A DNA stretch of 63,214 nucleotides, counting the filler. It is 4 parts of 4 records of this genome, joined end to end, with 100 filler letters (N's around TTAATTAATTAA, not from the genome) between each part and the next. Parts side by side here need not be neighbours in the genome. Positions count along the whole stretch, not along the records: positions 1 to 31,449 come from SRR20825019_1427; 3 more parts are not named here. The stretch is one strand, 5' to 3'. Under the pieces are notes generated by a model that saw nothing but the letters and a program-made list of their open reading frames with translations, was not told the origin of the DNA and searched no databases. The translations under genes and the position numbers were made by a program. Positions 1 through 63,214 of this stretch are shown here, one piece after another (the first letter of the stretch is position 1; the number at the start of each line of letters is the position of its first letter).

Positions 1-181
1 GATAGATCTCTCGAGGTAGTAATTCTCATCTGAACCTCTCGCTTTGCTCTGGATGGCGAGCATAATTAAAGGTCATGTTTTGCAGTCATCTTCTTCACTG
101 AGGATTCCACTGAGCTTCCTCTCAACTTGTTACCACACCACAGCCGCTTCGCTCGAACTGGGGATTCAAGTGTGGGGATCC

Positions 182-500
182 TCGCGCCGCGGGACGGCGC
201 GCCGGCCGGGCGGCCGCGCGTTCACCCCCGGCTGACGCCGATGAGGCGCACGCGAGCCTCCGGCCGGCCAGTCGCGCGCGGCCCGCCCCCCGGCTGATGA
301 GCGCGGCGGGCCGCCCCGCGCCCGGCATCCGAGGTCCCGTCGCGAGTCCAGGCTGGATCCGCACGGCTCCCCCCGGCAGCCGCCGGTTGTCCTAGCATGG
401 CCCTGGCTGGCCCACCGGTTCCGCCTACTCCACTCGGTTCCGGTGGCGGGCCGGGCAGCCGCAGGCCTCCCAGGCGTCGCGGGCCACCGCCCGGAACCTG
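182..500. promoter_or_regulatory. GC-rich island upstream of the GH3 gene
   Basis: Visibly much higher GC than the coding DNA, dense in CCGG/GGCC/CGCG. Islands like this recur 5' of genes across the contig. Confidence 0.55.
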
Positions 501-692
501 AATCCTCAAGCAGGTGGTCCGTGCCGAGTCATCAGTCTTCCCGCCCCTCCTGCGGCGCTTGCGGTCTGTGCTATCACTTCTCTTACCAAGAGTAGCACTC
601 GAAGCACTGACAAGGCCTAGACCCTTGTGTTTGTGTTGAAGGAGTATATTTAATTAAGCTGTTTGATCCCTTGCATATTTCAAACGAGGAAC

Positions 693-3645
693 ATGAAGGT
701 CTCACTTTGGGTTGTCTCCCTCCTATTCCTTTCCCATGCGTGGGCGGGTGTGGTCCCAGATGCGTCCATGGTCGTGCCCCACGTTGCCACTAGTATCCCG
801 CGGGCGTGCAGCACCCCTTCTACGTCCAAATATCCGTTCTGCGACACCACCCTCTCAAACGACGCCCGGATCAAGGACCTGATAAGCCGTCTCTCCTTGG
901 ATGAAAAGGCCAAGATGCTCACTGCCCGAGAGTCGCCCAAGGGTGACGTCCCTCGCATTGGACTGCCCGAGTTTGACTGGGGCACCAACTGCCTGCACGG
1001 TACGTGTGTCGTCGCGTTTCCCAACAGACATTGACTCGCCGAGAAGGTGTTCAGTCTCGGTGTGGCACCCGCTGTCCCACGTCATTCCCCAGCCCCAACG
1101 CACTGGGTGCTGCCTGGGATGGAGACTCGATCAGGCGCATGGCCTCCATCATTGGGTGGGAGCTTAGAGCTCTGTGGTTGGAGGTAAATCTTCCGAATAC
1201 CCGTCGCGTGCAGAAGTTCCAACCGCATATGACAGGGCGTTGGCGAGAACCACGATAACAATCTTCCGCATGTTGCTCCAACGTGCTGGAGTCCTAACGT
1301 AAGTGAAGTGGCCCGTCTCAATTCCTTGGTATTCTTATCGTCTAACCCCTAACACAACAGATCAACATCAACCGTGATCCGCGTTGGGGCCGCAACCAAG
1401 AGGTTTCATCCGAGGATCCATTCCTGACCGCTGTGTATGGCATTCAGCACACCCTCGGCCTTCAGAAGGGAGAAGGGAAGGACCCCCGGTACCTCCAAAC
1501 CGCCGTCACACTGAAACACTACGCCGCATACTCCGTGAGTCGCGCTTGTCCCCTCGTCTTTCGTTGATTTCTTACTCGCGGCAGCTGGAGAACATCCCTG
1601 GCACAAACATCACGAGAGAGAATTTTAATGCCATCGTTAACGATCACGACATGGCCGATACCTACCTTGTCGCGTGGAAGGCCGCGGTGAAGGATGCGAA
1701 TGCCAAGGGTGTAATGTGCTCGTACAACGCCATCAACGGCGTGCCCACCTGTGCCTCTTCTAAGCTCCGCGATTACCTTCGCAAGGACTGGGGCTTTGAG
1801 GGATATGTTACCAGTGACACCGGTGCCATTGAAGATATTTGGGAACAGCACAAGTATGTGAAGACAGGTAAGGGATCGGGCACCGGTGACCGCCGCGGGG
1901 GACAAGGGTGAACGTTGAAATTGATTTTGTCGAGTGCAGCCGAAGAGGCCCTGTTGGTGGCCCTCCGTGATGGCGAGACTGATATCTGCAGCGGAGACAT
2001 TCTCAAGGACAACTTGAGTAGTGCTGTGGAGAAGGGTATTGTCACCGAGAGCATGGTTGACCGTGCCATGTACAATTCCCTGCGCATTCGGTGAGTTGTG
2101 TGACGTGTGGCGGGCCCGTGGCGCGCAAATCTAACCCACGCTGCTGCAGCTTTGAACTCGGCCTCTTGGACCCTATCGACAAGCAGCCATATTGGCATGT
2201 TGATCCCACGGAGGTGAACACTAAGGAATCCCAGGACTTCAACCTGGAGCTTACCAAGAAGTCCCTCGTACTCCTGAAGAATGATGGTGAGGTTGTGGAG
2301 CAAACATGCCGGCTGTTCGCTGACCAGCTCTGCCCCTCTAGCCGGCCTCCCATGGGCTGCAGACTCCAAGGAGAAGATTGCAGTCCTCGGCCCTCACGCC
2401 GATGCCCAGGAGGTATGGGTTCGCCACGTTAAGGTGGCAGTCGGAATTTGATTTACATGTACCTTACACTGCACCTCCAGGTTCTCGTCGGAAACTATCT
2501 CGGTCAGATCTGCCCCGGCCACTATCAGGATTTCAGCTGCATCACCAAGCTTTCTAGTGGAATAGAGTCTGTGGCCGGCGCCTCTCGGGTTTCGGTTAAC
2601 CAAGGATGCGACGTCGATTCCCAGGACACCTCGAAATTTGCGGATGCAATCAAGCTTGCTGAGCAGTCTGACAAGGTGGTGCTTGCCATCGGTCTTGACC
2701 AGAAGGTTGAAGGCGAAGCGAACGATCGCCAGTCTATTCGTCTCCCTGGTGTGCAGGAGAAGTTTGTCAGCGCGGTGCTTCAGCTGAACAAGCCCACGAC
2801 AATCGTCATCATCAATGGAGGCGTGGTCAGCCTCGACTTCCTGGAGAAATCGAATGGAATCTACTCTATCATTGAGGCCTGGTACCCCGGTTACCAGGGG
2901 GCCAGCGCCATAGCCTCAACACTGTTCGGGCAAAATGAATTCCTCGGTGGAAAGCTTCCTGTTACGATGGTACGTGGTGTCCAGACAGGCGACGTTGCCT
3001 TGTGCTGACCTTTTGGCATCCCAGTATCGCGAGGAAATCTCCAAGGATCTGGATTTCACTAGTATGGATTGGACTCTGTCCCCCGGCCGCTCCTATCGCT
3101 ACTACACCGGGGATGTGGTGTATCCGTTCGGTTATGGTCTGTCCTTCACTACATGGTCTTTGTCTGCGTCTTCGAGTGATATTTCGGTGCGGCAGCCTCC
3201 CATCGATTTGACTAGGGACTAACTTGTTTCACAGGGGCTCACATTCTCAAACAAGGGAGATCTGTCGGATGAGAAGGTGGTGTCTGTTAGGGTGGCCAAT
3301 ACTGGCGCTGTCACCGGCGATGAGGTTGTCCAGGCCTACTTCAAGCCTATGTTCCAAACTGTGGATGACACCAAACATGTCGGACTCCAAAAGCAGTTGT
3401 TCTGGTTCCAGCGTGTTCACGCCGGCGCTGGTGATCATGTAGATGTCAAGGTGCCGATCTCTGTTCGTAATTTCCAGACCGTCGCTCGCACGAGCAAGGG
3501 TGGCATCAACGAAGGAGATATCGTGTCGTTGGCTGGCGCTTACCAGGTCATCATCACAAATGGGAATGATGAAACCATCACAGTTCCCGTCACCGTGACG
3601 GGCGAAAGTGTCCGGGTGATGGAACCTTTCCCTCAGCACAAGTAA
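693..3645 (+). CDS. Secreted glycoside hydrolase family 3 (beta-xylosidase/beta-glucosidase-like), 11 exons, ~794 aa
   Basis: Exons 693-999, 1047-1183, 1236-1298, 1361-1534, 1585-1867, 1940-2090, 2150-2286, 2342-2412, 2481-2969, 3025-3186 and 3235-3645 are joined by GT..AG introns and give a continuous frame (2385 nt). It has a signal peptide (MKVSLWVVSLLFLSHAWA) and GH3 motifs WSPNININRDPRWGRNQE, LKHYAAY, VMCSYNAINGVP, YVTSDTGA (nucleophile Asp), EGEANDR, YPFGYGLSFT and a C-terminal Fn3-like GDEVVQAY. Confidence 0.93.
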
Positions 3646-3769
3646 TGCCCCACTACCTAATTAAATGAGTAGTGCGGATAGTGCATCACCTACAAAGTTC
3701 TATTTTATTGGCGTTTTTCAATCACCGCGGCCAGGGCAGAGTGTGGCAGTGATGGTGCGTCGCAGCGGT

Positions 3770-4200
3770 TACGCCTCGGCGGGCCGACAGTCATGGCCCC
3801 GAGTGAGTCGCCGGCGGGGCTCAGGGGGCGGCCGCGCGACCGAGGACGCAGTCACATGCCCGTCACCAGGCGCCAAGCCGGCAGAACGTGACGCCGGCCG
3901 GCGCCGGAGCCGTCGGGGCGGAGGCGTGGGCGGCGCAGTGGGCCGGCCGGCCCGCGGGAGGCGCCCAGCAGACGGCTCATGAGGATGGGAGACGGCTGGG
4001 GGCCATAGGCTGCCTCCCCGCGTCAGCGAGTCGCGCGCCCCGGGGCCGCCGCCCGGGCGGTCCGGGCCCGGCACGCATGGTCGCACGCCCCGGAGGCCGC
4101 CCCCATCGCAAGTGACGCCGGCCGGCCGCTCGACGGCTCCGGCCCGGCGCCCGGCCGGCCCAGCCGTCGCCTGGCCTGCACTGCGGCCCCGGTGGCCGCG
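3770..4200. promoter_or_regulatory. GC-rich island upstream of the NB-ARC/TPR gene
   Basis: Same composition as the other islands, with many TGAC/GTCA/TGAG words. Confidence 0.55.
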
Positions 4201-4362
4201 CCAGCTTCTACACTTACTGACGTATTACTCATAAGTGCACCGTGCCGGCGTAGTCTCATCCCAGACTAACTTTCGGGCCCAAGCGCTGGGCCCCACTCTA
4301 TACTCAGGAGTCGCAAGGACTGACAAGGACACGCATGAGGAGGTAGCGCGGAGATTGGAGAA

Positions 4363-7300
4363 ATGGCGGAAGCAGGTGTCCCAGTGTTTCCACGAGTCAA
4401 GGACATCGTGAGAGCGGCGGATTCAACCCCGCGCAAGGGCAAGGCCCGGGCTTGGGAAGGATGGACTCAGTGGCCTCCCTACACCACCGTCGCTCCGGCA
4501 CGCGCCGGACAAACTGAAAGCTTGCGGGACGTCATGGCGCCTGCATGCGATAGCAACGCGGGGGAGGGTCCGTCTGTCCCGCGGTCGGCACGCGGAGAGC
4601 AGAAGATGGCGTTCTGCGACGCCTTTGTGGTGCTAGATGACTGCCTGCGACCCAGGCTAGCGGGACTGCTGAGGGGCGTGGTGCCCCTGTGGTCGGCGGC
4701 GCAGCAGTGGTTCCGTGACGTGACAAGCGCCAATGAAGCACGAGACAAGGCGGACCAGCCTCAGCGGTCGCCCCGTTCGGGAGCCAAGGCAGGGCAGTTG
4801 CTCTTGCCTCCGTGTCCCGGTTGCGGGGCCACGGCGGCCGCCTCAGGCGCTCCGCGGGCCTGCCCGGCGGGTCATGAATGGTGGCACAGAGCTGTTGCGA
4901 GACGGCAAAGGTTGCGGGCGGCAATGGAGTGCGGGGTCGTGCGGAGGGCGGCGGCAGCGAAGATCCCGGACAGTCTGGACTTGGCCACTGTATTATATTT
5001 ACTGGCGCTGGTGCATCCAGTGGACGATGACGAAGAGAAATTTCTCTTGCAGCTGACGGCGGCTGGGCTGCGCTTACGCGAGGTGGGTGACGCATACTCG
5101 CCCGGCGCGTTGTTTCAGCGCAATCGAGTGTCGCCCGGTCTCAATCACTGGGCTCTGGTCCCGTTTGAGACCTTGATGCATGTCGTGAATGCTGTCAAGG
5201 AGGCCCCGTCCTCTGTTCTTTTTGCGAGAAACACAAGCGAGAAGAGTAAGAGAACATCCCGCGAGGCCGGCTGGCTGGTAGAGGTAATCAACTGCTGTGT
5301 TGGTGCGATTGACAAAGGAACAACCGCGCCTTGCATTGACGGAAATCTTCGCACGTTGAGTGGGGCGGGCAAGAACGCACTCTGGTTGATGTTGTATAGG
5401 GAGTGGGATAGGCTGCAGGAGTTTGGAACCCTCGCTGTGGCGTGGGCATGGGTGCTGGTGACAGGGCAGCTCCAGTATAACAACGAACTACTGTCCAGGT
5501 TGGTGGGAAGACCGCTGGGCAGATCCGGGTGGCCGGAGTTCGTGGGAGACTATGACATTGGCACTGCAGTGGCGATGCTCCAAGCAGTCCACCGGGTCGC
5601 TGCCGATGTTGCAGGAACGAGAGCGCAGCTGGCACCCGAAGTGGCGGCGCTGGGTGAGATGAAGACTATAGTATCGTCCTTACGGGACATACGGCTGGCG
5701 TTGGCGGGGCTGGGGCGACGCACTACGGACCCTGCGGTCCGCAATGCACTCCCTTCCGAGGAATCTATGAATTCGCTCTATCAGGCAGGCATGGATGCCA
5801 TGTCAAGCCAGGGGCTGGACATGAAAGCACTGCGAGGGCTGGCCACAAGGACGCTCGTGGCAGATTATGGTGGCAATGGAATCAGCACGCTCGCACCACC
5901 GCTGGCGCGTGCGGACATGCAGACGGTGCCGGCTAGTGATCGTCTGATACAGTCCTTTCAAGGGAGCCGAGATGGCGTGGTAGTTGTCACGGGGGGCGCC
6001 GGGGCGGGGAAGACGGCCTTGTTGGCGCGGTATTGCGCCGAGAACGGCGATCGGTACAAGTATGTGTTTTGGGTGGGCCTGGCGGAGGCGAGCGGGGATG
6101 TCTACATCCTTATGCACCAGCGGATATATGGCGAGCCGGACAGCGCCAGACGCCTCCGGGACAAAGAGAGCACTGATGACCGAACGGCAAGAAATCAAAA
6201 GGCAAAGGCGGAAGTGATTCACCACCTAACATCTTACTCGAGCGGCAGTCGGGGGTGGCTGGTGGTGGTGGAGTGTGGAGGAGTGGATGGATCATCGGTG
6301 GATGAAGCAAGGACCCTCACGGACGAGCTCACCAAGATTGGCCAGGAAGAAGCGCATAAGAAGGGTGAGTCCCGATCGCAGTCGCGGGGCTCCGCCGAGT
6401 CCACCGCACGGCTTAAACGGCACACGGCCATCCTGGTGCATGGGGGCGACCCGACGGTTTCGACACTCTTTGCGGGGTACCCCGTGATTGAAATGGAGGA
6501 GCTGTCTCGTGCAGACCGGAATGCTCTGCTGGCAAGAACAGGCGGCGCCGTGCTGAAGGAGTCTCTAGCGAAAAAATCGCCGCTTCAGGCCGCCGTTTTG
6601 GGCTCGTGTGGAGACGCAATTGTAAATTCCAAGGATCTTGTGTTCGGTCAGGAGGACAGCGTCCCTGACCTCCTGGTCGCGGCAAAGATGCGCTACCTTC
6701 CACGGGCTGCATGGCCTCGTGGCGAGTGGTCCCTTCCTGCGAATCTCCAGTGCATTGACAACTACCTTGGGCAGATGGGCGACACGTCCGGTGACGATGG
6801 ACGCGTCATGATCCGCCTGCTCGGGTGTTGTGGGGGTTACATAAGTCTCTTGCATGCTTCTTATAGTCACATTCTATGGGGAAGCGATACGAAACGCGCG
6901 ATTGAGGCCGCAAGGGCGATTGCTCAGTGGAATATTGGGTCTCTTGTGCTTCAAAACGGAAAAATTGTTGCGATCACATGTCATGCGTTCGTGGTGAATG
7001 CCTTGAGGGCAAAGGGGGGTGTCCTGCATCAGTCCGATGAGAATTGGAAGCGGCGCACCGCCCAGTATGCCGGATCATACCTGGGCGCCGTAGTGAGATC
7101 TCACCTCGGCCAGTCGGTGTTCGTGGCGGAGGCCTTGTCAAGTCGAGATGTCGCCATTCTAACCCGCGTTTGCGTTGGGGCATGCGCCGCGTTGGGACTA
7201 GTGTCAGCAGGGTATATCGAGCCACCACTGTTGCTGCTGTATTTTATGACTTGCGCGCAGCTCCGCCCGGGCATGCCGTCCCCAGCCTCAAAAGCAATCG

Positions 7301-10300
7301 CCTATATGGTCAAGGTGTTCTCGAAGTCGTTTTGGGCGAAACGAGAGCCAGCTTTTGTGCAAATATCCCGCGCTTTCGTGCACAGGAGCCTCATGGACAA
7401 ACCTCCGGGTCTGATCCAATCAGTTGGGATGGATGGGTCTCCATACAACGACTTCATTTCCTCTGTCACCGCGGATGGCTTCAAGGGTATATGCCACGGG
7501 GGTGGGGATGTGTCAGGGGATGAGCATCGTCTCGACAACAGGGTGGGCGGAGGAGGGAAGCAGTGCCTCTGTGATGGTTTGGTGATGTATCTGCACGTCC
7601 TTCACTGCGACGCCGCCACTCGAGCACGCTGGCGTACCGCGGAGAATGAATGGAAATCTTTGCGCAGCGTGATAAAGAAGAGGATGGGGCCCCGCCACGC
7701 GGACTTTTGCAATGCCACGATGTCACTGGCGTCTGTTCACGACATGCAAGGGCGATGTGCGGAAGCGGCGAGGTTGATGGAGGAGGTGCGTTCCGTGAGA
7801 AAGGAGGAGCTTGGTCGCAGCAGCGGCGAGTATATCGCGGTCCTCAAAAGCCTTTCAGACGTGTTAACTGATATGGGGGAGCCTAGCAAGGCACTCAGTC
7901 TTTTGGAGGAAGCCCGGTCGATACAAGAAGGAATGATCGGAAAGGTCCACCCCGACTATGCCGACACCCTCGAATTGGTCGCAAAGGTATATGACGCTGC
8001 TGACCAACCGGAAGAGTCCCTTGGCGTCCTGGAGGAGGTGAAACGCATTAGGTCCATCGTTCTGGGACGTATGCACCCGCTCTATCTATCATCCCTGAGT
8101 GCCTTGGCCTTGGCTCATGACTTGGCTGGCCACACGGCGAGAGCGGCCGAGGAATATGAACTTGTGAGCAAGCTCACCCTGGAAGGGCTTGGCAACCAGC
8201 ACCCCGACTATTTGGAGTCTCTGATGTCATCTGGTGCAGTTTTGACTTCAACGGGTCAGTTTTCAGATGCGTTGAAGAAGTACCATGAGGTCCACCAGGT
8301 TCGTGCCAAGACTCTGGGAAAGGCACACGAAAAGACGCTGTCGGCCGGCCATAATATCGGGGTGACCCTCCGTAGCTTGGGGAGATACAATGACGCACTG
8401 GAGTGCTTAGAGGACGTCATGGTGTCACGGAGGGAGGCGTTGGGATCTCGGCATCCGGACTACCTTACGACTGTCCATCACGTGGGCGTGGTGTTGAGGA
8501 GTCTGGGGAAGTTCACGCAGGCAATGGATATGTTTGAGGAGGCGCGCATCGGGAGGGCCCAAGCGCTTGGTGACCGGAGTAGGGACTACATCTCCACCGT
8601 GAGCGCAATCGCAGGCATTCACAAGGCCCGCGGCGACTATGCAGATGCGTTGGAAATGTACACCAGGGTGCGGGATGCGCGGATGGAGCTTCAAGGGCCG
8701 AGGCATCCGGATTATCTAACCGCTTTGGCTAACATCGCCATGGTTCTAAAAGGGACAGGCCAATACGCGGAAGCTCTGGAGATGCTCAAGGAGTGTCGGG
8801 CGGGGCAAGAGGTGATTTTGGGACCCGACCACCCGACTGTGTTGACCTGCGTACACAATATTGCTTCCGTCCAGCTTGCCCTAGGCAAAACTGCAGACGC
8901 GTTGGATGGATTCAAGACGGCTGCGGACCGTAGGAAGGTGGCGCTTGGCCCCCGACACCCAGATTACCTGACCTCTCTCAACAACGTGGCGGTGATCCTA
9001 CGGTCGATGGGGCAGTTGTCGGGTGCGTTGAAGGTATTTCGGAAGGTGGAGGCCGGCACGAAGTCGTCGCTTGGGGATAGTCACCCGAGCCATCTTACAG
9101 CGGTGCACAATGTGGGCTCGGTTCTTTTTGCGCAAGGTGCATTTGGTGAGGCTTTGCGGGCATTTGACTACGCGAAGGCAGGCCGCTTGAAGTCTCTCGG
9201 GCGGGCCCACCCAGATTACTTGGCCACCCTGACCAACATGGCCATTGTGTATAGTGCAATGAATGACTATCCCAGGGCAATGGAGCTTTATGACGAAGTG
9301 AGGCTTCAACAGGAGCAATCTCTCGGACAGTCGCACCCTGATTATCTTACCACTCTGCATAACATTGCCGGGCTTGAGGGACAGCATGGCGACGCGGAAC
9401 AGGCACTGCAAAATCTGAAGAAGGTTCAGAGCCGCCGCCGTGCTTCTCTGGGCACGATGCACCCAGATACTCTCAGTACGGGTGATCTGATGGCGACAGT
9501 CATGCGCCGTCTGGGATTGGAAGATGAGGCGACATCGGTGCTCGATGACGTTCTGCGGGGGCGAGAAGCCACCCTTGGTGTGAATCATCCCGACTATCTC
9601 GCCACCCATCGCGCCCTTAATGGAATGCCTCCTTCGTCTGCTATGAATGGAGGCAAAGCAGAACCTTCTTCTCGTTCAGAAGAGCGGTCCGTGCTACAGC
9701 CATCGTTGTCAGCACGCCGCCTCTCATCCAAGAGAAGTGATAGTGATTCTGGGGCAGGGGTCGACGTTGAGGTTGCGTCTATCCGAACATCGCAAGGCAT
9801 CGGAGATGGCCAGTCCGAAGATACTCATGCGGGAACCGACGGGCAAGAGCCCATTGATGCATCTAACGGGGGAGACGACCGAGTCGCCCCTTTCGAATGC
9901 AACCACACCTACACTCTGGAGCAGGCGAGAACACACGCGCTCTCTCTTTTTGGCCGGATGGCGCTCGGCCTTGGCCCAGTGAAGTGCCCGAGGCGTGACT
10001 GTGGCGCAAAGATCCGTGTCCAATGGATGGTGAAGGAGGGTTACGCCGCCCGTCTTAAGGACATGATGTTTGCCCTGCAAGCATTCTATGCTCCACCTCT
10101 TGACAGTGATGGCGGAAGTGAAGGTGACGATGTGAGTGTTGAACTGCGGCCGGGCGATCGTTCTGGCCGTGACTCCGGCGTGGAAGTGGGTATCCGAGAC
10201 GACGAGAAAAGCGTGGACACCAGTATTGCAAGTCGCTCCTCCAACTCCGTAGATGTCACCGTGCCTTCCCGGTCCGCCGCCAAGGCCCCAAAGGCGGCCG

Positions 10301-10335
10301 CACGGCAGAGCAAGAAGAAGGGGAAGAAGAAATAA
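4363..10335 (+). CDS. Intronless STAND-class (NB-ARC-like) P-loop NTPase with kinesin-light-chain/NPHP3-type TPR array and a degenerate RING-like C-terminal motif, 1990 aa
   Basis: Single ORF. Walker A VTGGAGAGKT (~5986-6015), followed by RYKYVFWV, Walker-B-like WLVVVE and GxP-like KSPLQAA. The 42-aa LGxxHPDY repeats span 7684-9600. C-terminal CNHTY...KCPRRDC and a Lys-rich tail. Confidence 0.85.
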   Translation: MAEAGVPVFPRVKDIVRAADSTPRKGKARAWEGWTQWPPYTTVAPARAGQTESLRDVMAPACDSNAGEGPSVPRSARGEQKMAFCDAFVVLDDCLRPRLAGLLRGVVPLWSAAQQWFRDVTSANEARDKADQPQRSPRSGAKAGQLLLPPCPGCGATAAASGAPRACPAGHEWWHRAVARRQRLRAAMECGVVRRAAAAKIPDSLDLATVLYLLALVHPVDDDEEKFLLQLTAAGLRLREVGDAYSPGALFQRNRVSPGLNHWALVPFETLMHVVNAVKEAPSSVLFARNTSEKSKRTSREAGWLVEVINCCVGAIDKGTTAPCIDGNLRTLSGAGKNALWLMLYREWDRLQEFGTLAVAWAWVLVTGQLQYNNELLSRLVGRPLGRSGWPEFVGDYDIGTAVAMLQAVHRVAADVAGTRAQLAPEVAALGEMKTIVSSLRDIRLALAGLGRRTTDPAVRNALPSEESMNSLYQAGMDAMSSQGLDMKALRGLATRTLVADYGGNGISTLAPPLARADMQTVPASDRLIQSFQGSRDGVVVVTGGAGAGKTALLARYCAENGDRYKYVFWVGLAEASGDVYILMHQRIYGEPDSARRLRDKESTDDRTARNQKAKAEVIHHLTSYSSGSRGWLVVVECGGVDGSSVDEARTLTDELTKIGQEEAHKKGESRSQSRGSAESTARLKRHTAILVHGGDPTVSTLFAGYPVIEMEELSRADRNALLARTGGAVLKESLAKKSPLQAAVLGSCGDAIVNSKDLVFGQEDSVPDLLVAAKMRYLPRAAWPRGEWSLPANLQCIDNYLGQMGDTSGDDGRVMIRLLGCCGGYISLLHASYSHILWGSDTKRAIEAARAIAQWNIGSLVLQNGKIVAITCHAFVVNALRAKGGVLHQSDENWKRRTAQYAGSYLGAVVRSHLGQSVFVAEALSSRDVAILTRVCVGACAALGLVSAGYIEPPLLLLYFMTCAQLRPGMPSPASKAIAYMVKVFSKSFWAKREPAFVQISRAFVHRSLMDKPPGLIQSVGMDGSPYNDFISSVTADGFKGICHGGGDVSGDEHRLDNRVGGGGKQCLCDGLVMYLHVLHCDAATRARWRTAENEWKSLRSVIKKRMGPRHADFCNATMSLASVHDMQGRCAEAARLMEEVRSVRKEELGRSSGEYIAVLKSLSDVLTDMGEPSKALSLLEEARSIQEGMIGKVHPDYADTLELVAKVYDAADQPEESLGVLEEVKRIRSIVLGRMHPLYLSSLSALALAHDLAGHTARAAEEYELVSKLTLEGLGNQHPDYLESLMSSGAVLTSTGQFSDALKKYHEVHQVRAKTLGKAHEKTLSAGHNIGVTLRSLGRYNDALECLEDVMVSRREALGSRHPDYLTTVHHVGVVLRSLGKFTQAMDMFEEARIGRAQALGDRSRDYISTVSAIAGIHKARGDYADALEMYTRVRDARMELQGPRHPDYLTALANIAMVLKGTGQYAEALEMLKECRAGQEVILGPDHPTVLTCVHNIASVQLALGKTADALDGFKTAADRRKVALGPRHPDYLTSLNNVAVILRSMGQLSGALKVFRKVEAGTKSSLGDSHPSHLTAVHNVGSVLFAQGAFGEALRAFDYAKAGRLKSLGRAHPDYLATLTNMAIVYSAMNDYPRAMELYDEVRLQQEQSLGQSHPDYLTTLHNIAGLEGQHGDAEQALQNLKKVQSRRRASLGTMHPDTLSTGDLMATVMRRLGLEDEATSVLDDVLRGREATLGVNHPDYLATHRALNGMPPSSAMNGGKAEPSSRSEERSVLQPSLSARRLSSKRSDSDSGAGVDVEVASIRTSQGIGDGQSEDTHAGTDGQEPIDASNGGDDRVAPFECNHTYTLEQARTHALSLFGRMALGLGPVKCPRRDCGAKIRVQWMVKEGYAARLKDMMFALQAFYAPPLDSDGGSEGDDVSVELRPGDRSGRDSGVEVGIRDDEKSVDTSIASRSSNSVDVTVPSRSAAKAPKAAARQSKKKGKKK
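7684..9600 (+). repeat. TPR array: 16 copies of the LGxxHPDY motif at an exact 126-nt (42-aa) period
   Basis: The first copy (MGPRHADF) is at 7684 and the last (LGVNHPDY) at 9574. The difference is 1890 = 15 x 126. Confidence 0.9.
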
Positions 10336-10512
10336 ACCTGGCCACAACCGCGGATATACAGCTCGATGTATATAGTACAAAGCTTTATGACTAGGTCTTT
10401 CTAGGGGGCACCAGCGTCTAACGTGCAGAACCCGCCCATGCCAAAACCCACCTCGCGCCTAATCAATAGTGGCGGTCATTGGAGTTATAGAAGTCTAAGC
10501 TTCCGAGTGTCT

Positions 10513-10820
10513 TCAAACCTGCAAAGAAAGGATTAGCAACTAACCAAGAGAGGATAAACCCGGTCGCGGGGAATGCTGACCTGTTGTTGATAACCATATG
10601 CCGGAGGCTGGGCATGTGCCATCTGCGCCTGGTTCTGAGACGCATGGTACATGCTGGCTGGCACCACCTGCGGCGTTCCGTCCGGTCCAACAACCGTATA
10701 ATATTGTTCTTGTGTAGGAGCCACAGGCACAGGAACGTATTGGGTGCGGGCCGGCTGATTATTGTTCTGATTATAGATCACGAGAACAATAACAAGGATG
10801 AGGACCAAAAACAGCACCAT
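10513..10820 (-). CDS. Small single-pass membrane protein with Q/P/Y-rich tail (~81 aa, 2 coding exons)
   Basis: MVLFLVLILVIVLVIYNQNNNQP...GYQQQ, intron 10580-10519 (GTCAGC..TGCAG), then V-stop. A GC-rich island lies upstream at ~10965-11050. Confidence 0.55.
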
Positions 10821-11738
10821 TATATTCACTACTGCTGAATTGTCGAGTTGGTGAATTTCTTATTTACAACAGTGGCAGCGGAGTACGGTTGAACCTTACT
10901 GTTGCAGGCCGTGCGGTGATGCTGACAGGCTGGGCTGGAGTGCCGATGTGATGGCTGGCGATCAATTGCCGGATGAGCGGACGGCGCGGCGCGGCCGGCG
11001 GGCGGCCGGGCGGATAGGCGAGCCAGACGCCCCGTCCCAGGCCCGTGAATGGGTTACTCCCGACCATTGTGGACAGGCGGGAGCCCGCAAGCCTGTTGGG
11101 GTGGCGCATTATGGTGGGGGCGCCACCTCCCGCGGTCACGACTGGGTCAGGTGACTGAGGCTGTCTGTAGCTGTCCTCAGTGCCTCAGCCGGTCACTCCA
11201 AAAATAGCGCTCGCCGGCCCCAGGCGGTGGCTCGTCATGAGCAGTGCGTAATTCAGTTCCCATTGTTCTTCAGTTGACTCATCCGTGGCAAGGTGTGAGC
11301 CAGTGAGTGTGGGGGCTCAGTTCCAGGTCTGGGGGTCCGAGTGATAGCGAATCGAAAGCTGCGAGAATGATGAACGACAAGCTGCATTCCACAGGACGTC
11401 GGTAGGGTAGTACAGTTGTGATTATGCATCGGTTGTCTCGGTTAGCCCTTTAAATATCAACCTGAAATCTGTCGTTGTCATAATCAATTGATATTCATCA
11501 GCACGATTAAAAGTTTGGCAACAGGGATGACTGTGGTCAGCTCCGCTTCTCCAGTTCATCAGTCACGGCCAGGTGCGCGAGAGGGCGGCATCTTTGTCAA
11601 GGCTCGGAGAGTAGATATCAACTCATTCCGGCGTACGCCTGGGCATAACATCTCGGCTAGTATTCAATGGGCCAACAGTTACCATGTCATGACGTCGATC
11701 CCAATGGACAGAAACACAAAACGCACAGATGGAGCCCA

Positions 11739-13086
11739 CTAGTATGCTTCGTCGTCGTCGTCATCTGGAGAGAGTACACTGGACTGGCCTGCTGCAAGTA
11801 GTGGATTTTCAAATACCATCCCGCCTCCAACAACTAGAACACTGGGTTAACCCACGAATGAGGACTCCAATACCACGGATTTGAACACACCTTCGTCCAC
11901 TTGCCCATGGAGGGACATGTCTGGAGGGGCTTCCAAGACTGACGTGGCGGCAAACATGGGAGACATTGCGGGCGACTGGATATTTTCAGATTGGATAACT
12001 TTCGACACGGTCTTCTTAAGCTTGCTGCAGGACAACAAAAGTCAGGACACCCCTGTGAATGGCAGGAACACCAATCACATACCGAATTCGCTTGAATATG
12101 TCCATTAGATCATGCTTCATTCCCTCCACCAAAGGGACCTGTTCCTTGAACCTCTTGTTCATGGCCTCAAACTTTTCCGCGGCTGCCGTTGTGGTCTCGT
12201 CGCACATCTTATTGGAAGCCGCGAGCGTTTTCAATCTGGCAACATATACTAAGCCAAAAGGATCAACTTAGCAACTGAACATCACTTACATATCCCCCTG
12301 GACAGAGATTACCCGGTCCGTCTCCGACTTGTCAACGAAGCCCTCAACCATTTCCGCGAGGCTACGCTTCTTCTGAGAGCTAGTTAATGCGTCCGATCCC
12401 ACAATGGACGCTGCCACGTCCCTGGCTATACTAGCAATGGTTTCATGGGGGGGAGGGTCTTTGTCGTTGTGGATCGCCGTCTCGGGCACCTCCAAGGGCT
12501 GACTATCCTCGGGTGGAGGTAGCTCTCGTTGCCATGGTTGTTCATCGCCATACACATCTTCCCACACTCTCTCACAAATATCAGCTAGCTCCCCGCAACA
12601 TACCCCGGCCACCGCCCGCTTTGGATTGGATACTACGCCGTTAAAGAACTCCCTTCCAACTGCAACCACAAAGGCTCTTCGTCCTATTGAGACTCCCTCT
12701 TCGGTTTCATCGTCGATGCACAGGGCGCCATTTACGCTGGTGCTGTTAAGCTCACGGAGGCGGAAAATAAGGTGCCGGTCAAACGATTTGAGCGTGTCCA
12801 TATTTGCCTGGGCCAGGGAGTATGCAAGGCGGGGGAGAACAAGCGTGCCCAAGACCTTCTCCAATAGTTCTGCAGCCGACAGAGTCTTCTCGCTAGCACC
12901 ATCTCCTGGCCCCAGAACAAGAAGCGCCCTGGCCTCATGTACTGCCTCGGCGCGGACGCCACTTGGTAGCTGAGCGCCGCGGTCCCCGTCTCCCGAGTTG
13001 TCCTCCACGTCCGACTGGAACTCCCACGCATCCTCAATTAAGCCCCAAAAAGCCTTGGCTGCAAGGTCTCCACCTTCCTTTGCCAT
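11739..13086 (-). CDS. KXD1: DUF4240-like domain fused to a KxDL (KXD1/BORCS4-like) domain; spliced; last exon uncertain
   Basis: Exon 1 (13086-12290) has FWGLIEDAW...SFDRHLIFRLREL...RAFVVAVGREFFNGVVSNP, a DUF4240-like pattern. Introns are 12289-12236 and 12082-12025. Exons 2-3 read ILKTLAASNKM...MKHDLMDIFKRIRKLK, the KxDL signature. It ends at stop 11847 unspliced or at 11739 with one more intron. Confidence 0.72.
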
Positions 13087-13269
13087 AGCTGGTATTTTGT
13101 TCACACAACTTCTGTGGGGGCTTCTTGCGTTTATAACTGGCGCCGCCGACCCTGCTTGACTGCTGGCTGTGAAGGGCTGAGTAGTTTCAGGCCCGCTCGC
13201 ACAGAAGAGCATCAACTAAGGCACTTCCGGCCCAGTCTTCCGGCTGCCTGTGCGCCTCACTGCCAACTA

Positions 13270-13725
13270 ACCCGGGCGCTGGCTGGCCCCGGGGCCGCGG
13301 GCCGGCCCGGCCGGCCGGCGTGCACGGCGCCGGGCCGCCGGGGGCCGCGCCGCCGGCGCAGGCCCTGTCCGGCGAGGCCGGCCTGAGGCGCCCAGTCCGG
13401 TTGCCCGTCCAGGCCGCCCGGCGGCGCGCGGGCCGGCGCCGTCGCCCATATCGCAGGCGCCGGCGGTGTTTGAAAGCAGGGCGGCGTTGGGATCCCATTC
13501 GGGGGTCAGTTGCCCGATGGGACGCCGTCCCGGCGCTGATGCATGCCCGGCGCCGGCGCCGGCACGAGGCTTGTGGCGCATTGATGGCACGGCGGCTAGC
13601 CCGGGTCGCCGGCCGGCGAGGGTCCGGCCGGTCGGGCGGCGGCCCCGGCGGGGCCCGAGGGCGCGAGCGGCAGCGGGGCGCCCTGATGCAGTCAGGCGGC
13701 CCCGGAATGATGGGCGGGCCCGCCT
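13270..13725. promoter_or_regulatory. GC-rich island, candidate bidirectional promoter (KxDL fusion / NLR-like gene)
   Basis: Lies between divergent start codons at 13086 (-) and 13819 (+). Confidence 0.6.
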
Positions 13726-13818
13726 TCTCGGACAAGCCCAGTCGGTCCTCAAGATCTCACCCCGTGAGTACAAATGTATACGTCCTCCACATCATCCTCA
13801 GCAGGTCAGTGCGCGACG

Positions 13819-16800
13819 ATGAGTAGGAGACCCTCGTCGGCGCGAGCAGCCGCAGAGGTGGCCCGCTCTCTAGCGAAGGAGCGCGTTCGCCTGAACGCAC
13901 AGAACAGAAAGGCAGAGTGCTGCGTCGCACAGAAAGTTGCAGTTCAGATTCCAACCTCCATTGAGGAAGTCAAGCCTGACGGGCTCGTTGGCATCGCAAC
14001 TCCGGCTCCGTCCCGCCCATCAAGCCCGGCTGGCAGCGCGGCGGCGCTTCGAATTAAAAGAGCCGTAAAGAAGATTGAGTTCGTGGAGCGATTTGTCCAG
14101 GGAAGTGCGGGTTGTACATGCAAGCCAGCCAAGTCGACAGTGGAGGCGACTGAATCCGTTCGTGCCGAGGTGGAGTCTCTCAAGGCAAAAATGACCGGCA
14201 GCTCCGAGGGCACCATCGTTCCTGATAATATTGCAGTCACGTCGGGAGCTGTGCTGGACCCTTCCTCGGTTGACGACCTCAGGGCCATGCTCCAGGACGG
14301 TGGCGTGTCAGTGGCCAAGTGGGGAGTGGGATACTCCAACTCCGTGGCGGACCTGTTCCGTTACTTGAGGAGGGACAAGGTGAGTGGACGCAATCCTCCC
14401 CGTTATTCCCACTAGGGACGGCCTTTCTAACGTCACGTCGCAGGCAATGCTAGTGAAGGGCGAGGACGGAACTCTGTATTTGGTCCTGAAACTGTGTCGT
14501 CTCCAGATGTCCAAGCAGACCGGCCCCGCGGGTGAGGGTGTGCGGAGGATACTCATCGAAACCCATCAGGCTCTTCGGAATGGTAGTATCCGACAGAAAT
14601 ACCAGGCTCCCATCACCGCCATGCTGCCGGGTGAAACATGCGTGGAGTCTGCCCGGCGCCTCCTCGCGGACGAGGTATTGACTGGCGATGAACACAGCCA
14701 TCACAAAGGAGGCAACACGCCAGTTCCTAGTGTATGTGTGTGCAAACAGAGTGGCCATGTCGTGAGCCAGCGGGTTGTACCGTCTAAGGACTACCCAGGC
14801 CTGCGCTGTGTGATTGTGGTGCACGACGTGTTTGCGGATGGTGCCAAGGTCTCGTCGACTCCATTCTTCTCAGCGTATAAGCCCCCGAAGTCTTCCACCG
14901 AGTCGGAGGAAGAGTTGGCGGCGTCGGTGCTGGTTAGGTACTATAATTGGGTGGATGAGTACGTGTGGATGAATCAGTTGGAGAAGCGCGCTTGGCTGTA
15001 CGACGAGGATGCCGGCAACAAGCCCGCGGCTGGAGACAAGGCTGAAGATGCGGGAGACGAAAAATCCGCCGTTCTCAAGGATGTTGAGATTACATGGATG
15101 AAGGATGACAGCAACTCGTCACATGAAAATGAAAACAAGGCCCTCCAGTATCTCTTTCCGAACTATCGTTCCATGCGGGTGACTCTGCTCCATGGCGGGT
15201 TTTCGGGAGCGATTGTTGTCCAGGTCTGGCCCTATTACTGCCAGGATGGCAGCCGATGCTGACCGGATTCACTTGCAGGTCCAGGGGGTGGATGAGAAGG
15301 GTGACGCTTTGACGCCCCTCGTGGTCAAGATCGACAACAACAGGGATTGTGTGATCGAAGAATTCCAAAGGTTGGTGCTGCAAAGTTTCACAATGTCAAT
15401 TACTAAAGGCTCGTCGCGGCGTACTAGATTCAAGCTTATCTCCAGTGACCTTGGAGATAACGCGCCTGCAGTCATCGCGCACACATTTGATGTCCCCGTC
15501 GCGGACTGCCCCTACGGCGCGATGGCATTTGAACTGTAAGTGAACAGATGAGTACCTTAGTGATGCGTGTGGCTGACCATATCCCAGCGCCGGCGCATGC
15601 TGGAATGACCCTGCTTTGGCCTCCCAGGTGCATGTGAACACGCTGAAGGAGCTGTACATTTTGCGTCAATTGGACGCTTCTTTGCAGGAAAAATCGCATT
15701 TGTTCGGCGACGTAGATAAGGTTATCAAGGAGGTGTTTTCGGAGCTCATGGTGATACCGTGTTTACAAAAGGCCAAGTTGATAGCCGACAATTTGTGCAA
15801 CCGTTACAAACTCGAGAAATACATCAAGAGATATATACTTGATGAAATGACGGACGCCCAGCGGAAGAAGCGGCCCATGCTTCCTGACATTAGGCAATTG
15901 CTGGAGGCATCAGGTGGCACGAATCATGATATTGTGAAGTTGTTCAAGGTTGTTGAAAGCAGCAAGAACATTTTCAAAGATTTCCCCTTCTTTGAAGGGA
16001 TTGCACACGGTGATCTCAACGCCGCTAATGTGCTTATCGATTCTGAAGAAGTGATATGGGTGATTGACTATGCCACAACCGGTCCCCATCACAACTTGGT
16101 GGACATCACAAAGATGCTGTCGTGTGTTTGGTTCGAGTACATCACAATAGACTCAGAACAGACACTGAAGGATCTCAAGCACATGGTTGATTGGATCCTT
16201 GCCATGCCATCTTTTGAGCCTTTGCCGTTAATAGAGGATATCCAGTATTTCAGTAATCCCGATAGAAATGAGCCGTCCCCCAACGTGCGGATGACATGGG
16301 GTGTTTCCCGTACGCTCTTGTCCTTTGTCCCCCTGTATCTTTCCAAAAATAGCACAGCCAACGAAATGTACCAACTCCTTATTCCAATGATGGCGTGGGG
16401 CCTCAAGGGATCTTCTTATAGTGATTTGTCGAGCGAACAGCGCGAGCTGTCTTTGCACGTTGCGACGAGGGCGGCGGCACGCCTTCTCCAGCTCTATGAT
16501 CCACAGGCGCTTGACAAGGCCGGCCTTCATGGCGCACTTCCGGTCCAGAGTTCGCACAAGTCATCTGAATTGCATGAGATGTTCGAACGAAATATTGACT
16601 TCGACGACGAGATGAACAAATACATCCAGTTTGTCCGTATGCGCCATAGCAAGATTGTCGATCCTATCTCGAATAAGGTGTTAGATATATGGAAACATTG
16701 TGTGAGCGTCAAAATTTTGACGGCGGATGAGCAAGTGAGACTGGTGGAGGATGCTCAGAATGTGGAGCACGACGACGACGATGAAGAGATGTCCGATGGT

Positions 16801-19800
16801 CGGGTGTATGATGCGGTTGAATGGCTATTACCCCACAAGTATGTCCATGAGATCCAGGAGCAATATAGTCAAGCGAGCGAGACTCGTGATCACGTTTTGA
16901 CGTCTGACTGCAAGCAAAACCATGCACTCAAGAAGAACCCTAGGGTCCACATGCACAAGGAAGAGGATTGGGTATATGGGAATCCTAATCTTCGGTGTAT
17001 GAGCTGCCGATCTGCTATTGGCCCAGAGGCCCCTACCCCTGAACTTTGCGATGTGAGTTGTTTCAATAACAGCTTGGCGAACGGCACCGACTTCAAGTGC
17101 TACCCACTCATATGCAGGCCAACCGAGGTGTCGTTTTCGAAGCCGCATCTCGGTTATCCGAAACACCGGCTTGCACGAGCAGATGCCGTCAAATGTGGCG
17201 AATCGAAACGCGCTTGGTTCCGCAAGGACAATGATTTCGTCAAGGAACCCGTGCCAGTCGATGAAGAAGAAGCCAAAGACTACATGCTGATCATTGATAC
17301 CAAGATATCCAAGACCGGAGAGGAGCAGAAGGTTGTGTTGGAGCCAAAGCCGACGGTCTTTGATGACGAAGATGTGGTTGCCGCACCAGCGGATGATGCT
17401 GTGGCGGGGCCAGAGGCTGATGCGGGCTGTAATGCCCACGCAACTTCGGAACCTCCAGCGGAAGGCGCGCCGCTTGAGGATAAGAAAGCCGAAGCGACGG
17501 AAGGCAAACGTGGCGGATCTGAGGCTGACGTAGAGGCTGAGCATGTTGAGGAGCCGCTAGGCTCGGATTCTCAAGCGAGCGACATCTATGATTCTGTGAT
17601 GGATGATTCCGACATGTTTGACACGGATGGTTACATAGACGATCAATTACGCCGCCGGATGCGTCGAAAGGCGAGGAGACATAGGTATAGCGACGAATTT
17701 AGCGATGAATACTCGGATGAAGACTACTATGATCACGATATTCCTGGTGGTGACTGCCCCGGGAAGGCCCACAAAAGTTGCGACGAAGTCATCCAGCCCT
17801 CGGATTTCTGCATCGCGTGCCTTCGGTGTAAGATGATCTTCAAAACTGGCGCGTGTTTCCTCGCGCATCATATCAATAGGAAGTGGGCGTACAGAAGCTT
17901 GATAAAGGTCCCGGAGAACAAGAGCTTTGTGGTCTTAGGGCCCGCGGCAAGTGGGAAGACGGTGCTCCTCAAACGTCTGCTCGTAGAGGGGGCATCGTCA
18001 CAATCGATGGGAGGACGTGCGGTGGTTCCCTATCTGATCATCCTTGTGGATCTGGCTCGCCTCGTCGTCAACCAAAACTTGGGTCCCACCGATGACCTCG
18101 TGGTAAGTGCTCCGACTAGATTCTGTTCATGGCCACGGCTTGTGATTCGCGTCATATCCTAGTGCAAGTCGCTGGCATAATGCCTCTAACATGTGTCTGT
18201 CTGCAGGATTGCTACATGCGAGAGAGGCACGGGGCACACACCAGGCGCTACGCATTCTTGAGGATGTGCAGGAGGAAGGGCCTCATGTTTTTCCTCTTTG
18301 ATGGACTGGATGAAACCGGAATAGCCCGCCAAACCATCGAGCGTTATCTCGACATTCTCACTCTTGAGAATTGCAGGATCCTCCTTTCCTCACGCCATAG
18401 TGGCTTCGACAAGAACAAATACCGGGGGTGGAAATTCGTCATCATTCGACCCTTGAGCCATACGATGAAGGTTGACCTATTCATGAGCCGCATCAGTTCG
18501 GAAGACGACAAGGTGGCGCGGTTTGTTTCCACTCTTGACAGCTTGGATCAAGGCCTCAAGGGACTGATTGGAACACCGCTCTTGTTTTCTCTGTTTCTCG
18601 CTCTGTATGAAAAACAGATGGAGTCGGGAGAAGGTGAATCCGGTTTCGATAGATCTTCATTGTACAGCACTGGTATCGAATTAATTGCTTTGGCCGATTT
18701 CACGTGAAAGTCTAACATTCCCGCAGGCTTAGAATTGATGCTCAAGAATCTTGACGCTAGAAAGTATGGCCGCAGAAAGGGAGAGGTGGACAAGGCGGCG
18801 CGGTCGGCGCTCTTGTCCGATGACTTCGCCGAGGTCATGGACTTCCTGACAAAGCTATCGTACGACCGTCATTGCTGCGACATCGAGTCTCGGGACATTA
18901 TGCGGCCCCACGTTATGGCTCTGGATAGTCGCACCCTCCTCGGGGAGGAGGAAAACTCTTCAGGCAAGGAAAAGAATACTGCGACGAAATCTGTTGTCCC
19001 ATTGTGGGAAAAGCTGGAGAACGGCGTTCGCAGCGGAAGGGTACCCCTCTTGCAGTGTGTCCAGGACTCTATGGATCGCAACCAAGCTATTTATCGCTTC
19101 ACCCAGTAAGTACTTTCGATCCTTTGTAGTTCCTGTAGATGGTGTGAACTGACGGAGTAGTCCAGCCTGACCTTCCAAGAGTTTTTGGCCGCCCGGGCCA
19201 TTGTGAAGCAGATGGATCTCTTTGAAGGTCTGAATGGTGTCGACTACATTGACGCCGTCCGCAAGATATTCACGAACAAACCGGATGAACCATTCAACAT
19301 GCTGTATATGCCATGGTACAAACAGATGCTCGTATTGTCTTTGACCATGATGACCGAGGTCCAATACATTAAGTTCGCGTTGGCTATCCTCTCCTTGGAT
19401 CTTGACCTCACGCTGAGAATTGTCCAGTCACTCCCCCGCCTTGGAGCGAGTGAAAAGAAGCTAGCGCCAAGGGACATTCTGGTGCACATTGGAAAGGTGT
19501 TCTGGGCTCCGCGATTCAACTTCTTGGGAGATCTTGACTTCGGTCTGTCTAATAACCTTGTGGATATTCTTGCGAACGCACACACGATCCGAGAGATGTA
19601 CATTCGCAAACCGGAGATCAGTCTCAAGGAGGTGTTTAACGTGATTTCCAAGTCAAGCGTGGAGAAGCTCAGCATTGAAGCTTCTGGAGGGGGCAGCAAA
19701 TCCGACAGTATTGACATGGCGTCTTGTAAGTCTCTCAAGTCGCTCAACATGTTTATGAGAAACCCCAGTCGCGAATACTGGATGTCCGTGATCAATCTGT

Positions 19801-22800
19801 TGGACGGGCTCTCGTCTTCATCGCACGAAGCGTCTATGGAAGAGGTGTGTATCGGGTGTGCGTTTGGTATTTCCGTTTTCTAACCGACTCCAAAGATTGA
19901 TCTTATGATCACCTTCCCGATAGGTATATGTGCGCTAGGATACCCTAAGGTGGATGGCCCGGTACAAGCCGAAGATTGCCAACGCCTTCCGAATGACTCA
20001 CTGAAGCGATTGGCCTTATCTTGCACTTACATCCCGGCAAGCATCATAATTACCTTGGTTTCGAGTTGTCGGTCGCTCAGGTCCTTGGTACTGTCATACT
20101 CATTCGAGTATTATGGGGAGGATGAGGTGTCGAGATTAATGGATGCACTGCTGAAATCTGGCGCGCCGCTGGAGGAGCTGACCCTTGCAGGTATAAATTT
20201 AGGCGATGCCGGGGCCGCGGCCATCGGCAAGTACCTCCAACAAGGGAAACATCGCCTGAAGCATTTGGACGTGGAGGCATCCGCGATCTTTGACGAGGGC
20301 CTGTGCGGACTTCTGCCGTTCGTGCGCTTCGTTTCATCAGATGGGGGAGCAACGCTTTCTCTTGGTTCCGCGAAGGATTTGGAAACTCTGCTAATTCGAG
20401 GGAATCTCCTTGGCTTGACGCATTATTTGCCAACAGCTTTCGACCTTGGATCATCTGGGAAAATAGACTTCTCGTTATCTATGAACGAGTTCATTGAATT
20501 CTACGACAAGGTTCTCAGCACCCCGTCCCCTCTTGACAACCCGGATTGCCAGGCATGTATGTCTCATTCACCGGACAGTATCGATGAAGTGAACAAAGAA
20601 ATGATTCTCTGCAACGAATACATGAGCGGGTCCTCAGTATGCGACAATGGCGTCTGCTTGGCGGCGGTATCTGGGCTCTTGTGCCGTGCGAGACTTGCAT
20701 ACAAGGAAGCGGGTGCCTCGAGGCCGGTAGACTTCGTTCAGAATTACATTGTGTGCTTGGTGCATTATCGTGACCTTCTGATCAGCAATGACTACTCAGC
20801 AATGGCAACCTATGTGGACATTGACTTGCTGATCCTTATGCACAAGTACGACCACTGCAATGAGGATGCCAAACATCGCGTCCGATGGGTTGGGGTCATC
20901 GGCAATCTCATTGAAATATTCCCGTTTGGGATGATGACTGGCGTGGAATCGGACAAAGAGGTGCGCATGTCGTATTATATGTGTTTATTCCTAGTTGCTT
21001 TGAGTATCAAGGTGGCCCAAGTGTCTGCCTCGATTTCATTCGAGGAAAGAGCCTGCAATGCCAAGATATGGGGAAACACCCTGATGCTGTGTGGGAGGAG
21101 AGTTCTTCTCTCAAGAGAAGACAAAGCTGAGATGGCCGTCCTCCCTGGGCCCATTGTCTGTGACGAGCGGGCCACTCCGTTGTTGATCAAGGCCTTCCAT
21201 GACTCGGTGGCTCTGTACGCGCACGTTTGGGAACCCCATAAGGGGACGGGGACCCCGGAGGAGGCGGCGGCCTATGAGGCCTTCATTTACGCTGTGTATG
21301 CAGAGGTTTGGTTTGTGTCGGCTGTTCGGGGCTTTGTGCGAGTTGTGAAGAGCGCCTTGGCATGCAGCGACAAGAAGGTCATTCACAAATTGGTCAAGGA
21401 TCGCCTGTATCAGACTTGTCTCGATATGGAAGATGACAATGTTATCGTGAAGGAATCGTATCAGTGGATGGGTAAACTGGATGTGCAGTACTCCGATATT
21501 TCCAAGCACATCAATATGTCCGATAAGCAACTCGAGGAGATCATCGAACCCGTTCTCAGCCGCTCAGAACAAACACTTACGTCTCTCAAGATTGATAATG
21601 AAGACCTCGTGCAGCTGTGGAGATCCGAGGGCCGCGAATTGACGTTCCATTTGGCCCGAGGTATCTTGCTACAGTGCAGGCACCGAACCAAGTTCAAACC
21701 CGCAACCTTGGTAATGGCCGAGCTTCCCATCGTCATGGCCGATATGATATTTGAGAAGGGCAATCGCCCTAAGCTCGCCGGCGCCCCGCCTGGGGTCTGC
21801 GAAGAGATCATTGGAAACCTCAACATTCAGATCAAAAGCATTGATGAGTTTGGGTATTCTCAGGCGGAGGTCCTCCGGCGCGCCCGCGAGTCTCAGGCTA
21901 TGGTAAGAAGGATTAGTATGTTGTTGGACCTGCTCTGATGTCGGGATACTGAATAGCTGAAGGAGAAGGCTGTTGTGACCCTTACTCAGAACATGAATAT
22001 CAGTGATATGCCGCAAGAAGTGGGTCCGATGTGCAGTCTAATGATGGGTGGGTTGGTTAGATGCTTCGGTTGCTGGTAAATTGACTCTTCACAACAGCCA
22101 TGGGCGGGATGGAAACATCTCGCCACAATAGGTTTGATGAGGATAAGGTCTCATCCAAGGAAGACTTGAAGAAATTGATGCGACCGATCCGCGGCACGTA
22201 CGATATGTTCACGCTGTTCCTGCGGACCGATGCTTTGACATACATGGGTGTGCTCTTCTTCATGGAATTGTCACAGAGGGAAAGAGAAAATTCCTTTTGT
22301 ACGTGCCTGATTCATTCGTAGTGCTGGTACTTATTGCGCTTTGCAGATGATATGTTCTTTTTGGAGTCTCGAAGGCTAAAGCCTGTTACATCCGATGGAA
22401 AGTTGTACAACTGGGAGAAAGAGATGAAATCGTATATCTATGGGACTAGCGAGGTCTTCAAGTTCGACTACAGAACATGCAAGAGGTGCATCACCAAGTC
22501 CGGGAAGAAGGTTCTGACCCGCGTCAAGGACGGAGACACGGAGCTGCTCCCCTACAAGCGTGGAGAATGGTTCTCCGACCCTGGCTCATCCCGGATTCCA
22601 ATGATATTTGCGGTAAGTCGACGGCGCCCTTGATCGCGGATTGCACCTTAGCCCGTGGCGCTGCAGCCCCCAGCGGAGTACAAAAGGTCGATGGAAGAGA
22701 AAGGCTTCGCTTACGAAATGACGAGTACAAACGTAAAACACCTTGTGGATGAAGATTTCGACTGCCCCGAACTACACGAGGAGGTGTCGCCTAGGTCTGA

Positions 22801-22852
22801 TCTTTATGAATCCGAAAATGAATCCTTTGAGGACTCGGATTTAGACTTCTAA
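13819..22852 (+). CDS. NLR-like STAND protein: NUDIX-like + TCAD9/APH-type kinase + Cys-rich + NACHT + RI-like LRR + unknown C-terminal region; 13 exons, ~2,780 aa
   Basis: Exons 13819-14379, 14444-15223, 15279-15370, 15428-15535, 15588-18102, 18207-18672, 18727-19105, 19166-19844, 19896-21902, 21957-22047, 22098-22298, 22347-22612 and 22652(or 22667)-22852 all keep frame across GT..AG introns. Motifs: GETCVESARRLLADEV, LHGGFSGA..V, VVKID, HGDLNAANVLI, IDYA, GPAASGKT, FLFDGLDE, LLSSR, TPLL, YRFTHLTFQEFLAA (restored across an intron) and LEELTLAGINLGDAGAAAIG. Confidence 0.82.
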
Positions 22853-22944
22853 TGATCATCCGAAACCTATATGTATCACGGCCGGAATAAATCTAGAACT
22901 GATATCGTCATGGTGATTAGGGGGCTGCATTTGCAGGTATAGAT

Positions 22945-23835
22945 TCAATGAGCACGCTTGGCTGCTGCAATGGTTGCGAGGTGCGCAACTGTCCATGCAG
23001 ACACGCGCAGTGCGTCGATGCCAAGCCCCTTTTTGGCAGATACAAGGTGCACGGTGCCCTGCGCACAGGGCAGGCAACCGATCTCCCTGTTCAAGACGTC
23101 CACAAGATGGCTAACTTGTGCCTGGTTCACCTTGTCTGCCTTCGTAAGTACGATGGTGAAAGGCACGCGATGCTTGTTCAGCTTTTCCATCATGAACAAA
23201 TCCGTGTCGAACGGGTCGTGCCGCGAGTCCACCAGCACGTAGCTCATACACAGGGGCGCCCTTCCCTCCAAGTAGTCCCTCGCCTCCGCGTTCCACGACA
23301 CCCGACTAGCGCCTCCGTAGCCAGGCATATCCACTAGCGTCATCTTCCGATTAAGCCCATAGTAATACATCATCTTGGTGCAACCGGCCTTCTTGGACAC
23401 ACGTGCCACACGGGCTCTGCGGAGGCCCAGCAGGGCATTGACCAGGGAGCTCTTCCCCACATTCGAACGGCCTACGAAAGCAACTTCCGGCTCGATGCCC
23501 GGTGCCTGGCTTCCTGGTTTATATGAGTAAACCTTGTTCCCATCGAACACCTGCCTGTGCACGACCGGCCCGTCAGCCCCGAACACACACCGCCACCCAG
23601 TTCGTGTATACCTTGCAGTCTTCAAGATTTGTTGCCCCGGTGCGATGACCTCCACGCCAGCGTGAAGAGGAACGACATAGCCGTTGTACCAGTGAGACGA
23701 TGGGGCCACTTGTGGAGGAGAAGGGGAGCCAGTGGGCGCACTGCTGAGACACCGCCGCTGTGCCCGCGCAAGTTGCCTTGCGTGGTTCCATGTTGGCCGT
23801 AAGAGGCGATGTGTTTGCAAGCCACGACCCAGCAT
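22945..23835 (-). CDS. EngB/YihA/YsxC-family ribosome biogenesis GTPase with mitochondrial-type presequence (GTPBP8-like)
   Basis: PEVAFVGRSNVGKSSLVNAL (G1), DMPGYG (G3), LTKADK (G4), VSAKKGLG (G5). The N-terminus is Arg/Ser-rich and lacks acidic residues. Confidence 0.9.
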   Translation of the reverse strand: MLGRGLQTHRLLRPTWNHARQLARAQRRCLSSAPTGSPSPPQVAPSSHWYNGYVVPLHAGVEVIAPGQQILKTARYTRTGWRCVFGADGPVVHRQVFDGNKVYSYKPGSQAPGIEPEVAFVGRSNVGKSSLVNALLGLRRARVARVSKKAGCTKMMYYYGLNRKMTLVDMPGYGGASRVSWNAEARDYLEGRAPLCMSYVLVDSRHDPFDTDLFMMEKLNKHRVPFTIVLTKADKVNQAQVSHLVDVLNREIGCLPCAQGTVHLVSAKKGLGIDALRVSAWTVAHLATIAAAKRAH

Positions 23836-23939
23836 TTATGCAGCGGCTGACACGTATGGTACATCGGGAGGGTGGATTATTAATTATATGCAAGGTGTCC
23901 GTGCCGTCCCAGGCGCTCACCGAGCGCCCAGACCAAGTC

Positions 23940-24430
23940 AGGCGGCCGCTCAGCTCGGTACGGTCAGTGACTCCGACGCGCGCACCGGGAGTGCCCCGGG
24001 GCTGGTTGGCGCGGCCCTCGGCGGATCTCGCGCCGGGGGTACTCACTCGACTGCGAGCGCTGATCCCGCCCCGGGCCGCCGGCGCGGCCCCCGGCCCGTC
24101 GCTCCGCCGCGACAGGCCGGGCTGCCGGGGCGCGCCGGTCCCGCCGGGCCGCGGGGCTCCCCCCAGTCCGGTCCGGTCCGGTCGAGTCAGCCCGCCACCC
24201 CACCCCGGCCCGGCCGCGGGGCCGCCCTTCGGTTGGACGGCCGGCCCCGCGGCCCGGTCGCCGGGTTGGGCGGGCGGGCCGCCCGGCCCCGGCGGGGCGC
24301 GCCGGCGCCGGGTCTCACAGAGTCCCCCGCACTTTCGACCCGGACCGGACCGGACGCCCGTCCCTTGATGAGATGATGCCGTCTCAGCAGCCGCTCCCGT
24401 GTGGGGGTCGGTCGCACCGGTGCTGGCCGC
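23940..24430. promoter_or_regulatory. GC-rich island, candidate bidirectional promoter (EngB-like GTPase / ValRS)
   Basis: Lies between divergent start codons at 23835 (-) and 24537 (+). Confidence 0.6.
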
Positions 24431-24536
24431 CGCGTTGCCGGTGCCCTGGTCGGGTTCGGTTTACGAGACTGTGTTTCATCTATAAGTATGTGGAAGGGCT
24501 GAATACCTGTATAAACCAGCAGACGTGACAAGGAGC

Positions 24537-27500
24537 ATGTTCGTCTCATTGAGGCGTGCACAACAACTGACGTCAGGCCAGTGGGCCCGGGGCGTGCCGA
24601 GGCTGCTTGGCGCCACAGAGTATCGTGGCAATGCTGCAGCAGCCTGGCGTCGCTCAACAACCACCATAGCTCAGCAAAAGTTAGCCGCGCCGATGGCTGC
24701 ATCGTATGACCCGGTAGGAAATAGAACAAAACTAGTCATTATCACCACCCGCCCGGCCGGCGCTGACGTCGTTTTGATTAATTACTAGGCCAAAGTAGAG
24801 GAGGGGTGGTACGAGTGGTGGGAAAGCAATGGCTTCTTCACACAGCGTGCCAAGGACGGGCGCCTGAGCGGCACCAAACCATTTTCCATGGTTCTGCCCC
24901 CGCCAAACGTTACGGGTGAGTGTTTGATTTCTACATTTGTGGAATTATAACAAAGCAGCGTTCCAGGCGCCCTTCATCTTGGCCATGCTCTCACAGTGAC
25001 CCTGGAGGACGCAATGGCTCGGTGGCAGCGCATGCAAGGGCGCGAGGTGGTGTGGGTGCCCGGTTTAGACCACGCTGGAATTGCTACGCAGGTTGTCGTA
25101 GAGAAGCGACTAATGAGGGAAAAAAATGTACTGTATAGGGTTGGGTTTTTGCTTCGGTGTTTGGATGCCAAATGCTTTTTGTAGTCAGATTTTTATATGT
25201 GTGTCCGTGTCGTGATGCCTCTGTCCATCTTATGGCGGATCTGTGCTTGACGGGTATGGTGCTGACCCGGTGCGTTCCAGTTGTCGCGCCATGATGTCGG
25301 AAGAGAAGGATTCCTTGGGCATGTGTGGGAATGGTACAACAGCTATGGAGACAGGATAACCAAGCAGCTGGTAATGCCAATTACGTCATGCATCACCCTT
25401 TCCTGTCCTGGAATCTGACAGTGACCAATGCAGTGTCGACTTGGAGGCTCGATGGACTGGTCTCGGCGTGTGTTCACAATGGATGATGCCAGATCAGAGG
25501 CCGTGATGGAGGCCTTCATACGGCTGCATGAGGCAGGCCTGGTGTACAGGGCCAGGCGCATGGTGAACTGGTGCTGCTTCCTTCGAACTGCCATTAGTGA
25601 TATTGAAGTGGACTACCTGAGTGTGGATGGCCCCACCATGGTAAAACTCCCTGGACGTCAAAGTCCTGTGGAGTTTGGTGTCTTGCACAAGATAGCTTAC
25701 CCCATCATGGCCGAAGACGAGGAAGGTGCAGAGCTCATTGTTGCCACAACGAGGCCGGAGACTATCTTTGGAGACACGGCCATCGCTGTACACCCAGAAG
25801 ACAAAAGGTTCTCTCGTTTTATTGGCATGAATGTGACCAATCCGATGACGGGAGAGCCCATGCCGATTGTCGGGGACGCTGAGTTGGTTGACATGGAATT
25901 CGGAACCGGGGCAGTGAAGGTGACACCCGCCCACGACCCAAATGATTATCAATGCGGCAAGCGGCACAACTTGCCCGCAGTGGAAGTGATTGACGGGTAT
26001 GGACGGCTCACGGCAAATGCAGGGCCGGATTTTGATGGAATGGACCGCTTCGACTCTAGATCGAAAATTGTGCAAGTCTTGGAATCGTCTGGGCTGTACC
26101 GCGGCCGTGAGAAGCACCAGACGCGCATCACCAGATGCTCACGAACAGGCGACGTGCTTGAGCCCCTGCTGTTGCCGCAGTGGTTTGTGGACTGCTCCGA
26201 AATGGCGGCCGAGTCTCTCCGCCTGGTGAAGTCCAACGAGACTAAGCTCATTCCAGATACATACAATGCCACATGGAATGCCTGGCTAGGTAACATCCAG
26301 GACTGGTGTGTGAGCCGCCAGCTGTGGTGGGGGCATCGCATACCGGCATTCAAGGCGACGGGTCCAAGTATCCCGGTTCAAGAGGATGGCCCTTGGATTG
26401 TGGCCAGGTCACAAGCTGAAGCGCGGGCTATGGCGCAGCAGAAGTATGGTGGCGATGTGACGGTTGTCCAGGATGAAGACGTGCTGGATACCTGGTTTTC
26501 ATCAGCATTGTTTCCGCTCTCCGTGCATGGGTGGCCACACAAAATGCCCTCGCCCGATCACTACCCACTGGACGTGATGGAGACGGGGGCCGATATTCTC
26601 TTCTTCTGGGTTGCCAGGATGACAATGATGTGCACATTTCTCACAAACGGGCGCGTTCCTTTTCCTGACGTATATCTACACGCCATGGTCCGCGATGCCA
26701 CTGGCCGCAAGATGTCAAAGTCGTTGGGGAATGCCATTGACCCCGTTGAGATCATCGAAGGGGCCTCTCTGGAGAGTATGGAGCAGGCCATTCGAACCGG
26801 CAACATTGATGCCTCGGAGAAGGAAAAGGCCCTTGTTGCGCTTAGAAAAGATTTCCCAGAAGGCATCCAGGAGTGTGGCGCCGATGCACTACGCTTCACG
26901 TTGGCGCATTACACTGTCCAAGGGCGCAACATCAACCTTGATGTGAACCGTGTCGCAACGTCGCGGTATCTGTGCAACAAGTTGTGGAATGCTTCCAAGT
27001 TCATCATGAGCAAAGATATGCATTCTTATGACTATGTGCCGGGCAGACTGTCTCTTGCAGATAGATGGATGTTATCTAGGGTCGCATCCACTGTTGGTGC
27101 TGTCGACTCGGCGCTGGGTTCCTATGATTTCTCACTTGCATGCAGTTCAATTCGCCAGTTGCTTGTGAACGATCTTTGCGACAAGTACATTGAATTCACA
27201 AAACCGGTTTTCGGACATGACCCGTCTCTGTCCCCGGTTGATGCGGCCTCAGCTGCCTTGGTATTGCGCGTGACCCTAGATAACGTGCTCAGACTCATGC
27301 ATCCGTTTATGCCATACGTGACAGAGGAGTTGTGGCAGCGACTGAAGGAGTGCTCAAAGGTTCCGGAAGATTTCTCAGACCTGGCATCCTCGATCAGTAC
27401 CCCTAGTATCTCGATAACATCTTATCCCCATTTGGGAACCCACGCTCGCTGGATCGATGAGAAGGCGGAAAGAGACATTGAATTGGTAGACGAAGCAGTT

Positions 27501-27959
27501 CACAAACTCCGGGCATGTCTTCAACAACATAAGGCCTCTGGTCATAAGGTGAAGTCTGCTGTGGGAATGATATACTGCCCTAGTGAGGAAACGGCTGATA
27601 TCCTCCAATCTGAAATGCGCCTTCTTGGCATTGCCAGATACTCGGATATTGTGGTTTCTTCGTCAGAAGATGTCCTTGAAAAGGGTAGGGCGACATCTGG
27701 AGAAGGGGTCGTTGTTCAGAGTATACATGGGTCATTTGGTGAGGGAGTGGTAGTATTTGAGTTAGAGGACAGTTCCAATAATGGAAAGAAAAAGGTTTCA
27801 AGCGGTAAGGTGGTGAAAATGAGGAAGGAACTGGAGAGGCTTGAGTCAAAAAGAGCGGTACCGGCCTATTCCGAGCGTGTGCCGGCACACATTCAAGAGA
27901 AGGATCTCAACAAGATCAATGACCTCAAAAAGAGGCTCCAAGCTGTTGAGGATTCGTGA
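24537..27959 (+). CDS. valS: Valyl-tRNA synthetase, probably mitochondrial; 5 exons
   Basis: Introns 24714-24788, 24916-24966, 25128-25280 and 25371-25433 restore [15 protein letters not shown] (HIGH motif). Also [35 protein letters not shown] and KMSKSLGN. The N-terminus is a basic presequence. Confidence 0.95.
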
Positions 27960-28149
27960 TTGGATATTGGGTATCCACAAAACTTCTAGAAATAGACCTT
28001 TGGCCCCCTCCAATCGCCCTCACGCGAATGACCTGTAAAATAGCTGTCTTCCTGTGAATGTCTGATCCGACCATCTTTATGGACGGGGCGTGGTGATGCT
28101 CCAGCGGCCGAGGGCTGGTCCATCCACGGGCCGACACACCCAACGGGAG

Positions 28150-28411
28150 CGAGCTCTGGAGCAAACCCAAGGCAGCACAGGCACCGTGGCAGCATTTTTC
28201 CAGCGGCGTAGTGGCGGCGGCGATTGCACAGACAGCCAGCTACCCGCTGGACACCATGAGGAAGCTGCTGCAGGCTCAGACACCGTTCCTGCCCACATGT
28301 AGCCAGCCGGACCTGCGGCGGTTCACCGGCGTGGCGGACTGTGCACGCACGATGATGGCGCATCACGGGGTGTGCGGGTTTTATCGTGGGCTCGGGGCGA
28401 ACCTGGCCAAG
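28150..28411 (+). pseudogene. Isolated last repeat of a mitochondrial carrier (SLC25 family, SLC25A43-like); truncated
   Basis: ELWSKPKAAQAPWQHFSSGVVAAAIAQTASYPLDTMRKLLQAQ...FTGVADCAR...GFYRGLGANLAK contains the Px[DE]xx[KR] and GxxGFYRG signatures. There is no room for the first two repeats between it and the valS stop. Confidence 0.6.
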
Positions 28412-28881
28412 GTGGGTTGCTGGAGCGGGTGGCCCCGGGCTGACAAGACTTGTATCCCGGTCCCGCTGTAACGTGGATGCAGAAGGCAGTTACCGGCTCT
28501 GATTCAACCATGGAGTTACGGGCGGACCGCGCATGCAAGCAACGCCGGCCCGCACGTGTGGTTGTGGCGGCCTCAGCGAGGTGTCCACCAGTATAGCTTA
28601 CTCTGAACTTTTGCAAGACGACTGGCAATTTCTGCGGCTTGGGTGTGTGAGTGTTCAGGTCGCGTGCGATGACAATGGCACATTGATTGCTGCCTCGAAT
28701 CCTGAATCTTAGCTCGACTAGGCCAGGGCAGCCCTCAGCGGCTTCCGCCCAGTAATTGTCTATCACCATCAGTAGTTCGGTAGTGTACTACACCTCTATT
28801 CGATCTCCCGGCCGGCTTTTCACAATCGCGGCCACATGCGGCAACCGAGTGTCCGCGGGCGCGGGAGTGACCTGAGGTGAC

Positions 28882-29993
28882 CTAGATCGCATTGCCGCAG
28901 CTCTGGCAGAACTTGCCCTTGCCAGCCGCTGAACCGCAATTGGCGCAGAAGTTCTTCTTACCGCCCCAGTTGGCCATCGGGGCCGCCGGTGCCGGCGCCG
29001 GGAAAACACCTGGCCACTCGTTAGACGCCATCTCGGCACACCCGGACAGCAATGAGCAGTGCGGGAGGACAGGGACTGATGAGCATACCTCCACTGGATA
29101 GGAGTTCGAAGACCAGATAGACCTCCTTTCTAGCACCGCCCCTGCCTCCGGTGGGCACCATCTCTTCCTGCAGGAGCGCATTAGCCAGCAGCCCGGCAGC
29201 CCCTGCTGTACCCCCCACCCGACCCCCCAACTGCCAAATCGCGCTGTTCCGTTTGCCGCGCCCTCGTGGACAACTCTATTAGAGCAGCCAGCCTCTCCTG
29301 CACAATGCACCCACACACAACACAGCCGGAGTTGCTCTCTGGGTCACACACCTCGAACGACAGGTTGAAGGGTCTTGACGCATACCGCTCATTCAGGGCG
29401 GTCACCTCCTCCCTCACCGCTATCACCGCTTTCTGTGCTGGAGAGCAGATGTCAGCCAGCCCATGCGCCCACTCAAGGGCATCTGGTCACCTTGCATGCA
29501 ACCGACGAACGACAAGATCATGCTGAGGACCGTGTACATGAATAACAGCGGGAACACGACAAAGACGAACGGCCCGAGAAGGAAGAAGAGGAATACCCCG
29601 AATGGCGCGGCCATGAACAATCTTGGCCATCTCTGACAATGACTTGTCAGTGAAACGGCGCCCGGTGGGGCGGTGGTCACCGAGCAGCTTACCATCTTGG
29701 CTTCCACAATATCGTTGAGACCGTCGATAATCTCCTGGTACTCCTGCTCTCTGCACTCGTTCAAACAGGTTGGCACAATGACCTGGCGAAAGCCATTGTG
29801 GCCACTCACGTAACAAACGCCTCCAGCCTTCGGTTGTACTGCTTGTCAAACTGTTGCTTCAAGCTGCCCGTGCACATCTAATGAGAACACCGCACCACGC
29901 CAGCATCAGAACCAGCACTTACAGGCCCGCGGTGACCAGCCTAACAGTAACCTTATTGTCGGCAACCTGAAGGTTTGGGACGTGTTGAAACAT
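28882..29993 (-). CDS. ERF4/Golgin-A7-like membrane protein with C-terminal double zinc ribbon; ~7 exons
   Basis: Spliced model: MFQHVP...QQFDKQYNRRLEAFVTEQEYQEIIDGLND, two hydrophobic helices, VTALNERY, YLVFELL, then FCANCG...FCQSCG. The introns have GT..AG ends, several with CTAAY-like branch points. Confidence 0.6.
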
Positions 29994-30909
29994 GGCGTTG
30001 ATCGGTCCGGCTGGCAGTGGACGTCACGGCTATCGTTACTAACCGGCCCTAGGCATGACTATATAGTAACACTATCCTGCCCCCAACCCCGCTCTGTACA
30101 CATACCGCACCCAGGCTCCGGTCAGGACCAGGATCAGTCCGACCAAACTGCCTTGGGAGTGGTCGCCCGGTCCAAAGCCACTCGGCCCCGTTGGTGATTC
30201 TAGCCGCCAGAGCCACTGTGACCGGGGCCCAGCCCGGGCGGACCCACGGCCGTGGCCCAGTCACGTCATCGTCGGCCTTGGCCAGCCACAGTGGACATGC
30301 TCCCGCGGCGTATACAGGCCGAGGGCGACTAAGCGCAGGCATATACTGACACTGGCCATCCGACGCGGGCGCGACACACTCTGATGAGGCTCATGGGAGG
30401 GGCGCAGCCGGCACTCCACAGTCCTGAGTGAACACGCGGTTCCTCATCCGAGTCACCGGTTCAAGAGAGTGAGCGCCGCCGGCCGGGGCGCGCGCCCGCG
30501 GCCACGCCGCCGGGCCCGACTCAGGCGCAGGCCGGCCGAACGGCCGGAAGTTTGTCTTCGGGCCGGACTGGCGGTCCGTCAACGAACCAATTCTAGAGTC
30601 CGGACTCCAAACTGTGATATGCATCTCGATTTTCCACCCGACTGCGCTACAGCCGAGTCGACGACACCCGTTCCATCCCCGGCCATGTGATCACAAGGCC
30701 GTCGGCCGAGGCGCGATTGGCGGTCCGTTGAGGGTGTAGTGAGAGCGCAGCGGAAATCTATCCGACTATGATCCGTACCTGAGGTCGTGGTGCGGGGTGT
30801 CGTCCGGGCCGGGCCTCCTTATTGAATTCGAAGGTTTTGATTGGTCGGCGAACTAACCGAACTGAACTCCCCAGTCCTGGGTGGATCCCATTAGTGTGGT
30901 CTGAGTGCG

Positions 30910-31449
30910 GCGCCTGGTCCCTAGCCGCCCGCCCGGGGCTCATGAGCACCCCTGAGCCGGGCTTGGCGGCGGCACTTGAGTTGGACCCCAGCAGTCCGAT
31001 CCGCCCGGTCGGACCCGGACCGTTCTGTCATCCCAAGGAAACCTCCGACGACACTCGACAGCGGCCGTCGACCCCCGCAGGCGGCCGGGCGCCGGGCGGG
31101 CCGGGCCACTGCCGCAGCCCGCGCCGGCTGCATCGGCCAGTCGTGGCCCGGCCGCGCGGCGCCGGCCCCGCCGCTCGCCTCCGAGGCGGGACCCGCCGCG
31201 GTGGCCGGCGTCAACCGGCGGGCGGAGCCGCGGGCCCCCGGCCGGCCGGACACTTTGGTGAATCGCCGGCGCGCGGCGTCCGGCGCCACGGCCGGCCTTG
31301 CGGCGGCCCGCGAGGCCGTGACCCGCGCCGCGGGCGGGCCGGGCTGCCTCGGGGCCCCGTCCGGTGACGGCGCGCCCGGCCGTGCCAACCACCTGAACGA
31401 GACCGGCCGGCGGCCCGGCCGGGCCGCGCCCCCCCCCCCCCCCCCCCCC
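30910..31449. promoter_or_regulatory. GC-rich island at contig end, terminating in a 21-nt poly-C run
   Basis: Extreme GC content. The poly-C run (31429-31449) abuts the gap. Confidence 0.45.
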
Positions 31450-31549
31450 NNNNNNNNNNNNNNNNNNNNNNNNNNNNNNNNNNNNNNNNNNNNTTAATTA
31501 ATTAANNNNNNNNNNNNNNNNNNNNNNNNNNNNNNNNNNNNNNNNNNNN
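31450..31549. other. Artificial contig linker N44-TTAATTAATTAA-N44
   Basis: Exactly 100 bp, with a palindromic six-frame stop cassette at 31494-31505. Eukaryotic DNA on the left, bacterial DNA on the right. Confidence 0.98.
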
Positions 31550-32188
31550 CATGCGGTCGACATAGCTGCGCACCGGCTCGAACGGCGTATGATACATGGC
31601 CATCATGCGGCAGTCATAATCCCGCATGACAGGCCGCGTTTCACCGGCGGCTGCATCCGCACAGACCGTAAACAGCTCCTGGGCGCGTTCCACCACATCC
31701 ACGTGGGGGTATTCCTTGTAGCAGATGATCGCGGTGGCGTTGTCCAGCATCTGCTCTGTCAGGTGACAATGCGGGTCCAGCTCCAGCCCGATTGTGGCAT
31801 CCGGCCCGACGATCTCACGCATACGGGCCATCATGTCACCCTCGCAGTCATCATAACCTTGGGCGATCATCGCGCCATGCATCGACATCAAAACCACATC
31901 GACAGGCATCGCGGCACGCAGGTCATCCAGAATGTCATCGCGCATGGTTTCATAGACCTCGCGCACTGTTGGACCGGCCGGTTGGGCGTAGGTTGCCAAC
32001 CCTTCGGCGACCTCCCACCCCAGCGCTTCGGCCCGCTGCCGCCATACAGTGACGGCCGCCGCATAAAGCCCCGCCTCTCCGCGCGATGCAGTTTTGGTGT
32101 GCAGGTGTTCCTTGAACCCGCTCCACCCGGTTGGAATGGGCGAGAATGAATTGGTTTCGGTCGCAAGCGACGCCATGAACAGTTTCAT
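31550..32188 (-). CDS. M81 family metallopeptidase (MlrC-like), 3' end truncated by the contig edge
   Basis: MKLFMASLATETNSFSP, SMHGAM, DDCEGD, LDPHCHLT, YKEYPHVD. The start overlaps the dctQ stop (ATGA). Confidence 0.9.
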
Positions 32189-32709
32189 TTCAGTTCCTTG
32201 GACTCGGTTAACGCTCTGGCCACATCTGCGACGACGTGCAGGAGAATAAGTGTAAAGGCGAGCGGGATGGCGATGCCGAAAACCACCATCGGCAGGTCCA
32301 TCGTTTCGGTCTGCCGTCCCGCAAGACGGGCAAGATAGCCACGCGCCGGGTTGGCACCCGGCCCGAAAAAGCCGAACCACAGGATCGGCAAGGCAAAGCA
32401 ACATACCCCGAACGCCCGGAAAAGCGTAAACACCACGCCTTTGACCCCCACAGCCGAAAGGGCTTCGGGGAACAGTGTCGGATCAAGCCGTCGGCGAAAG
32501 GCGCAGGATGCGCCCAGCAACCCGCCCCAGACCATCGAGAACCGTGCCAGCTCCTCTGTCCAGATCGGCGGTTGGTTCAGAAGATAGCGGGCGATGACCT
32601 GCCAGCCGGCTGCCGCCAGCATGATGGCGACGGCCAGAGCCGCCCCCACCAGTGCCACACGGTTCAGACCGTCAGACAGCTTGTTCAGCATATCGGAAAC
32701 CGCCCGCAT
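32185..32709 (-). CDS. dctQ: TRAP transporter small permease
   Basis: Four TM helices, with QVIARY...WTEELARFSMVW. Confidence 0.9.
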   Translation of the reverse strand: MRAVSDMLNKLSDGLNRVALVGAALAVAIMLAAAGWQVIARYLLNQPPIWTEELARFSMVWGGLLGASCAFRRRLDPTLFPEALSAVGVKGVVFTLFRAFGVCCFALPILWFGFFGPGANPARGYLARLAGRQTETMDLPMVVFGIAIPLAFTLILLHVVADVARALTESKELK

Positions 32710-32712
32710 CGC

Positions 32713-33684
32713 TCAGCGTCCTACCGCTGCGTTCCAAGCGTCAAGCGCCCCTTCGGGCATATCTGTCGCTTCGTAGATAGGCTGGCTGGCGGCGCGAAAC
32801 TTTTCGCGTTCTTCCGGCGACAGTTCGATCACCTCGATACCCGCTTCTTCCAGTTGTTTCAGCACGGCAGCATCATCCGAAACCAGCTTGCGGTTTGCAT
32901 CATGGGCTGCTTTCACCGCTTTGGTGACAATCTCGCGTTCTTCATCCGAGAGGCTTTGATACCAGTCCTCCGACGCAATCGCGACGCGCACCGAGGGGCT
33001 CATCTCGGCGTTGGTGAAATATTTGATGAACGCAGTATGCCCGTATGTCAGCGGCACGAATGCAGGGTTGATATACCCACCTGCAACACCGGTTTGCAGC
33101 GCGTTTGGCACTTCGGACCACGACACGATTGTGCCCTTGGACCCCCATTGCTCGAACGTGTTGATCTGCACTTCGTCCAATGCGCGCATCCGCACGTTTT
33201 GCATGTCTTCAAACTTGCGGATCGGCACTTCGGTTGTGAAAATTCCCGTCGCGGTCCCGGTCATGACCAGATCGAGAACACGCACGCCCTTGGGCGTTGT
33301 GCCCGCGTTGATACGCTCAAGCATGCCGCCCTGCTCCAGCGCCATATCAAGCTGTGCGAGATCGTCGAAGAAATAAGGCATCGACGCGCCGGAAATCGTG
33401 CCGTCCAACGTGCCCGCGGATTTGGCATCAGACATCGAGACTTCGAGAAGTCCCTGGCTGACCTGGTCAAGCCGCTCGGCTTCTTCGCCCAGCGAATTGC
33501 GCTCGTATTCTTCGGCGTCCATACCGTTTTCATTCAGGTAGTTGCCAAAGGTATGGGCCCAGACATAGGTGCCCGATTTCTCGAGGTCCGGCGGGCTGTC
33601 CAGCGCGATCTTGATCTGTGCGGCGGCGGGCATTGCCAATGCGACAACGAGCGCAGAGGCTGCAAATGCTGAAGTGAGTTTCAA
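32713..33684 (-). CDS. dctP: TRAP transporter substrate-binding protein
   Basis: Signal peptide, RMR motif, WSEVPNALQTGV. Confidence 0.9.
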   Translation of the reverse strand: MKLTSAFAASALVVALAMPAAAQIKIALDSPPDLEKSGTYVWAHTFGNYLNENGMDAEEYERNSLGEEAERLDQVSQGLLEVSMSDAKSAGTLDGTISGASMPYFFDDLAQLDMALEQGGMLERINAGTTPKGVRVLDLVMTGTATGIFTTEVPIRKFEDMQNVRMRALDEVQINTFEQWGSKGTIVSWSEVPNALQTGVAGGYINPAFVPLTYGHTAFIKYFTNAEMSPSVRVAIASEDWYQSLSDEEREIVTKAVKAAHDANRKLVSDDAAVLKQLEEAGIEVIELSPEEREKFRAASQPIYEATDMPEGALDAWNAAVGR

Positions 33685-33717
33685 TGTCTTTCCTTCTCTG
33701 ATTGTTCAGTTTTTAGG

Positions 33718-35001
33718 TTACTTCCACAGGCCCAGCGTACGGGGCAGCCACAGGCTGATTTCCGGTGTAAACACCAGGATGCCCAGAACGATGAGTTCCG
33801 CAAAAACGAATGGCATTACAGCGCGTGCCAGCTTCCAGTAATTTACGCCGGTCACCGTCGACACGATCAGCAGGCACCCGCCAAGTGGCGGAGAGACCAG
33901 CCCGATACACAGGTTAAAGCAAATGACGATGCCAAGGTGCACGGGATCGGCACCGTTCGCCAACGCCACAGGAGCAAGCAGTGGCACCAGCAAGGCCAAC
34001 GCCACTGGCACGTCCATCACCATCCCCGCAAGGATGAAGATCAGGTTCATCACCAGCAGGAAACCGACCGGCCCAAGGCCAATCTGATCCACCAGCCCCG
34101 CAATCGCCTGTGGGATACGTTCAAGTGCCGCAAGATGGCCAAATGCCGCGACCGCGCACAGGATCATGAAAATCGAACCGGTCAGGATCGCTGTGCGTGA
34201 AAAGCTTTCCCAGATATCCGCAAGGGTCAGCGGCGAATAAAAGAACGCAGCAACCACAGCCGCCAGCACCGCAACAGCGGCCGCTTCTGTGGGCGTCATC
34301 CACCCCAGGATGATCCCGCCCACGATGATGATCGGCAGGCACAGCGCAGGCAAAGCGGCAAAGATGGCGGCGAACAGGTTGGGCGCATCACCTTTCTCCA
34401 CCCGGGGGTGGTCGTCCCGCCAGGCAAAGAACCCGTTCACTGCAAACAAGGCCGCCGCCAGCAAAAGACCCGGCATGATCCCGGCCACGAACAACGCCGC
34501 GACCGAAGTCTGCATGAGTGCACCATAGAAAATCAGTATGATCGAAGGCGGGACAATCGGTCCGATGATCGACGAGGCGGCGGTGATGGCCCCTGCATAT
34601 TCAGCAGTGTAGCCCCGTTCGCGCATCGCGGGCACCAAGGTATTCGACAAGGCCGCCGCATCCGCAACGGCAGACCCCGAAATACCCGCAAAAAACACCG
34701 ATGTCATGATGTTCACATGGCCCAGACCGCCACGCAGCCGCCCGATCAGGGCCATCGACAGATCAATCAACGACTTGGTCACGCCACCGCGGTTCATCAG
34801 CTCACCGGCGAGAATGAACAGCGGCATCGCCAAAAGCGAGAAAACGGAAATCTGCGAAAAAACCTTTTGCGGCAGCACGGCAAGGTATCGCGTGTTGTCC
34901 GAAAGCACAAAAGTCAGCACGGCCGCGCCGCCAATGACATAGGCCAGCGCCAGACCCGAGGCCAGCAAGACCCCAGCTACTATGGGAACGATCCAGATCA
35001 T
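33718..35001 (-). CDS. dctM: TRAP transporter large permease
   Basis: LLAMPLFILAGELM, GISGSAVADAA, GPIVPPSI, TPTEAAA. Confidence 0.93.
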   Translation of the reverse strand: MIWIVPIVAGVLLASGLALAYVIGGAAVLTFVLSDNTRYLAVLPQKVFSQISVFSLLAMPLFILAGELMNRGGVTKSLIDLSMALIGRLRGGLGHVNIMTSVFFAGISGSAVADAAALSNTLVPAMRERGYTAEYAGAITAASSIIGPIVPPSIILIFYGALMQTSVAALFVAGIMPGLLLAAALFAVNGFFAWRDDHPRVEKGDAPNLFAAIFAALPALCLPIIIVGGIILGWMTPTEAAAVAVLAAVVAAFFYSPLTLADIWESFSRTAILTGSIFMILCAVAAFGHLAALERIPQAIAGLVDQIGLGPVGFLLVMNLIFILAGMVMDVPVALALLVPLLAPVALANGADPVHLGIVICFNLCIGLVSPPLGGCLLIVSTVTGVNYWKLARAVMPFVFAELIVLGILVFTPEISLWLPRTLGLWK

Positions 35002-36140
35002 CCGGCAAGCGCCTCTCTGTCGGGGGCAACGCGTGCCACATCAAAACCATGGTCGACTATGTGACCTGGAACCGGCAGGCCCTGAACAAGGGCTGCAGCC
35101 ATTTCCGCCGCCGCCGGAGCGGACTGGATGCCATAGCCCCCCTGCCCCGCCATCCAGAAAAATCCGGGCGCAACCTTGGAGAAGCCAATGACAGGCTCCT
35201 TGTCGGCGACAAAGCTGCGCAAGCCGGCCCATTTATTCTCGATGCGCCTGATGTCGAGCGAGAAGGCCGTCATGATCCGGTCCGCGCAGATTGCGATATC
35301 CAGCTCGTCCGGTTGCACGTCGCAAGGATCGACAGGGGTTTCATCTGCAGGCGAAATCAAAAGACGCCCCGCATCCGGCTTGAGATAGAAATTCTCATCT
35401 ATGTCGACGGTGATCGGTCCATCACGACCGGTAAAGCCATCAGGCTCTGCCACCACCATCGCCGTGCGCCGTTTCGGCACAAGGTTGATCGCTTCGACCT
35501 GCGCCAGCCGCCCGATCTGATCTGCCCAGGCTCCGGCAGCATTCACCACAACCGGGGCTGTAAACCTGCCCTGCTTCGCCTCGACGACCCAGCCTTCGCC
35601 CTCAGGCAACAGCGCGCGGACTTCCGCGTCCGTGATCAGCGTGCCACCACGTGCCTTGAACTGACGCAGGTATCCCTGGTGCAAGGCCGCGACATCGATG
35701 TCCTGGCCGCCGACATCCAGCATACCCGCTGCAGCATAGCCCTCGCGCAGCAAGGGCTGGTGCTCGCGCAGCGCCTCGGCGTCCAGCATTTGGACCGACG
35801 TCACGACAGAGGCTTCCTTGAACAACTCCGCCAGCGGGTCGGTCTGATCCTCGCGCGCAATCATCAGGATATCCCGCCGCGTCAGCAACGGTGCCCGAGC
35901 GAAATTTGCTGGTGGCGCATCAAAGAACGCCCGCGATGCCCGGGTCAGGGAACGCACACCCGCAGGACCGTAGTTCGGCGCAAAAACAGCGGCTGACCGA
36001 CCGGTCGTATGATAGCCGGGATGGCGTTCCATCTCCAACATGATGACGCGCATCTTGCCGGCAAGTTCAGCCGCCAGAGAGGCACCGGCGATCCCTGCAC
36101 CAATCACGACAGCGTCGGCCATATCATCCAATTCCTGCAA
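34998..36140 (-). CDS. FAD-dependent oxidoreductase (D-amino acid dehydrogenase, DauA-like)
   Basis: VIGAGIAGAS, GYHTTGRSAA, NAAGAWAD, WAGLRSF, GQGGYGIQSAPA. The true start may be the ATG at 36122. Confidence 0.88.
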   Translation of the reverse strand: MQELDDMADAVVIGAGIAGASLAAELAGKMRVIMLEMERHPGYHTTGRSAAVFAPNYGPAGVRSLTRASRAFFDAPPANFARAPLLTRRDILMIAREDQTDPLAELFKEASVVTSVQMLDAEALREHQPLLREGYAAAGMLDVGGQDIDVAALHQGYLRQFKARGGTLITDAEVRALLPEGEGWVVEAKQGRFTAPVVVNAAGAWADQIGRLAQVEAINLVPKRRTAMVVAEPDGFTGRDGPITVDIDENFYLKPDAGRLLISPADETPVDPCDVQPDELDIAICADRIMTAFSLDIRRIENKWAGLRSFVADKEPVIGFSKVAPGFFWMAGQGGYGIQSAPAAAEMAAALVQGLPVPGHIVDHGFDVARVAPDREALAG

Positions 36141-36288
36141 CGCGTCCCTCCGATGGAGTTGATTCCACGTCCGAAACGCTAACCAAAAATTTTCGAATCA
36201 CAACTAAAAATTTTCTTTTACGAAAATTATTCCCTTTTCTGACGAATGCGCATAAATTGATCCAACAATAACTGGAGGCACCTGGCCA

Positions 36289-36900
36289 ATGACAGCGGCA
36301 CACGAATTGGGCGCGCGGCTCAGGCATCTGCGCAAGTCGCGACAGCTCACGCTCAACGCTCTCGCCAAACTGTCAGGCGTCGCAGTTTCCACAATTTCCA
36401 AGATCGAGAACGGCGCACTGTCCCCGACCCTGGACAAAGTATTGCGGCTCGCAAACGGGTTGGAACTGTCCATCGGCCAGCTGATCGGCGAGGAACAGAT
36501 CGAAGGCGACAAACGTCCGCCAAACAGTCGATTTCTGCCAGCTCGCGAAGGCGAAGGCATTGTGATTGATACACAAAACTACGAGTACAGGTATCTCTGC
36601 GCCGAGCTTACAAACAAGCAGATGATACCGATCCATGCCCGCATCAAGGCGTCCGGCTTGCAGGAGTTCGGACCGCTGGAACGACATGGAGGCGAAGAGT
36701 TCCTGATCGTGCTGGACGGCGTCGTCGAAGTTCATACCGAGTTTTATGCGCCAGTCATCCTACGCCGCGGCGAGAGCATCTATCTCGACAGTACAATGGG
36801 CCACGCATATGTCAGCGCCGGAGACCAGGACGCGGAAGTGTGCTGTGTCTGCACGGAACCGCTTCGGCTTAGCGACACGGTCAAACCAGTCGTGGGCTAG
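36289..36900 (+). CDS. XRE-family transcriptional regulator with cupin domain
   Basis: N-terminal HTH (LRHLRK...STISKIENG...PTL) and C-terminal cupin (HGGEEF...GESIYLDSTMGHAY). Confidence 0.92.
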   Translation: MTAAHELGARLRHLRKSRQLTLNALAKLSGVAVSTISKIENGALSPTLDKVLRLANGLELSIGQLIGEEQIEGDKRPPNSRFLPAREGEGIVIDTQNYEYRYLCAELTNKQMIPIHARIKASGLQEFGPLERHGGEEFLIVLDGVVEVHTEFYAPVILRRGESIYLDSTMGHAYVSAGDQDAEVCCVCTEPLRLSDTVKPVVG

Positions 36901-36913
36901 GCTCTGGACCGAG

Positions 36914-37023
36914 AAGCGGGCAAATCCAGTTTACGAAAGCCCGCTTTTCAACCTTGATGGCGGATTGCCCTTCAACTCACGCGAACAGCGCCAGCGTGGT
37001 CAGGGCATTTGGCGCCCTGACCA
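36914..37023. terminator. Two hairpins between convergent genes
   Basis: AAGCGGGC..GCCCGCTTTT (36914-36948) and TGGTCAGGGC-N7-GCCCTGACCA (36997-37023). Confidence 0.5.
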
Positions 37024-37041
37024 TGCACAGGCTCAGATACC

Positions 37042-38958
37042 TCACTGACCTGCGAGAACGGATTTTCCGCGTTGCCATGCTATGGCGAGACCCAGCAAGA
37101 GAACCGCGACCCCGGCCAGCTCGAAATACCGGTCCGGAACCATCAATCCAATCGCACCAATGCCCACGATAAGCCGCTCGAAACGATAGATCCGGCCCAC
37201 CCCGTAGACATACCCTTCAAGCGCGCAGGACAAGGCAACCAGCGCGGCAATAGCGGTGCTGATCGCCATGACGATGGCAACCACATCCCCGCCCTGCAGC
37301 AGCAATGCAGGCTCGTACACGAATACGAAGGGCAGGATGAACAGGGGCGTCCCCAGTCGCATCGACGTAAACCCCGTCGCCATGCCGTTCGCCCCCGAGA
37401 TTTGCGCCGCAGTGATCGAGGCCAGCGCGACCGGTGGTGTGATATAGGACAGCATGCCCCAATACAGCACGAACAAATGCGATCCGATGGGCGACAGCCC
37501 CAGCTTGACCAGTGCAGGCGCAAGGATCGTGGCCAGAAAGATGTAACAGGCCGAAACGGTCATCCCCATGCCCAGAACGAAACTGGTGATCGCGCCCAGC
37601 ACCAGCAACAACAGCGTGCTCTGCCCGCCGTATTGAACCAACTCGCGCGAAAACGCCCCGCCCACGCCCGTGATCGCCAGCGATCCGACAACCAGCCCGA
37701 TCCCGCACAGCGTGGCGATCAGATAGGCAATGTCACGTGTGACCCCCTGTACCAGGCCAAGTGCCGCGGCAAGTTTGGGGATCTGCCGGTGGCGCAGCAG
37801 TGCAACCAAAAGCATGGCTGCGGTGGCGTAATATGCCGCGCGTGACGGGCTGACCGCGAACAACAGCACAACCAGCGCCGCCAGCGAAAACAGATGGTGC
37901 CAGCCTTGCATCACCACCTCGCGCAAGATCGGGAGTACCTGATCTGCGGGGGTGACAATGCCCTTGCGCGCGGCAAACAGGTCGACCTGCAGCAACAGCG
38001 CGATGTAATACAGCAGCGATGGCACAATCGCGGCGACGATGATCGTCGTGTAGGGCATGTCCAGAAATGACGCCATGATAAAGGCAACAGCCCCCATGAC
38101 CGGCGGCATCAACGTCCCCCCTGTCGAGGCACAGGCTTCGACTGCGCCCGCGTATTGCGCGGGGTATCCGGCCCGCTTCATTGAACTGATGGTCATGCGG
38201 CCCGTGGACAGCACGTTGGAAATCACCGAACCGGAAAGCGAACCGAACAGCGCGCTGGAAATAATGGCGACCTTGGCCGACCCGCCACGCCGGCGGCCCA
38301 TCAGCGCCATGGACAGGTCCATAAAGAACTGCGCGCCGCCAACGGCGTTCAACACAGCACCAAAGATGATAAACCCGACAAGCGTATCCGCCACCACGCG
38401 CAATGGAATTCCGATCAGGCTTTCCACCCCCATCACATGCGCCGCCGCTGTTTCGGTCAGCGACAAAGACGGCCCCCAGAGAAATCCGGGCATATGCTCT
38501 GCAAAAAGCGGATAGGTGGCAAAGAATGCGCAAATCACCAAAAGCAGCGTGCCACCGGACCGGCGCAGCGCCTCAAGCGACAGCAGCACCATCACAATCG
38601 ACACGGCCGCAGCCGTAGTCGGCGCCACCACGTCCCATCCTTGCGTCAAGATCAGCTCGGCATTGATCGCAAAATAGATCCCGGACGCCAGGGCCAGCGC
38701 AGCAAGCACCCAGTCCACCAGATTGACACGCATCTGCATGGCTCCGGTGCGCGGCGGCAGCAACAAAAACGCCGCCGCAAGGAAAATCCCGATCAACAGG
38801 TAATAGTACCTGTTCGACAACAGCGGAAAGACCCCGAACAGCGACAGATTGAAGGTTTGCAGAACAATGCCGACAAGGCCTGCTGCCCCAAGGATGCCCA
38901 CAGATATGCGGGCGGGGGTGTTCAGTCGCTCAATCGGGCCTTCGTTGGACGCTTGCAT
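37042..38958 (-). CDS. TRAP transporter fused permease (4TM/12TM, TAXI type)
   Basis: GGSAKVAIISS, EACASTGGTLMPPVMGAVAF, LGMGM, SYITPPVALAS. Confidence 0.92.
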   Translation of the reverse strand: MQASNEGPIERLNTPARISVGILGAAGLVGIVLQTFNLSLFGVFPLLSNRYYYLLIGIFLAAAFLLLPPRTGAMQMRVNLVDWVLAALALASGIYFAINAELILTQGWDVVAPTTAAAVSIVMVLLSLEALRRSGGTLLLVICAFFATYPLFAEHMPGFLWGPSLSLTETAAAHVMGVESLIGIPLRVVADTLVGFIIFGAVLNAVGGAQFFMDLSMALMGRRRGGSAKVAIISSALFGSLSGSVISNVLSTGRMTISSMKRAGYPAQYAGAVEACASTGGTLMPPVMGAVAFIMASFLDMPYTTIIVAAIVPSLLYYIALLLQVDLFAARKGIVTPADQVLPILREVVMQGWHHLFSLAALVVLLFAVSPSRAAYYATAAMLLVALLRHRQIPKLAAALGLVQGVTRDIAYLIATLCGIGLVVGSLAITGVGGAFSRELVQYGGQSTLLLLVLGAITSFVLGMGMTVSACYIFLATILAPALVKLGLSPIGSHLFVLYWGMLSYITPPVALASITAAQISGANGMATGFTSMRLGTPLFILPFVFVYEPALLLQGGDVVAIVMAISTAIAALVALSCALEGYVYGVGRIYRFERLIVGIGAIGLMVPDRYFELAGVAVLLLGLAIAWQRGKSVLAGQ

Positions 38959-39025
38959 TTGGATACCTCGGGGTCAGCGGTCAGGAAAATGGTCCCCGTC
39001 CATTGTTTCAGGACGGGGACAAACA

Positions 39026-40159
39026 TTATTTTTCGATTGCGGTCCGGTGCTCTTCCCAGAACGTCGGCCAGTCCTTGGAAGAGATGTTTTGGTCCATCGC
39101 CTCTTCGGTCGCGGTCTCCCATGCGGCCATCACGTTTTCAAGCCGGGCAAGCCGCGCATCGTTCCACGCCTGGTCCTTGTCCGTCCACACGCCGATCTCT
39201 TTCAGATACCGGATGGCACCGGGATGGAACGGCGCGTCCTGCGGTGTTGTGCCGGCCTCGCTGATGGCCCAGTTCGGCATCGCAGATGTTGCATCCTTGT
39301 AGATATCAAAGCTTTCGTCCAGCGCCTTGATAAAGTTATAGACCTCGTTTTCATCGGCATCGGCGTAAGCCGTGATCATCGGGTAGCGCACTGCAAAAAT
39401 CTGTGCCGGATTGTCTTCCGAGATGCCCGCGCCGGTGGTGACGGTTGCAGGGGCAAAGAAACTTGCGACATCTGTCACCGCAGCCCAGCCTTCTGCGTTG
39501 TCTTCCGGCAGGGGCGCCCAGCTCAATCCGCGCGACGAACCTTCCAGCTCGTACAGAGTGGCCGCGGTAGGAGTGGTGCCCGCGGCATCTGCCTGACCAT
39601 CGACCAGCGCCTGAAGCGCCGCGCCATAGGATGGAACCTCGACCACCTGCACGTCATCCCATGTCAGACCGGCAAAGGCGAGCATCGCTTCGACCTTGAT
39701 GTTGATCGACGGGTTTGCCTTGATCCGAGGCACGCGCTTGCCGCGAATGTCCGCGATGGTCTTGATCCCGCTGTCGGTCGCAATCGCCATGCCAAAGGTC
39801 GACGGCCGCCCGGCGACGATGCGCAAATCCTGCGGACCCCATTCCTGCACCGAGAAATCATAAAGCGCTTCGGTCGCAAAATAGACTTCGTTGGCGAGCC
39901 AGCCGTATTGCACGCGGCCTGTCTTGAGCGGCAGCAGGCGCCCGATGGAGGTGCCGGAGGGCATGATCCGCACCCGCGTGTCGAACTTCTTGCCGAAAGC
40001 ATCCGCAACGGCAGAGGCTTCGGTATAGCCGCTGGATCCGACGTCATACGTCGACCAGAGCATTGAGCGTGCAAGCTCTGTTTCCTGCGCCGCGGCCGGC
40101 ATGACCGACGCGATGGCAATCGCCGTCGCACCAAGTGTTTTGAGCAAAATGTTAGACAT
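39026..40159 (-). CDS. TAXI-family TRAP solute-binding protein
   Basis: Signal peptide, WSTYDVGSSGY, PFHPGAIRY. Confidence 0.9.
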   Translation of the reverse strand: MSNILLKTLGATAIAIASVMPAAAQETELARSMLWSTYDVGSSGYTEASAVADAFGKKFDTRVRIMPSGTSIGRLLPLKTGRVQYGWLANEVYFATEALYDFSVQEWGPQDLRIVAGRPSTFGMAIATDSGIKTIADIRGKRVPRIKANPSINIKVEAMLAFAGLTWDDVQVVEVPSYGAALQALVDGQADAAGTTPTAATLYELEGSSRGLSWAPLPEDNAEGWAAVTDVASFFAPATVTTGAGISEDNPAQIFAVRYPMITAYADADENEVYNFIKALDESFDIYKDATSAMPNWAISEAGTTPQDAPFHPGAIRYLKEIGVWTDKDQAWNDARLARLENVMAAWETATEEAMDQNISSKDWPTFWEEHRTAIEK

Positions 40160-40211
40160 GTAGGTTCCTCCCTGTGAATGTCGTTCGATCCGTCTGCTGT
40201 CTCTTTGGACC

Positions 40212-41414
40212 TCAGATGTTGCGTTTGTCGGGCGTGATCCCTTTCTGGGTCAGTGCCGAAATGTCATCGGCAGAGAACCCTGCTTCTGACAGAATCTCCT
40301 CGCGGTGCTCTGCGAACTTCGGCGGCTTGCGCCGATAGCTGGCCGGCGTGGCGGCCGCTTTGACCGGCGCGCCCAACCCGGTGTAGTCCCCGATGCTGAC
40401 CCGCATCTGCCGGTGTGCGGTGTGCGGATGCGCCAAGGCTTCGCCCACGTCCAGAACCGGCCCCGCCGGTACACCGCCTTCGATCAGCTTTGTGGCCAGC
40501 GTATTGGCGTCATGACTGGCCAGAACCGCCTCGAGAACCTCGCGCAAGGCCGCGCGGTTTTTCACACGGTTTCCATTGGAGGAAAACCGTGGATCGGTCG
40601 CAATGTCAGGGGCGTCTATCAGTTCACACAGCCGCGCGAACTGGCGGTCATTTCCAACCGAAAGATAAATCGGCCGCCCACCTGTCGCATAGGCCGAATA
40701 GGGCGAGATATTGGGGTGATCATTGCCGGTAAGCTTTGGCAGTTTTCCCGACAGGGCATAATTTGCGGCATGCGGATGCAACAGCGACAACGCGCTGTCA
40801 AACAGTGCCGCCTCGATGAACTGACCCATTCCGGTCCTGGAGCGATGATGCAGCGCCAGCAATATGCCCTGGACCGCATTCATGCCCGTGACCATATCAA
40901 CCAGCGGCAGTCCCACCCGTGTCGGGCCGCTCTCCTCGGTGCCGTTCACGCTCATCAGACCGCCCATGGCCTGCAGGATCGCGTCATAGCCGGGCAAACC
41001 GCCCATTGGTCCGTCGGCCCCAAATCCGCTGACCCTGCAATAGATCAGGGCCGGAAACCGTTCGCGCAGAACCTCGGGGCCTATGCCCCACCGTTCCATC
41101 GTGCCGGTCTTGAAATTCTCAAGCACGACATCCGCATCCGCCAACAGGCGCATCAGCACATCGCGACCTTCCTCTTGCCGCAAATCCAGCGCCAGCGCGC
41201 GCTTGTTGCGGTTGATGCCGATGAAATAGGATGCGGTTTCCTCTTGGAACGGCGGGCCCCACTCGCGGGTTTCATCGCCCGAGGGCGGCTCGACCTTGAT
41301 CACATCCGCGCCATGGTCGCCCAATATCTGCCCGGCGATCGGCCCGCCCAGCACGCGCGACAGATCGACGACTTTCAGACCATCAAGCGCACTTGTGTTC
41401 GGAACCACCGTCAT
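40212..41414 (-). CDS. CaiB/BaiF family (class III) CoA transferase
   Basis: LDGLKVVDLSRVLGGP, GADVIKVEPP, NRNKR, GYDAILQAMGGLMS. Confidence 0.93.
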   Translation of the reverse strand: MTVVPNTSALDGLKVVDLSRVLGGPIAGQILGDHGADVIKVEPPSGDETREWGPPFQEETASYFIGINRNKRALALDLRQEEGRDVLMRLLADADVVLENFKTGTMERWGIGPEVLRERFPALIYCRVSGFGADGPMGGLPGYDAILQAMGGLMSVNGTEESGPTRVGLPLVDMVTGMNAVQGILLALHHRSRTGMGQFIEAALFDSALSLLHPHAANYALSGKLPKLTGNDHPNISPYSAYATGGRPIYLSVGNDRQFARLCELIDAPDIATDPRFSSNGNRVKNRAALREVLEAVLASHDANTLATKLIEGGVPAGPVLDVGEALAHPHTAHRQMRVSIGDYTGLGAPVKAAATPASYRRKPPKFAEHREEILSEAGFSADDISALTQKGITPDKRNI

Positions 41415-43153
41415 TGCGCTGCAATCTGCGTTTGCGTGGTGACATCGCTGACCAGCGCGCGATTCAACAGCGCTGCAATGGCGGCATCGTCTTCGGATGA
41501 TCCGGCGGCCGGTGCGGCCAAAGGATCATGCGTGGTCAGCTTGTGGGCAATAACCGCATCCGCCAAACGCTTGCGGTCGCCGGAATACCCGGCATCACCC
41601 GAAAGCTTCGCATCTTCCCAAACCATGATCGCCGCAGAGGTGGCATTGTAAACCGCGCTGGCAGCGGCGCGCACATCGCATTCGCGCGCACGGTCATTGG
41701 CAACGGCATCCAGCAGATCGGCAGCGCGGTCGAAACAAGCCGCCACCTTGGCAACGTCGGTGCCCGCCTCACGGGCGTCATCCAAAAGCGTTCCGACATA
41801 GGCCCGCAAGGCATCCAACGCCCCGGCGCGACGCACCGCGCGCGCCACGTCAAGAGCCACGATGTTACTAGTGCCCTCCCAGATCGAGCCGAGATGCGCA
41901 TCGCGCAGAACACGCGCGTCCGACCATTCCTCGATATAGCCACAGCCGCCGCGCACCTCCATGCCGTCGCCCGCGACCTTGCGCGCGTCACGGCAGGTGC
42001 GGAACTTTATCAACGGCGTCAGAATGCGCAGGACCTTGGCCATCTCGGCGTCGCCCGCATCTGCCGCCTGCAACACGCGTGCCGTATGAAAGACCATCGA
42101 ACGCCCTTGCTCGGCGGTGACCAGCATTTTCATCAGCTGCCGACGCATCAGCGGCAGGTCGATCAACTGCTTCCCAAAGGCGGTGCGGTTCTGCGAGATG
42201 AACAGCGCTTCGGACACCGCGCGCCGCATCAACCCCGCCGATCGCACGCCATTGGCCAAACGCGACATGTTGATCATGTCGGTCATTTGCTTGAACCCCT
42301 GTCCGGCATCGCCCACCAGATAGGCCGTGGCTCCTCCCAGGGCGATTTCGCCACTGGCCATGGACTTGGTGCCCATTTTGTCTTTCAGCCGCAAAATGCG
42401 ATAGGCGTTCCTGGTCCCATTCGGCAAAATCCGCGGCAGCAGGAACAACGACAACCCGCCCGTGCCCGGCGCTGCCCCCTCGGGCCGGGCAAGCACCATG
42501 CCAAGCGCGGCATCCGGGTTGGAGCAGAACCACTTGTCGCCGGACAGCTTCCATTCGCCATCAACCAGCTTCGCCGTGGTTTCGATGGCCCCCACATCCG
42601 ATCCGGCAAGCTGTTCGGTCATGAACATCGAGCCTTGGAAAACCTCGTCCATGTCCTGGCTGGTCAACTGGTCGAAATAGGTGTCGATCAGCTCTTTGGA
42701 GCCGAATTTGACCAATGTACGGGTCAGAGAATCCGTCATCGACAACGGACAGCACAGACCAAATTCAGCCTGCACGAACAAATAGACCAGCGCGTATTTC
42801 ATCATCGGCGGCAGCGGGGTTTCGGACCCGAACACGCCTGCACGATGCGACATCGCGGCAAGGCCGAATTCCCCAAACGCATAGCGTTCCAGCTCCACAT
42901 AGGCAGGGTGTTTGTGCACCGCCTCCAGATCGGCACCATTGCGGGCGCGAATTTGCAGGGTTGGCGGGTTCTTGTCCGCCGTCAGTGCCAGCTTTTCCAA
43001 CGCGCTGCCGACCAGGGCGCCCATGCGATCCAGTTCAGCAAGGTAACGCGCGTCCTGCCCCAGATACAGCCGGGTCAGGTCCTGCAGCGCGGAATCGGCC
43101 GCAAAGGCGTTCAAACCGGCGCTGTCGGGGATGTTCTTGTGAATGGTCGGCAT
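41411..43153 (-). CDS. Acyl-CoA dehydrogenase, AidB-like subfamily
   Basis: CPLSMTD, MFMTEQLAGSDV, GDKWFCS, KDKMGTKSMASGE, IWEGTSNIVALD. The ATG at 43153 has an upstream GGAG. Confidence 0.9.
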   Translation of the reverse strand: MPTIHKNIPDSAGLNAFAADSALQDLTRLYLGQDARYLAELDRMGALVGSALEKLALTADKNPPTLQIRARNGADLEAVHKHPAYVELERYAFGEFGLAAMSHRAGVFGSETPLPPMMKYALVYLFVQAEFGLCCPLSMTDSLTRTLVKFGSKELIDTYFDQLTSQDMDEVFQGSMFMTEQLAGSDVGAIETTAKLVDGEWKLSGDKWFCSNPDAALGMVLARPEGAAPGTGGLSLFLLPRILPNGTRNAYRILRLKDKMGTKSMASGEIALGGATAYLVGDAGQGFKQMTDMINMSRLANGVRSAGLMRRAVSEALFISQNRTAFGKQLIDLPLMRRQLMKMLVTAEQGRSMVFHTARVLQAADAGDAEMAKVLRILTPLIKFRTCRDARKVAGDGMEVRGGCGYIEEWSDARVLRDAHLGSIWEGTSNIVALDVARAVRRAGALDALRAYVGTLLDDAREAGTDVAKVAACFDRAADLLDAVANDRARECDVRAAASAVYNATSAAIMVWEDAKLSGDAGYSGDRKRLADAVIAHKLTTHDPLAAPAAGSSEDDAAIAALLNRALVSDVTTQTQIAAQ

Positions 43154-43291
43154 CTGGTCGTCTCCTCGGGTCGTCATCGAGCAGACACGTTCCGGCCTGC
43201 GCATTTACCGCCGGACCTTGACCTGTAGACAATTCCAATACCAATATTAGTTTCGTATTTCGCGATAGCAAAAAGCAAATGGATCAGCACC

Positions 43292-44182
43292 ATGGCCATC
43301 ACGTTCCGACAGCTCGAACAATTTCTTGTTCTCAGCAAAGAGCTGCACTTCGGGCGTGCGGCGACGTTGCTGAACATCTCGCAACCACCGCTCAGCACCA
43401 GCATGAAACAGCTCGAAGCCAACTTGGGCTTTGCGCTTCTGGATCGCGGGAAACGCGGCGTGCGGCTGACCCCGGCGGGGGTGATATTCGCCGATCATTG
43501 CGCCCGGATTCTGGGGCAACTTGATTCAGCGCGGGCTCTGGCGGAACAAAAGGCCAAAGGCGCGGCGGGGCGTATTTCGGTGTCTTTCGTCCCTTCAATG
43601 CTGTTTCGCAACCTGCCCAGATCGCTCCGGAATTTCGAAGATCTCTATCCCGCCGCGGAACTGTCCCTGCACGAAATGAACACACAGCGCCAGGTTGACA
43701 GCCTGTTGCAGCGAAAGATGGACATCGGCTTCATTCACGCCGTACCGCTGCCGCCAGAGATCAAATCCCACCGCATCGAAACCGAGCGTTTGATGTGCTG
43801 TGTGCCGCGCCAGCATCGACTCGCCGGTCGCAGCCGCATCGCGATATCAGAGATGGCCGGTGAAAAGGTGCTGGTGTTCGCGCGCGAATTCGCCCCCCAT
43901 TATCACGACCGCATCGTCGGCCTGCTGCGTGGGGCCGACGTGGAACCCTCTGCTCTTTTTGACGTGCAGCACTGGTTTACGGTGATTGCCCTTATCGCGC
44001 AGGGCATGGGAATTTCGCTGGTGCCACAATCGCTGTCGCGGTCTTCCATGGCCGATGTCATCTATATCGAAGTGGACGACGCCAATGCCGAGCACGTGGT
44101 CGAAATGATCTGGCATGGCGACAACCAGAGCAATCTGGCATCGACATTTCTGCGCTACATCCACCTTCATGGATTGTCGTGA
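43292..44182 (+). CDS. LysR-family transcriptional regulator
   Basis: ELHFGRAATLLNISQPPLS HTH. Divergent from the acyl-CoA dehydrogenase operon. Confidence 0.93.
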   Translation: MAITFRQLEQFLVLSKELHFGRAATLLNISQPPLSTSMKQLEANLGFALLDRGKRGVRLTPAGVIFADHCARILGQLDSARALAEQKAKGAAGRISVSFVPSMLFRNLPRSLRNFEDLYPAAELSLHEMNTQRQVDSLLQRKMDIGFIHAVPLPPEIKSHRIETERLMCCVPRQHRLAGRSRIAISEMAGEKVLVFAREFAPHYHDRIVGLLRGADVEPSALFDVQHWFTVIALIAQGMGISLVPQSLSRSSMADVIYIEVDDANAEHVVEMIWHGDNQSNLASTFLRYIHLHGLS

Positions 44183-44329
44183 CAGATTTCAAAAGACCGC
44201 ACGCCGCCTAAGTTCATCGCCCGGCAATATCGAAGGGATGTCCTGGGCTTTGATTTTCAGAGATTGGCCAAGATGTTTGCCCCGCAGGACAAATCACCCC
44301 CTCTGCCAGACCTCTGAAAAAGCACTCGT

Positions 44330-45928
44330 CTACATTTGCTTTAAGGTTCTTGATGCCTCAAATTGCGACAAAAACACTTCACCAGTTAACTCGGCCAAAA
44401 AATGCGCCCGTTTCAAGCGGTCCATCACGGGACCTTTGACTTCGGACAGATGCAACTTCACGCCCATTTCATGCAGCCTCGCATTGATGGTTTCAAGAGA
44501 TTCCAGAGCGCTGAGGTCGATGTCATTGATTGCTGAACACTGCAGGATGACGTGGCGGATGTTTTTGTCACCTGCCACCCGATTGTGAATCTTGTCTTCC
44601 AGATAGCGGGCATTGGCGAAATACAGACTCTCATCAACGCGCAGGGAAACGATGCTCTGGTCGGTAATCACGTCATGACGCAGTATGTTTCGGTAGTGTT
44701 CTGTGCCCGGCACCTGCCCAACTTCAGCAATGTGCGGTTTTGATGACTTGTAGAGATGCAGCAGAATTGACAAGCCGACACCAGCAGAAACGCCAGCTTC
44801 AACGCCTATCGCAAGCGTGATGATCATGGTCGCGAAAACGGCTGAGAAATCAGCTTTGGAATAGTCCCAGCTCCGCTTCAGGATAGAAAAATCCACCAAG
44901 CTCAAAACTGCGACGATGATGGTTGCGGCCAAGGTGGCTTTGGGCAGGAAATAGATCAACGGGGTCAGGGCCAGGGCGGCGATCGCCAAACCGACAGCAG
45001 TGAAGGCCCCTGCTGCGGGGGTTTCGGCCCCGGCATCGAAATTGACGACAGATCGTGAAAATCCGCCGGTCACGGGGAAACCGCCCGTCAGCGCCGCCCC
45101 GATATTGGCGGCCCCCAGCCCGATCAACTCCTGGTCAGGATCGATGCGCTGGCGTTTCTTGGCGGCGAGGGTCTGGGCGACAGAAATTGACTCCACAAAA
45201 CCGATGATCGAGATCAGAAACGCAGGAAGCAGAAGCTGTCCAAGCAGTTCAGGCGAGAACGAAGGGAGTGTCAGCGGCGGCAGGCTTTGGGGTACTTCGC
45301 CAACGATCTTGACCCCTTTGGCAGAAAGACCAAAGGCCCACACCGCAGCAGTCGTAGCGACCACGACAGCCACAGGACCGGTTTTCACGAGAACACCCGT
45401 GAGCCCATCCGAGAGACCAAACCGCTTGAGCAAAGGTCTCAATCCCTTACGCACCCAAAACAGGAATCCGGTCGCAAGGATGCCGATGATGGCAGTGATC
45501 CAGTTCGTCTCGGCAATATGCTCCGTGATGGAAATGACCAGCTCCAACAGATTGTTGCCTTCGGCATCAATCCCGAGGACGTGCTTGAGCTGGCTGGCCG
45601 CGATGATGATGCCCGACGCGGTGATAAAGCCCGCAATGACGGGGTGAGACAGAAAATTCGCGACAAAGCCAAGGCGGAACAGCCCCATGGCCAGCAGGAT
45701 AACGCCTGAGAGTGCCGCAAGCGACAGGGCGGCAACGGCATACCCCATCGTGCCCTGTTCAACGATATTGCTCAGCGCCGCGGCGGTCATCAGGGAGACC
45801 ACCGCAACAGGGCCTACCGCCAAAGCGCGGCTGGTGCCAAATACCGCATAGAGCATGATCGGCGCGATTGAGGCGTAAAGCCCCGCTTCGGGCGGCAGCC
45901 CCGCCAACAAGGCATAGGCCAGCGATTG
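44330..45928 (-). CDS. SulP-family anion transporter with STAS domain (5' end truncated)
   Basis: QSLAYALLAGLPPEAGLYAS, LSHPVIAGF, TGGFSRSVVN, and STAS motif LYFANA...IDLSA. Confidence 0.93.
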   Translation of the reverse strand, partial: QSLAYALLAGLPPEAGLYASIAPIMLYAVFGTSRALAVGPVAVVSLMTAAALSNIVEQGTMGYAVAALSLAALSGVILLAMGLFRLGFVANFLSHPVIAGFITASGIIIAASQLKHVLGIDAEGNNLLELVISITEHIAETNWITAIIGILATGFLFWVRKGLRPLLKRFGLSDGLTGVLVKTGPVAVVVATTAAVWAFGLSAKGVKIVGEVPQSLPPLTLPSFSPELLGQLLLPAFLISIIGFVESISVAQTLAAKKRQRIDPDQELIGLGAANIGAALTGGFPVTGGFSRSVVNFDAGAETPAAGAFTAVGLAIAALALTPLIYFLPKATLAATIIVAVLSLVDFSILKRSWDYSKADFSAVFATMIITLAIGVEAGVSAGVGLSILLHLYKSSKPHIAEVGQVPGTEHYRNILRHDVITDQSIVSLRVDESLYFANARYLEDKIHNRVAGDKNIRHVILQCSAINDIDLSALESLETINARLHEMGVKLHLSEVKGPVMDRLKRAHFLAELTGEVFLSQFEASRTLKQM

Positions 45929-46028
45929 NNNNNNNNNNNNNNNNNNNNNNNNNNNNNNNNNNNNNNNNNNNNTTAATTAATTAANNNNNNNNNNNNNNNN
46001 NNNNNNNNNNNNNNNNNNNNNNNNNNNN
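45929..46028. other. Artificial contig linker N44-TTAATTAATTAA-N44
   Basis: Same 100-bp cassette. GC content drops sharply after it. Confidence 0.98.
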
Positions 46029-46788
46029 TGGTGATGATGATTATTTATGGATGAAAGACTACCTACAATTAGATGGCGTTGTCTATAAATTGGTGCCAAT
46101 TAAAAATGCTATTGATAAAAGAAACCCTTTTGATATGGGTAGAATTGACGCCGATAAAATGTATGATATTGTTATGAGCTGGGATTGGGGTAATAGTGGC
46201 AGCCCAGAAATTTATCACGATACTGAAACTCGCAGAAACGGTATAACTTATAGAAGCAACCTTGCAAGACTCGCAGAAGCTCTGATAAACCAAGATGAAA
46301 AAGAAAAGGCAGAAAAAATCTTGGATTTAGCAATGGAAAAAATGCCTGTGAAATATTTTGAATATTATTCCCTTTTAGAACCTTATGTAATTGGTTATTA
46401 TGAACTGGAAAATATTGAAAAAGCCAGGAAGGTATATGAAGATGTAACTGCAAAATACCAAGAGCATCTTCTGTATTACAACGGGTTAAAATTTAGTAAA
46501 CAACGCGCAATTGCCGAAGATATTATTAGTGATATGGAGCGCTACCGAAGCTTGGTACAGCTTGTTGTTGTTTATGATGATGATGAAGCCTTTGCACGTG
46601 CAGAAGCAAAAAAATTCAATGATTATTTGAAGTTATTCCGTCATTTTTACTCTCCTGATGAAGCTATGGATTTGGATAGAGATGTAGAAAAAGATGCTTC
46701 GATTGAAATTCCATTAGATTCAAACTTATTGAAAAGAATGGAACGAGATCCAAGTCAAGAAATAGAAAATGAAACTCCAGTAAACTAA
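46029..46788 (+). CDS. C-terminal part of a Bacteroidota DUF2723-type membrane protein (5' truncated)
   Basis: WMKDYLQLDGVVYKLVPIK...WDWGNSGS..IYHD.ETRRN..TYR.NLARLAE. It sits upstream of a deacetylase, the usual Flavobacteriaceae context as I recall it. Confidence 0.7.
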
Positions 46789-46794
46789 ACTATT

Positions 46795-47418
46795 TTGAAG
46801 TTTAATGTGGTTAAAATGCCCAAGTTTATTCAGTGGTTATACCCTGAACGAATTTGGGCATTTTCACGTTCAAAAAATTCAGTTTACCTAACTTTTGATG
46901 ATGGGCCAATTCCTAAAGTTACACCTTGGGTTTTGGACGAATTAAAAGAACACAATGCCAAAGCAACTTTTTTCTGCATTGGCGAGAATGTAAAAAAACA
47001 TCCAGAAATTTATAAAAGGATTTCTTCGGAAGGACATACGGTTGGCAATCATACCTTCAATCATTTGAATGGCGTGAAAACAACTACTTCAAACTATATT
47101 GAAAACACAATACAGGCATCAGCGTTAATCAATTCAAAATTATTTCGTCCTCCCTATGGTCGTATATTTCCAAAGCAAGCAAAAATGCTTCAGAAAAAGG
47201 GTTTCAAAATAGTTATGTGGAATATAATAAGCTATGATTATGACGCAAGTATTTCTAAAGAAAAATGCCTTCAAAATGTTTTAAAACATATAAAACCAGG
47301 AAGCGTAATTGTATTTCATGATAGCTTAAAAGCAGAAAAAAACCTTCGGTATGTACTGCCGAAAGTTTTAGAATTTATTTTAGAAAAAGGCTGGAAAGCC
47401 AGTTCAATTATCAATTAA
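46795..47418 (+). CDS. Polysaccharide deacetylase (CE4/NodB)
   Basis: LTFDDGP, GNHTFNH, FRPPYG, IVFHDS. Confidence 0.93.
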   Translation: MKFNVVKMPKFIQWLYPERIWAFSRSKNSVYLTFDDGPIPKVTPWVLDELKEHNAKATFFCIGENVKKHPEIYKRISSEGHTVGNHTFNHLNGVKTTTSNYIENTIQASALINSKLFRPPYGRIFPKQAKMLQKKGFKIVMWNIISYDYDASISKEKCLQNVLKHIKPGSVIVFHDSLKAEKNLRYVLPKVLEFILEKGWKASSIIN

Positions 47419-47711
47419 ACATATTCGGTTACTAGTCCAATAAGTGTATTGGCATCTTGTTCCCCACTTTGGCGCCATTTCATTTCACCGTTTTTGTAGA
47501 TCATTAGCGTAGGCAAGCCTTTTACTCGAAGGGCTTCAGCAAGTTCTTTGTTTTTATCTACGTCTATTTTTATTACACGTGCTTTATCGCCAAGGGCGGC
47601 AGCAACATCGCGTAATACTGGGTGCATTTCTTTACATGCCTCATCCCATTCTGCAAAAAAATCTAACAGAACTGGGGTACGCGCTTCAATTAATTCTCCA
47701 AACTTTGACAT
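47415..47711 (-). CDS. Thioredoxin-like protein with atypical WDEAC active site
   Basis: PVLLDFFAEWDEACKEM...KIDVDKN...LPTLMIYK. Confidence 0.85.
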   Translation of the reverse strand: MSKFGELIEARTPVLLDFFAEWDEACKEMHPVLRDVAAALGDKARVIKIDVDKNKELAEALRVKGLPTLMIYKNGEMKWRQSGEQDANTLIGLVTEYV

Positions 47712-47765
47712 CTATCTATAGTGTTACTTGAACAATTACAATACAAATATAACATTTCCCGAATA

Positions 47766-48992
47766 TTATACCGTATTGTCTCTTTTTTTAAGTTGGATTA
47801 CAGTGATTTCTGGCCAAATACCAACGCGTCCTGGATATCCTAAAAATCCAAAGCCACGGTTTACGTTAATATACCTTCCAAATTCCTCGTAAATTCCAGC
47901 CCAATTTTTATAACGATACTTTATAGGGCTCCATTTTATAATCCCTGGGATCTCAATACCAAATTGCATTCCATGTGTATGACCGCTTAAAGTTAAATGA
48001 AAATGGCGTGTGTCATGTTTTACTTTCGATTGCCAATGCGATGGATCGTGACTCATCAAAATTTTAAAATCTTTTTCTGAAATTCCTTCACAAGCTTTAT
48101 TGAGGTCACCAGCTTGTTTAAAACCATTTTCTCCCCAGTTTTCAACACCAATCAAAGCAATTTTTTGACCGTTTCTTTCAAGATAACGGTTTTCGTTTAA
48201 TAACAGGTTCCACCCCATTTCCTTTTGAAGTGTTTTTAGCTTTTCAAGGTTTTCTGCTTTATCTGATGCATTTTCCCACTTTACATAATCTCCATAATCA
48301 TGATTTCCTAAGACCGAAAAAACGCCTTGCGGAGCTTTTAAGGTAGAAAATAGTTGTTTCCAATCGTTCATTTCATCAGTGACATTATTTACCAAATCTC
48401 CCGTAAAAAGTATAACATCGCTCTGCTGCTCGTTTATAAGGTTTATAGCGTATGATACTTTGTTGTGATTGTCAAAACTACCACTATGAACGTCGCTAAT
48501 TTGTGTTAAAGTGAAACCGTCAAACTCATCTGGCAAATCGTCAAACTCTAAAGCATATTTTAAAACTTTATAGTTGTATTTTCCCTGCACCATCCCATAG
48601 ATTAAAGAAGCAAAGGGAATTGCCGCAATACCAAGTGCCATTGTACTAACAAATTTTCTTCGTGAAGGCATATAAAAAGATTGGTCACTTCCGCCTATTT
48701 TCATAAAAATAGCTACGAAAAAACGGACTATATCTTCGCCAAACATAAAGATAACTAGCAGTAATTTAGGTGCAAAAACTGCAAGGAAAATTCCGAATGA
48801 ATACATTTTAGGCGGCTCTATCGCTTTGCCAGAACCCAAAAACGAAAGTTCATAAATCAAGCCTGCCAAAACGGCAAGAGATATAAATACATAAACTCCA
48901 TGTAACCACGGATTTTTTGTAATAGTTTTTATAGCCTGAAAGGCATAAATATCAACAAGAATATAAAAAACAATAAAGAGGAACCAACGCAT
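47766..48992 (-). CDS. Membrane-anchored metallophosphoesterase (YkuE-like)
   Basis: N-terminal TM helices, SDVH, TGDLV, LGNHDY, SHDP, SGHTHG. Confidence 0.9.
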   Translation of the reverse strand: MRWFLFIVFYILVDIYAFQAIKTITKNPWLHGVYVFISLAVLAGLIYELSFLGSGKAIEPPKMYSFGIFLAVFAPKLLLVIFMFGEDIVRFFVAIFMKIGGSDQSFYMPSRRKFVSTMALGIAAIPFASLIYGMVQGKYNYKVLKYALEFDDLPDEFDGFTLTQISDVHSGSFDNHNKVSYAINLINEQQSDVILFTGDLVNNVTDEMNDWKQLFSTLKAPQGVFSVLGNHDYGDYVKWENASDKAENLEKLKTLQKEMGWNLLLNENRYLERNGQKIALIGVENWGENGFKQAGDLNKACEGISEKDFKILMSHDPSHWQSKVKHDTRHFHLTLSGHTHGMQFGIEIPGIIKWSPIKYRYKNWAGIYEEFGRYINVNRGFGFLGYPGRVGIWPEITVIQLKKRDNTV

Positions 48993-49212
48993 AGAATAGA
49001 AAGAATTTTTAAAGGTAATGAGTTTCAAAAAACTGAAACAAAACTTCACTTTATTTTAACGATTTTATAGTTTAATACACAATTATAAATAAAGCAATGA
49101 GCCCTAAAAAACCATTTAAGTTCTTTAGGACTCGTTTGTTATTAACAGTATATAAATCGCTGAATTTTAAAAATGAAAAACAAGCTTTTTATTGATGTAG
49201 TACATAGATTTT

Positions 49213-51849
49213 CTATTGGGCGAAAATAATCTCGCCTTTACTTTCTTGTTCTTTAAATTTCATAACAAGTTCTAGTGCATCTGGAATTACATCACTACAA
49301 CAGATAATCAAAGTACCTTTTTTTGCATTTTTTACAGCATGGGTTATCGCTTCTTTTTCTGAAGGAATAATCGTTGTTTTTTTGTTTGGATCCTTCATTT
49401 TAATTCCATCATTAAGCATTTTAATAAGCTGTTCTTCAGATTTCCCACGAAGATGTTTGTCCTGACGGATTATTATTTCATCAAACATTTCAGCGGCAAT
49501 GCTACCTAATTCGTTGGTGTCTTCTTCTCTTCTATCGCCTACTCCAGCTATAATTCCAATTTTTTCAGTAGCTTCAAGTGAGTCTGTAAACTTTTGAAGC
49601 GCTCTCATTCCAGCTGGATTGTGTGCATAATCAAGCAAAATGCTAAAGTTTTCAAATTGAAAAAAGTTTAATCTTCCTGGGGTTTGTGAAGCTGAAGGAA
49701 TAAAAGTTTCCAAAGCCATTTTGGTATCTTCAATACTTATTCCGCGCACATTTGCAGCAATAACTGCTGGAAGAATATTTTGAATCATAAACGCAGCTTT
49801 TCCGCCATAGGTTAATGGAATGTTTTCAGCTTTCATAATACGCATTTTCCATGTACCACGACAAAGCGTTACGTACCCGTTTTCATAGATTGCTGTAATT
49901 CCGCCAAGTTTTTGAAGTGCTTTAATACGTGGATTTTCTTCATCCATTGAAAAAAGAGCAAGCTTACAGTTAATGTTTCTACGCATTTCATACACCAAAT
50001 CGTCATCTGCATTCAAAATTGCATACCCTTCAGGCAAAACAGTTTCTGGGATTACACCTTTTACCTTTGCAAGTTGTTCAATTGTGTGAATTCCTTTTAG
50101 CCCTAAATGGTCTGCTGCAACATTTGTAACGATACCAACATCACATTTTTTAAAGCCAAGACCCGCACGCAACAATCCACCACGAGCGCATTCTAAAACA
50201 GCGAAATTTACTGTTGGGTCTTTTAGCACAAATTCTGCACTTGCAGGACCGGTACAATCGCCTTTCATTAACAATCTATTTTGAATATAAACTCCATCAC
50301 TAGTGGTATACCCCACGCGATATCCTTTCATTTTTGCAATATGTGCAATTAACCGAGTTGTAGTCGTTTTTCCGTTGGTTCCAGATACTGAAATAATAGG
50401 AATCCGTCCCGTGTCGCCATGATTTGGAAATAATTTATCTACAACAGGAGCTGCAACATTTCGTGGCAAACCTGTGGTTGGGGCTAAATGCATTCTAAAT
50501 CCTGGACCAGCATTTACTTCTAAAACGGCACCTCCAGTTTCCTCTAAGGGTTGACTAATATCGGTAGTCATTATATCTATTCCACAAATATCAAGGTCTA
50601 TAATTTTTGAAATACGCTCTGCCATTGAAACGTTTGAAGGATGCACAATATCTGTTACATCCTCTGCGGTACCGCCAGTACTTAGGTTTGCGGTATCTTT
50701 TAATATTACTATTTCATCTTTTTTTGGCACCGAATCTTCGGTGTAACCTTTAGCAGCAATGATCGTTTTTGTGAGGTTATTTAATGTTATTTTGGTAAGT
50801 ACATTTTCATGTCCGTAACCACGACGTGGGTCGCTGTTAACCTCATCTACAAGTTCTTTGATTGTTGATTTTCCATCGCCAACAACTTTTGCGGGTGTAC
50901 GCTTTGCAGCGGCTACCAACACATTGTTTATTACAAGCAATCTATAATCTTCGCCTGTTATATATTTTTCAATAATTACTTTATTTGAAACTTCTTTTGC
51001 TTCTTTGAAAGCAACGAGTGCATCGTCATAATTTTTAATATTTACAGTAATTCCACGTCCGTGATTGCCATCAATTGGTTTTACCACCAACGGAAAACCA
51101 ACATAGCGACACGCTTCTTCTAAACTACTTTCCCGCGAAATAATATCGCCACGAGGCACTTCAACCTCAGCTTGTTCTAATAGGTATTTTGTGTCTTCTT
51201 TATCGCAGGCCAATTCTACACCAATACTACTGGTTTCAGAGGTTACCGTTGCTTGAATTCTTTTTTGATTTGCGCCATAACCCAATTGGCAAAGGGAATA
51301 TTTATTTAACCGAATCCAGGGAATTCCTCTTGCTTCGGCTTCTTCAACTATAGAACCTGTGCTTGGCCCAAGGCGTTCGTCTTCACGAATCTCTCTCATT
51401 TTTTGAATATCAGCCTCCAGATTATAGCCATCACCAGAAATAAGTGCTTCACAAATAGCAACGGCTGCTTTAGCGGCATAACGCCCTACATTTTCTTCAA
51501 TATAACTAAATACTACATTATAAACTCCTTTTTCGCCATAATCACGCGTTCTTCCGAAGCCTGTATCCATATCTGCAAGCGTCTGTATTTCGAGGGCAAT
51601 GTGCTCTATAATATGCCCCATCCATGTACCATCTTCCACTCTTTTAAAAAAACCGCCAGGCTCCCCTACACTACATCGATGGCTATACATACTGGGGAAC
51701 ATCATTTTCAATCGGTCACCAAAACCTTCTATTTTATTTGAAGGAAATTCTTCCATTTCCTCTAGATCTAAGACCATTACAATTAATTTATGACGACGAA
51801 CAGACCAGTAGTTTGGCCCTCGCATGGCGTTGATTTCCCTAATTCGCAT
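49213..51849 (-). CDS. cphA: Cyanophycin synthetase CphA1
   Basis: GPNYWS N-domain with Cx19HxxEH, ATP-grasp domain (KPIDGNHGRG, EVNAGPGFRMH) and Mur-ligase domain (GTNGKTTTTR, DYAHN). 878 aa. Confidence 0.96.
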   Translation of the reverse strand: MRIREINAMRGPNYWSVRRHKLIVMVLDLEEMEEFPSNKIEGFGDRLKMMFPSMYSHRCSVGEPGGFFKRVEDGTWMGHIIEHIALEIQTLADMDTGFGRTRDYGEKGVYNVVFSYIEENVGRYAAKAAVAICEALISGDGYNLEADIQKMREIREDERLGPSTGSIVEEAEARGIPWIRLNKYSLCQLGYGANQKRIQATVTSETSSIGVELACDKEDTKYLLEQAEVEVPRGDIISRESSLEEACRYVGFPLVVKPIDGNHGRGITVNIKNYDDALVAFKEAKEVSNKVIIEKYITGEDYRLLVINNVLVAAAKRTPAKVVGDGKSTIKELVDEVNSDPRRGYGHENVLTKITLNNLTKTIIAAKGYTEDSVPKKDEIVILKDTANLSTGGTAEDVTDIVHPSNVSMAERISKIIDLDICGIDIMTTDISQPLEETGGAVLEVNAGPGFRMHLAPTTGLPRNVAAPVVDKLFPNHGDTGRIPIISVSGTNGKTTTTRLIAHIAKMKGYRVGYTTSDGVYIQNRLLMKGDCTGPASAEFVLKDPTVNFAVLECARGGLLRAGLGFKKCDVGIVTNVAADHLGLKGIHTIEQLAKVKGVIPETVLPEGYAILNADDDLVYEMRRNINCKLALFSMDEENPRIKALQKLGGITAIYENGYVTLCRGTWKMRIMKAENIPLTYGGKAAFMIQNILPAVIAANVRGISIEDTKMALETFIPSASQTPGRLNFFQFENFSILLDYAHNPAGMRALQKFTDSLEATEKIGIIAGVGDRREEDTNELGSIAAEMFDEIIIRQDKHLRGKSEEQLIKMLNDGIKMKDPNKKTTIIPSEKEAITHAVKNAKKGTLIICCSDVIPDALELVMKFKEQESKGEIIFAQ

Positions 51850-51945
51850 AAGTTGGTTAATTTATTAGTTTAGTATGAATTTGATAAATATATAATTAAT
51901 TTTTATAACAATTAGCGTATTTTTGCCCGCAAACCAAATAAATTC

Positions 51946-52818
51946 ATGAGCGTAAAAGGAACACTCATCCCTGTTGGCGGAAACGAAGACAAAGGAATTG
52001 AAGAAAGTGAAATATATACTTTAGAATATATTCAAGAAGGAATTCTATCACGTGTAGTTCGAGAAAGTGGTGGTAAAGACGCCTTGATTGTTGTGGTTCC
52101 AACCGCTTCCAGTATTCCAGTTGAAGTAAGTGAAAACTACTTGCAAGCCTTTGGAAAATTAGGTTGCAACAATGTTCATGTTATGGATATTCGCAACAGG
52201 CAAGAAGCTGAAGACCCACTTCATTTAGAATTGATGAAAAAAGCAGATTGCGTTATGTTCTCTGGTGGTGATCAATCAAAAATTGTCCAATTCATTGGCG
52301 GTACATTATTGCATAAAATTATTTTAGAGCGTTATCAAAAAGACAACTTTGTTATTGCTGGTACCAGTGCTGGAGCAATGTGTATGAGCCAAGAAATGAT
52401 TACTGGCGGTGGTATAAAAGAAGCTTTTACTAAAGGTGCCGTAGGGATGGGAGCTGGAATGAGTTTTATACCAAATCTTATTATCGACTCACATTTTATA
52501 CGTCGTGGGCGTTTTGGGCGTTTGGCGGAAGCAGTAGCTCGACACCCAAAATTAATTGGAATTGGGTTGGCTGAAGACACCGGTTTGATAATTAAAAATG
52601 GCAATGTAGCCGAAGTAATTGGCTCAGGAATGGTAATTGTTTTTGATCCAAGAAAACTGAAACACAACAATCAAAAAGTTGTGACAGAAGGCTCACCAAT
52701 GTCGCTTACCAATTTAAAAACGCATATTCTAGCAAATGGCGACAAACTAGATATTAAGAAGAAAAAAATAAAGATATCACCTGTTCATATTGAAATGACG
52801 GATGCTCAGACTTTGTAA
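51946..52818 (+). CDS. cphB: Cyanophycinase
   Basis: GGNEDK, SGGDQ, GTSAGA (catalytic Ser), IDSHFIRRGRFGRL, EDT. Confidence 0.94.
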   Translation: MSVKGTLIPVGGNEDKGIEESEIYTLEYIQEGILSRVVRESGGKDALIVVVPTASSIPVEVSENYLQAFGKLGCNNVHVMDIRNRQEAEDPLHLELMKKADCVMFSGGDQSKIVQFIGGTLLHKIILERYQKDNFVIAGTSAGAMCMSQEMITGGGIKEAFTKGAVGMGAGMSFIPNLIIDSHFIRRGRFGRLAEAVARHPKLIGIGLAEDTGLIIKNGNVAEVIGSGMVIVFDPRKLKHNNQKVVTEGSPMSLTNLKTHILANGDKLDIKKKKIKISPVHIEMTDAQTL

Positions 52819-52847
52819 GTGGTAAAAATGCATCAAAATCATTAGCA

Positions 52848-53783
52848 TTATTCTTTATAAATTTTAACATCAACTTCCCCTTCCGAAGTTTTATAAGCGC
52901 GGTACATACCTTCTGTATTGAAAGGCATTGCTATATTTCCATTGGTGTCTACCGCGATTAATCCGCCATCTCCACCAATTTCTAAAACTCTTTTGTTTAT
53001 TACTTCTGAAGCTGCTTTTTCCAAAGACAACCCTTTATATTCCATCAAACAAGAAACATCGTAAGCTACCACACCACGGATAAAAAATTCGCCACTTCCT
53101 GTACAACTTACGGCACAGGTTTTATTATTGGCGTAGTTTCCTGCACCAATCATCGGGCTATCACCTACACGGCCCCAACGCTTATTGGTCATCCCGCCAG
53201 TTGAGGTTGCAGCTGCAATAGTTCCATTTTTATCGCAAGCAACGGCACCGACTGTTCCAAATTTGCTGTCTTTTTTTACACTGTGATCTAACTGAAAAGA
53301 ATCACTATCCTTTATTTCTTGCCATTGTTGATACCGAAGTGCATCATAAAAATATTCAGGCGACTCTAAACTGTAATCCAAACTTTTTGCAAAACGCATT
53401 GCACCTTCACCAGCCAAGAAAACATGATCGGATTTTTCCATAATATCGCGCGCCAGTGAAACTGGGTTTTTAATTCCTGTAATTAATGAAACCGCACCTG
53501 CGGCCAATGTTTTTCCATCCATAATTGAAGCATCCATTTCATGCGTGCCCTCATTAGTAAAAACACTTCCTTTTCCTGCATTAAAAAGCGGCGAATCTTC
53601 CAATGCTTTTACAGCGGCTTCAACAGCATCCATGGCACTTCCTTCGTTTTCAAGAATTGCATACCCTTTTTCAAGAGCATTGTTTAAAGCTGCTTTATAT
53701 TGCGCTTCTTTTTCTGGCGTCATCAGTCCTTTTACAAGTGTTCCTGCACCACCGTGGATTGCTAAGGCGTATTTTTTATTCAT
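52848..53783 (-). CDS. iaaA: Isoaspartyl peptidase / L-asparaginase (Ntn hydrolase)
   Basis: AIHGGAG, FNAGKG, GTVGAVA (Thr nucleophile), TSTGG, GRVGDSP. Confidence 0.94.
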   Translation of the reverse strand: MNKKYALAIHGGAGTLVKGLMTPEKEAQYKAALNNALEKGYAILENEGSAMDAVEAAVKALEDSPLFNAGKGSVFTNEGTHEMDASIMDGKTLAAGAVSLITGIKNPVSLARDIMEKSDHVFLAGEGAMRFAKSLDYSLESPEYFYDALRYQQWQEIKDSDSFQLDHSVKKDSKFGTVGAVACDKNGTIAAATSTGGMTNKRWGRVGDSPMIGAGNYANNKTCAVSCTGSGEFFIRGVVAYDVSCLMEYKGLSLEKAASEVINKRVLEIGGDGGLIAVDTNGNIAMPFNTEGMYRAYKTSEGEVDVKIYKE

Positions 53784-53923
53784 GATTCTTAGTATTTATG
53801 GAAGGCGAAAAATACGAATTGCCTTTTATAATACCCATTTTACAAATAAATTTCTTTTTCATAGAAAACACTTTATTTCTAAAGTGTTCTTTTTACTTTT
53901 GAAGCATACGCTTATCCAAAATT

Positions 53924-56782
53924 ATGTCAGAAAAAAAACGTCTCTTCCTAGTTGATGCTTATGCCCTTATTTTTCGCGGGTATTTTGCATTTATTAAAAA
54001 CCCTCAAATAAACAGTAAAGGTCAAAACACCTCAGCAATTATGGGGTTTATGAATTCACTCATAGATGTAGTAAAGCGGGAACGTCCAGACCATTTAGCA
54101 GTTTGTTTTGATAAAGGTGGTAGCGAAGCCCGAAACGAAATGTTTCCCGAATACAAAGCAAATAGAGACGAAACTCCAGACGCTATCAGGTTTGCCATTC
54201 CTTACATCTACAATATTCTTGAGGCTATGAAAATTCCAATTATGGTAAAAGAAGGTTTTGAAGCAGATGATGTAATTGGAACATTGGCAAAAAAAGCTGA
54301 AAAGGAAGGATACACAACCTTTATGGTAACGCCAGACAAAGATTTTGCACAATTAGTTTCTGAAAATATTTTTATGTACCGCCCCGTTTTTGGCGGTGGT
54401 TATGAAACCTGGGGCATTCCAGAAGTGCAGAAAAAATTTGAAGTAAAAGATCCTTTACAAGTAATTGATTTTCTTGGTATGATGGGCGATAGCAGTGATA
54501 ATATTCCTGGGCTTCCAGGTGTAGGCGAAAAAACTGCAAAGAAATTTTTGGCTGAATTTGGCTCTATGGAAGGACTCCTTGCAAATACAGCTCAGCTAAA
54601 AGGCAAGATGAAGGAAAAAGTTGAGGCAAATGGCCCACTTGGGTTACTTAGCAAAAAACTAGCTACTATTATGCTAGATGTTCCTGTTGAATTTAACGAA
54701 GATGATTTTGAAATGTGTCCGCCAGACACCGAAAAAGTTTTGGCTATTTTTGAAGATTTAGAGTTTAGAAGGCTCAAAGCTAATTTTTTAAATGCCTTTT
54801 CTATTGAAGGAATGGCGTCTGTTGGCACAAGCCATGAAAATCTAGCGCCCGACACTACTTCAGATGTAAAACCAAAGACCCCTAAAATTAACGCTGCGGG
54901 TGAAGGGCAGTTTTCGCTTTTCGGCAATGATGGCGAAGCAACTGAAACGGTTAAAAGCTTTAACTCGCGAGCAACTATTGAAAATACTGAACATTTCTAT
55001 CAAACTGTTCAGCCTGGAATTGGCACTAAATTATTTCTTCAGAATTTAATGAAGCAAAAAAGTGTGTGTTTTGATACCGAAACTACAGGTTTAAATCCTT
55101 TGGAAGCTGAATTGGTTGGTATTGCTTTTTCTTGGGAAAAGGGCAAAGGTTTTTACATTCCGTTTCCTGAAAATCGTGAAGAAACACAACTACTTTTAGA
55201 ACAAATTCGTCCGTTTTTTGAAGCTGAATCCATTCAGAAAATTGGTCAAAATTTAAAATACGACATAAAAGTACTGGCTAAATACAACATTTCAGTAAAA
55301 GGAAAATTGTTTGACACCATGCTTGCGCATTATCTTATAAACCCAGATATGCGTCATAATATGGACGTTTTGAGCGAAACCTATTTAAATTACACTCCCG
55401 TTTCCATTACCGAATTGATAGGAAAAAAAGGCAAAAACCAACTGAGTATGCGCGATGTGCCTGTTGAAAAGCAAACCGAATATGCCGTTGAAGATGCAGA
55501 CGTAACCTATCAATTAAAAGAACATTTTGAAAATGAATTGGGCGAAGCAAACACTCAAAAACTTTTTGATGAAATTGAAGTGCCCTTGCTTCGGGTTCTC
55601 GCAGCCATGGAGCTGGAAGGCATCAATTTGGATGAGGAATTTCTAAAAAACCTTTCTAAAAAACTCGACACAGATATTCTTCAATTAGAAAAGAATATTT
55701 ATGAGGAAGCTGGCGAAACCTTTAATATTGCTTCCCCAAAACAATTGGGTGACATTCTTTTTGGAAAATTAAAACTCATTGAAAAACCGAAAAAAACCAA
55801 AACAGGGCAATATTCCACCGCTGAAGATGTGCTTTCGTATTTAGCAAAAGATCATAAAATAATTCGTGATGTTTTGGAATACCGAGGTCTTGCAAAGCTA
55901 AAAAGCACCTATGTTGATGCACTACCAGAGCAGGTGGAAAAAGCTACAAATCGGGTACATACCGACTATATGCAAACCGTTGCAGCCACGGGGCGTTTAA
56001 GTAGTAACAACCCTAACCTACAAAACATTCCAATTAGAACCGAACGCGGACGCGAAGTGCGTAAAGCTTTTATTCCAAGAAACAAGGATTATGTGTTAAT
56101 GGCCGCCGATTACAGTCAGATAGAACTACGCATAATTGCTGCTTTAAGCGAAGAAGATACGATGATTGAGGCATTTAAAAATGGAGAAGATATTCACGCA
56201 TCCACGGCTTCAAAAGTATTTAATGTTCCTTTAAGTGAAGTAACCCGCGAACAACGAAGCAATGCCAAAACAGTGAATTTTGGAATAATTTACGGTGTTT
56301 CCGCTTTTGGCTTAAGCAACCAAACAGATCTTTCCAGAAGTGAAGCAAAAGATTTGATAGAAACTTACTATAAATCGTACCCAAAACTTCGTAATTATAT
56401 AAGCGAACAAATAGATTTTGCTCGTGAAAATGGCTATGTGCAAACCGTTTTAGGAAGAAGACGCTACTTAAAAGACATTAACGGAAGTAATGCCATTGTG
56501 CGTGGCGCTGCAGAACGAAACGCTGTAAACGCACCAATTCAGGGAAGTGCAGCAGATATTATTAAAATTGCAATGATAAACATTCACAAAAAACTAGAAG
56601 CTGAAAATTACCAAAGTAAAATGTTGCTTCAAGTGCATGATGAACTTGTTTTTGATGCATACAAACCAGAGTTAGAAAAACTAAAAACCATGGTAAAGTA
56701 TGAAATGGAAAATGCATACAAACTTTCCGTTCCCTTAGATGTGGATATGGGTGTAGGTGAAAATTGGTTGGAGGCACATTAA
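53924..56782 (+). CDS. polA: DNA polymerase I
   Basis: 5'-3' exonuclease (EADDVIGT, GDSSDNIPG), 3'-5' exonuclease (FDTETT) and polymerase motifs (TGRLSS, ADYSQIELR, KTVNFGIIYG, LQVHDEL). Confidence 0.98.
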   Translation: MSEKKRLFLVDAYALIFRGYFAFIKNPQINSKGQNTSAIMGFMNSLIDVVKRERPDHLAVCFDKGGSEARNEMFPEYKANRDETPDAIRFAIPYIYNILEAMKIPIMVKEGFEADDVIGTLAKKAEKEGYTTFMVTPDKDFAQLVSENIFMYRPVFGGGYETWGIPEVQKKFEVKDPLQVIDFLGMMGDSSDNIPGLPGVGEKTAKKFLAEFGSMEGLLANTAQLKGKMKEKVEANGPLGLLSKKLATIMLDVPVEFNEDDFEMCPPDTEKVLAIFEDLEFRRLKANFLNAFSIEGMASVGTSHENLAPDTTSDVKPKTPKINAAGEGQFSLFGNDGEATETVKSFNSRATIENTEHFYQTVQPGIGTKLFLQNLMKQKSVCFDTETTGLNPLEAELVGIAFSWEKGKGFYIPFPENREETQLLLEQIRPFFEAESIQKIGQNLKYDIKVLAKYNISVKGKLFDTMLAHYLINPDMRHNMDVLSETYLNYTPVSITELIGKKGKNQLSMRDVPVEKQTEYAVEDADVTYQLKEHFENELGEANTQKLFDEIEVPLLRVLAAMELEGINLDEEFLKNLSKKLDTDILQLEKNIYEEAGETFNIASPKQLGDILFGKLKLIEKPKKTKTGQYSTAEDVLSYLAKDHKIIRDVLEYRGLAKLKSTYVDALPEQVEKATNRVHTDYMQTVAATGRLSSNNPNLQNIPIRTERGREVRKAFIPRNKDYVLMAADYSQIELRIIAALSEEDTMIEAFKNGEDIHASTASKVFNVPLSEVTREQRSNAKTVNFGIIYGVSAFGLSNQTDLSRSEAKDLIETYYKSYPKLRNYISEQIDFARENGYVQTVLGRRRYLKDINGSNAIVRGAAERNAVNAPIQGSAADIIKIAMINIHKKLEAENYQSKMLLQVHDELVFDAYKPELEKLKTMVKYEMENAYKLSVPLDVDMGVGENWLEAH

Positions 56783-56796
56783 TCGTCTTGGGGCGA

Positions 56797-56831
56797 AAAT
56801 CCCAAATAACAAATTCCAAATTACAAAATAG
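56797..56831 (+). repeat. Degenerate heptamer tandem repeat AAATCCC-AAATAAC-AAATTCC-AAATTAC-AAAATAG
   Basis: Read directly, immediately after the polA stop. Confidence 0.6.
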
Positions 56832-56893
56832 CATATTTTATTTTTGATTTCAATTATATATATTGCGTCACGAAAACCCAAATTAAATTTATT

Positions 56894-57632
56894 ATGAAAA
56901 AGACGACTGTCCTTATAGCGTTATTGTTTTCAGTATTTTCCATTTATGCCCAAGACCCAAATATTCTTTGGCAGCGTACTATTGGGGGGAGCCTAGTAGA
57001 ATTCTTTAATGATTTAAAACAGACCCCAGATGGAGGTTATATTTTGGGAGGGGCGTCCCTCTCAGACATTACTGGTGATAAAACTGAAGCTTCCAACGGA
57101 TATATTGACATGTGGATAATTAAAATTGATGTAAATGGTGAAATTGAATGGCAGAATTCCATTGGCGGAATTGGATTCGATGATATACATTCACTTGAAT
57201 TAACTCCTGATGGAGGATATATTTTAGCAGGCGAATCGTCTTCAAATATTTCAGGCGATAAAACTGAAAACTCGAAAGGGCTTGAAGATTTTTGGATAGT
57301 AAAATTGGATTCTTTAGGAAACGTAGAATGGGACAAAACTATTGGCGGCAGTGATTCTGAAAGTTTTCCTCAAATAAGAGTTGTTAACGATGGCTACTAC
57401 ATAAGTGGTGATTCCTGGTCTAATATTTCAGGAGACAAGGCAGAAAATGCAATTGGAGAGGACGATTATTGGCTATTAAAACTAGACACATCTGGCAACA
57501 TTGTTTGGCAAAACACGATTGGAGGTGCTAATTCGGATATTTTTTATTCAATGTCTGCAACTTCCGATGGCGGTTGTATTCTTGGAGGATTTTCAGACTC
57601 AAATATTTCGGGCGATAAAACTGAAAATTCAA
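56894..57632 (+). CDS. Secreted repeat protein (WQxTIGG / SNISGDKTENS repeats; probable T9SS cargo), 3' truncated
   Basis: Signal peptide and about four ~58-aa repeats (WQNSIGG..TPDGGYIL.G.S.SNISGDKTENS.G..DFWIVK). Confidence 0.8.
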
Positions 57633-57732
57633 NNNNNNNNNNNNNNNNNNNNNNNNNNNNNNNNNNNNNNNNNNNNTTAATTAATTAANNNNNNNNNNNN
57701 NNNNNNNNNNNNNNNNNNNNNNNNNNNNNNNN
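57633..57732. other. Artificial contig linker N44-TTAATTAATTAA-N44
   Basis: Same 100-bp cassette. Confidence 0.98.
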
Positions 57733-57788
57733 CTTGAGGGTGCTCAATTCTATCCGGCGAAGATGGTATACCATGTCCGGCGTTTCCA

Positions 57789-58340
57789 CCTTCGGGTTTG
57801 AATGACGGGACAGGAATAGGGGTTTCACCTCAAAAAATAAAAGCAGAACAGTATCGTGAAATTGTTGGTGTGGCATGGTCAGAAGTATTAATAGACACTG
57901 GCATGTCCATGGTAAATATGGCTATAGGTTTAAATGGTAACGACGTAGCTAGTTTAGCTGTAGAACAAGAAAAAAAGATTAAAGTCTTAGAAGATAAATT
58001 TAAGACTTTAGAGCAACGTTTATTGGTATTGGAAAATGGCGGCTCTGTAGAAACTGTAAATGTAGATGAAGAAGCAACTGCCAAGGAAAATGATATAGCT
58101 CAAAAAGAACTGACAAGGTCCCAATTAATGGCATCTTACATGCCACCCGAATTAAGTGACGAGATTATGGAAGAGGCTATGATGTATTTGGAAAATGCAT
58201 TTAAAGAAAAAAGGGTGGACATCGAAAATCACTCTGGATTAAATAAATTGTTTAACGATTCAAAATATAGAGCAGAAATTATGGCCAAAACAAAGGCCAA
58301 TTATAAAATATATTATAATGGGCTTTTAGAAAAAAACTAG
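57789..58340 (+). CDS. C-terminal fragment of a Bacteroidota protein with chaperone/autocleavage-like and coiled-coil region
   Basis: PSGLNDGTGIGVSP...QYREIVGVAWS...VNMAIGLN followed by a coiled coil. There is no convincing start. Confidence 0.5.
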   Translation, partial: PSGLNDGTGIGVSPQKIKAEQYREIVGVAWSEVLIDTGMSMVNMAIGLNGNDVASLAVEQEKKIKVLEDKFKTLEQRLLVLENGGSVETVNVDEEATAKENDIAQKELTRSQLMASYMPPELSDEIMEEAMMYLENAFKEKRVDIENHSGLNKLFNDSKYRAEIMAKTKANYKIYYNGLLEKN

Positions 58341-58814
58341 AGTGAACGGAAGGCGTAACTATAAAGCTGATCAAAGAAAGGGGCATCGAGAAGGCGGCAT
58401 ACCGGCAATTATGGATGCTTTGAGATTGCAGTGATTAATCATCATGGCAGCTAAAGAAGTCACCCCGGATGATAGAGATGGGGTCTTGAGAGTCTTTAAA
58501 TCAATAACAAGAAGTAAGATTGTGTGTAGGAGCTGTGATTTTGGACCCTAAAAATGTATGAGCTTTGGCTTTGGACAATATGTTGAAGGTAACGCGTAGC
58601 AGCCTTCCCTAAAAATAGGGCAGCTTTAAAATTTAATGGCCCATTGTAAAATATATATTGCAAATTAAAGAATGATAGTCATGGTGTTTCGTGCAAAGTT
58701 AGCTATAGAGCGACAGGTCGAATTTGAAAATCTAAAAAAAAGAAGAGAAGGTTGTGGACCAGCCATGGTTGGAAGGTTTGGTTAATGTAACCAACCTTTA
58801 TTTAACAACACTCT

Positions 58815-59183
58815 TTACATTTTTTGAGTTTGAAGAACACATAAATAAGTATTAAATACTTTTCTGTATAAATTGCTAAGACTTTTTTGGGAATTCTTGT
58901 TCCTTTTACTATAAATATAAACATTATAAGCTATGCCAAATACGATATGATTTATGTTTTTTAAGATATGATCATCAACTACCAAAAGTCCTAAATCGAA
59001 AGCCTTATTTATCAAATCTAAATCGTTTGTAATATCTAATTTTAGTTTTATCACCTCTTTTTTTAGTATGAAGTCTTCATTGCTCTCGATATTCAAATCT
59101 TTTTTTATTTCATCAATGGGAATTCCAGAGGCATATTTTTTAAGAAAAAATATTTCTATATGGGTTAACGGTTTAGCTTGCAT
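58815..59183 (-). CDS. Small LuxR-like HTH protein
   Basis: LT..E...LK.YASG....EI...LNI...IKLKL...N...LI.KAF.LGLL pattern. Confidence 0.6.
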   Translation of the reverse strand: MQAKPLTHIEIFFLKKYASGIPIDEIKKDLNIESNEDFILKKEVIKLKLDITNDLDLINKAFDLGLLVVDDHILKNINHIVFGIAYNVYIYSKRNKNSQKSLSNLYRKVFNTYLCVLQTQKM

Positions 59184-59701
59184 TTTTTCTCTGTTATTTG
59201 GTTAAATAATCGACTTCTATGGTGTAGAAATGTATTTGAATATACGATGCCGAGCATGTTTCTTAAATCATATCCAACATATGTGCTTTGCTTTTAAAAA
59301 ATTAATTGAAGTAAACCTCTCTGGTTTGAATAAAGAGAATAAAAACTATAGACATGGCCATTCAACAATCAATAAGTGGTTAAAAAGTTGTAATAATCGA
59401 TAGGGTAATTTTCCTTTTTTATCAAAAAGAGAGTGACCAAGGATGATATATGCAGTCATATTCAAAGGTTTCCTGGTAAAACCAAGTGTTTTGTATTGTA
59501 TCGACAATAAAGAAAATAACTAAAAATTTGTAGGAATTATATATATATATATATTGCTTTTGCTTTATTTATAAAATGGCTATTTAATAGCTATGTGGAT
59601 ATTTTAAAATAATTAAAAAAAATGGAATCGCATGTGGTCGCAACCAAGCAATTTTAATGTGCTGGAAGCCCGTGAAAATCTATGCACTCAACCCCAAACA
59701 A

Positions 59702-61564
59702 ATGAATAAAAAATCTGCCCTTCTTTATATTCTGCTCCTTTTTTGTATGAATATATTTGCTCAAGACCAAAAAAAACTTGACAGTCTTTTGCATGTTTAC
59801 AGTGCTCAGAAAGAGGACTCAAGCAAATCTAAAACATTGAATGAGATTATTAAATTTCGATTTTTTAATAATCCTGATGAAATCACTAGGAAGTATATTG
59901 AGGAAATGATTGAGCTTTCCAAAAAAATCAATCGGTCAAAAGGTGTATCGGCAGGTTATTATTGGTTGGGTGAATATTTTCGGAAAAAAAATATACTGGA
60001 CTCTTCTGCCATATTCATAAAAAAAGCAATAGCGGTAAATGAAAAAATTAAAAACCTTCGAGGCCTTGCTCTTGATTATTATTCGTTAGAAAAAATTTAT
60101 AATCAATCGAAGAAATTTGATTCAGTCATTCATTATGCAAACAAGTTTATTGATTTATATAATAATAGAGATCGCATTCCAACGAAAAAGCATGATGTAT
60201 TCGAAAACTTAGGCGATGTATATCATATCCTAGCAGGTGTTTACCAGGACTGGGGCATGTATGATTTGGCTTTAAAAAATGAATTTAAAGCATTGAAATT
60301 CTACAATGAAAACAATATGGAGACTGATGATTTCTTGAAGAGCCGATTAGGGAATATAGAGTGGGGTTTAGGCAACTATAAGCAGGCACTAATGTATTTC
60401 GAGGAAGCAAAGAATGGCTATATGCTCAAGCATGATACTATTGGTGTGGCAGCTATAATGCAAAACCAAGGTAATGTATTTACTGAGCTTAAAGATTATG
60501 ATAAAGCCATCGCTCTATATAAAAATGCCATGATTTTACGTAAAGATGATAGATTGACCGAAGCTGGACTGTGGTCAAATATTGGAGTATGTTATTTTCT
60601 ATTAGACAAAGATAAGGAAACCATAAACAGTTTTTGGAAGGCTTATAAATTATACAAAGCCCTGAATATAGAAGAACCTACTATTTATGACAATATAGGA
60701 TGTTATTATAGCAAAAAAAATGAATTGGATAGCGCTTTATACTATTTGAATAAAGCTATTAAATTTTCTGAATCAGACCGAGATGTAATCAATTCTTCCA
60801 TCGCCTATAACGATCGCCATGAAGTCTACAAAAAAATGGGCAATTACCAACAGGCATTAGAAGATTTCAAAGCACATACCAAACTAAAGGACAGTATGTT
60901 CAACAAAACGAAATCGCAACAAATAGAAGAGCTTCGGATCATTTATGATACGGAAAAAAAAGAACAGCAAATCGAAATACAAGAACAAGAAATCAACGTT
61001 TTAACCATAAAAGAAAAAGTCTACGACATGCAGCGTTTGCTTTTGGCCTTCGGTTTGCTCATTGCCTTTATTGGTGTTTATGCCCTTTACCAGAGAAACA
61101 AACGAAACAGGCTGGCCAAAGAAAAAGCAGAAATGGATTTAGAACATAAGACCAAAGAACTTACCACGCATGCGTTACATTTGGCCAAAAAGAACGAGGT
61201 TTTAAACGATATAAAGGAAAAAGCCAAGGCAGCTAAAGCCAAGGCCATTGGCAATGGAGGTTATCAAACCCTTATCCAAACCATAAATTTCGATTTACAG
61301 GACGACAATAACTGGGAAAATTTCAGTAAATATTTTAAAGAGGTCCACAAAGGTTTCAACGCAAAGGCACAACAGCAATTTCCAAATATCACCAGCAACG
61401 ACTTACGCTTAATGGCCTTGATAAAAATGAATTTATCTTCAAAAGAAATCGCAAATATCCTTAACATTTCCGCAGATGGCGTTAAAAAAGCAAGACAACG
61501 TCTTCGTAAAAAGATGGACTTGGATCCAACGGATTCTTTAGAGTCCAGTATTATTGCCATTTAA
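59702..61564 (+). CDS. Membrane-spanning TPR sensor with C-terminal LuxR-type HTH (one-component regulator)
   Basis: Signal peptide, TPRs, YDTEKKEQQI, TM helix, TTHALHLAKKNE, and LIKMNLSSKEIANILNISADGVKKARQRLRKK. Confidence 0.9.
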   Translation: MNKKSALLYILLLFCMNIFAQDQKKLDSLLHVYSAQKEDSSKSKTLNEIIKFRFFNNPDEITRKYIEEMIELSKKINRSKGVSAGYYWLGEYFRKKNILDSSAIFIKKAIAVNEKIKNLRGLALDYYSLEKIYNQSKKFDSVIHYANKFIDLYNNRDRIPTKKHDVFENLGDVYHILAGVYQDWGMYDLALKNEFKALKFYNENNMETDDFLKSRLGNIEWGLGNYKQALMYFEEAKNGYMLKHDTIGVAAIMQNQGNVFTELKDYDKAIALYKNAMILRKDDRLTEAGLWSNIGVCYFLLDKDKETINSFWKAYKLYKALNIEEPTIYDNIGCYYSKKNELDSALYYLNKAIKFSESDRDVINSSIAYNDRHEVYKKMGNYQQALEDFKAHTKLKDSMFNKTKSQQIEELRIIYDTEKKEQQIEIQEQEINVLTIKEKVYDMQRLLLAFGLLIAFIGVYALYQRNKRNRLAKEKAEMDLEHKTKELTTHALHLAKKNEVLNDIKEKAKAAKAKAIGNGGYQTLIQTINFDLQDDNNWENFSKYFKEVHKGFNAKAQQQFPNITSNDLRLMALIKMNLSSKEIANILNISADGVKKARQRLRKKMDLDPTDSLESSIIAI

Positions 61565-61667
61565 TCATTTTCTGGGTTTAATTCCTAAATGCTTGCATTG
61601 AAATAAAGGAAGTTTCTATTGGTTGACTTGTACACTTGGGGCGGGTAATTTATTTTAAGTAAGCGTT

Positions 61668-61697
61668 AAAAACATCTGTATTTACAGGTGTTTTTTT
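61668..61697 (+). terminator. Rho-independent terminator after the TPR-LuxR gene
   Basis: AAAAACATCTG-TATTTA-CAGGTGTTTTTTT stem with one G-U pair and a T tract. Confidence 0.65.
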
Positions 61698-61877
61698 ATG
61701 TGTACCCCCTTTGTACCCGAGCTTATTTTTGATTGACCATAGGTGGAATTTATATTTATGGCTGATGTGATTTTTTTAATGTCGTGTAGGAAAGGACTAT
61801 GGACTTTTGTTTGTAATTCATACAAAAAGACAAAAAAAACACAAAGCAAATAACGATTAGTTCAATTCATTGGTAAC

Positions 61878-62621
61878 ATGGAAAAAATCAATGCCATTAT
61901 TGTTGGAAGAAATGTAAAATTGGTCAATTCAATAAACTATGTTCTAAAAGAGTTTGAAAATATTTTGGTTTGTAACGTATTCGCCAATATCGATGCAGTT
62001 TATAAATATGAAGATAAAACTAATGTGGACATTATCTTTTGGGATCTTGAAGAAGAAGGTTCTTTGGAAAAACAATTTAAAAAGATAAATAGAGATGAAG
62101 AGGAAGTGAAATTTATCTGTATATCCTCAAACCCAAAAAATGTTCTAGAGGCATTCAGGTTTGGTGCTGTTGATTTTATACAAAAACCTATTAGTACAGA
62201 TCATTTGTTTAAGGCTATAAAAAAAGCCAATTACATGTTGAATAGTGCTTTAACTATAAGTGAAAAGAGTTTAAGGTATGGTAAATCAGTTAAGTTTATA
62301 ATTGTAACCTCCTTGAAAGATGTGAAGATTATAACCGTAGAATCTATTGTCTATATGAAATCAGAAGGACGATATACGATAATTTACAAACAGGATGGAG
62401 AGGTTATTGTTTCTAGTAAAAACCTTGGGTTTTATGAAGAATTATTGAAACAAAATAATTTTTTTAGAATTCATCACTCCTTTTTGGTTAATGTCGATTC
62501 ATCTTTAAGAATCAGAAAAGGAGATGGGGGTGTATACTTGCATGTCATCAATAATAAAAACCTACCTATATCAAAAAGAAAGGTGGAATCTTTTTATCGT
62601 TTTTTAAAAACACTTTCCTAA
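61878..62621 (+). CDS. LytTR-family response regulator (orphan within this window)
   Basis: REC domain (DIIFWD, EAFRFGAVDFIQKP) plus LytTR domain (SEGRYT, SSKNLG.YE, FFRIHHSFLVN). Confidence 0.92.
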   Translation: MEKINAIIVGRNVKLVNSINYVLKEFENILVCNVFANIDAVYKYEDKTNVDIIFWDLEEEGSLEKQFKKINRDEEEVKFICISSNPKNVLEAFRFGAVDFIQKPISTDHLFKAIKKANYMLNSALTISEKSLRYGKSVKFIIVTSLKDVKIITVESIVYMKSEGRYTIIYKQDGEVIVSSKNLGFYEELLKQNNFFRIHHSFLVNVDSSLRIRKGDGGVYLHVINNKNLPISKRKVESFYRFLKTLS

Positions 62622-62815
62622 ATGGAAGGGACGGATTAAGGGAGTCACTAAAAACGGCAAATATGACCACCAAACATTTTGTTGTAGTAGGTTGTAAGTC
62701 AGTACTTTATAGGTTATTTTGCTATACTCGCTCTTTTCCGTCGAAGGTGGTATACAATGCCCGCTTTTTGCACCTGTAAGGTTAATTTGTATCTCATTTA
62801 TTATACTTTAAAATT

Positions 62816-63214
62816 ATGAACATGAAAAAGAGTTATTATATCATTGTTTTTGCCAGTATCCTGTCGGGCCTTGCTTCCTGCTCCAAGGACAGGGACGACG
62901 CGCCTGAAGAGGTTCTTGTGGAATCCCTGGAATTTGTCGATATTGATCCCGATCAGGGGACACCGACACTGGCCATGGGGGATAGTCTAAAGCTAGAGGT
63001 GGGCATCGTCCCTTCCAATGCCTCCAACAAGAAGGTGTTCTGGAGCAGTTCCTCCCCAGAGGTGGCAGAGGTGGCACAGGACGGGACCGTAAAGGGGATT
63101 GGACCAGGGGGGACGGTTATCAAAGTACGTGCGGACGATGCTTCCCGGGCCGGGGCCGAGATTACCTTGCGCGTGCTCGACACGACCAATGCCATCACCT
63201 CTTTTAAGGTCAAC
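62816..63214 (+). CDS. Lipoprotein with bacterial Ig-like (Big_2) domain, runs off the window (absent from the ORF track)
   Basis: MNMKKSYYIIVFASILSGLASC lipobox, then PSNASNKKVFWSSSSPEVAEVAQDGTVKGIGPG, a typical Big_2 pattern. The frame is open to the window end. Confidence 0.85.
   Translation, partial: MNMKKSYYIIVFASILSGLASCSKDRDDAPEEVLVESLEFVDIDPDQGTPTLAMGDSLKLEVGIVPSNASNKKVFWSSSSPEVAEVAQDGTVKGIGPGGTVIKVRADDASRAGAEITLRVLDTTNAITSFKVN

Follow-up and report, generated by a model that had tools for sequence, protein, structure and literature searches.

A 13-exon gene of a microbial eukaryote encodes a STAND/NLR-type protein with a TCAD9/APH-type kinase head

At positions 13819..22852 of its + strand, the DNA that was analysed (the window; 63,214 nucleotides, filler included) carries a single gene from a microbial eukaryote, whose 13 exons encode a STAND/NLR-type protein of 2,776 amino acids. 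Its domains run from a degenerate-Nudix-box domain through a TCAD9/APH-type kinase, a Cys- and acid-rich insert and a NACHT NTPase with winged helix to ribonuclease-inhibitor (RI)-type leucine-rich repeats (LRRs) and an orphan tail (Table 1). As the best explanation of the whole, we lean slightly towards an NLR-type switch protein with an intact kinase head whose role would most likely lie in biological conflict, a reading for which Kaur et al. is among the cited support. From the architecture alone, we infer that this role may be in immunity or cell death.

Table 1. Features of the gene in window positions, all on the + strand
Feature	Position	Remarks
N-terminal domain, helical lead-in plus putative Nudix-like core	14221..15007	aa ~135-375; interrupted by intron 1
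Intron 1	14380..14443	64 nt, GTGAGT..CAG, CTAAC branch point; junction inside P0003 alignment
TCAD9/APH-type protein-kinase-like domain	15125..16767	aa ~415-907; introns 2, 3, 4
Kinase Gly loop LHGGFSGA	15188-15211	motif
Intron 2	15224..15278	55 nt, GTCTGG..CAG, CTGAC branch point; joins LHGGFSGAIVVQ to VQGVDEKG, gap-free against P0003
Kinase Lys in LVVKID	15318-15335	motif
Intron 3	15371..15427	57 nt, GTTGGT..TAG, in frame, no internal stop
Intron 4	15536..15587	52 nt, GTAAGT..CAG; FELAG|ACW against homologue FELVGAVW
Kinase HGDLN	16006-16020	motif
Kinase NVLID	16027-16041	motif
Kinase VIDY	16060-16071	motif
Insert between kinase and NACHT	16834..17916	~360 aa; Cys-rich stretches and long acidic low-complexity run
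NACHT NTPase plus helical/winged-helix region	17926..19505	aa 1294-1747; introns 5, 6, 7
Walker A GPAASGKT	17938-17961	motif; K1304
Intron 5	18103..18206	104 nt, GTAAGT..CAG, CTAAC branch point; DDLV|DCYM against DDLLDAYF
Walker B FFLFDGLDE	18288-18314	motif
LLSSRHSG (SSR sensor)	18381-18404	motif
GTPLLFSL (GTPLL)	18570-18593	motif
Intron 6	18673..18726	54 nt, GTATCG..CAG, CTAAC branch point; gap-free against P0003 and P0004
YRFTH|LTFQEFLAA (FxHxxFQEFLAA motif)	19092-19193	split by intron 7
Intron 7	19106..19165	60 nt, GTAAGT..CAG; restores winged-helix motif
RI-type LRRs, about 7-9, degenerate	19572..20420	aa ~1770-2035; intron 8
Intron 8	19845..19895	51 nt, GTGTGT..AAG, CTAAC branch point, in frame, contains TAA
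Orphan C-terminal region	20421..22849	~740 aa; introns 9, 10, 11, 12
Intron 9	21903..21956	54 nt; skipped in X1 contig
Intron 10	22048..22097	50 nt; skipped in X1 contig
Intron 11	22299..22346	48 nt, GTACGT..CAG, in frame, TAG 22319-22321; signals and frame
Intron 12	22613..22666	54 nt, GTAAGT..CAG; skipped in X1 contig

Stop-to-stop open reading frames between 13768 and 22852 splice through 12 GT..AG introns of 48-104 nt into a single frame running from an ATG at 13819 to a TAA at 22850-22852, which bears out an earlier note, made from the sequence alone, that had joined many such frames across 12 junctions into one of ~2,780 aa; an in-frame ATG at 13774, 45 nt upstream, makes the start codon ambiguous. 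Retention of 11 of the 12 introns would introduce a stop or a frameshift. The protein is collinear with the homologues P0001-P0003 across aa 116-1747, and it is by homologue collinearity that transcript continuity of the 5' two-thirds of the gene was judged. Seven junctions (introns 1 to 7) lie inside gap-free homologue alignments, three (introns 9, 10 and 12) are supported by spliced contigs of the public run X1, and two (introns 8 and 11) are supported by splice signals and coding potential only, intron 8 having been placed by splice signals and frame alone. Exactly the 19 aa encoded by intron 3 are missing from all three homologues P0001-P0003, and taking it out closes the 19-aa gap and raises the alignment stretch from 22.7 to 50.2 bits. 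In the RNA data, the X1 contigs confirmed the three introns named above, but their cover of the gene begins only at 19550, and the sole contig across intron 11 (22097-22376) does not skip it, and therefore some transcripts would stop the protein at 22321. This retention and the lack of RNA cover before 19550, together with the in-frame position of introns 8 and 11, each hiding a single stop without outside support, would suit two or more neighbouring genes, or a pseudogene in decay with its stops hidden by chosen short in-frame 'introns', rather than one functional gene. We regard this as highly improbable, given the junctions supported by homologues and spliced contigs, the intactness of all catalytic motifs, and the canonical order of NACHT followed by LRRs, found also in P0150 and P0019 of Cymbomonas. 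Moreover, every held-out exon, including the two after the TAG of intron 11, has coding scores in the modelled frame (+0.14 to +0.29 bits/codon) and negative scores in both others, the introns, taken as a pool, are negative in each of the three frames, and a spliced + strand intron ~290 nt downstream of that TAG would be odd for a 3' UTR. The neighbouring genes encode a leucyl-tRNA synthetase and an EngB-like GTPase, and another giant gene, STAND-TPR-like, is found 3.5 kb upstream.

The domain check by Pfam gave a divided result: TCAD9 matched the kinase domain above its cut-off (43.8 bits against 40), but APH (19.7 bits) stayed below its cut-off of 23.2, as did NACHT on separate exons (12.1 and 13.3 bits, cut-off 26.7), no LRR family including LRR_6 was reported for exon 19896-21902 at E<=10, and NUDIX found no match either in the gene's protein or in five relatives bearing the N-terminal domain. 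The catalytic loop and metal-binding motif of the kinase had been described earlier as intact, and its catalytic residues indeed match near-invariant columns of the aligned family stretches: H654 (H in 145 of 145), D656 (D in 142 of 145), N661 (N in 146 of 147), D674 (D in 144 of 147) and K464 (K in 69 of 71). All catalytic residues of the APH/choline-kinase/Rio type are thus present, and therefore the kinase is probably active. In the NACHT region all motifs are intact, as the earlier note had it for Walker A and Walker B, and alignment to homologues that pass the Pfam NACHT cut-off, which 11 of the 14 top homologues scanned exceeded, gave E values of 1e-38 to 1e-46; the alignments with P0003 (122.7 bits) and P0004 (148.1 bits) run without gaps at the junctions. 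The positions noted earlier for HGDLN, Walker A and Walker B proved exact, and the motif said to be restored only across intron 7 is so restored, aligning gap-free with RFVHLSFQEYLAG of a Hondaea homologue.

RI-like repeats had been expected after the NACHT region, and a phmmer search of the LRR region against the PDB agreed, with matches to a designed LRR (4r5d, E 6.9e-6), ribonuclease inhibitor (1dfj, E 1.2e-5) and NLRP14 (E 0.045). The best repeat is LEELTLAGINLGDAGAAAIG (20169-20228), and the predicted LRR region is short and degenerate. The long C-terminus beyond it, called unknown before, kept that character: Pfam gave no match and no recognisable enzymatic motif, no word-indexed relatives were found among proteins of 285-909 aa, none of 154 retrieved proteins showed similarity at E<=10, and the best score in an atlas search was 0.77. 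The ~740-aa tail is predicted to be mostly helical; its single-sequence AF2 model was of low confidence (pLDDT 40).

For the N-terminal domain, the label 'NUDIX-like' is moderately supported by profile comparison. The domain aligns with P0003, P0001 and P0002 at 14-28 bits and carries a degenerate Nudix box, LPGETCVESARRLLADEV (14624-14677), in which two of the three glutamates are not conserved. Against 14 E. coli Nudix domains, hhalign returned a score of 30.0 (P about 3e-4 to 4.3e-4, probability 34-45%) on the Nudix-box columns, a match exceeding null comparisons; for the P0001-3 subgroup alone P was 0.097. Against the label stand the Pfam result, a PDB sequence search without a match and an AF2 model of low confidence (pLDDT 36). 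The domain accompanies TCAD9 in P0130, P0022, P0045 and P0033, and in Effrenium it occurs in tandem copies fused to a Cys-loop ligand-gated channel, which fits a binding role. With two box glutamates lost, it would more likely bind or present a nucleotide-like ligand than hydrolyse one.

A library search with the kinase domain yielded 158 matches at E<=1e-3, and 44 of 153 retrieved relatives matched both the TCAD9-type kinase and the NACHT region. The architecture, which the earlier note had not recognised from characterised NLRs, is not unique to this gene, and its implied lack of precedent is not supported: Cymbomonas P0019 is TCAD9-NACHT-LRR_6, P0150 adds a C-terminal TIR_2, and the N-terminal domain is combined with TCAD9 and NACHT in Hondaea, Durusdinium and one further assembly. 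Our literature search found no description of the TCAD9-NACHT architecture. Sequence comparison places the protein in this uncharacterised TCAD9-NACHT family, which has named members in the labyrinthulids, the dinoflagellates and a prasinophyte alga and in which the C-terminal repeats vary between LRR, ankyrin (8 of the 14 top homologues), HEAT (2 of 14) and RCC1 (1 of 14). In this the family is like the NLR-like conflict proteins of fungi and bacteria, for which C-terminal repeat swapping is the pattern, a comparison that draws on Dyrka 2014 (PMC4986451). Such swapping, and the TIR in one member, are conflict-protein hallmarks that argue against a signalling scaffold in which an NTP-switched kinase, on the model of the ROCO/LRRK proteins with their repeat domains, nucleotide switch and kinase, would serve housekeeping in the cytoskeleton, trafficking or stress signalling. 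That reading, which we consider unlikely, would account for the strong conservation of an intact kinase across a wide family, for the spread of that family over distant protist lineages, for the absence of a meaningful match to PADLOC defence models and for the ordinary neighbouring genes; a nearest identity of 28-31% and the lack of a close orthologue among 1.84 billion representatives are unlike a conserved housekeeping gene, and the giant gene upstream also counts against it.

For the favoured NLR-type switch, a mechanism can be drawn from established features of NACHT/NLR proteins. At rest, the LRRs and tail would keep the NACHT module closed; a ligand or disturbance would free it, and ATP binding at GPAASGKT/DGLDE could then lead to oligomerisation, bringing the N-terminal modules together so that proximity within the cluster would activate the kinase. 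Its substrate might be a small molecule or nucleotide-derived, possibly a protein, and the most likely setting would be conflict, whether in antiviral or antiparasite defence or in regulated cell death. The TIR of P0150 is C-terminal, and therefore the N-terminal kinase need not be the only or main effector in the family. This position, the degenerate box of the N-terminal domain, its fusion to a ligand-gated channel and the lineage-specific tail would also fit a reversed polarity, in which the Nudix-like and kinase head senses or regulates, either through binding of a nucleotide-like signal or as a bait for some pathogen factor, and the tail is the effector. We think this improbable: the kinase has kept its catalytic residues in full, which a pure bait could have lost, the tail has no motif of an enzyme recognisable by Pfam, and in those NACHT-LRR proteins that have been characterised, sensing falls to the repeats that follow the NTPase and signalling to the N-terminus.

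The insert between kinase and NACHT is missing from the closest homologues; P0001 passes from the end of its kinase match at 1059 to the start of its NACHT match at 1104, the counterpart points in the first model of the gene being aa 927 and 1305. It has a coding potential of +0.26 bits/codon.

The plus strand between 13768 and 22852 carries a chain of long stop-to-stop open reading frames (ORFs) in changing frames, which the earlier note had proposed to be joined by splicing into one protein, an NLR-like receptor. A spliced model was built by a shortest-path search over GT..AG pairs, followed by reading of the junctions and by comparison with spliced contigs from one public sequencing run (X1) and with an alignment of distant homologues. 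This revealed that the many ORFs do form one frame: the final model extends from an ATG at 13819 to a TAA at 22850-22852 and comprises 13 exons and 12 GT..AG introns of 48-104 nt, encoding 2,776 aa, with an alternative in-frame ATG at 13774 that could begin the protein 15 codons earlier. Most introns have a GTAAGT or GTGAGT donor and a CTAAC/CTGAC branch-point-like motif 10-25 nt before the YAG, and retention of 11 of the 12 leads to a stop or a frameshift. The coordinates previously quoted for the kinase catalytic loop HGDLN (16006-16020), Walker A (GPAASGKT, 17938-17961) and Walker B (FFLFDGLDE, 18288-18314) proved exact, and removal of the intron at 19106-19165 restores YRFTH joined to LTFQEFLAA, as had been claimed.

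Introns of the NLR-like gene, with the evidence for each junction
Intron	Strand	Properties	Evidence
14380-14443	+		gap-free homologue alignment across junction
15224-15278	+		gap-free homologue alignment across junction
15371-15427	+		gap-free homologue alignment across junction
15536-15587	+		gap-free homologue alignment across junction
18103-18206	+		gap-free homologue alignment across junction
18673-18726	+		gap-free homologue alignment across junction
19106-19165	+		gap-free homologue alignment across junction
19845-19895	+	51 nt, in frame, TAA inside, AAG acceptor	no outside support
21903-21956	+		skipped at GT..AG in X1 contigs
22048-22097	+		skipped at GT..AG in X1 contigs
22299-22346	+	48 nt, in frame, TAG inside	retained in X1 contig over 22097-22376
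22613-22666	+		skipped at GT..AG in X1 contigs

The intron at 15371-15427 is both in frame and stop-free and is thus invisible from ORFs alone; exactly its 19 residues are absent from all three closest homologues, and upon its removal the score of that stretch against P0003, a homologue from Hondaea fermentalgiana, climbs from 22.7 to 50.2 bits. A possible additional in-frame intron at 14675-14749 (75 nt), removal of which would improve the appearance of a Nudix box, was kept as coding because homologues carry residues there; it scores -0.12 bits per codon with a GC3 of 0.44, an equivocal coding signal. The model with the fewest introns was dropped because its introns were long and implausible, and the alternative introns 15179-15209, 18107-18162 and 22613-22651, which arose from a first cost model, were ruled out by sequence, homologues and contigs. 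Antisense to the gene lie six ORFs of 138-242 aa, none of which matches a Pfam family at E<=0.01. The stretch 13000-13800, which adjoins the start codon on its 5' side, is very GC-rich (0.68), resulting in long spurious ORFs on both strands, and the only tandem repeat detected was a 20-mer composed solely of G and C at 13293-13352.

X1, the kind of which is unrecorded, contains part of the gene (0.15 of the words), and its contigs cover 19550-22950 in patches. Over 13700-22950 the contigs and the window disagree at seven positions, all inside the covered 3' part (21440-22904); the contigs therefore derive from a related strain and are most simply read as RNA. The stretch 22299-22346 is unspliced in one of these contigs, a form that would terminate the protein at 22321, and this observation bears on a rival reading in which the locus is a split or decaying gene. 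The two exons that follow score +0.18 and +0.28 bits per codon in the modelled frame only, whereas the other frames and the pooled introns all score negative. As these exons score as coding, and as a spliced plus-strand intron lies about 290 nt further on, 22299-22346 was modelled as an intron within one continuous gene.

Searched with Pfam, the exon at 15589-18102 alone matched TCAD9 (PF19974) with 43.8 bits against a cut-off of 40, over profile positions 297-360 of 429, while APH (PF01636) reached 19.7 bits, below its cut-off of 23.2. Profile support for the TCAD9/APH-like kinase of the earlier note is thus secured for TCAD9 but not for APH, and the likeness to APH goes no further than the superfamily. 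Over the catalytic loop, the best-matching PDB sequences were those of Rio2 (E 0.035) and of spectinomycin phosphotransferase (E 0.49). The catalytic set is complete, comprising the Gly-rich loop LHGGFSGA, VVK, HGDLNAAN and IDY, and the motifs reported as intact coincide with family-alignment columns in which the residues are nearly invariant (H in 145/145, D in 142/145, N in 146/147, D in 144/147, and K in 69/71). The presence of catalytic residues at these columns suggests that the kinase is very probably active. A recent preprint counts TCAD9 among the protein-kinase-like families of the KINtaro set. Between the kinase and the NACHT domain lies a Cys-rich and acidic insert of ~360 aa that is absent from the closest relatives.

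The Walker A and Walker B sequences agree with the NACHT (PF05729) patterns GxxxxGK[ST] and hhhhDG[LF]DE, respectively, and are accompanied by LLSSRHSG, GTPLLFSL, and YRFTHLTFQEFLAA, such that all NACHT motifs sought are present. On separate exons, Pfam NACHT gave 12.1 bits (profile positions 4-39) and 13.3 bits (positions 74-162) against a cut-off of 26.7, the domain being split by introns. As the Pfam scan was limited to separate exons, the NACHT assignment was judged through relatives. Residues 1294-1747, including the helical and winged-helix part, align with P0003 (122.7 bits) and with a second retrieved homologue, P0004 (148.1 bits), which themselves score 33.8 and 35.9 bits with Pfam NACHT. 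The NACHT domain proposed in the earlier note is hence borne out by intact motifs and by alignment to relatives that pass the Pfam threshold. Of 14 top relatives scanned, all were above the cut-off for TCAD9; for NACHT 11 were above it, two below, and one had no match. The spliced model is collinear with the homologues P0001, P0002 and P0003 through an N-terminal conserved domain (N-dom), the kinase N-lobe and C-lobe, and the NACHT domain with its helical and winged-helix part.

Similarity to solved leucine-rich repeat (LRR) proteins of the ribonuclease inhibitor (RI) type was detected in the exon at 19896-21902, which matched 17 PDB sequences at E<=10, including designed LRR proteins (4r5d, E 6.9e-6; 4r6g, 2.2e-4), ribonuclease inhibitor itself (1dfj, E 1.2e-5, in several registers) and NLRP14 (E 0.045), with NLRX1 and a NOD2-like chain among the weak matches. 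Read against the RI-type pattern of LxxLxLxxN/CxL cores with a period of ~28 aa, the model shows ~7-9 degenerate repeats at aa ~1770-2035. The RI-like LRRs of the earlier note are therefore backed by PDB matches and by the repeats, but not by Pfam: LRR_6 (PF13516) was absent at E<=10, and the sole LRR match was to LRR_At5g56370 (12.3 bits, E 0.14). An AF2 model of this exon from the single sequence consisted mostly of helices with a pLDDT of 40 and was unusable. The order typical of NLRs, an N-terminal module followed by NACHT and repeats, is present in one polypeptide, in which the step from NACHT to LRR crosses the unsupported intron at 19845-19895. The ~740-aa tail that follows matched no Pfam family, none of 154 retrieved proteins at E<=10 and, within the 285-909 aa size range, no word-indexed relative; its best ESM Atlas score, 0.77, was below the useful level.

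N-dom, at residues ~135-375, is common to the NLR-like protein and P0001-P0003, and its profile also finds P0154 (two clear and two weak copies), P0006, P0033, P0130, P0022 and P0045. The earlier note had called this N-terminus NUDIX-like. Pfam NUDIX (PF00293) gave no match at E<=10 in the window exons and none at E<=1 in five N-dom-bearing relatives, while the N-dom profile had no match among PDB sequences. Searches of the ESM Atlas (best score 0.75, below the useful level) and for word-indexed relatives of the N-dom alignment among proteins of 456-2000 aa likewise yielded none; a word-indexed search with residues 40-300 of P0003 returned four matches. AF2 modelling from a four-row alignment gave a mean pLDDT of 36. 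The Nudix box has the form GX5EX7REUXEEXGU with a catalytic Glu triad. The corresponding sequence in the window, E-x7-R-L-L-A-D-E-V-L, has neither the Gly upstream nor the last Gly, is missing the Glu that follows Arg, and carries Asp in place of the first Glu of EE; a regular expression for the canonical Nudix box gave no match. The family consensus keeps only E..R..E (E-x7-R...E), having lost the Glu next to Arg and the first of the EE pair.

When compared by hhalign with a reference profile of the 14 Nudix domains of E. coli K-12, the N-dom profile scored 30.0 (P 4.3e-4, probability 34%) on the Nudix-box columns, versus 14.4 for the reversed profile and at most 15.8 for 60 column shuffles. 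Two independent subgroups, P0130 with P0022 and the two copies of P0154, each gave P 2e-4 on the same columns, the window sequence alone gave P 0.004, and P0001-P0003 alone gave P 0.097. A NUDIX-like origin thus survives in the profile comparison, which exceeds its nulls on the box columns, but not as a recognizable Nudix family member, given the degenerate box and the Pfam and PDB results. N-dom is probably a Nudix-derived domain that does not hydrolyse, an assignment that we hold with moderate rather than firm confidence. In a protein of the dinoflagellate Effrenium voratum (P0154/P0166, CAJ1391016.1, 2,569 aa), tandem N-dom copies at aa ~4-633 precede Neur_chan_LBD and Neur_chan_memb, although this gene model could be a fusion artefact. 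Such an unusual fusion to a Cys-loop ligand-gated channel hints that N-dom may bind a ligand. Ligand binding at this end would suit a rival reading of reversed polarity, in which the head senses and the tail acts; the complete catalytic set of the kinase in the head speaks against it.

A phmmer search of 1.84 billion representatives with the 838-aa exon 15589-18102 returned 158 matches at E<=1e-3, 21 at <=1e-10 and three at <=1e-30, with no self match and a best match of 31% identity. Of the 153 retrieved proteins that matched some part of the model, 149 did so in the kinase region, 47 in the NACHT region, and 44 in both. Named members come from H. fermentalgiana, Durusdinium trenchii, Prorocentrum/Polarella, E. 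voratum and Cymbomonas tetramitiformis; most others are metagenome or assembly proteins. The C-terminal part varies among the 14 scanned relatives, with ankyrin repeats in 8/14, HEAT in two, RCC1 in one, and thioredoxin/WWE in one. TCAD9-NACHT-LRR_6 occurs in two Cymbomonas proteins, and TCAD9-ankyrin-DUF6829 in three dinoflagellate-type proteins that have no Pfam NACHT at E<=1e-4. N-dom accompanies TCAD9 with or without NACHT (P0130, P0045, P0033, P0022). In the dinoflagellate-type proteins P0022, P0084, P0131 and P0036 (3,372-4,544 aa), TCAD9, ankyrin and DUF6829 (264-376 bits) recur, and P0022, which also carries N-dom, has a weak Cas3_HD match within DUF6829. The architecture described in the earlier note is real yet not unique, as TCAD9-NACHT(-LRR_6) relatives exist. 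The locus stands apart through its divergence and through the specific set of parts that it combines: N-dom, TCAD9, the insert, NACHT, a short LRR and an orphan tail. These searches yielded no characterised relative, and the literature covered, from which most subscription journals were absent, did not describe TCAD9/APH-type kinase-NACHT fusions in eukaryotes. We rate the protein as an NLR with an unusual enzymatic head, from a widespread, undescribed family already in databases.

The best overall relatives are P0003 (GBG29183.1, 3,351 aa), P0002 from D. trenchii (CAK9092772.1, 3,765 aa) and P0001 (3,992 aa), which share 28-31% identity with the NLR-like protein over the kinase, lack the insert, and bear automatic names ('APH domain-containing', 'Ternary complex associated domain-containing'). 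In P0001 and P0002, NACHT is followed not by LRRs but by HEAT repeats and a second P-loop of NPHP3_N type; this P-loop lies at C-terminal residues ~3195-3490 (NPHP3_N 24.6 and 31.7 bits; AAA_16 in P0002), which gives two STAND-type NTPases per chain. Similar in size are the two Cymbomonas proteins, KAK3238678.1 (P0150, 2,761 aa; 'Protein nlrc3' in UniRef) and KAK3249355.1 (P0019, 2,279 aa), both uncharacterised, which share TCAD9, NACHT and RI-type LRRs in the same order and match the window protein in its kinase and NACHT regions. Their LRR arrays are long and canonical (LRR_6 220 and 273 bits) versus the short, degenerate array of the window; the C-terminus of P0150 is a TIR_2 domain, neither protein showed a match to N-dom, and the window tail has no counterpart there.

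Animal NOD/NLRC-type NLRs also combine a NACHT domain bearing Walker A and B with an FxHxxFQEFLAA-type winged-helix motif and RI-type LRRs, but have a death-fold (CARD/PYD) N-terminus where the window protein has an enzyme pair, and lack its long post-LRR tail; the likeness implies no orthology. A rival reading is that of a ROCO-like signalling scaffold. ROCO/LRRK proteins are likewise large chains that combine LRRs, a nucleotide switch and a kinase, with a Roc GTPase plus COR, not NACHT, as the switch and a TKL-type protein kinase. The resemblance would lie in workings only; the domain order differs.

Enzymatic N-termini are known in fungal NACHT/NB-ARC proteins with interchangeable C-terminal repeat types; those tabulated by Dyrka et al. 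2014 (PMC4986451) include PKinase (PF00069), PNP_UDP, patatin and RelA_SpoT. According to the same text, the fungal kinase is the eukaryotic protein kinase PF00069, in contrast to the APH/TCAD9 type found here, and the repeats are ankyrin, WD40 or TPR rather than LRR; the word Nudix does not occur in it. The name TCAD9 stems from vWA-MoxR-VMAP ternary conflict systems (Kaur et al. 2020, PMC7159879; PMC10910872). For these systems PMC7159879 records active APH-superfamily kinases as rare effectors, as well as NACHT NTPases that occur sporadically. We infer that TCAD9 corresponds to the APH-like kinase of PMC7159879, in the main text of which 'TCAD' does not appear. The window kinase matches a Pfam family defined from these bacterial systems, but unlike them is fused to NACHT-LRR within an intron-bearing eukaryotic gene, and a Pfam scan of neighbouring ORFs on the contig found no vWA, MoxR or VMAP genes. 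PADLOC matches did not rise above noise: mad8 scored 16.5 bits on the P-loop and PD-T4-6 scored 15.3 bits on a homologue.

In animals, receptors of the NACHT-LRR type are textbook sensors of the immune system, while to our knowledge the reach and wiring of this design in unicellular eukaryotes are poorly charted. The gene described here is a cleanly supported NACHT-LRR of a microbial eukaryote in which the predicted signalling end pairs a degenerate Nudix-like domain with an intact kinase of the small-molecule type. In NLR/STAND proteins, repeats impose autoinhibition, ligand releases ATP-dependent oligomerisation, and proximity activates the N-terminal module. As both the P-loop NACHT and the kinase of the NLR-like protein are intact and the NTPase is followed by repeats, its repeats may by analogy hold NACHT autoinhibited until ligand-triggered release permits ATP-dependent oligomerisation, which would in turn activate the N-terminal module by proximity. 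A role in conflict is favoured over a housekeeping role because repeat types appear to be swapped freely, one member carries TIR, close orthologues are lacking, and a neighbouring gene is STAND-TPR-like. If the kinase pair is an effector activated by oligomerisation, it would represent a new output chemistry for NLR biology and a direct link from TCAD9 of bacterial ternary systems to eukaryotic NLRs.

The Nudix-like and TCAD9 domains occur together in NACHT-LRR, NACHT-ankyrin and NACHT-HEAT contexts, with ankyrin and the HD-like DUF6829, or alone, and the Nudix-like domain occurs without the kinase on a ligand-gated channel. It is conceivable, if rather improbable, that the pair is a mobile protist cassette and, in NLR-type proteins, an effector of a new kind that upon NACHT oligomerisation would bind and phosphorylate a nucleotide-derived molecule and so make or destroy a small-molecule signal. 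Were this so, eukaryotes would have a parallel to the nucleotide-signal logic of TIR, cGAS/CBASS and Thoeris, with a kinase replacing the cyclase or NADase. The value of this single locus is more modest, as it is a well-annotated, divergent member of the family (at most 31% identity to any representative) with an orphan tail.

The four joined contigs are separated by N spacers at 31450-31549, 45929-46028 and 57633-57732, each comprising two 44-N runs 12 nt apart. Contig 1 (1-31449), which contains introns, is the only eukaryotic one. Contig 2 (31550-45928, GC ~0.6) is bacterial-type and encodes two DctM TRAP permeases, an AidB-like acyl-CoA dehydrogenase and SulP, while contigs 3 and 4 (46029-63214, GC ~0.35) are bacterial and encode cyanophycin synthetase, an S51 peptidase, asparaginase_2, DNA polymerase I and a LytTR response regulator. 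The assembly or bin thus mixes organisms, which does not affect the NLR-like gene because it lies well inside the eukaryotic contig. On the same strand, 3.5 kb upstream, a single ORF of 1,998 aa (4339-10335) contains a P-loop at aa ~541-589 with sub-threshold matches to AAA_16 (18.6 bits), nSTAND_NTPase5 (17.8), NACHT (13.6) and NB-ARC (12.0), beyond which lie TPR_10/TPR_12 arrays with very strong scores (277 and 272 bits), and is probably a second giant protein of STAND-TPR type. The minus strand carries a DUF4240-like ORF at 12286-13215 (24.1 bits, below the cut-off of 27) and, at 22945-23835, an EngB/YihA-like GTPase (MMR_HSR1 63.6 bits) that is convergent with the NLR-like gene, with 92 nt between the stop codons. 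An X1 contig of 1,381 nt extends from 22374 across the spliced 3' end of the NLR-like gene to beyond 22950, which points to a probable overlap of the two transcripts at their 3' ends. Further downstream, a leucyl-tRNA-synthetase exon (tRNA-synt_1, 294 bits) occupies 25425-27959 on the plus strand.
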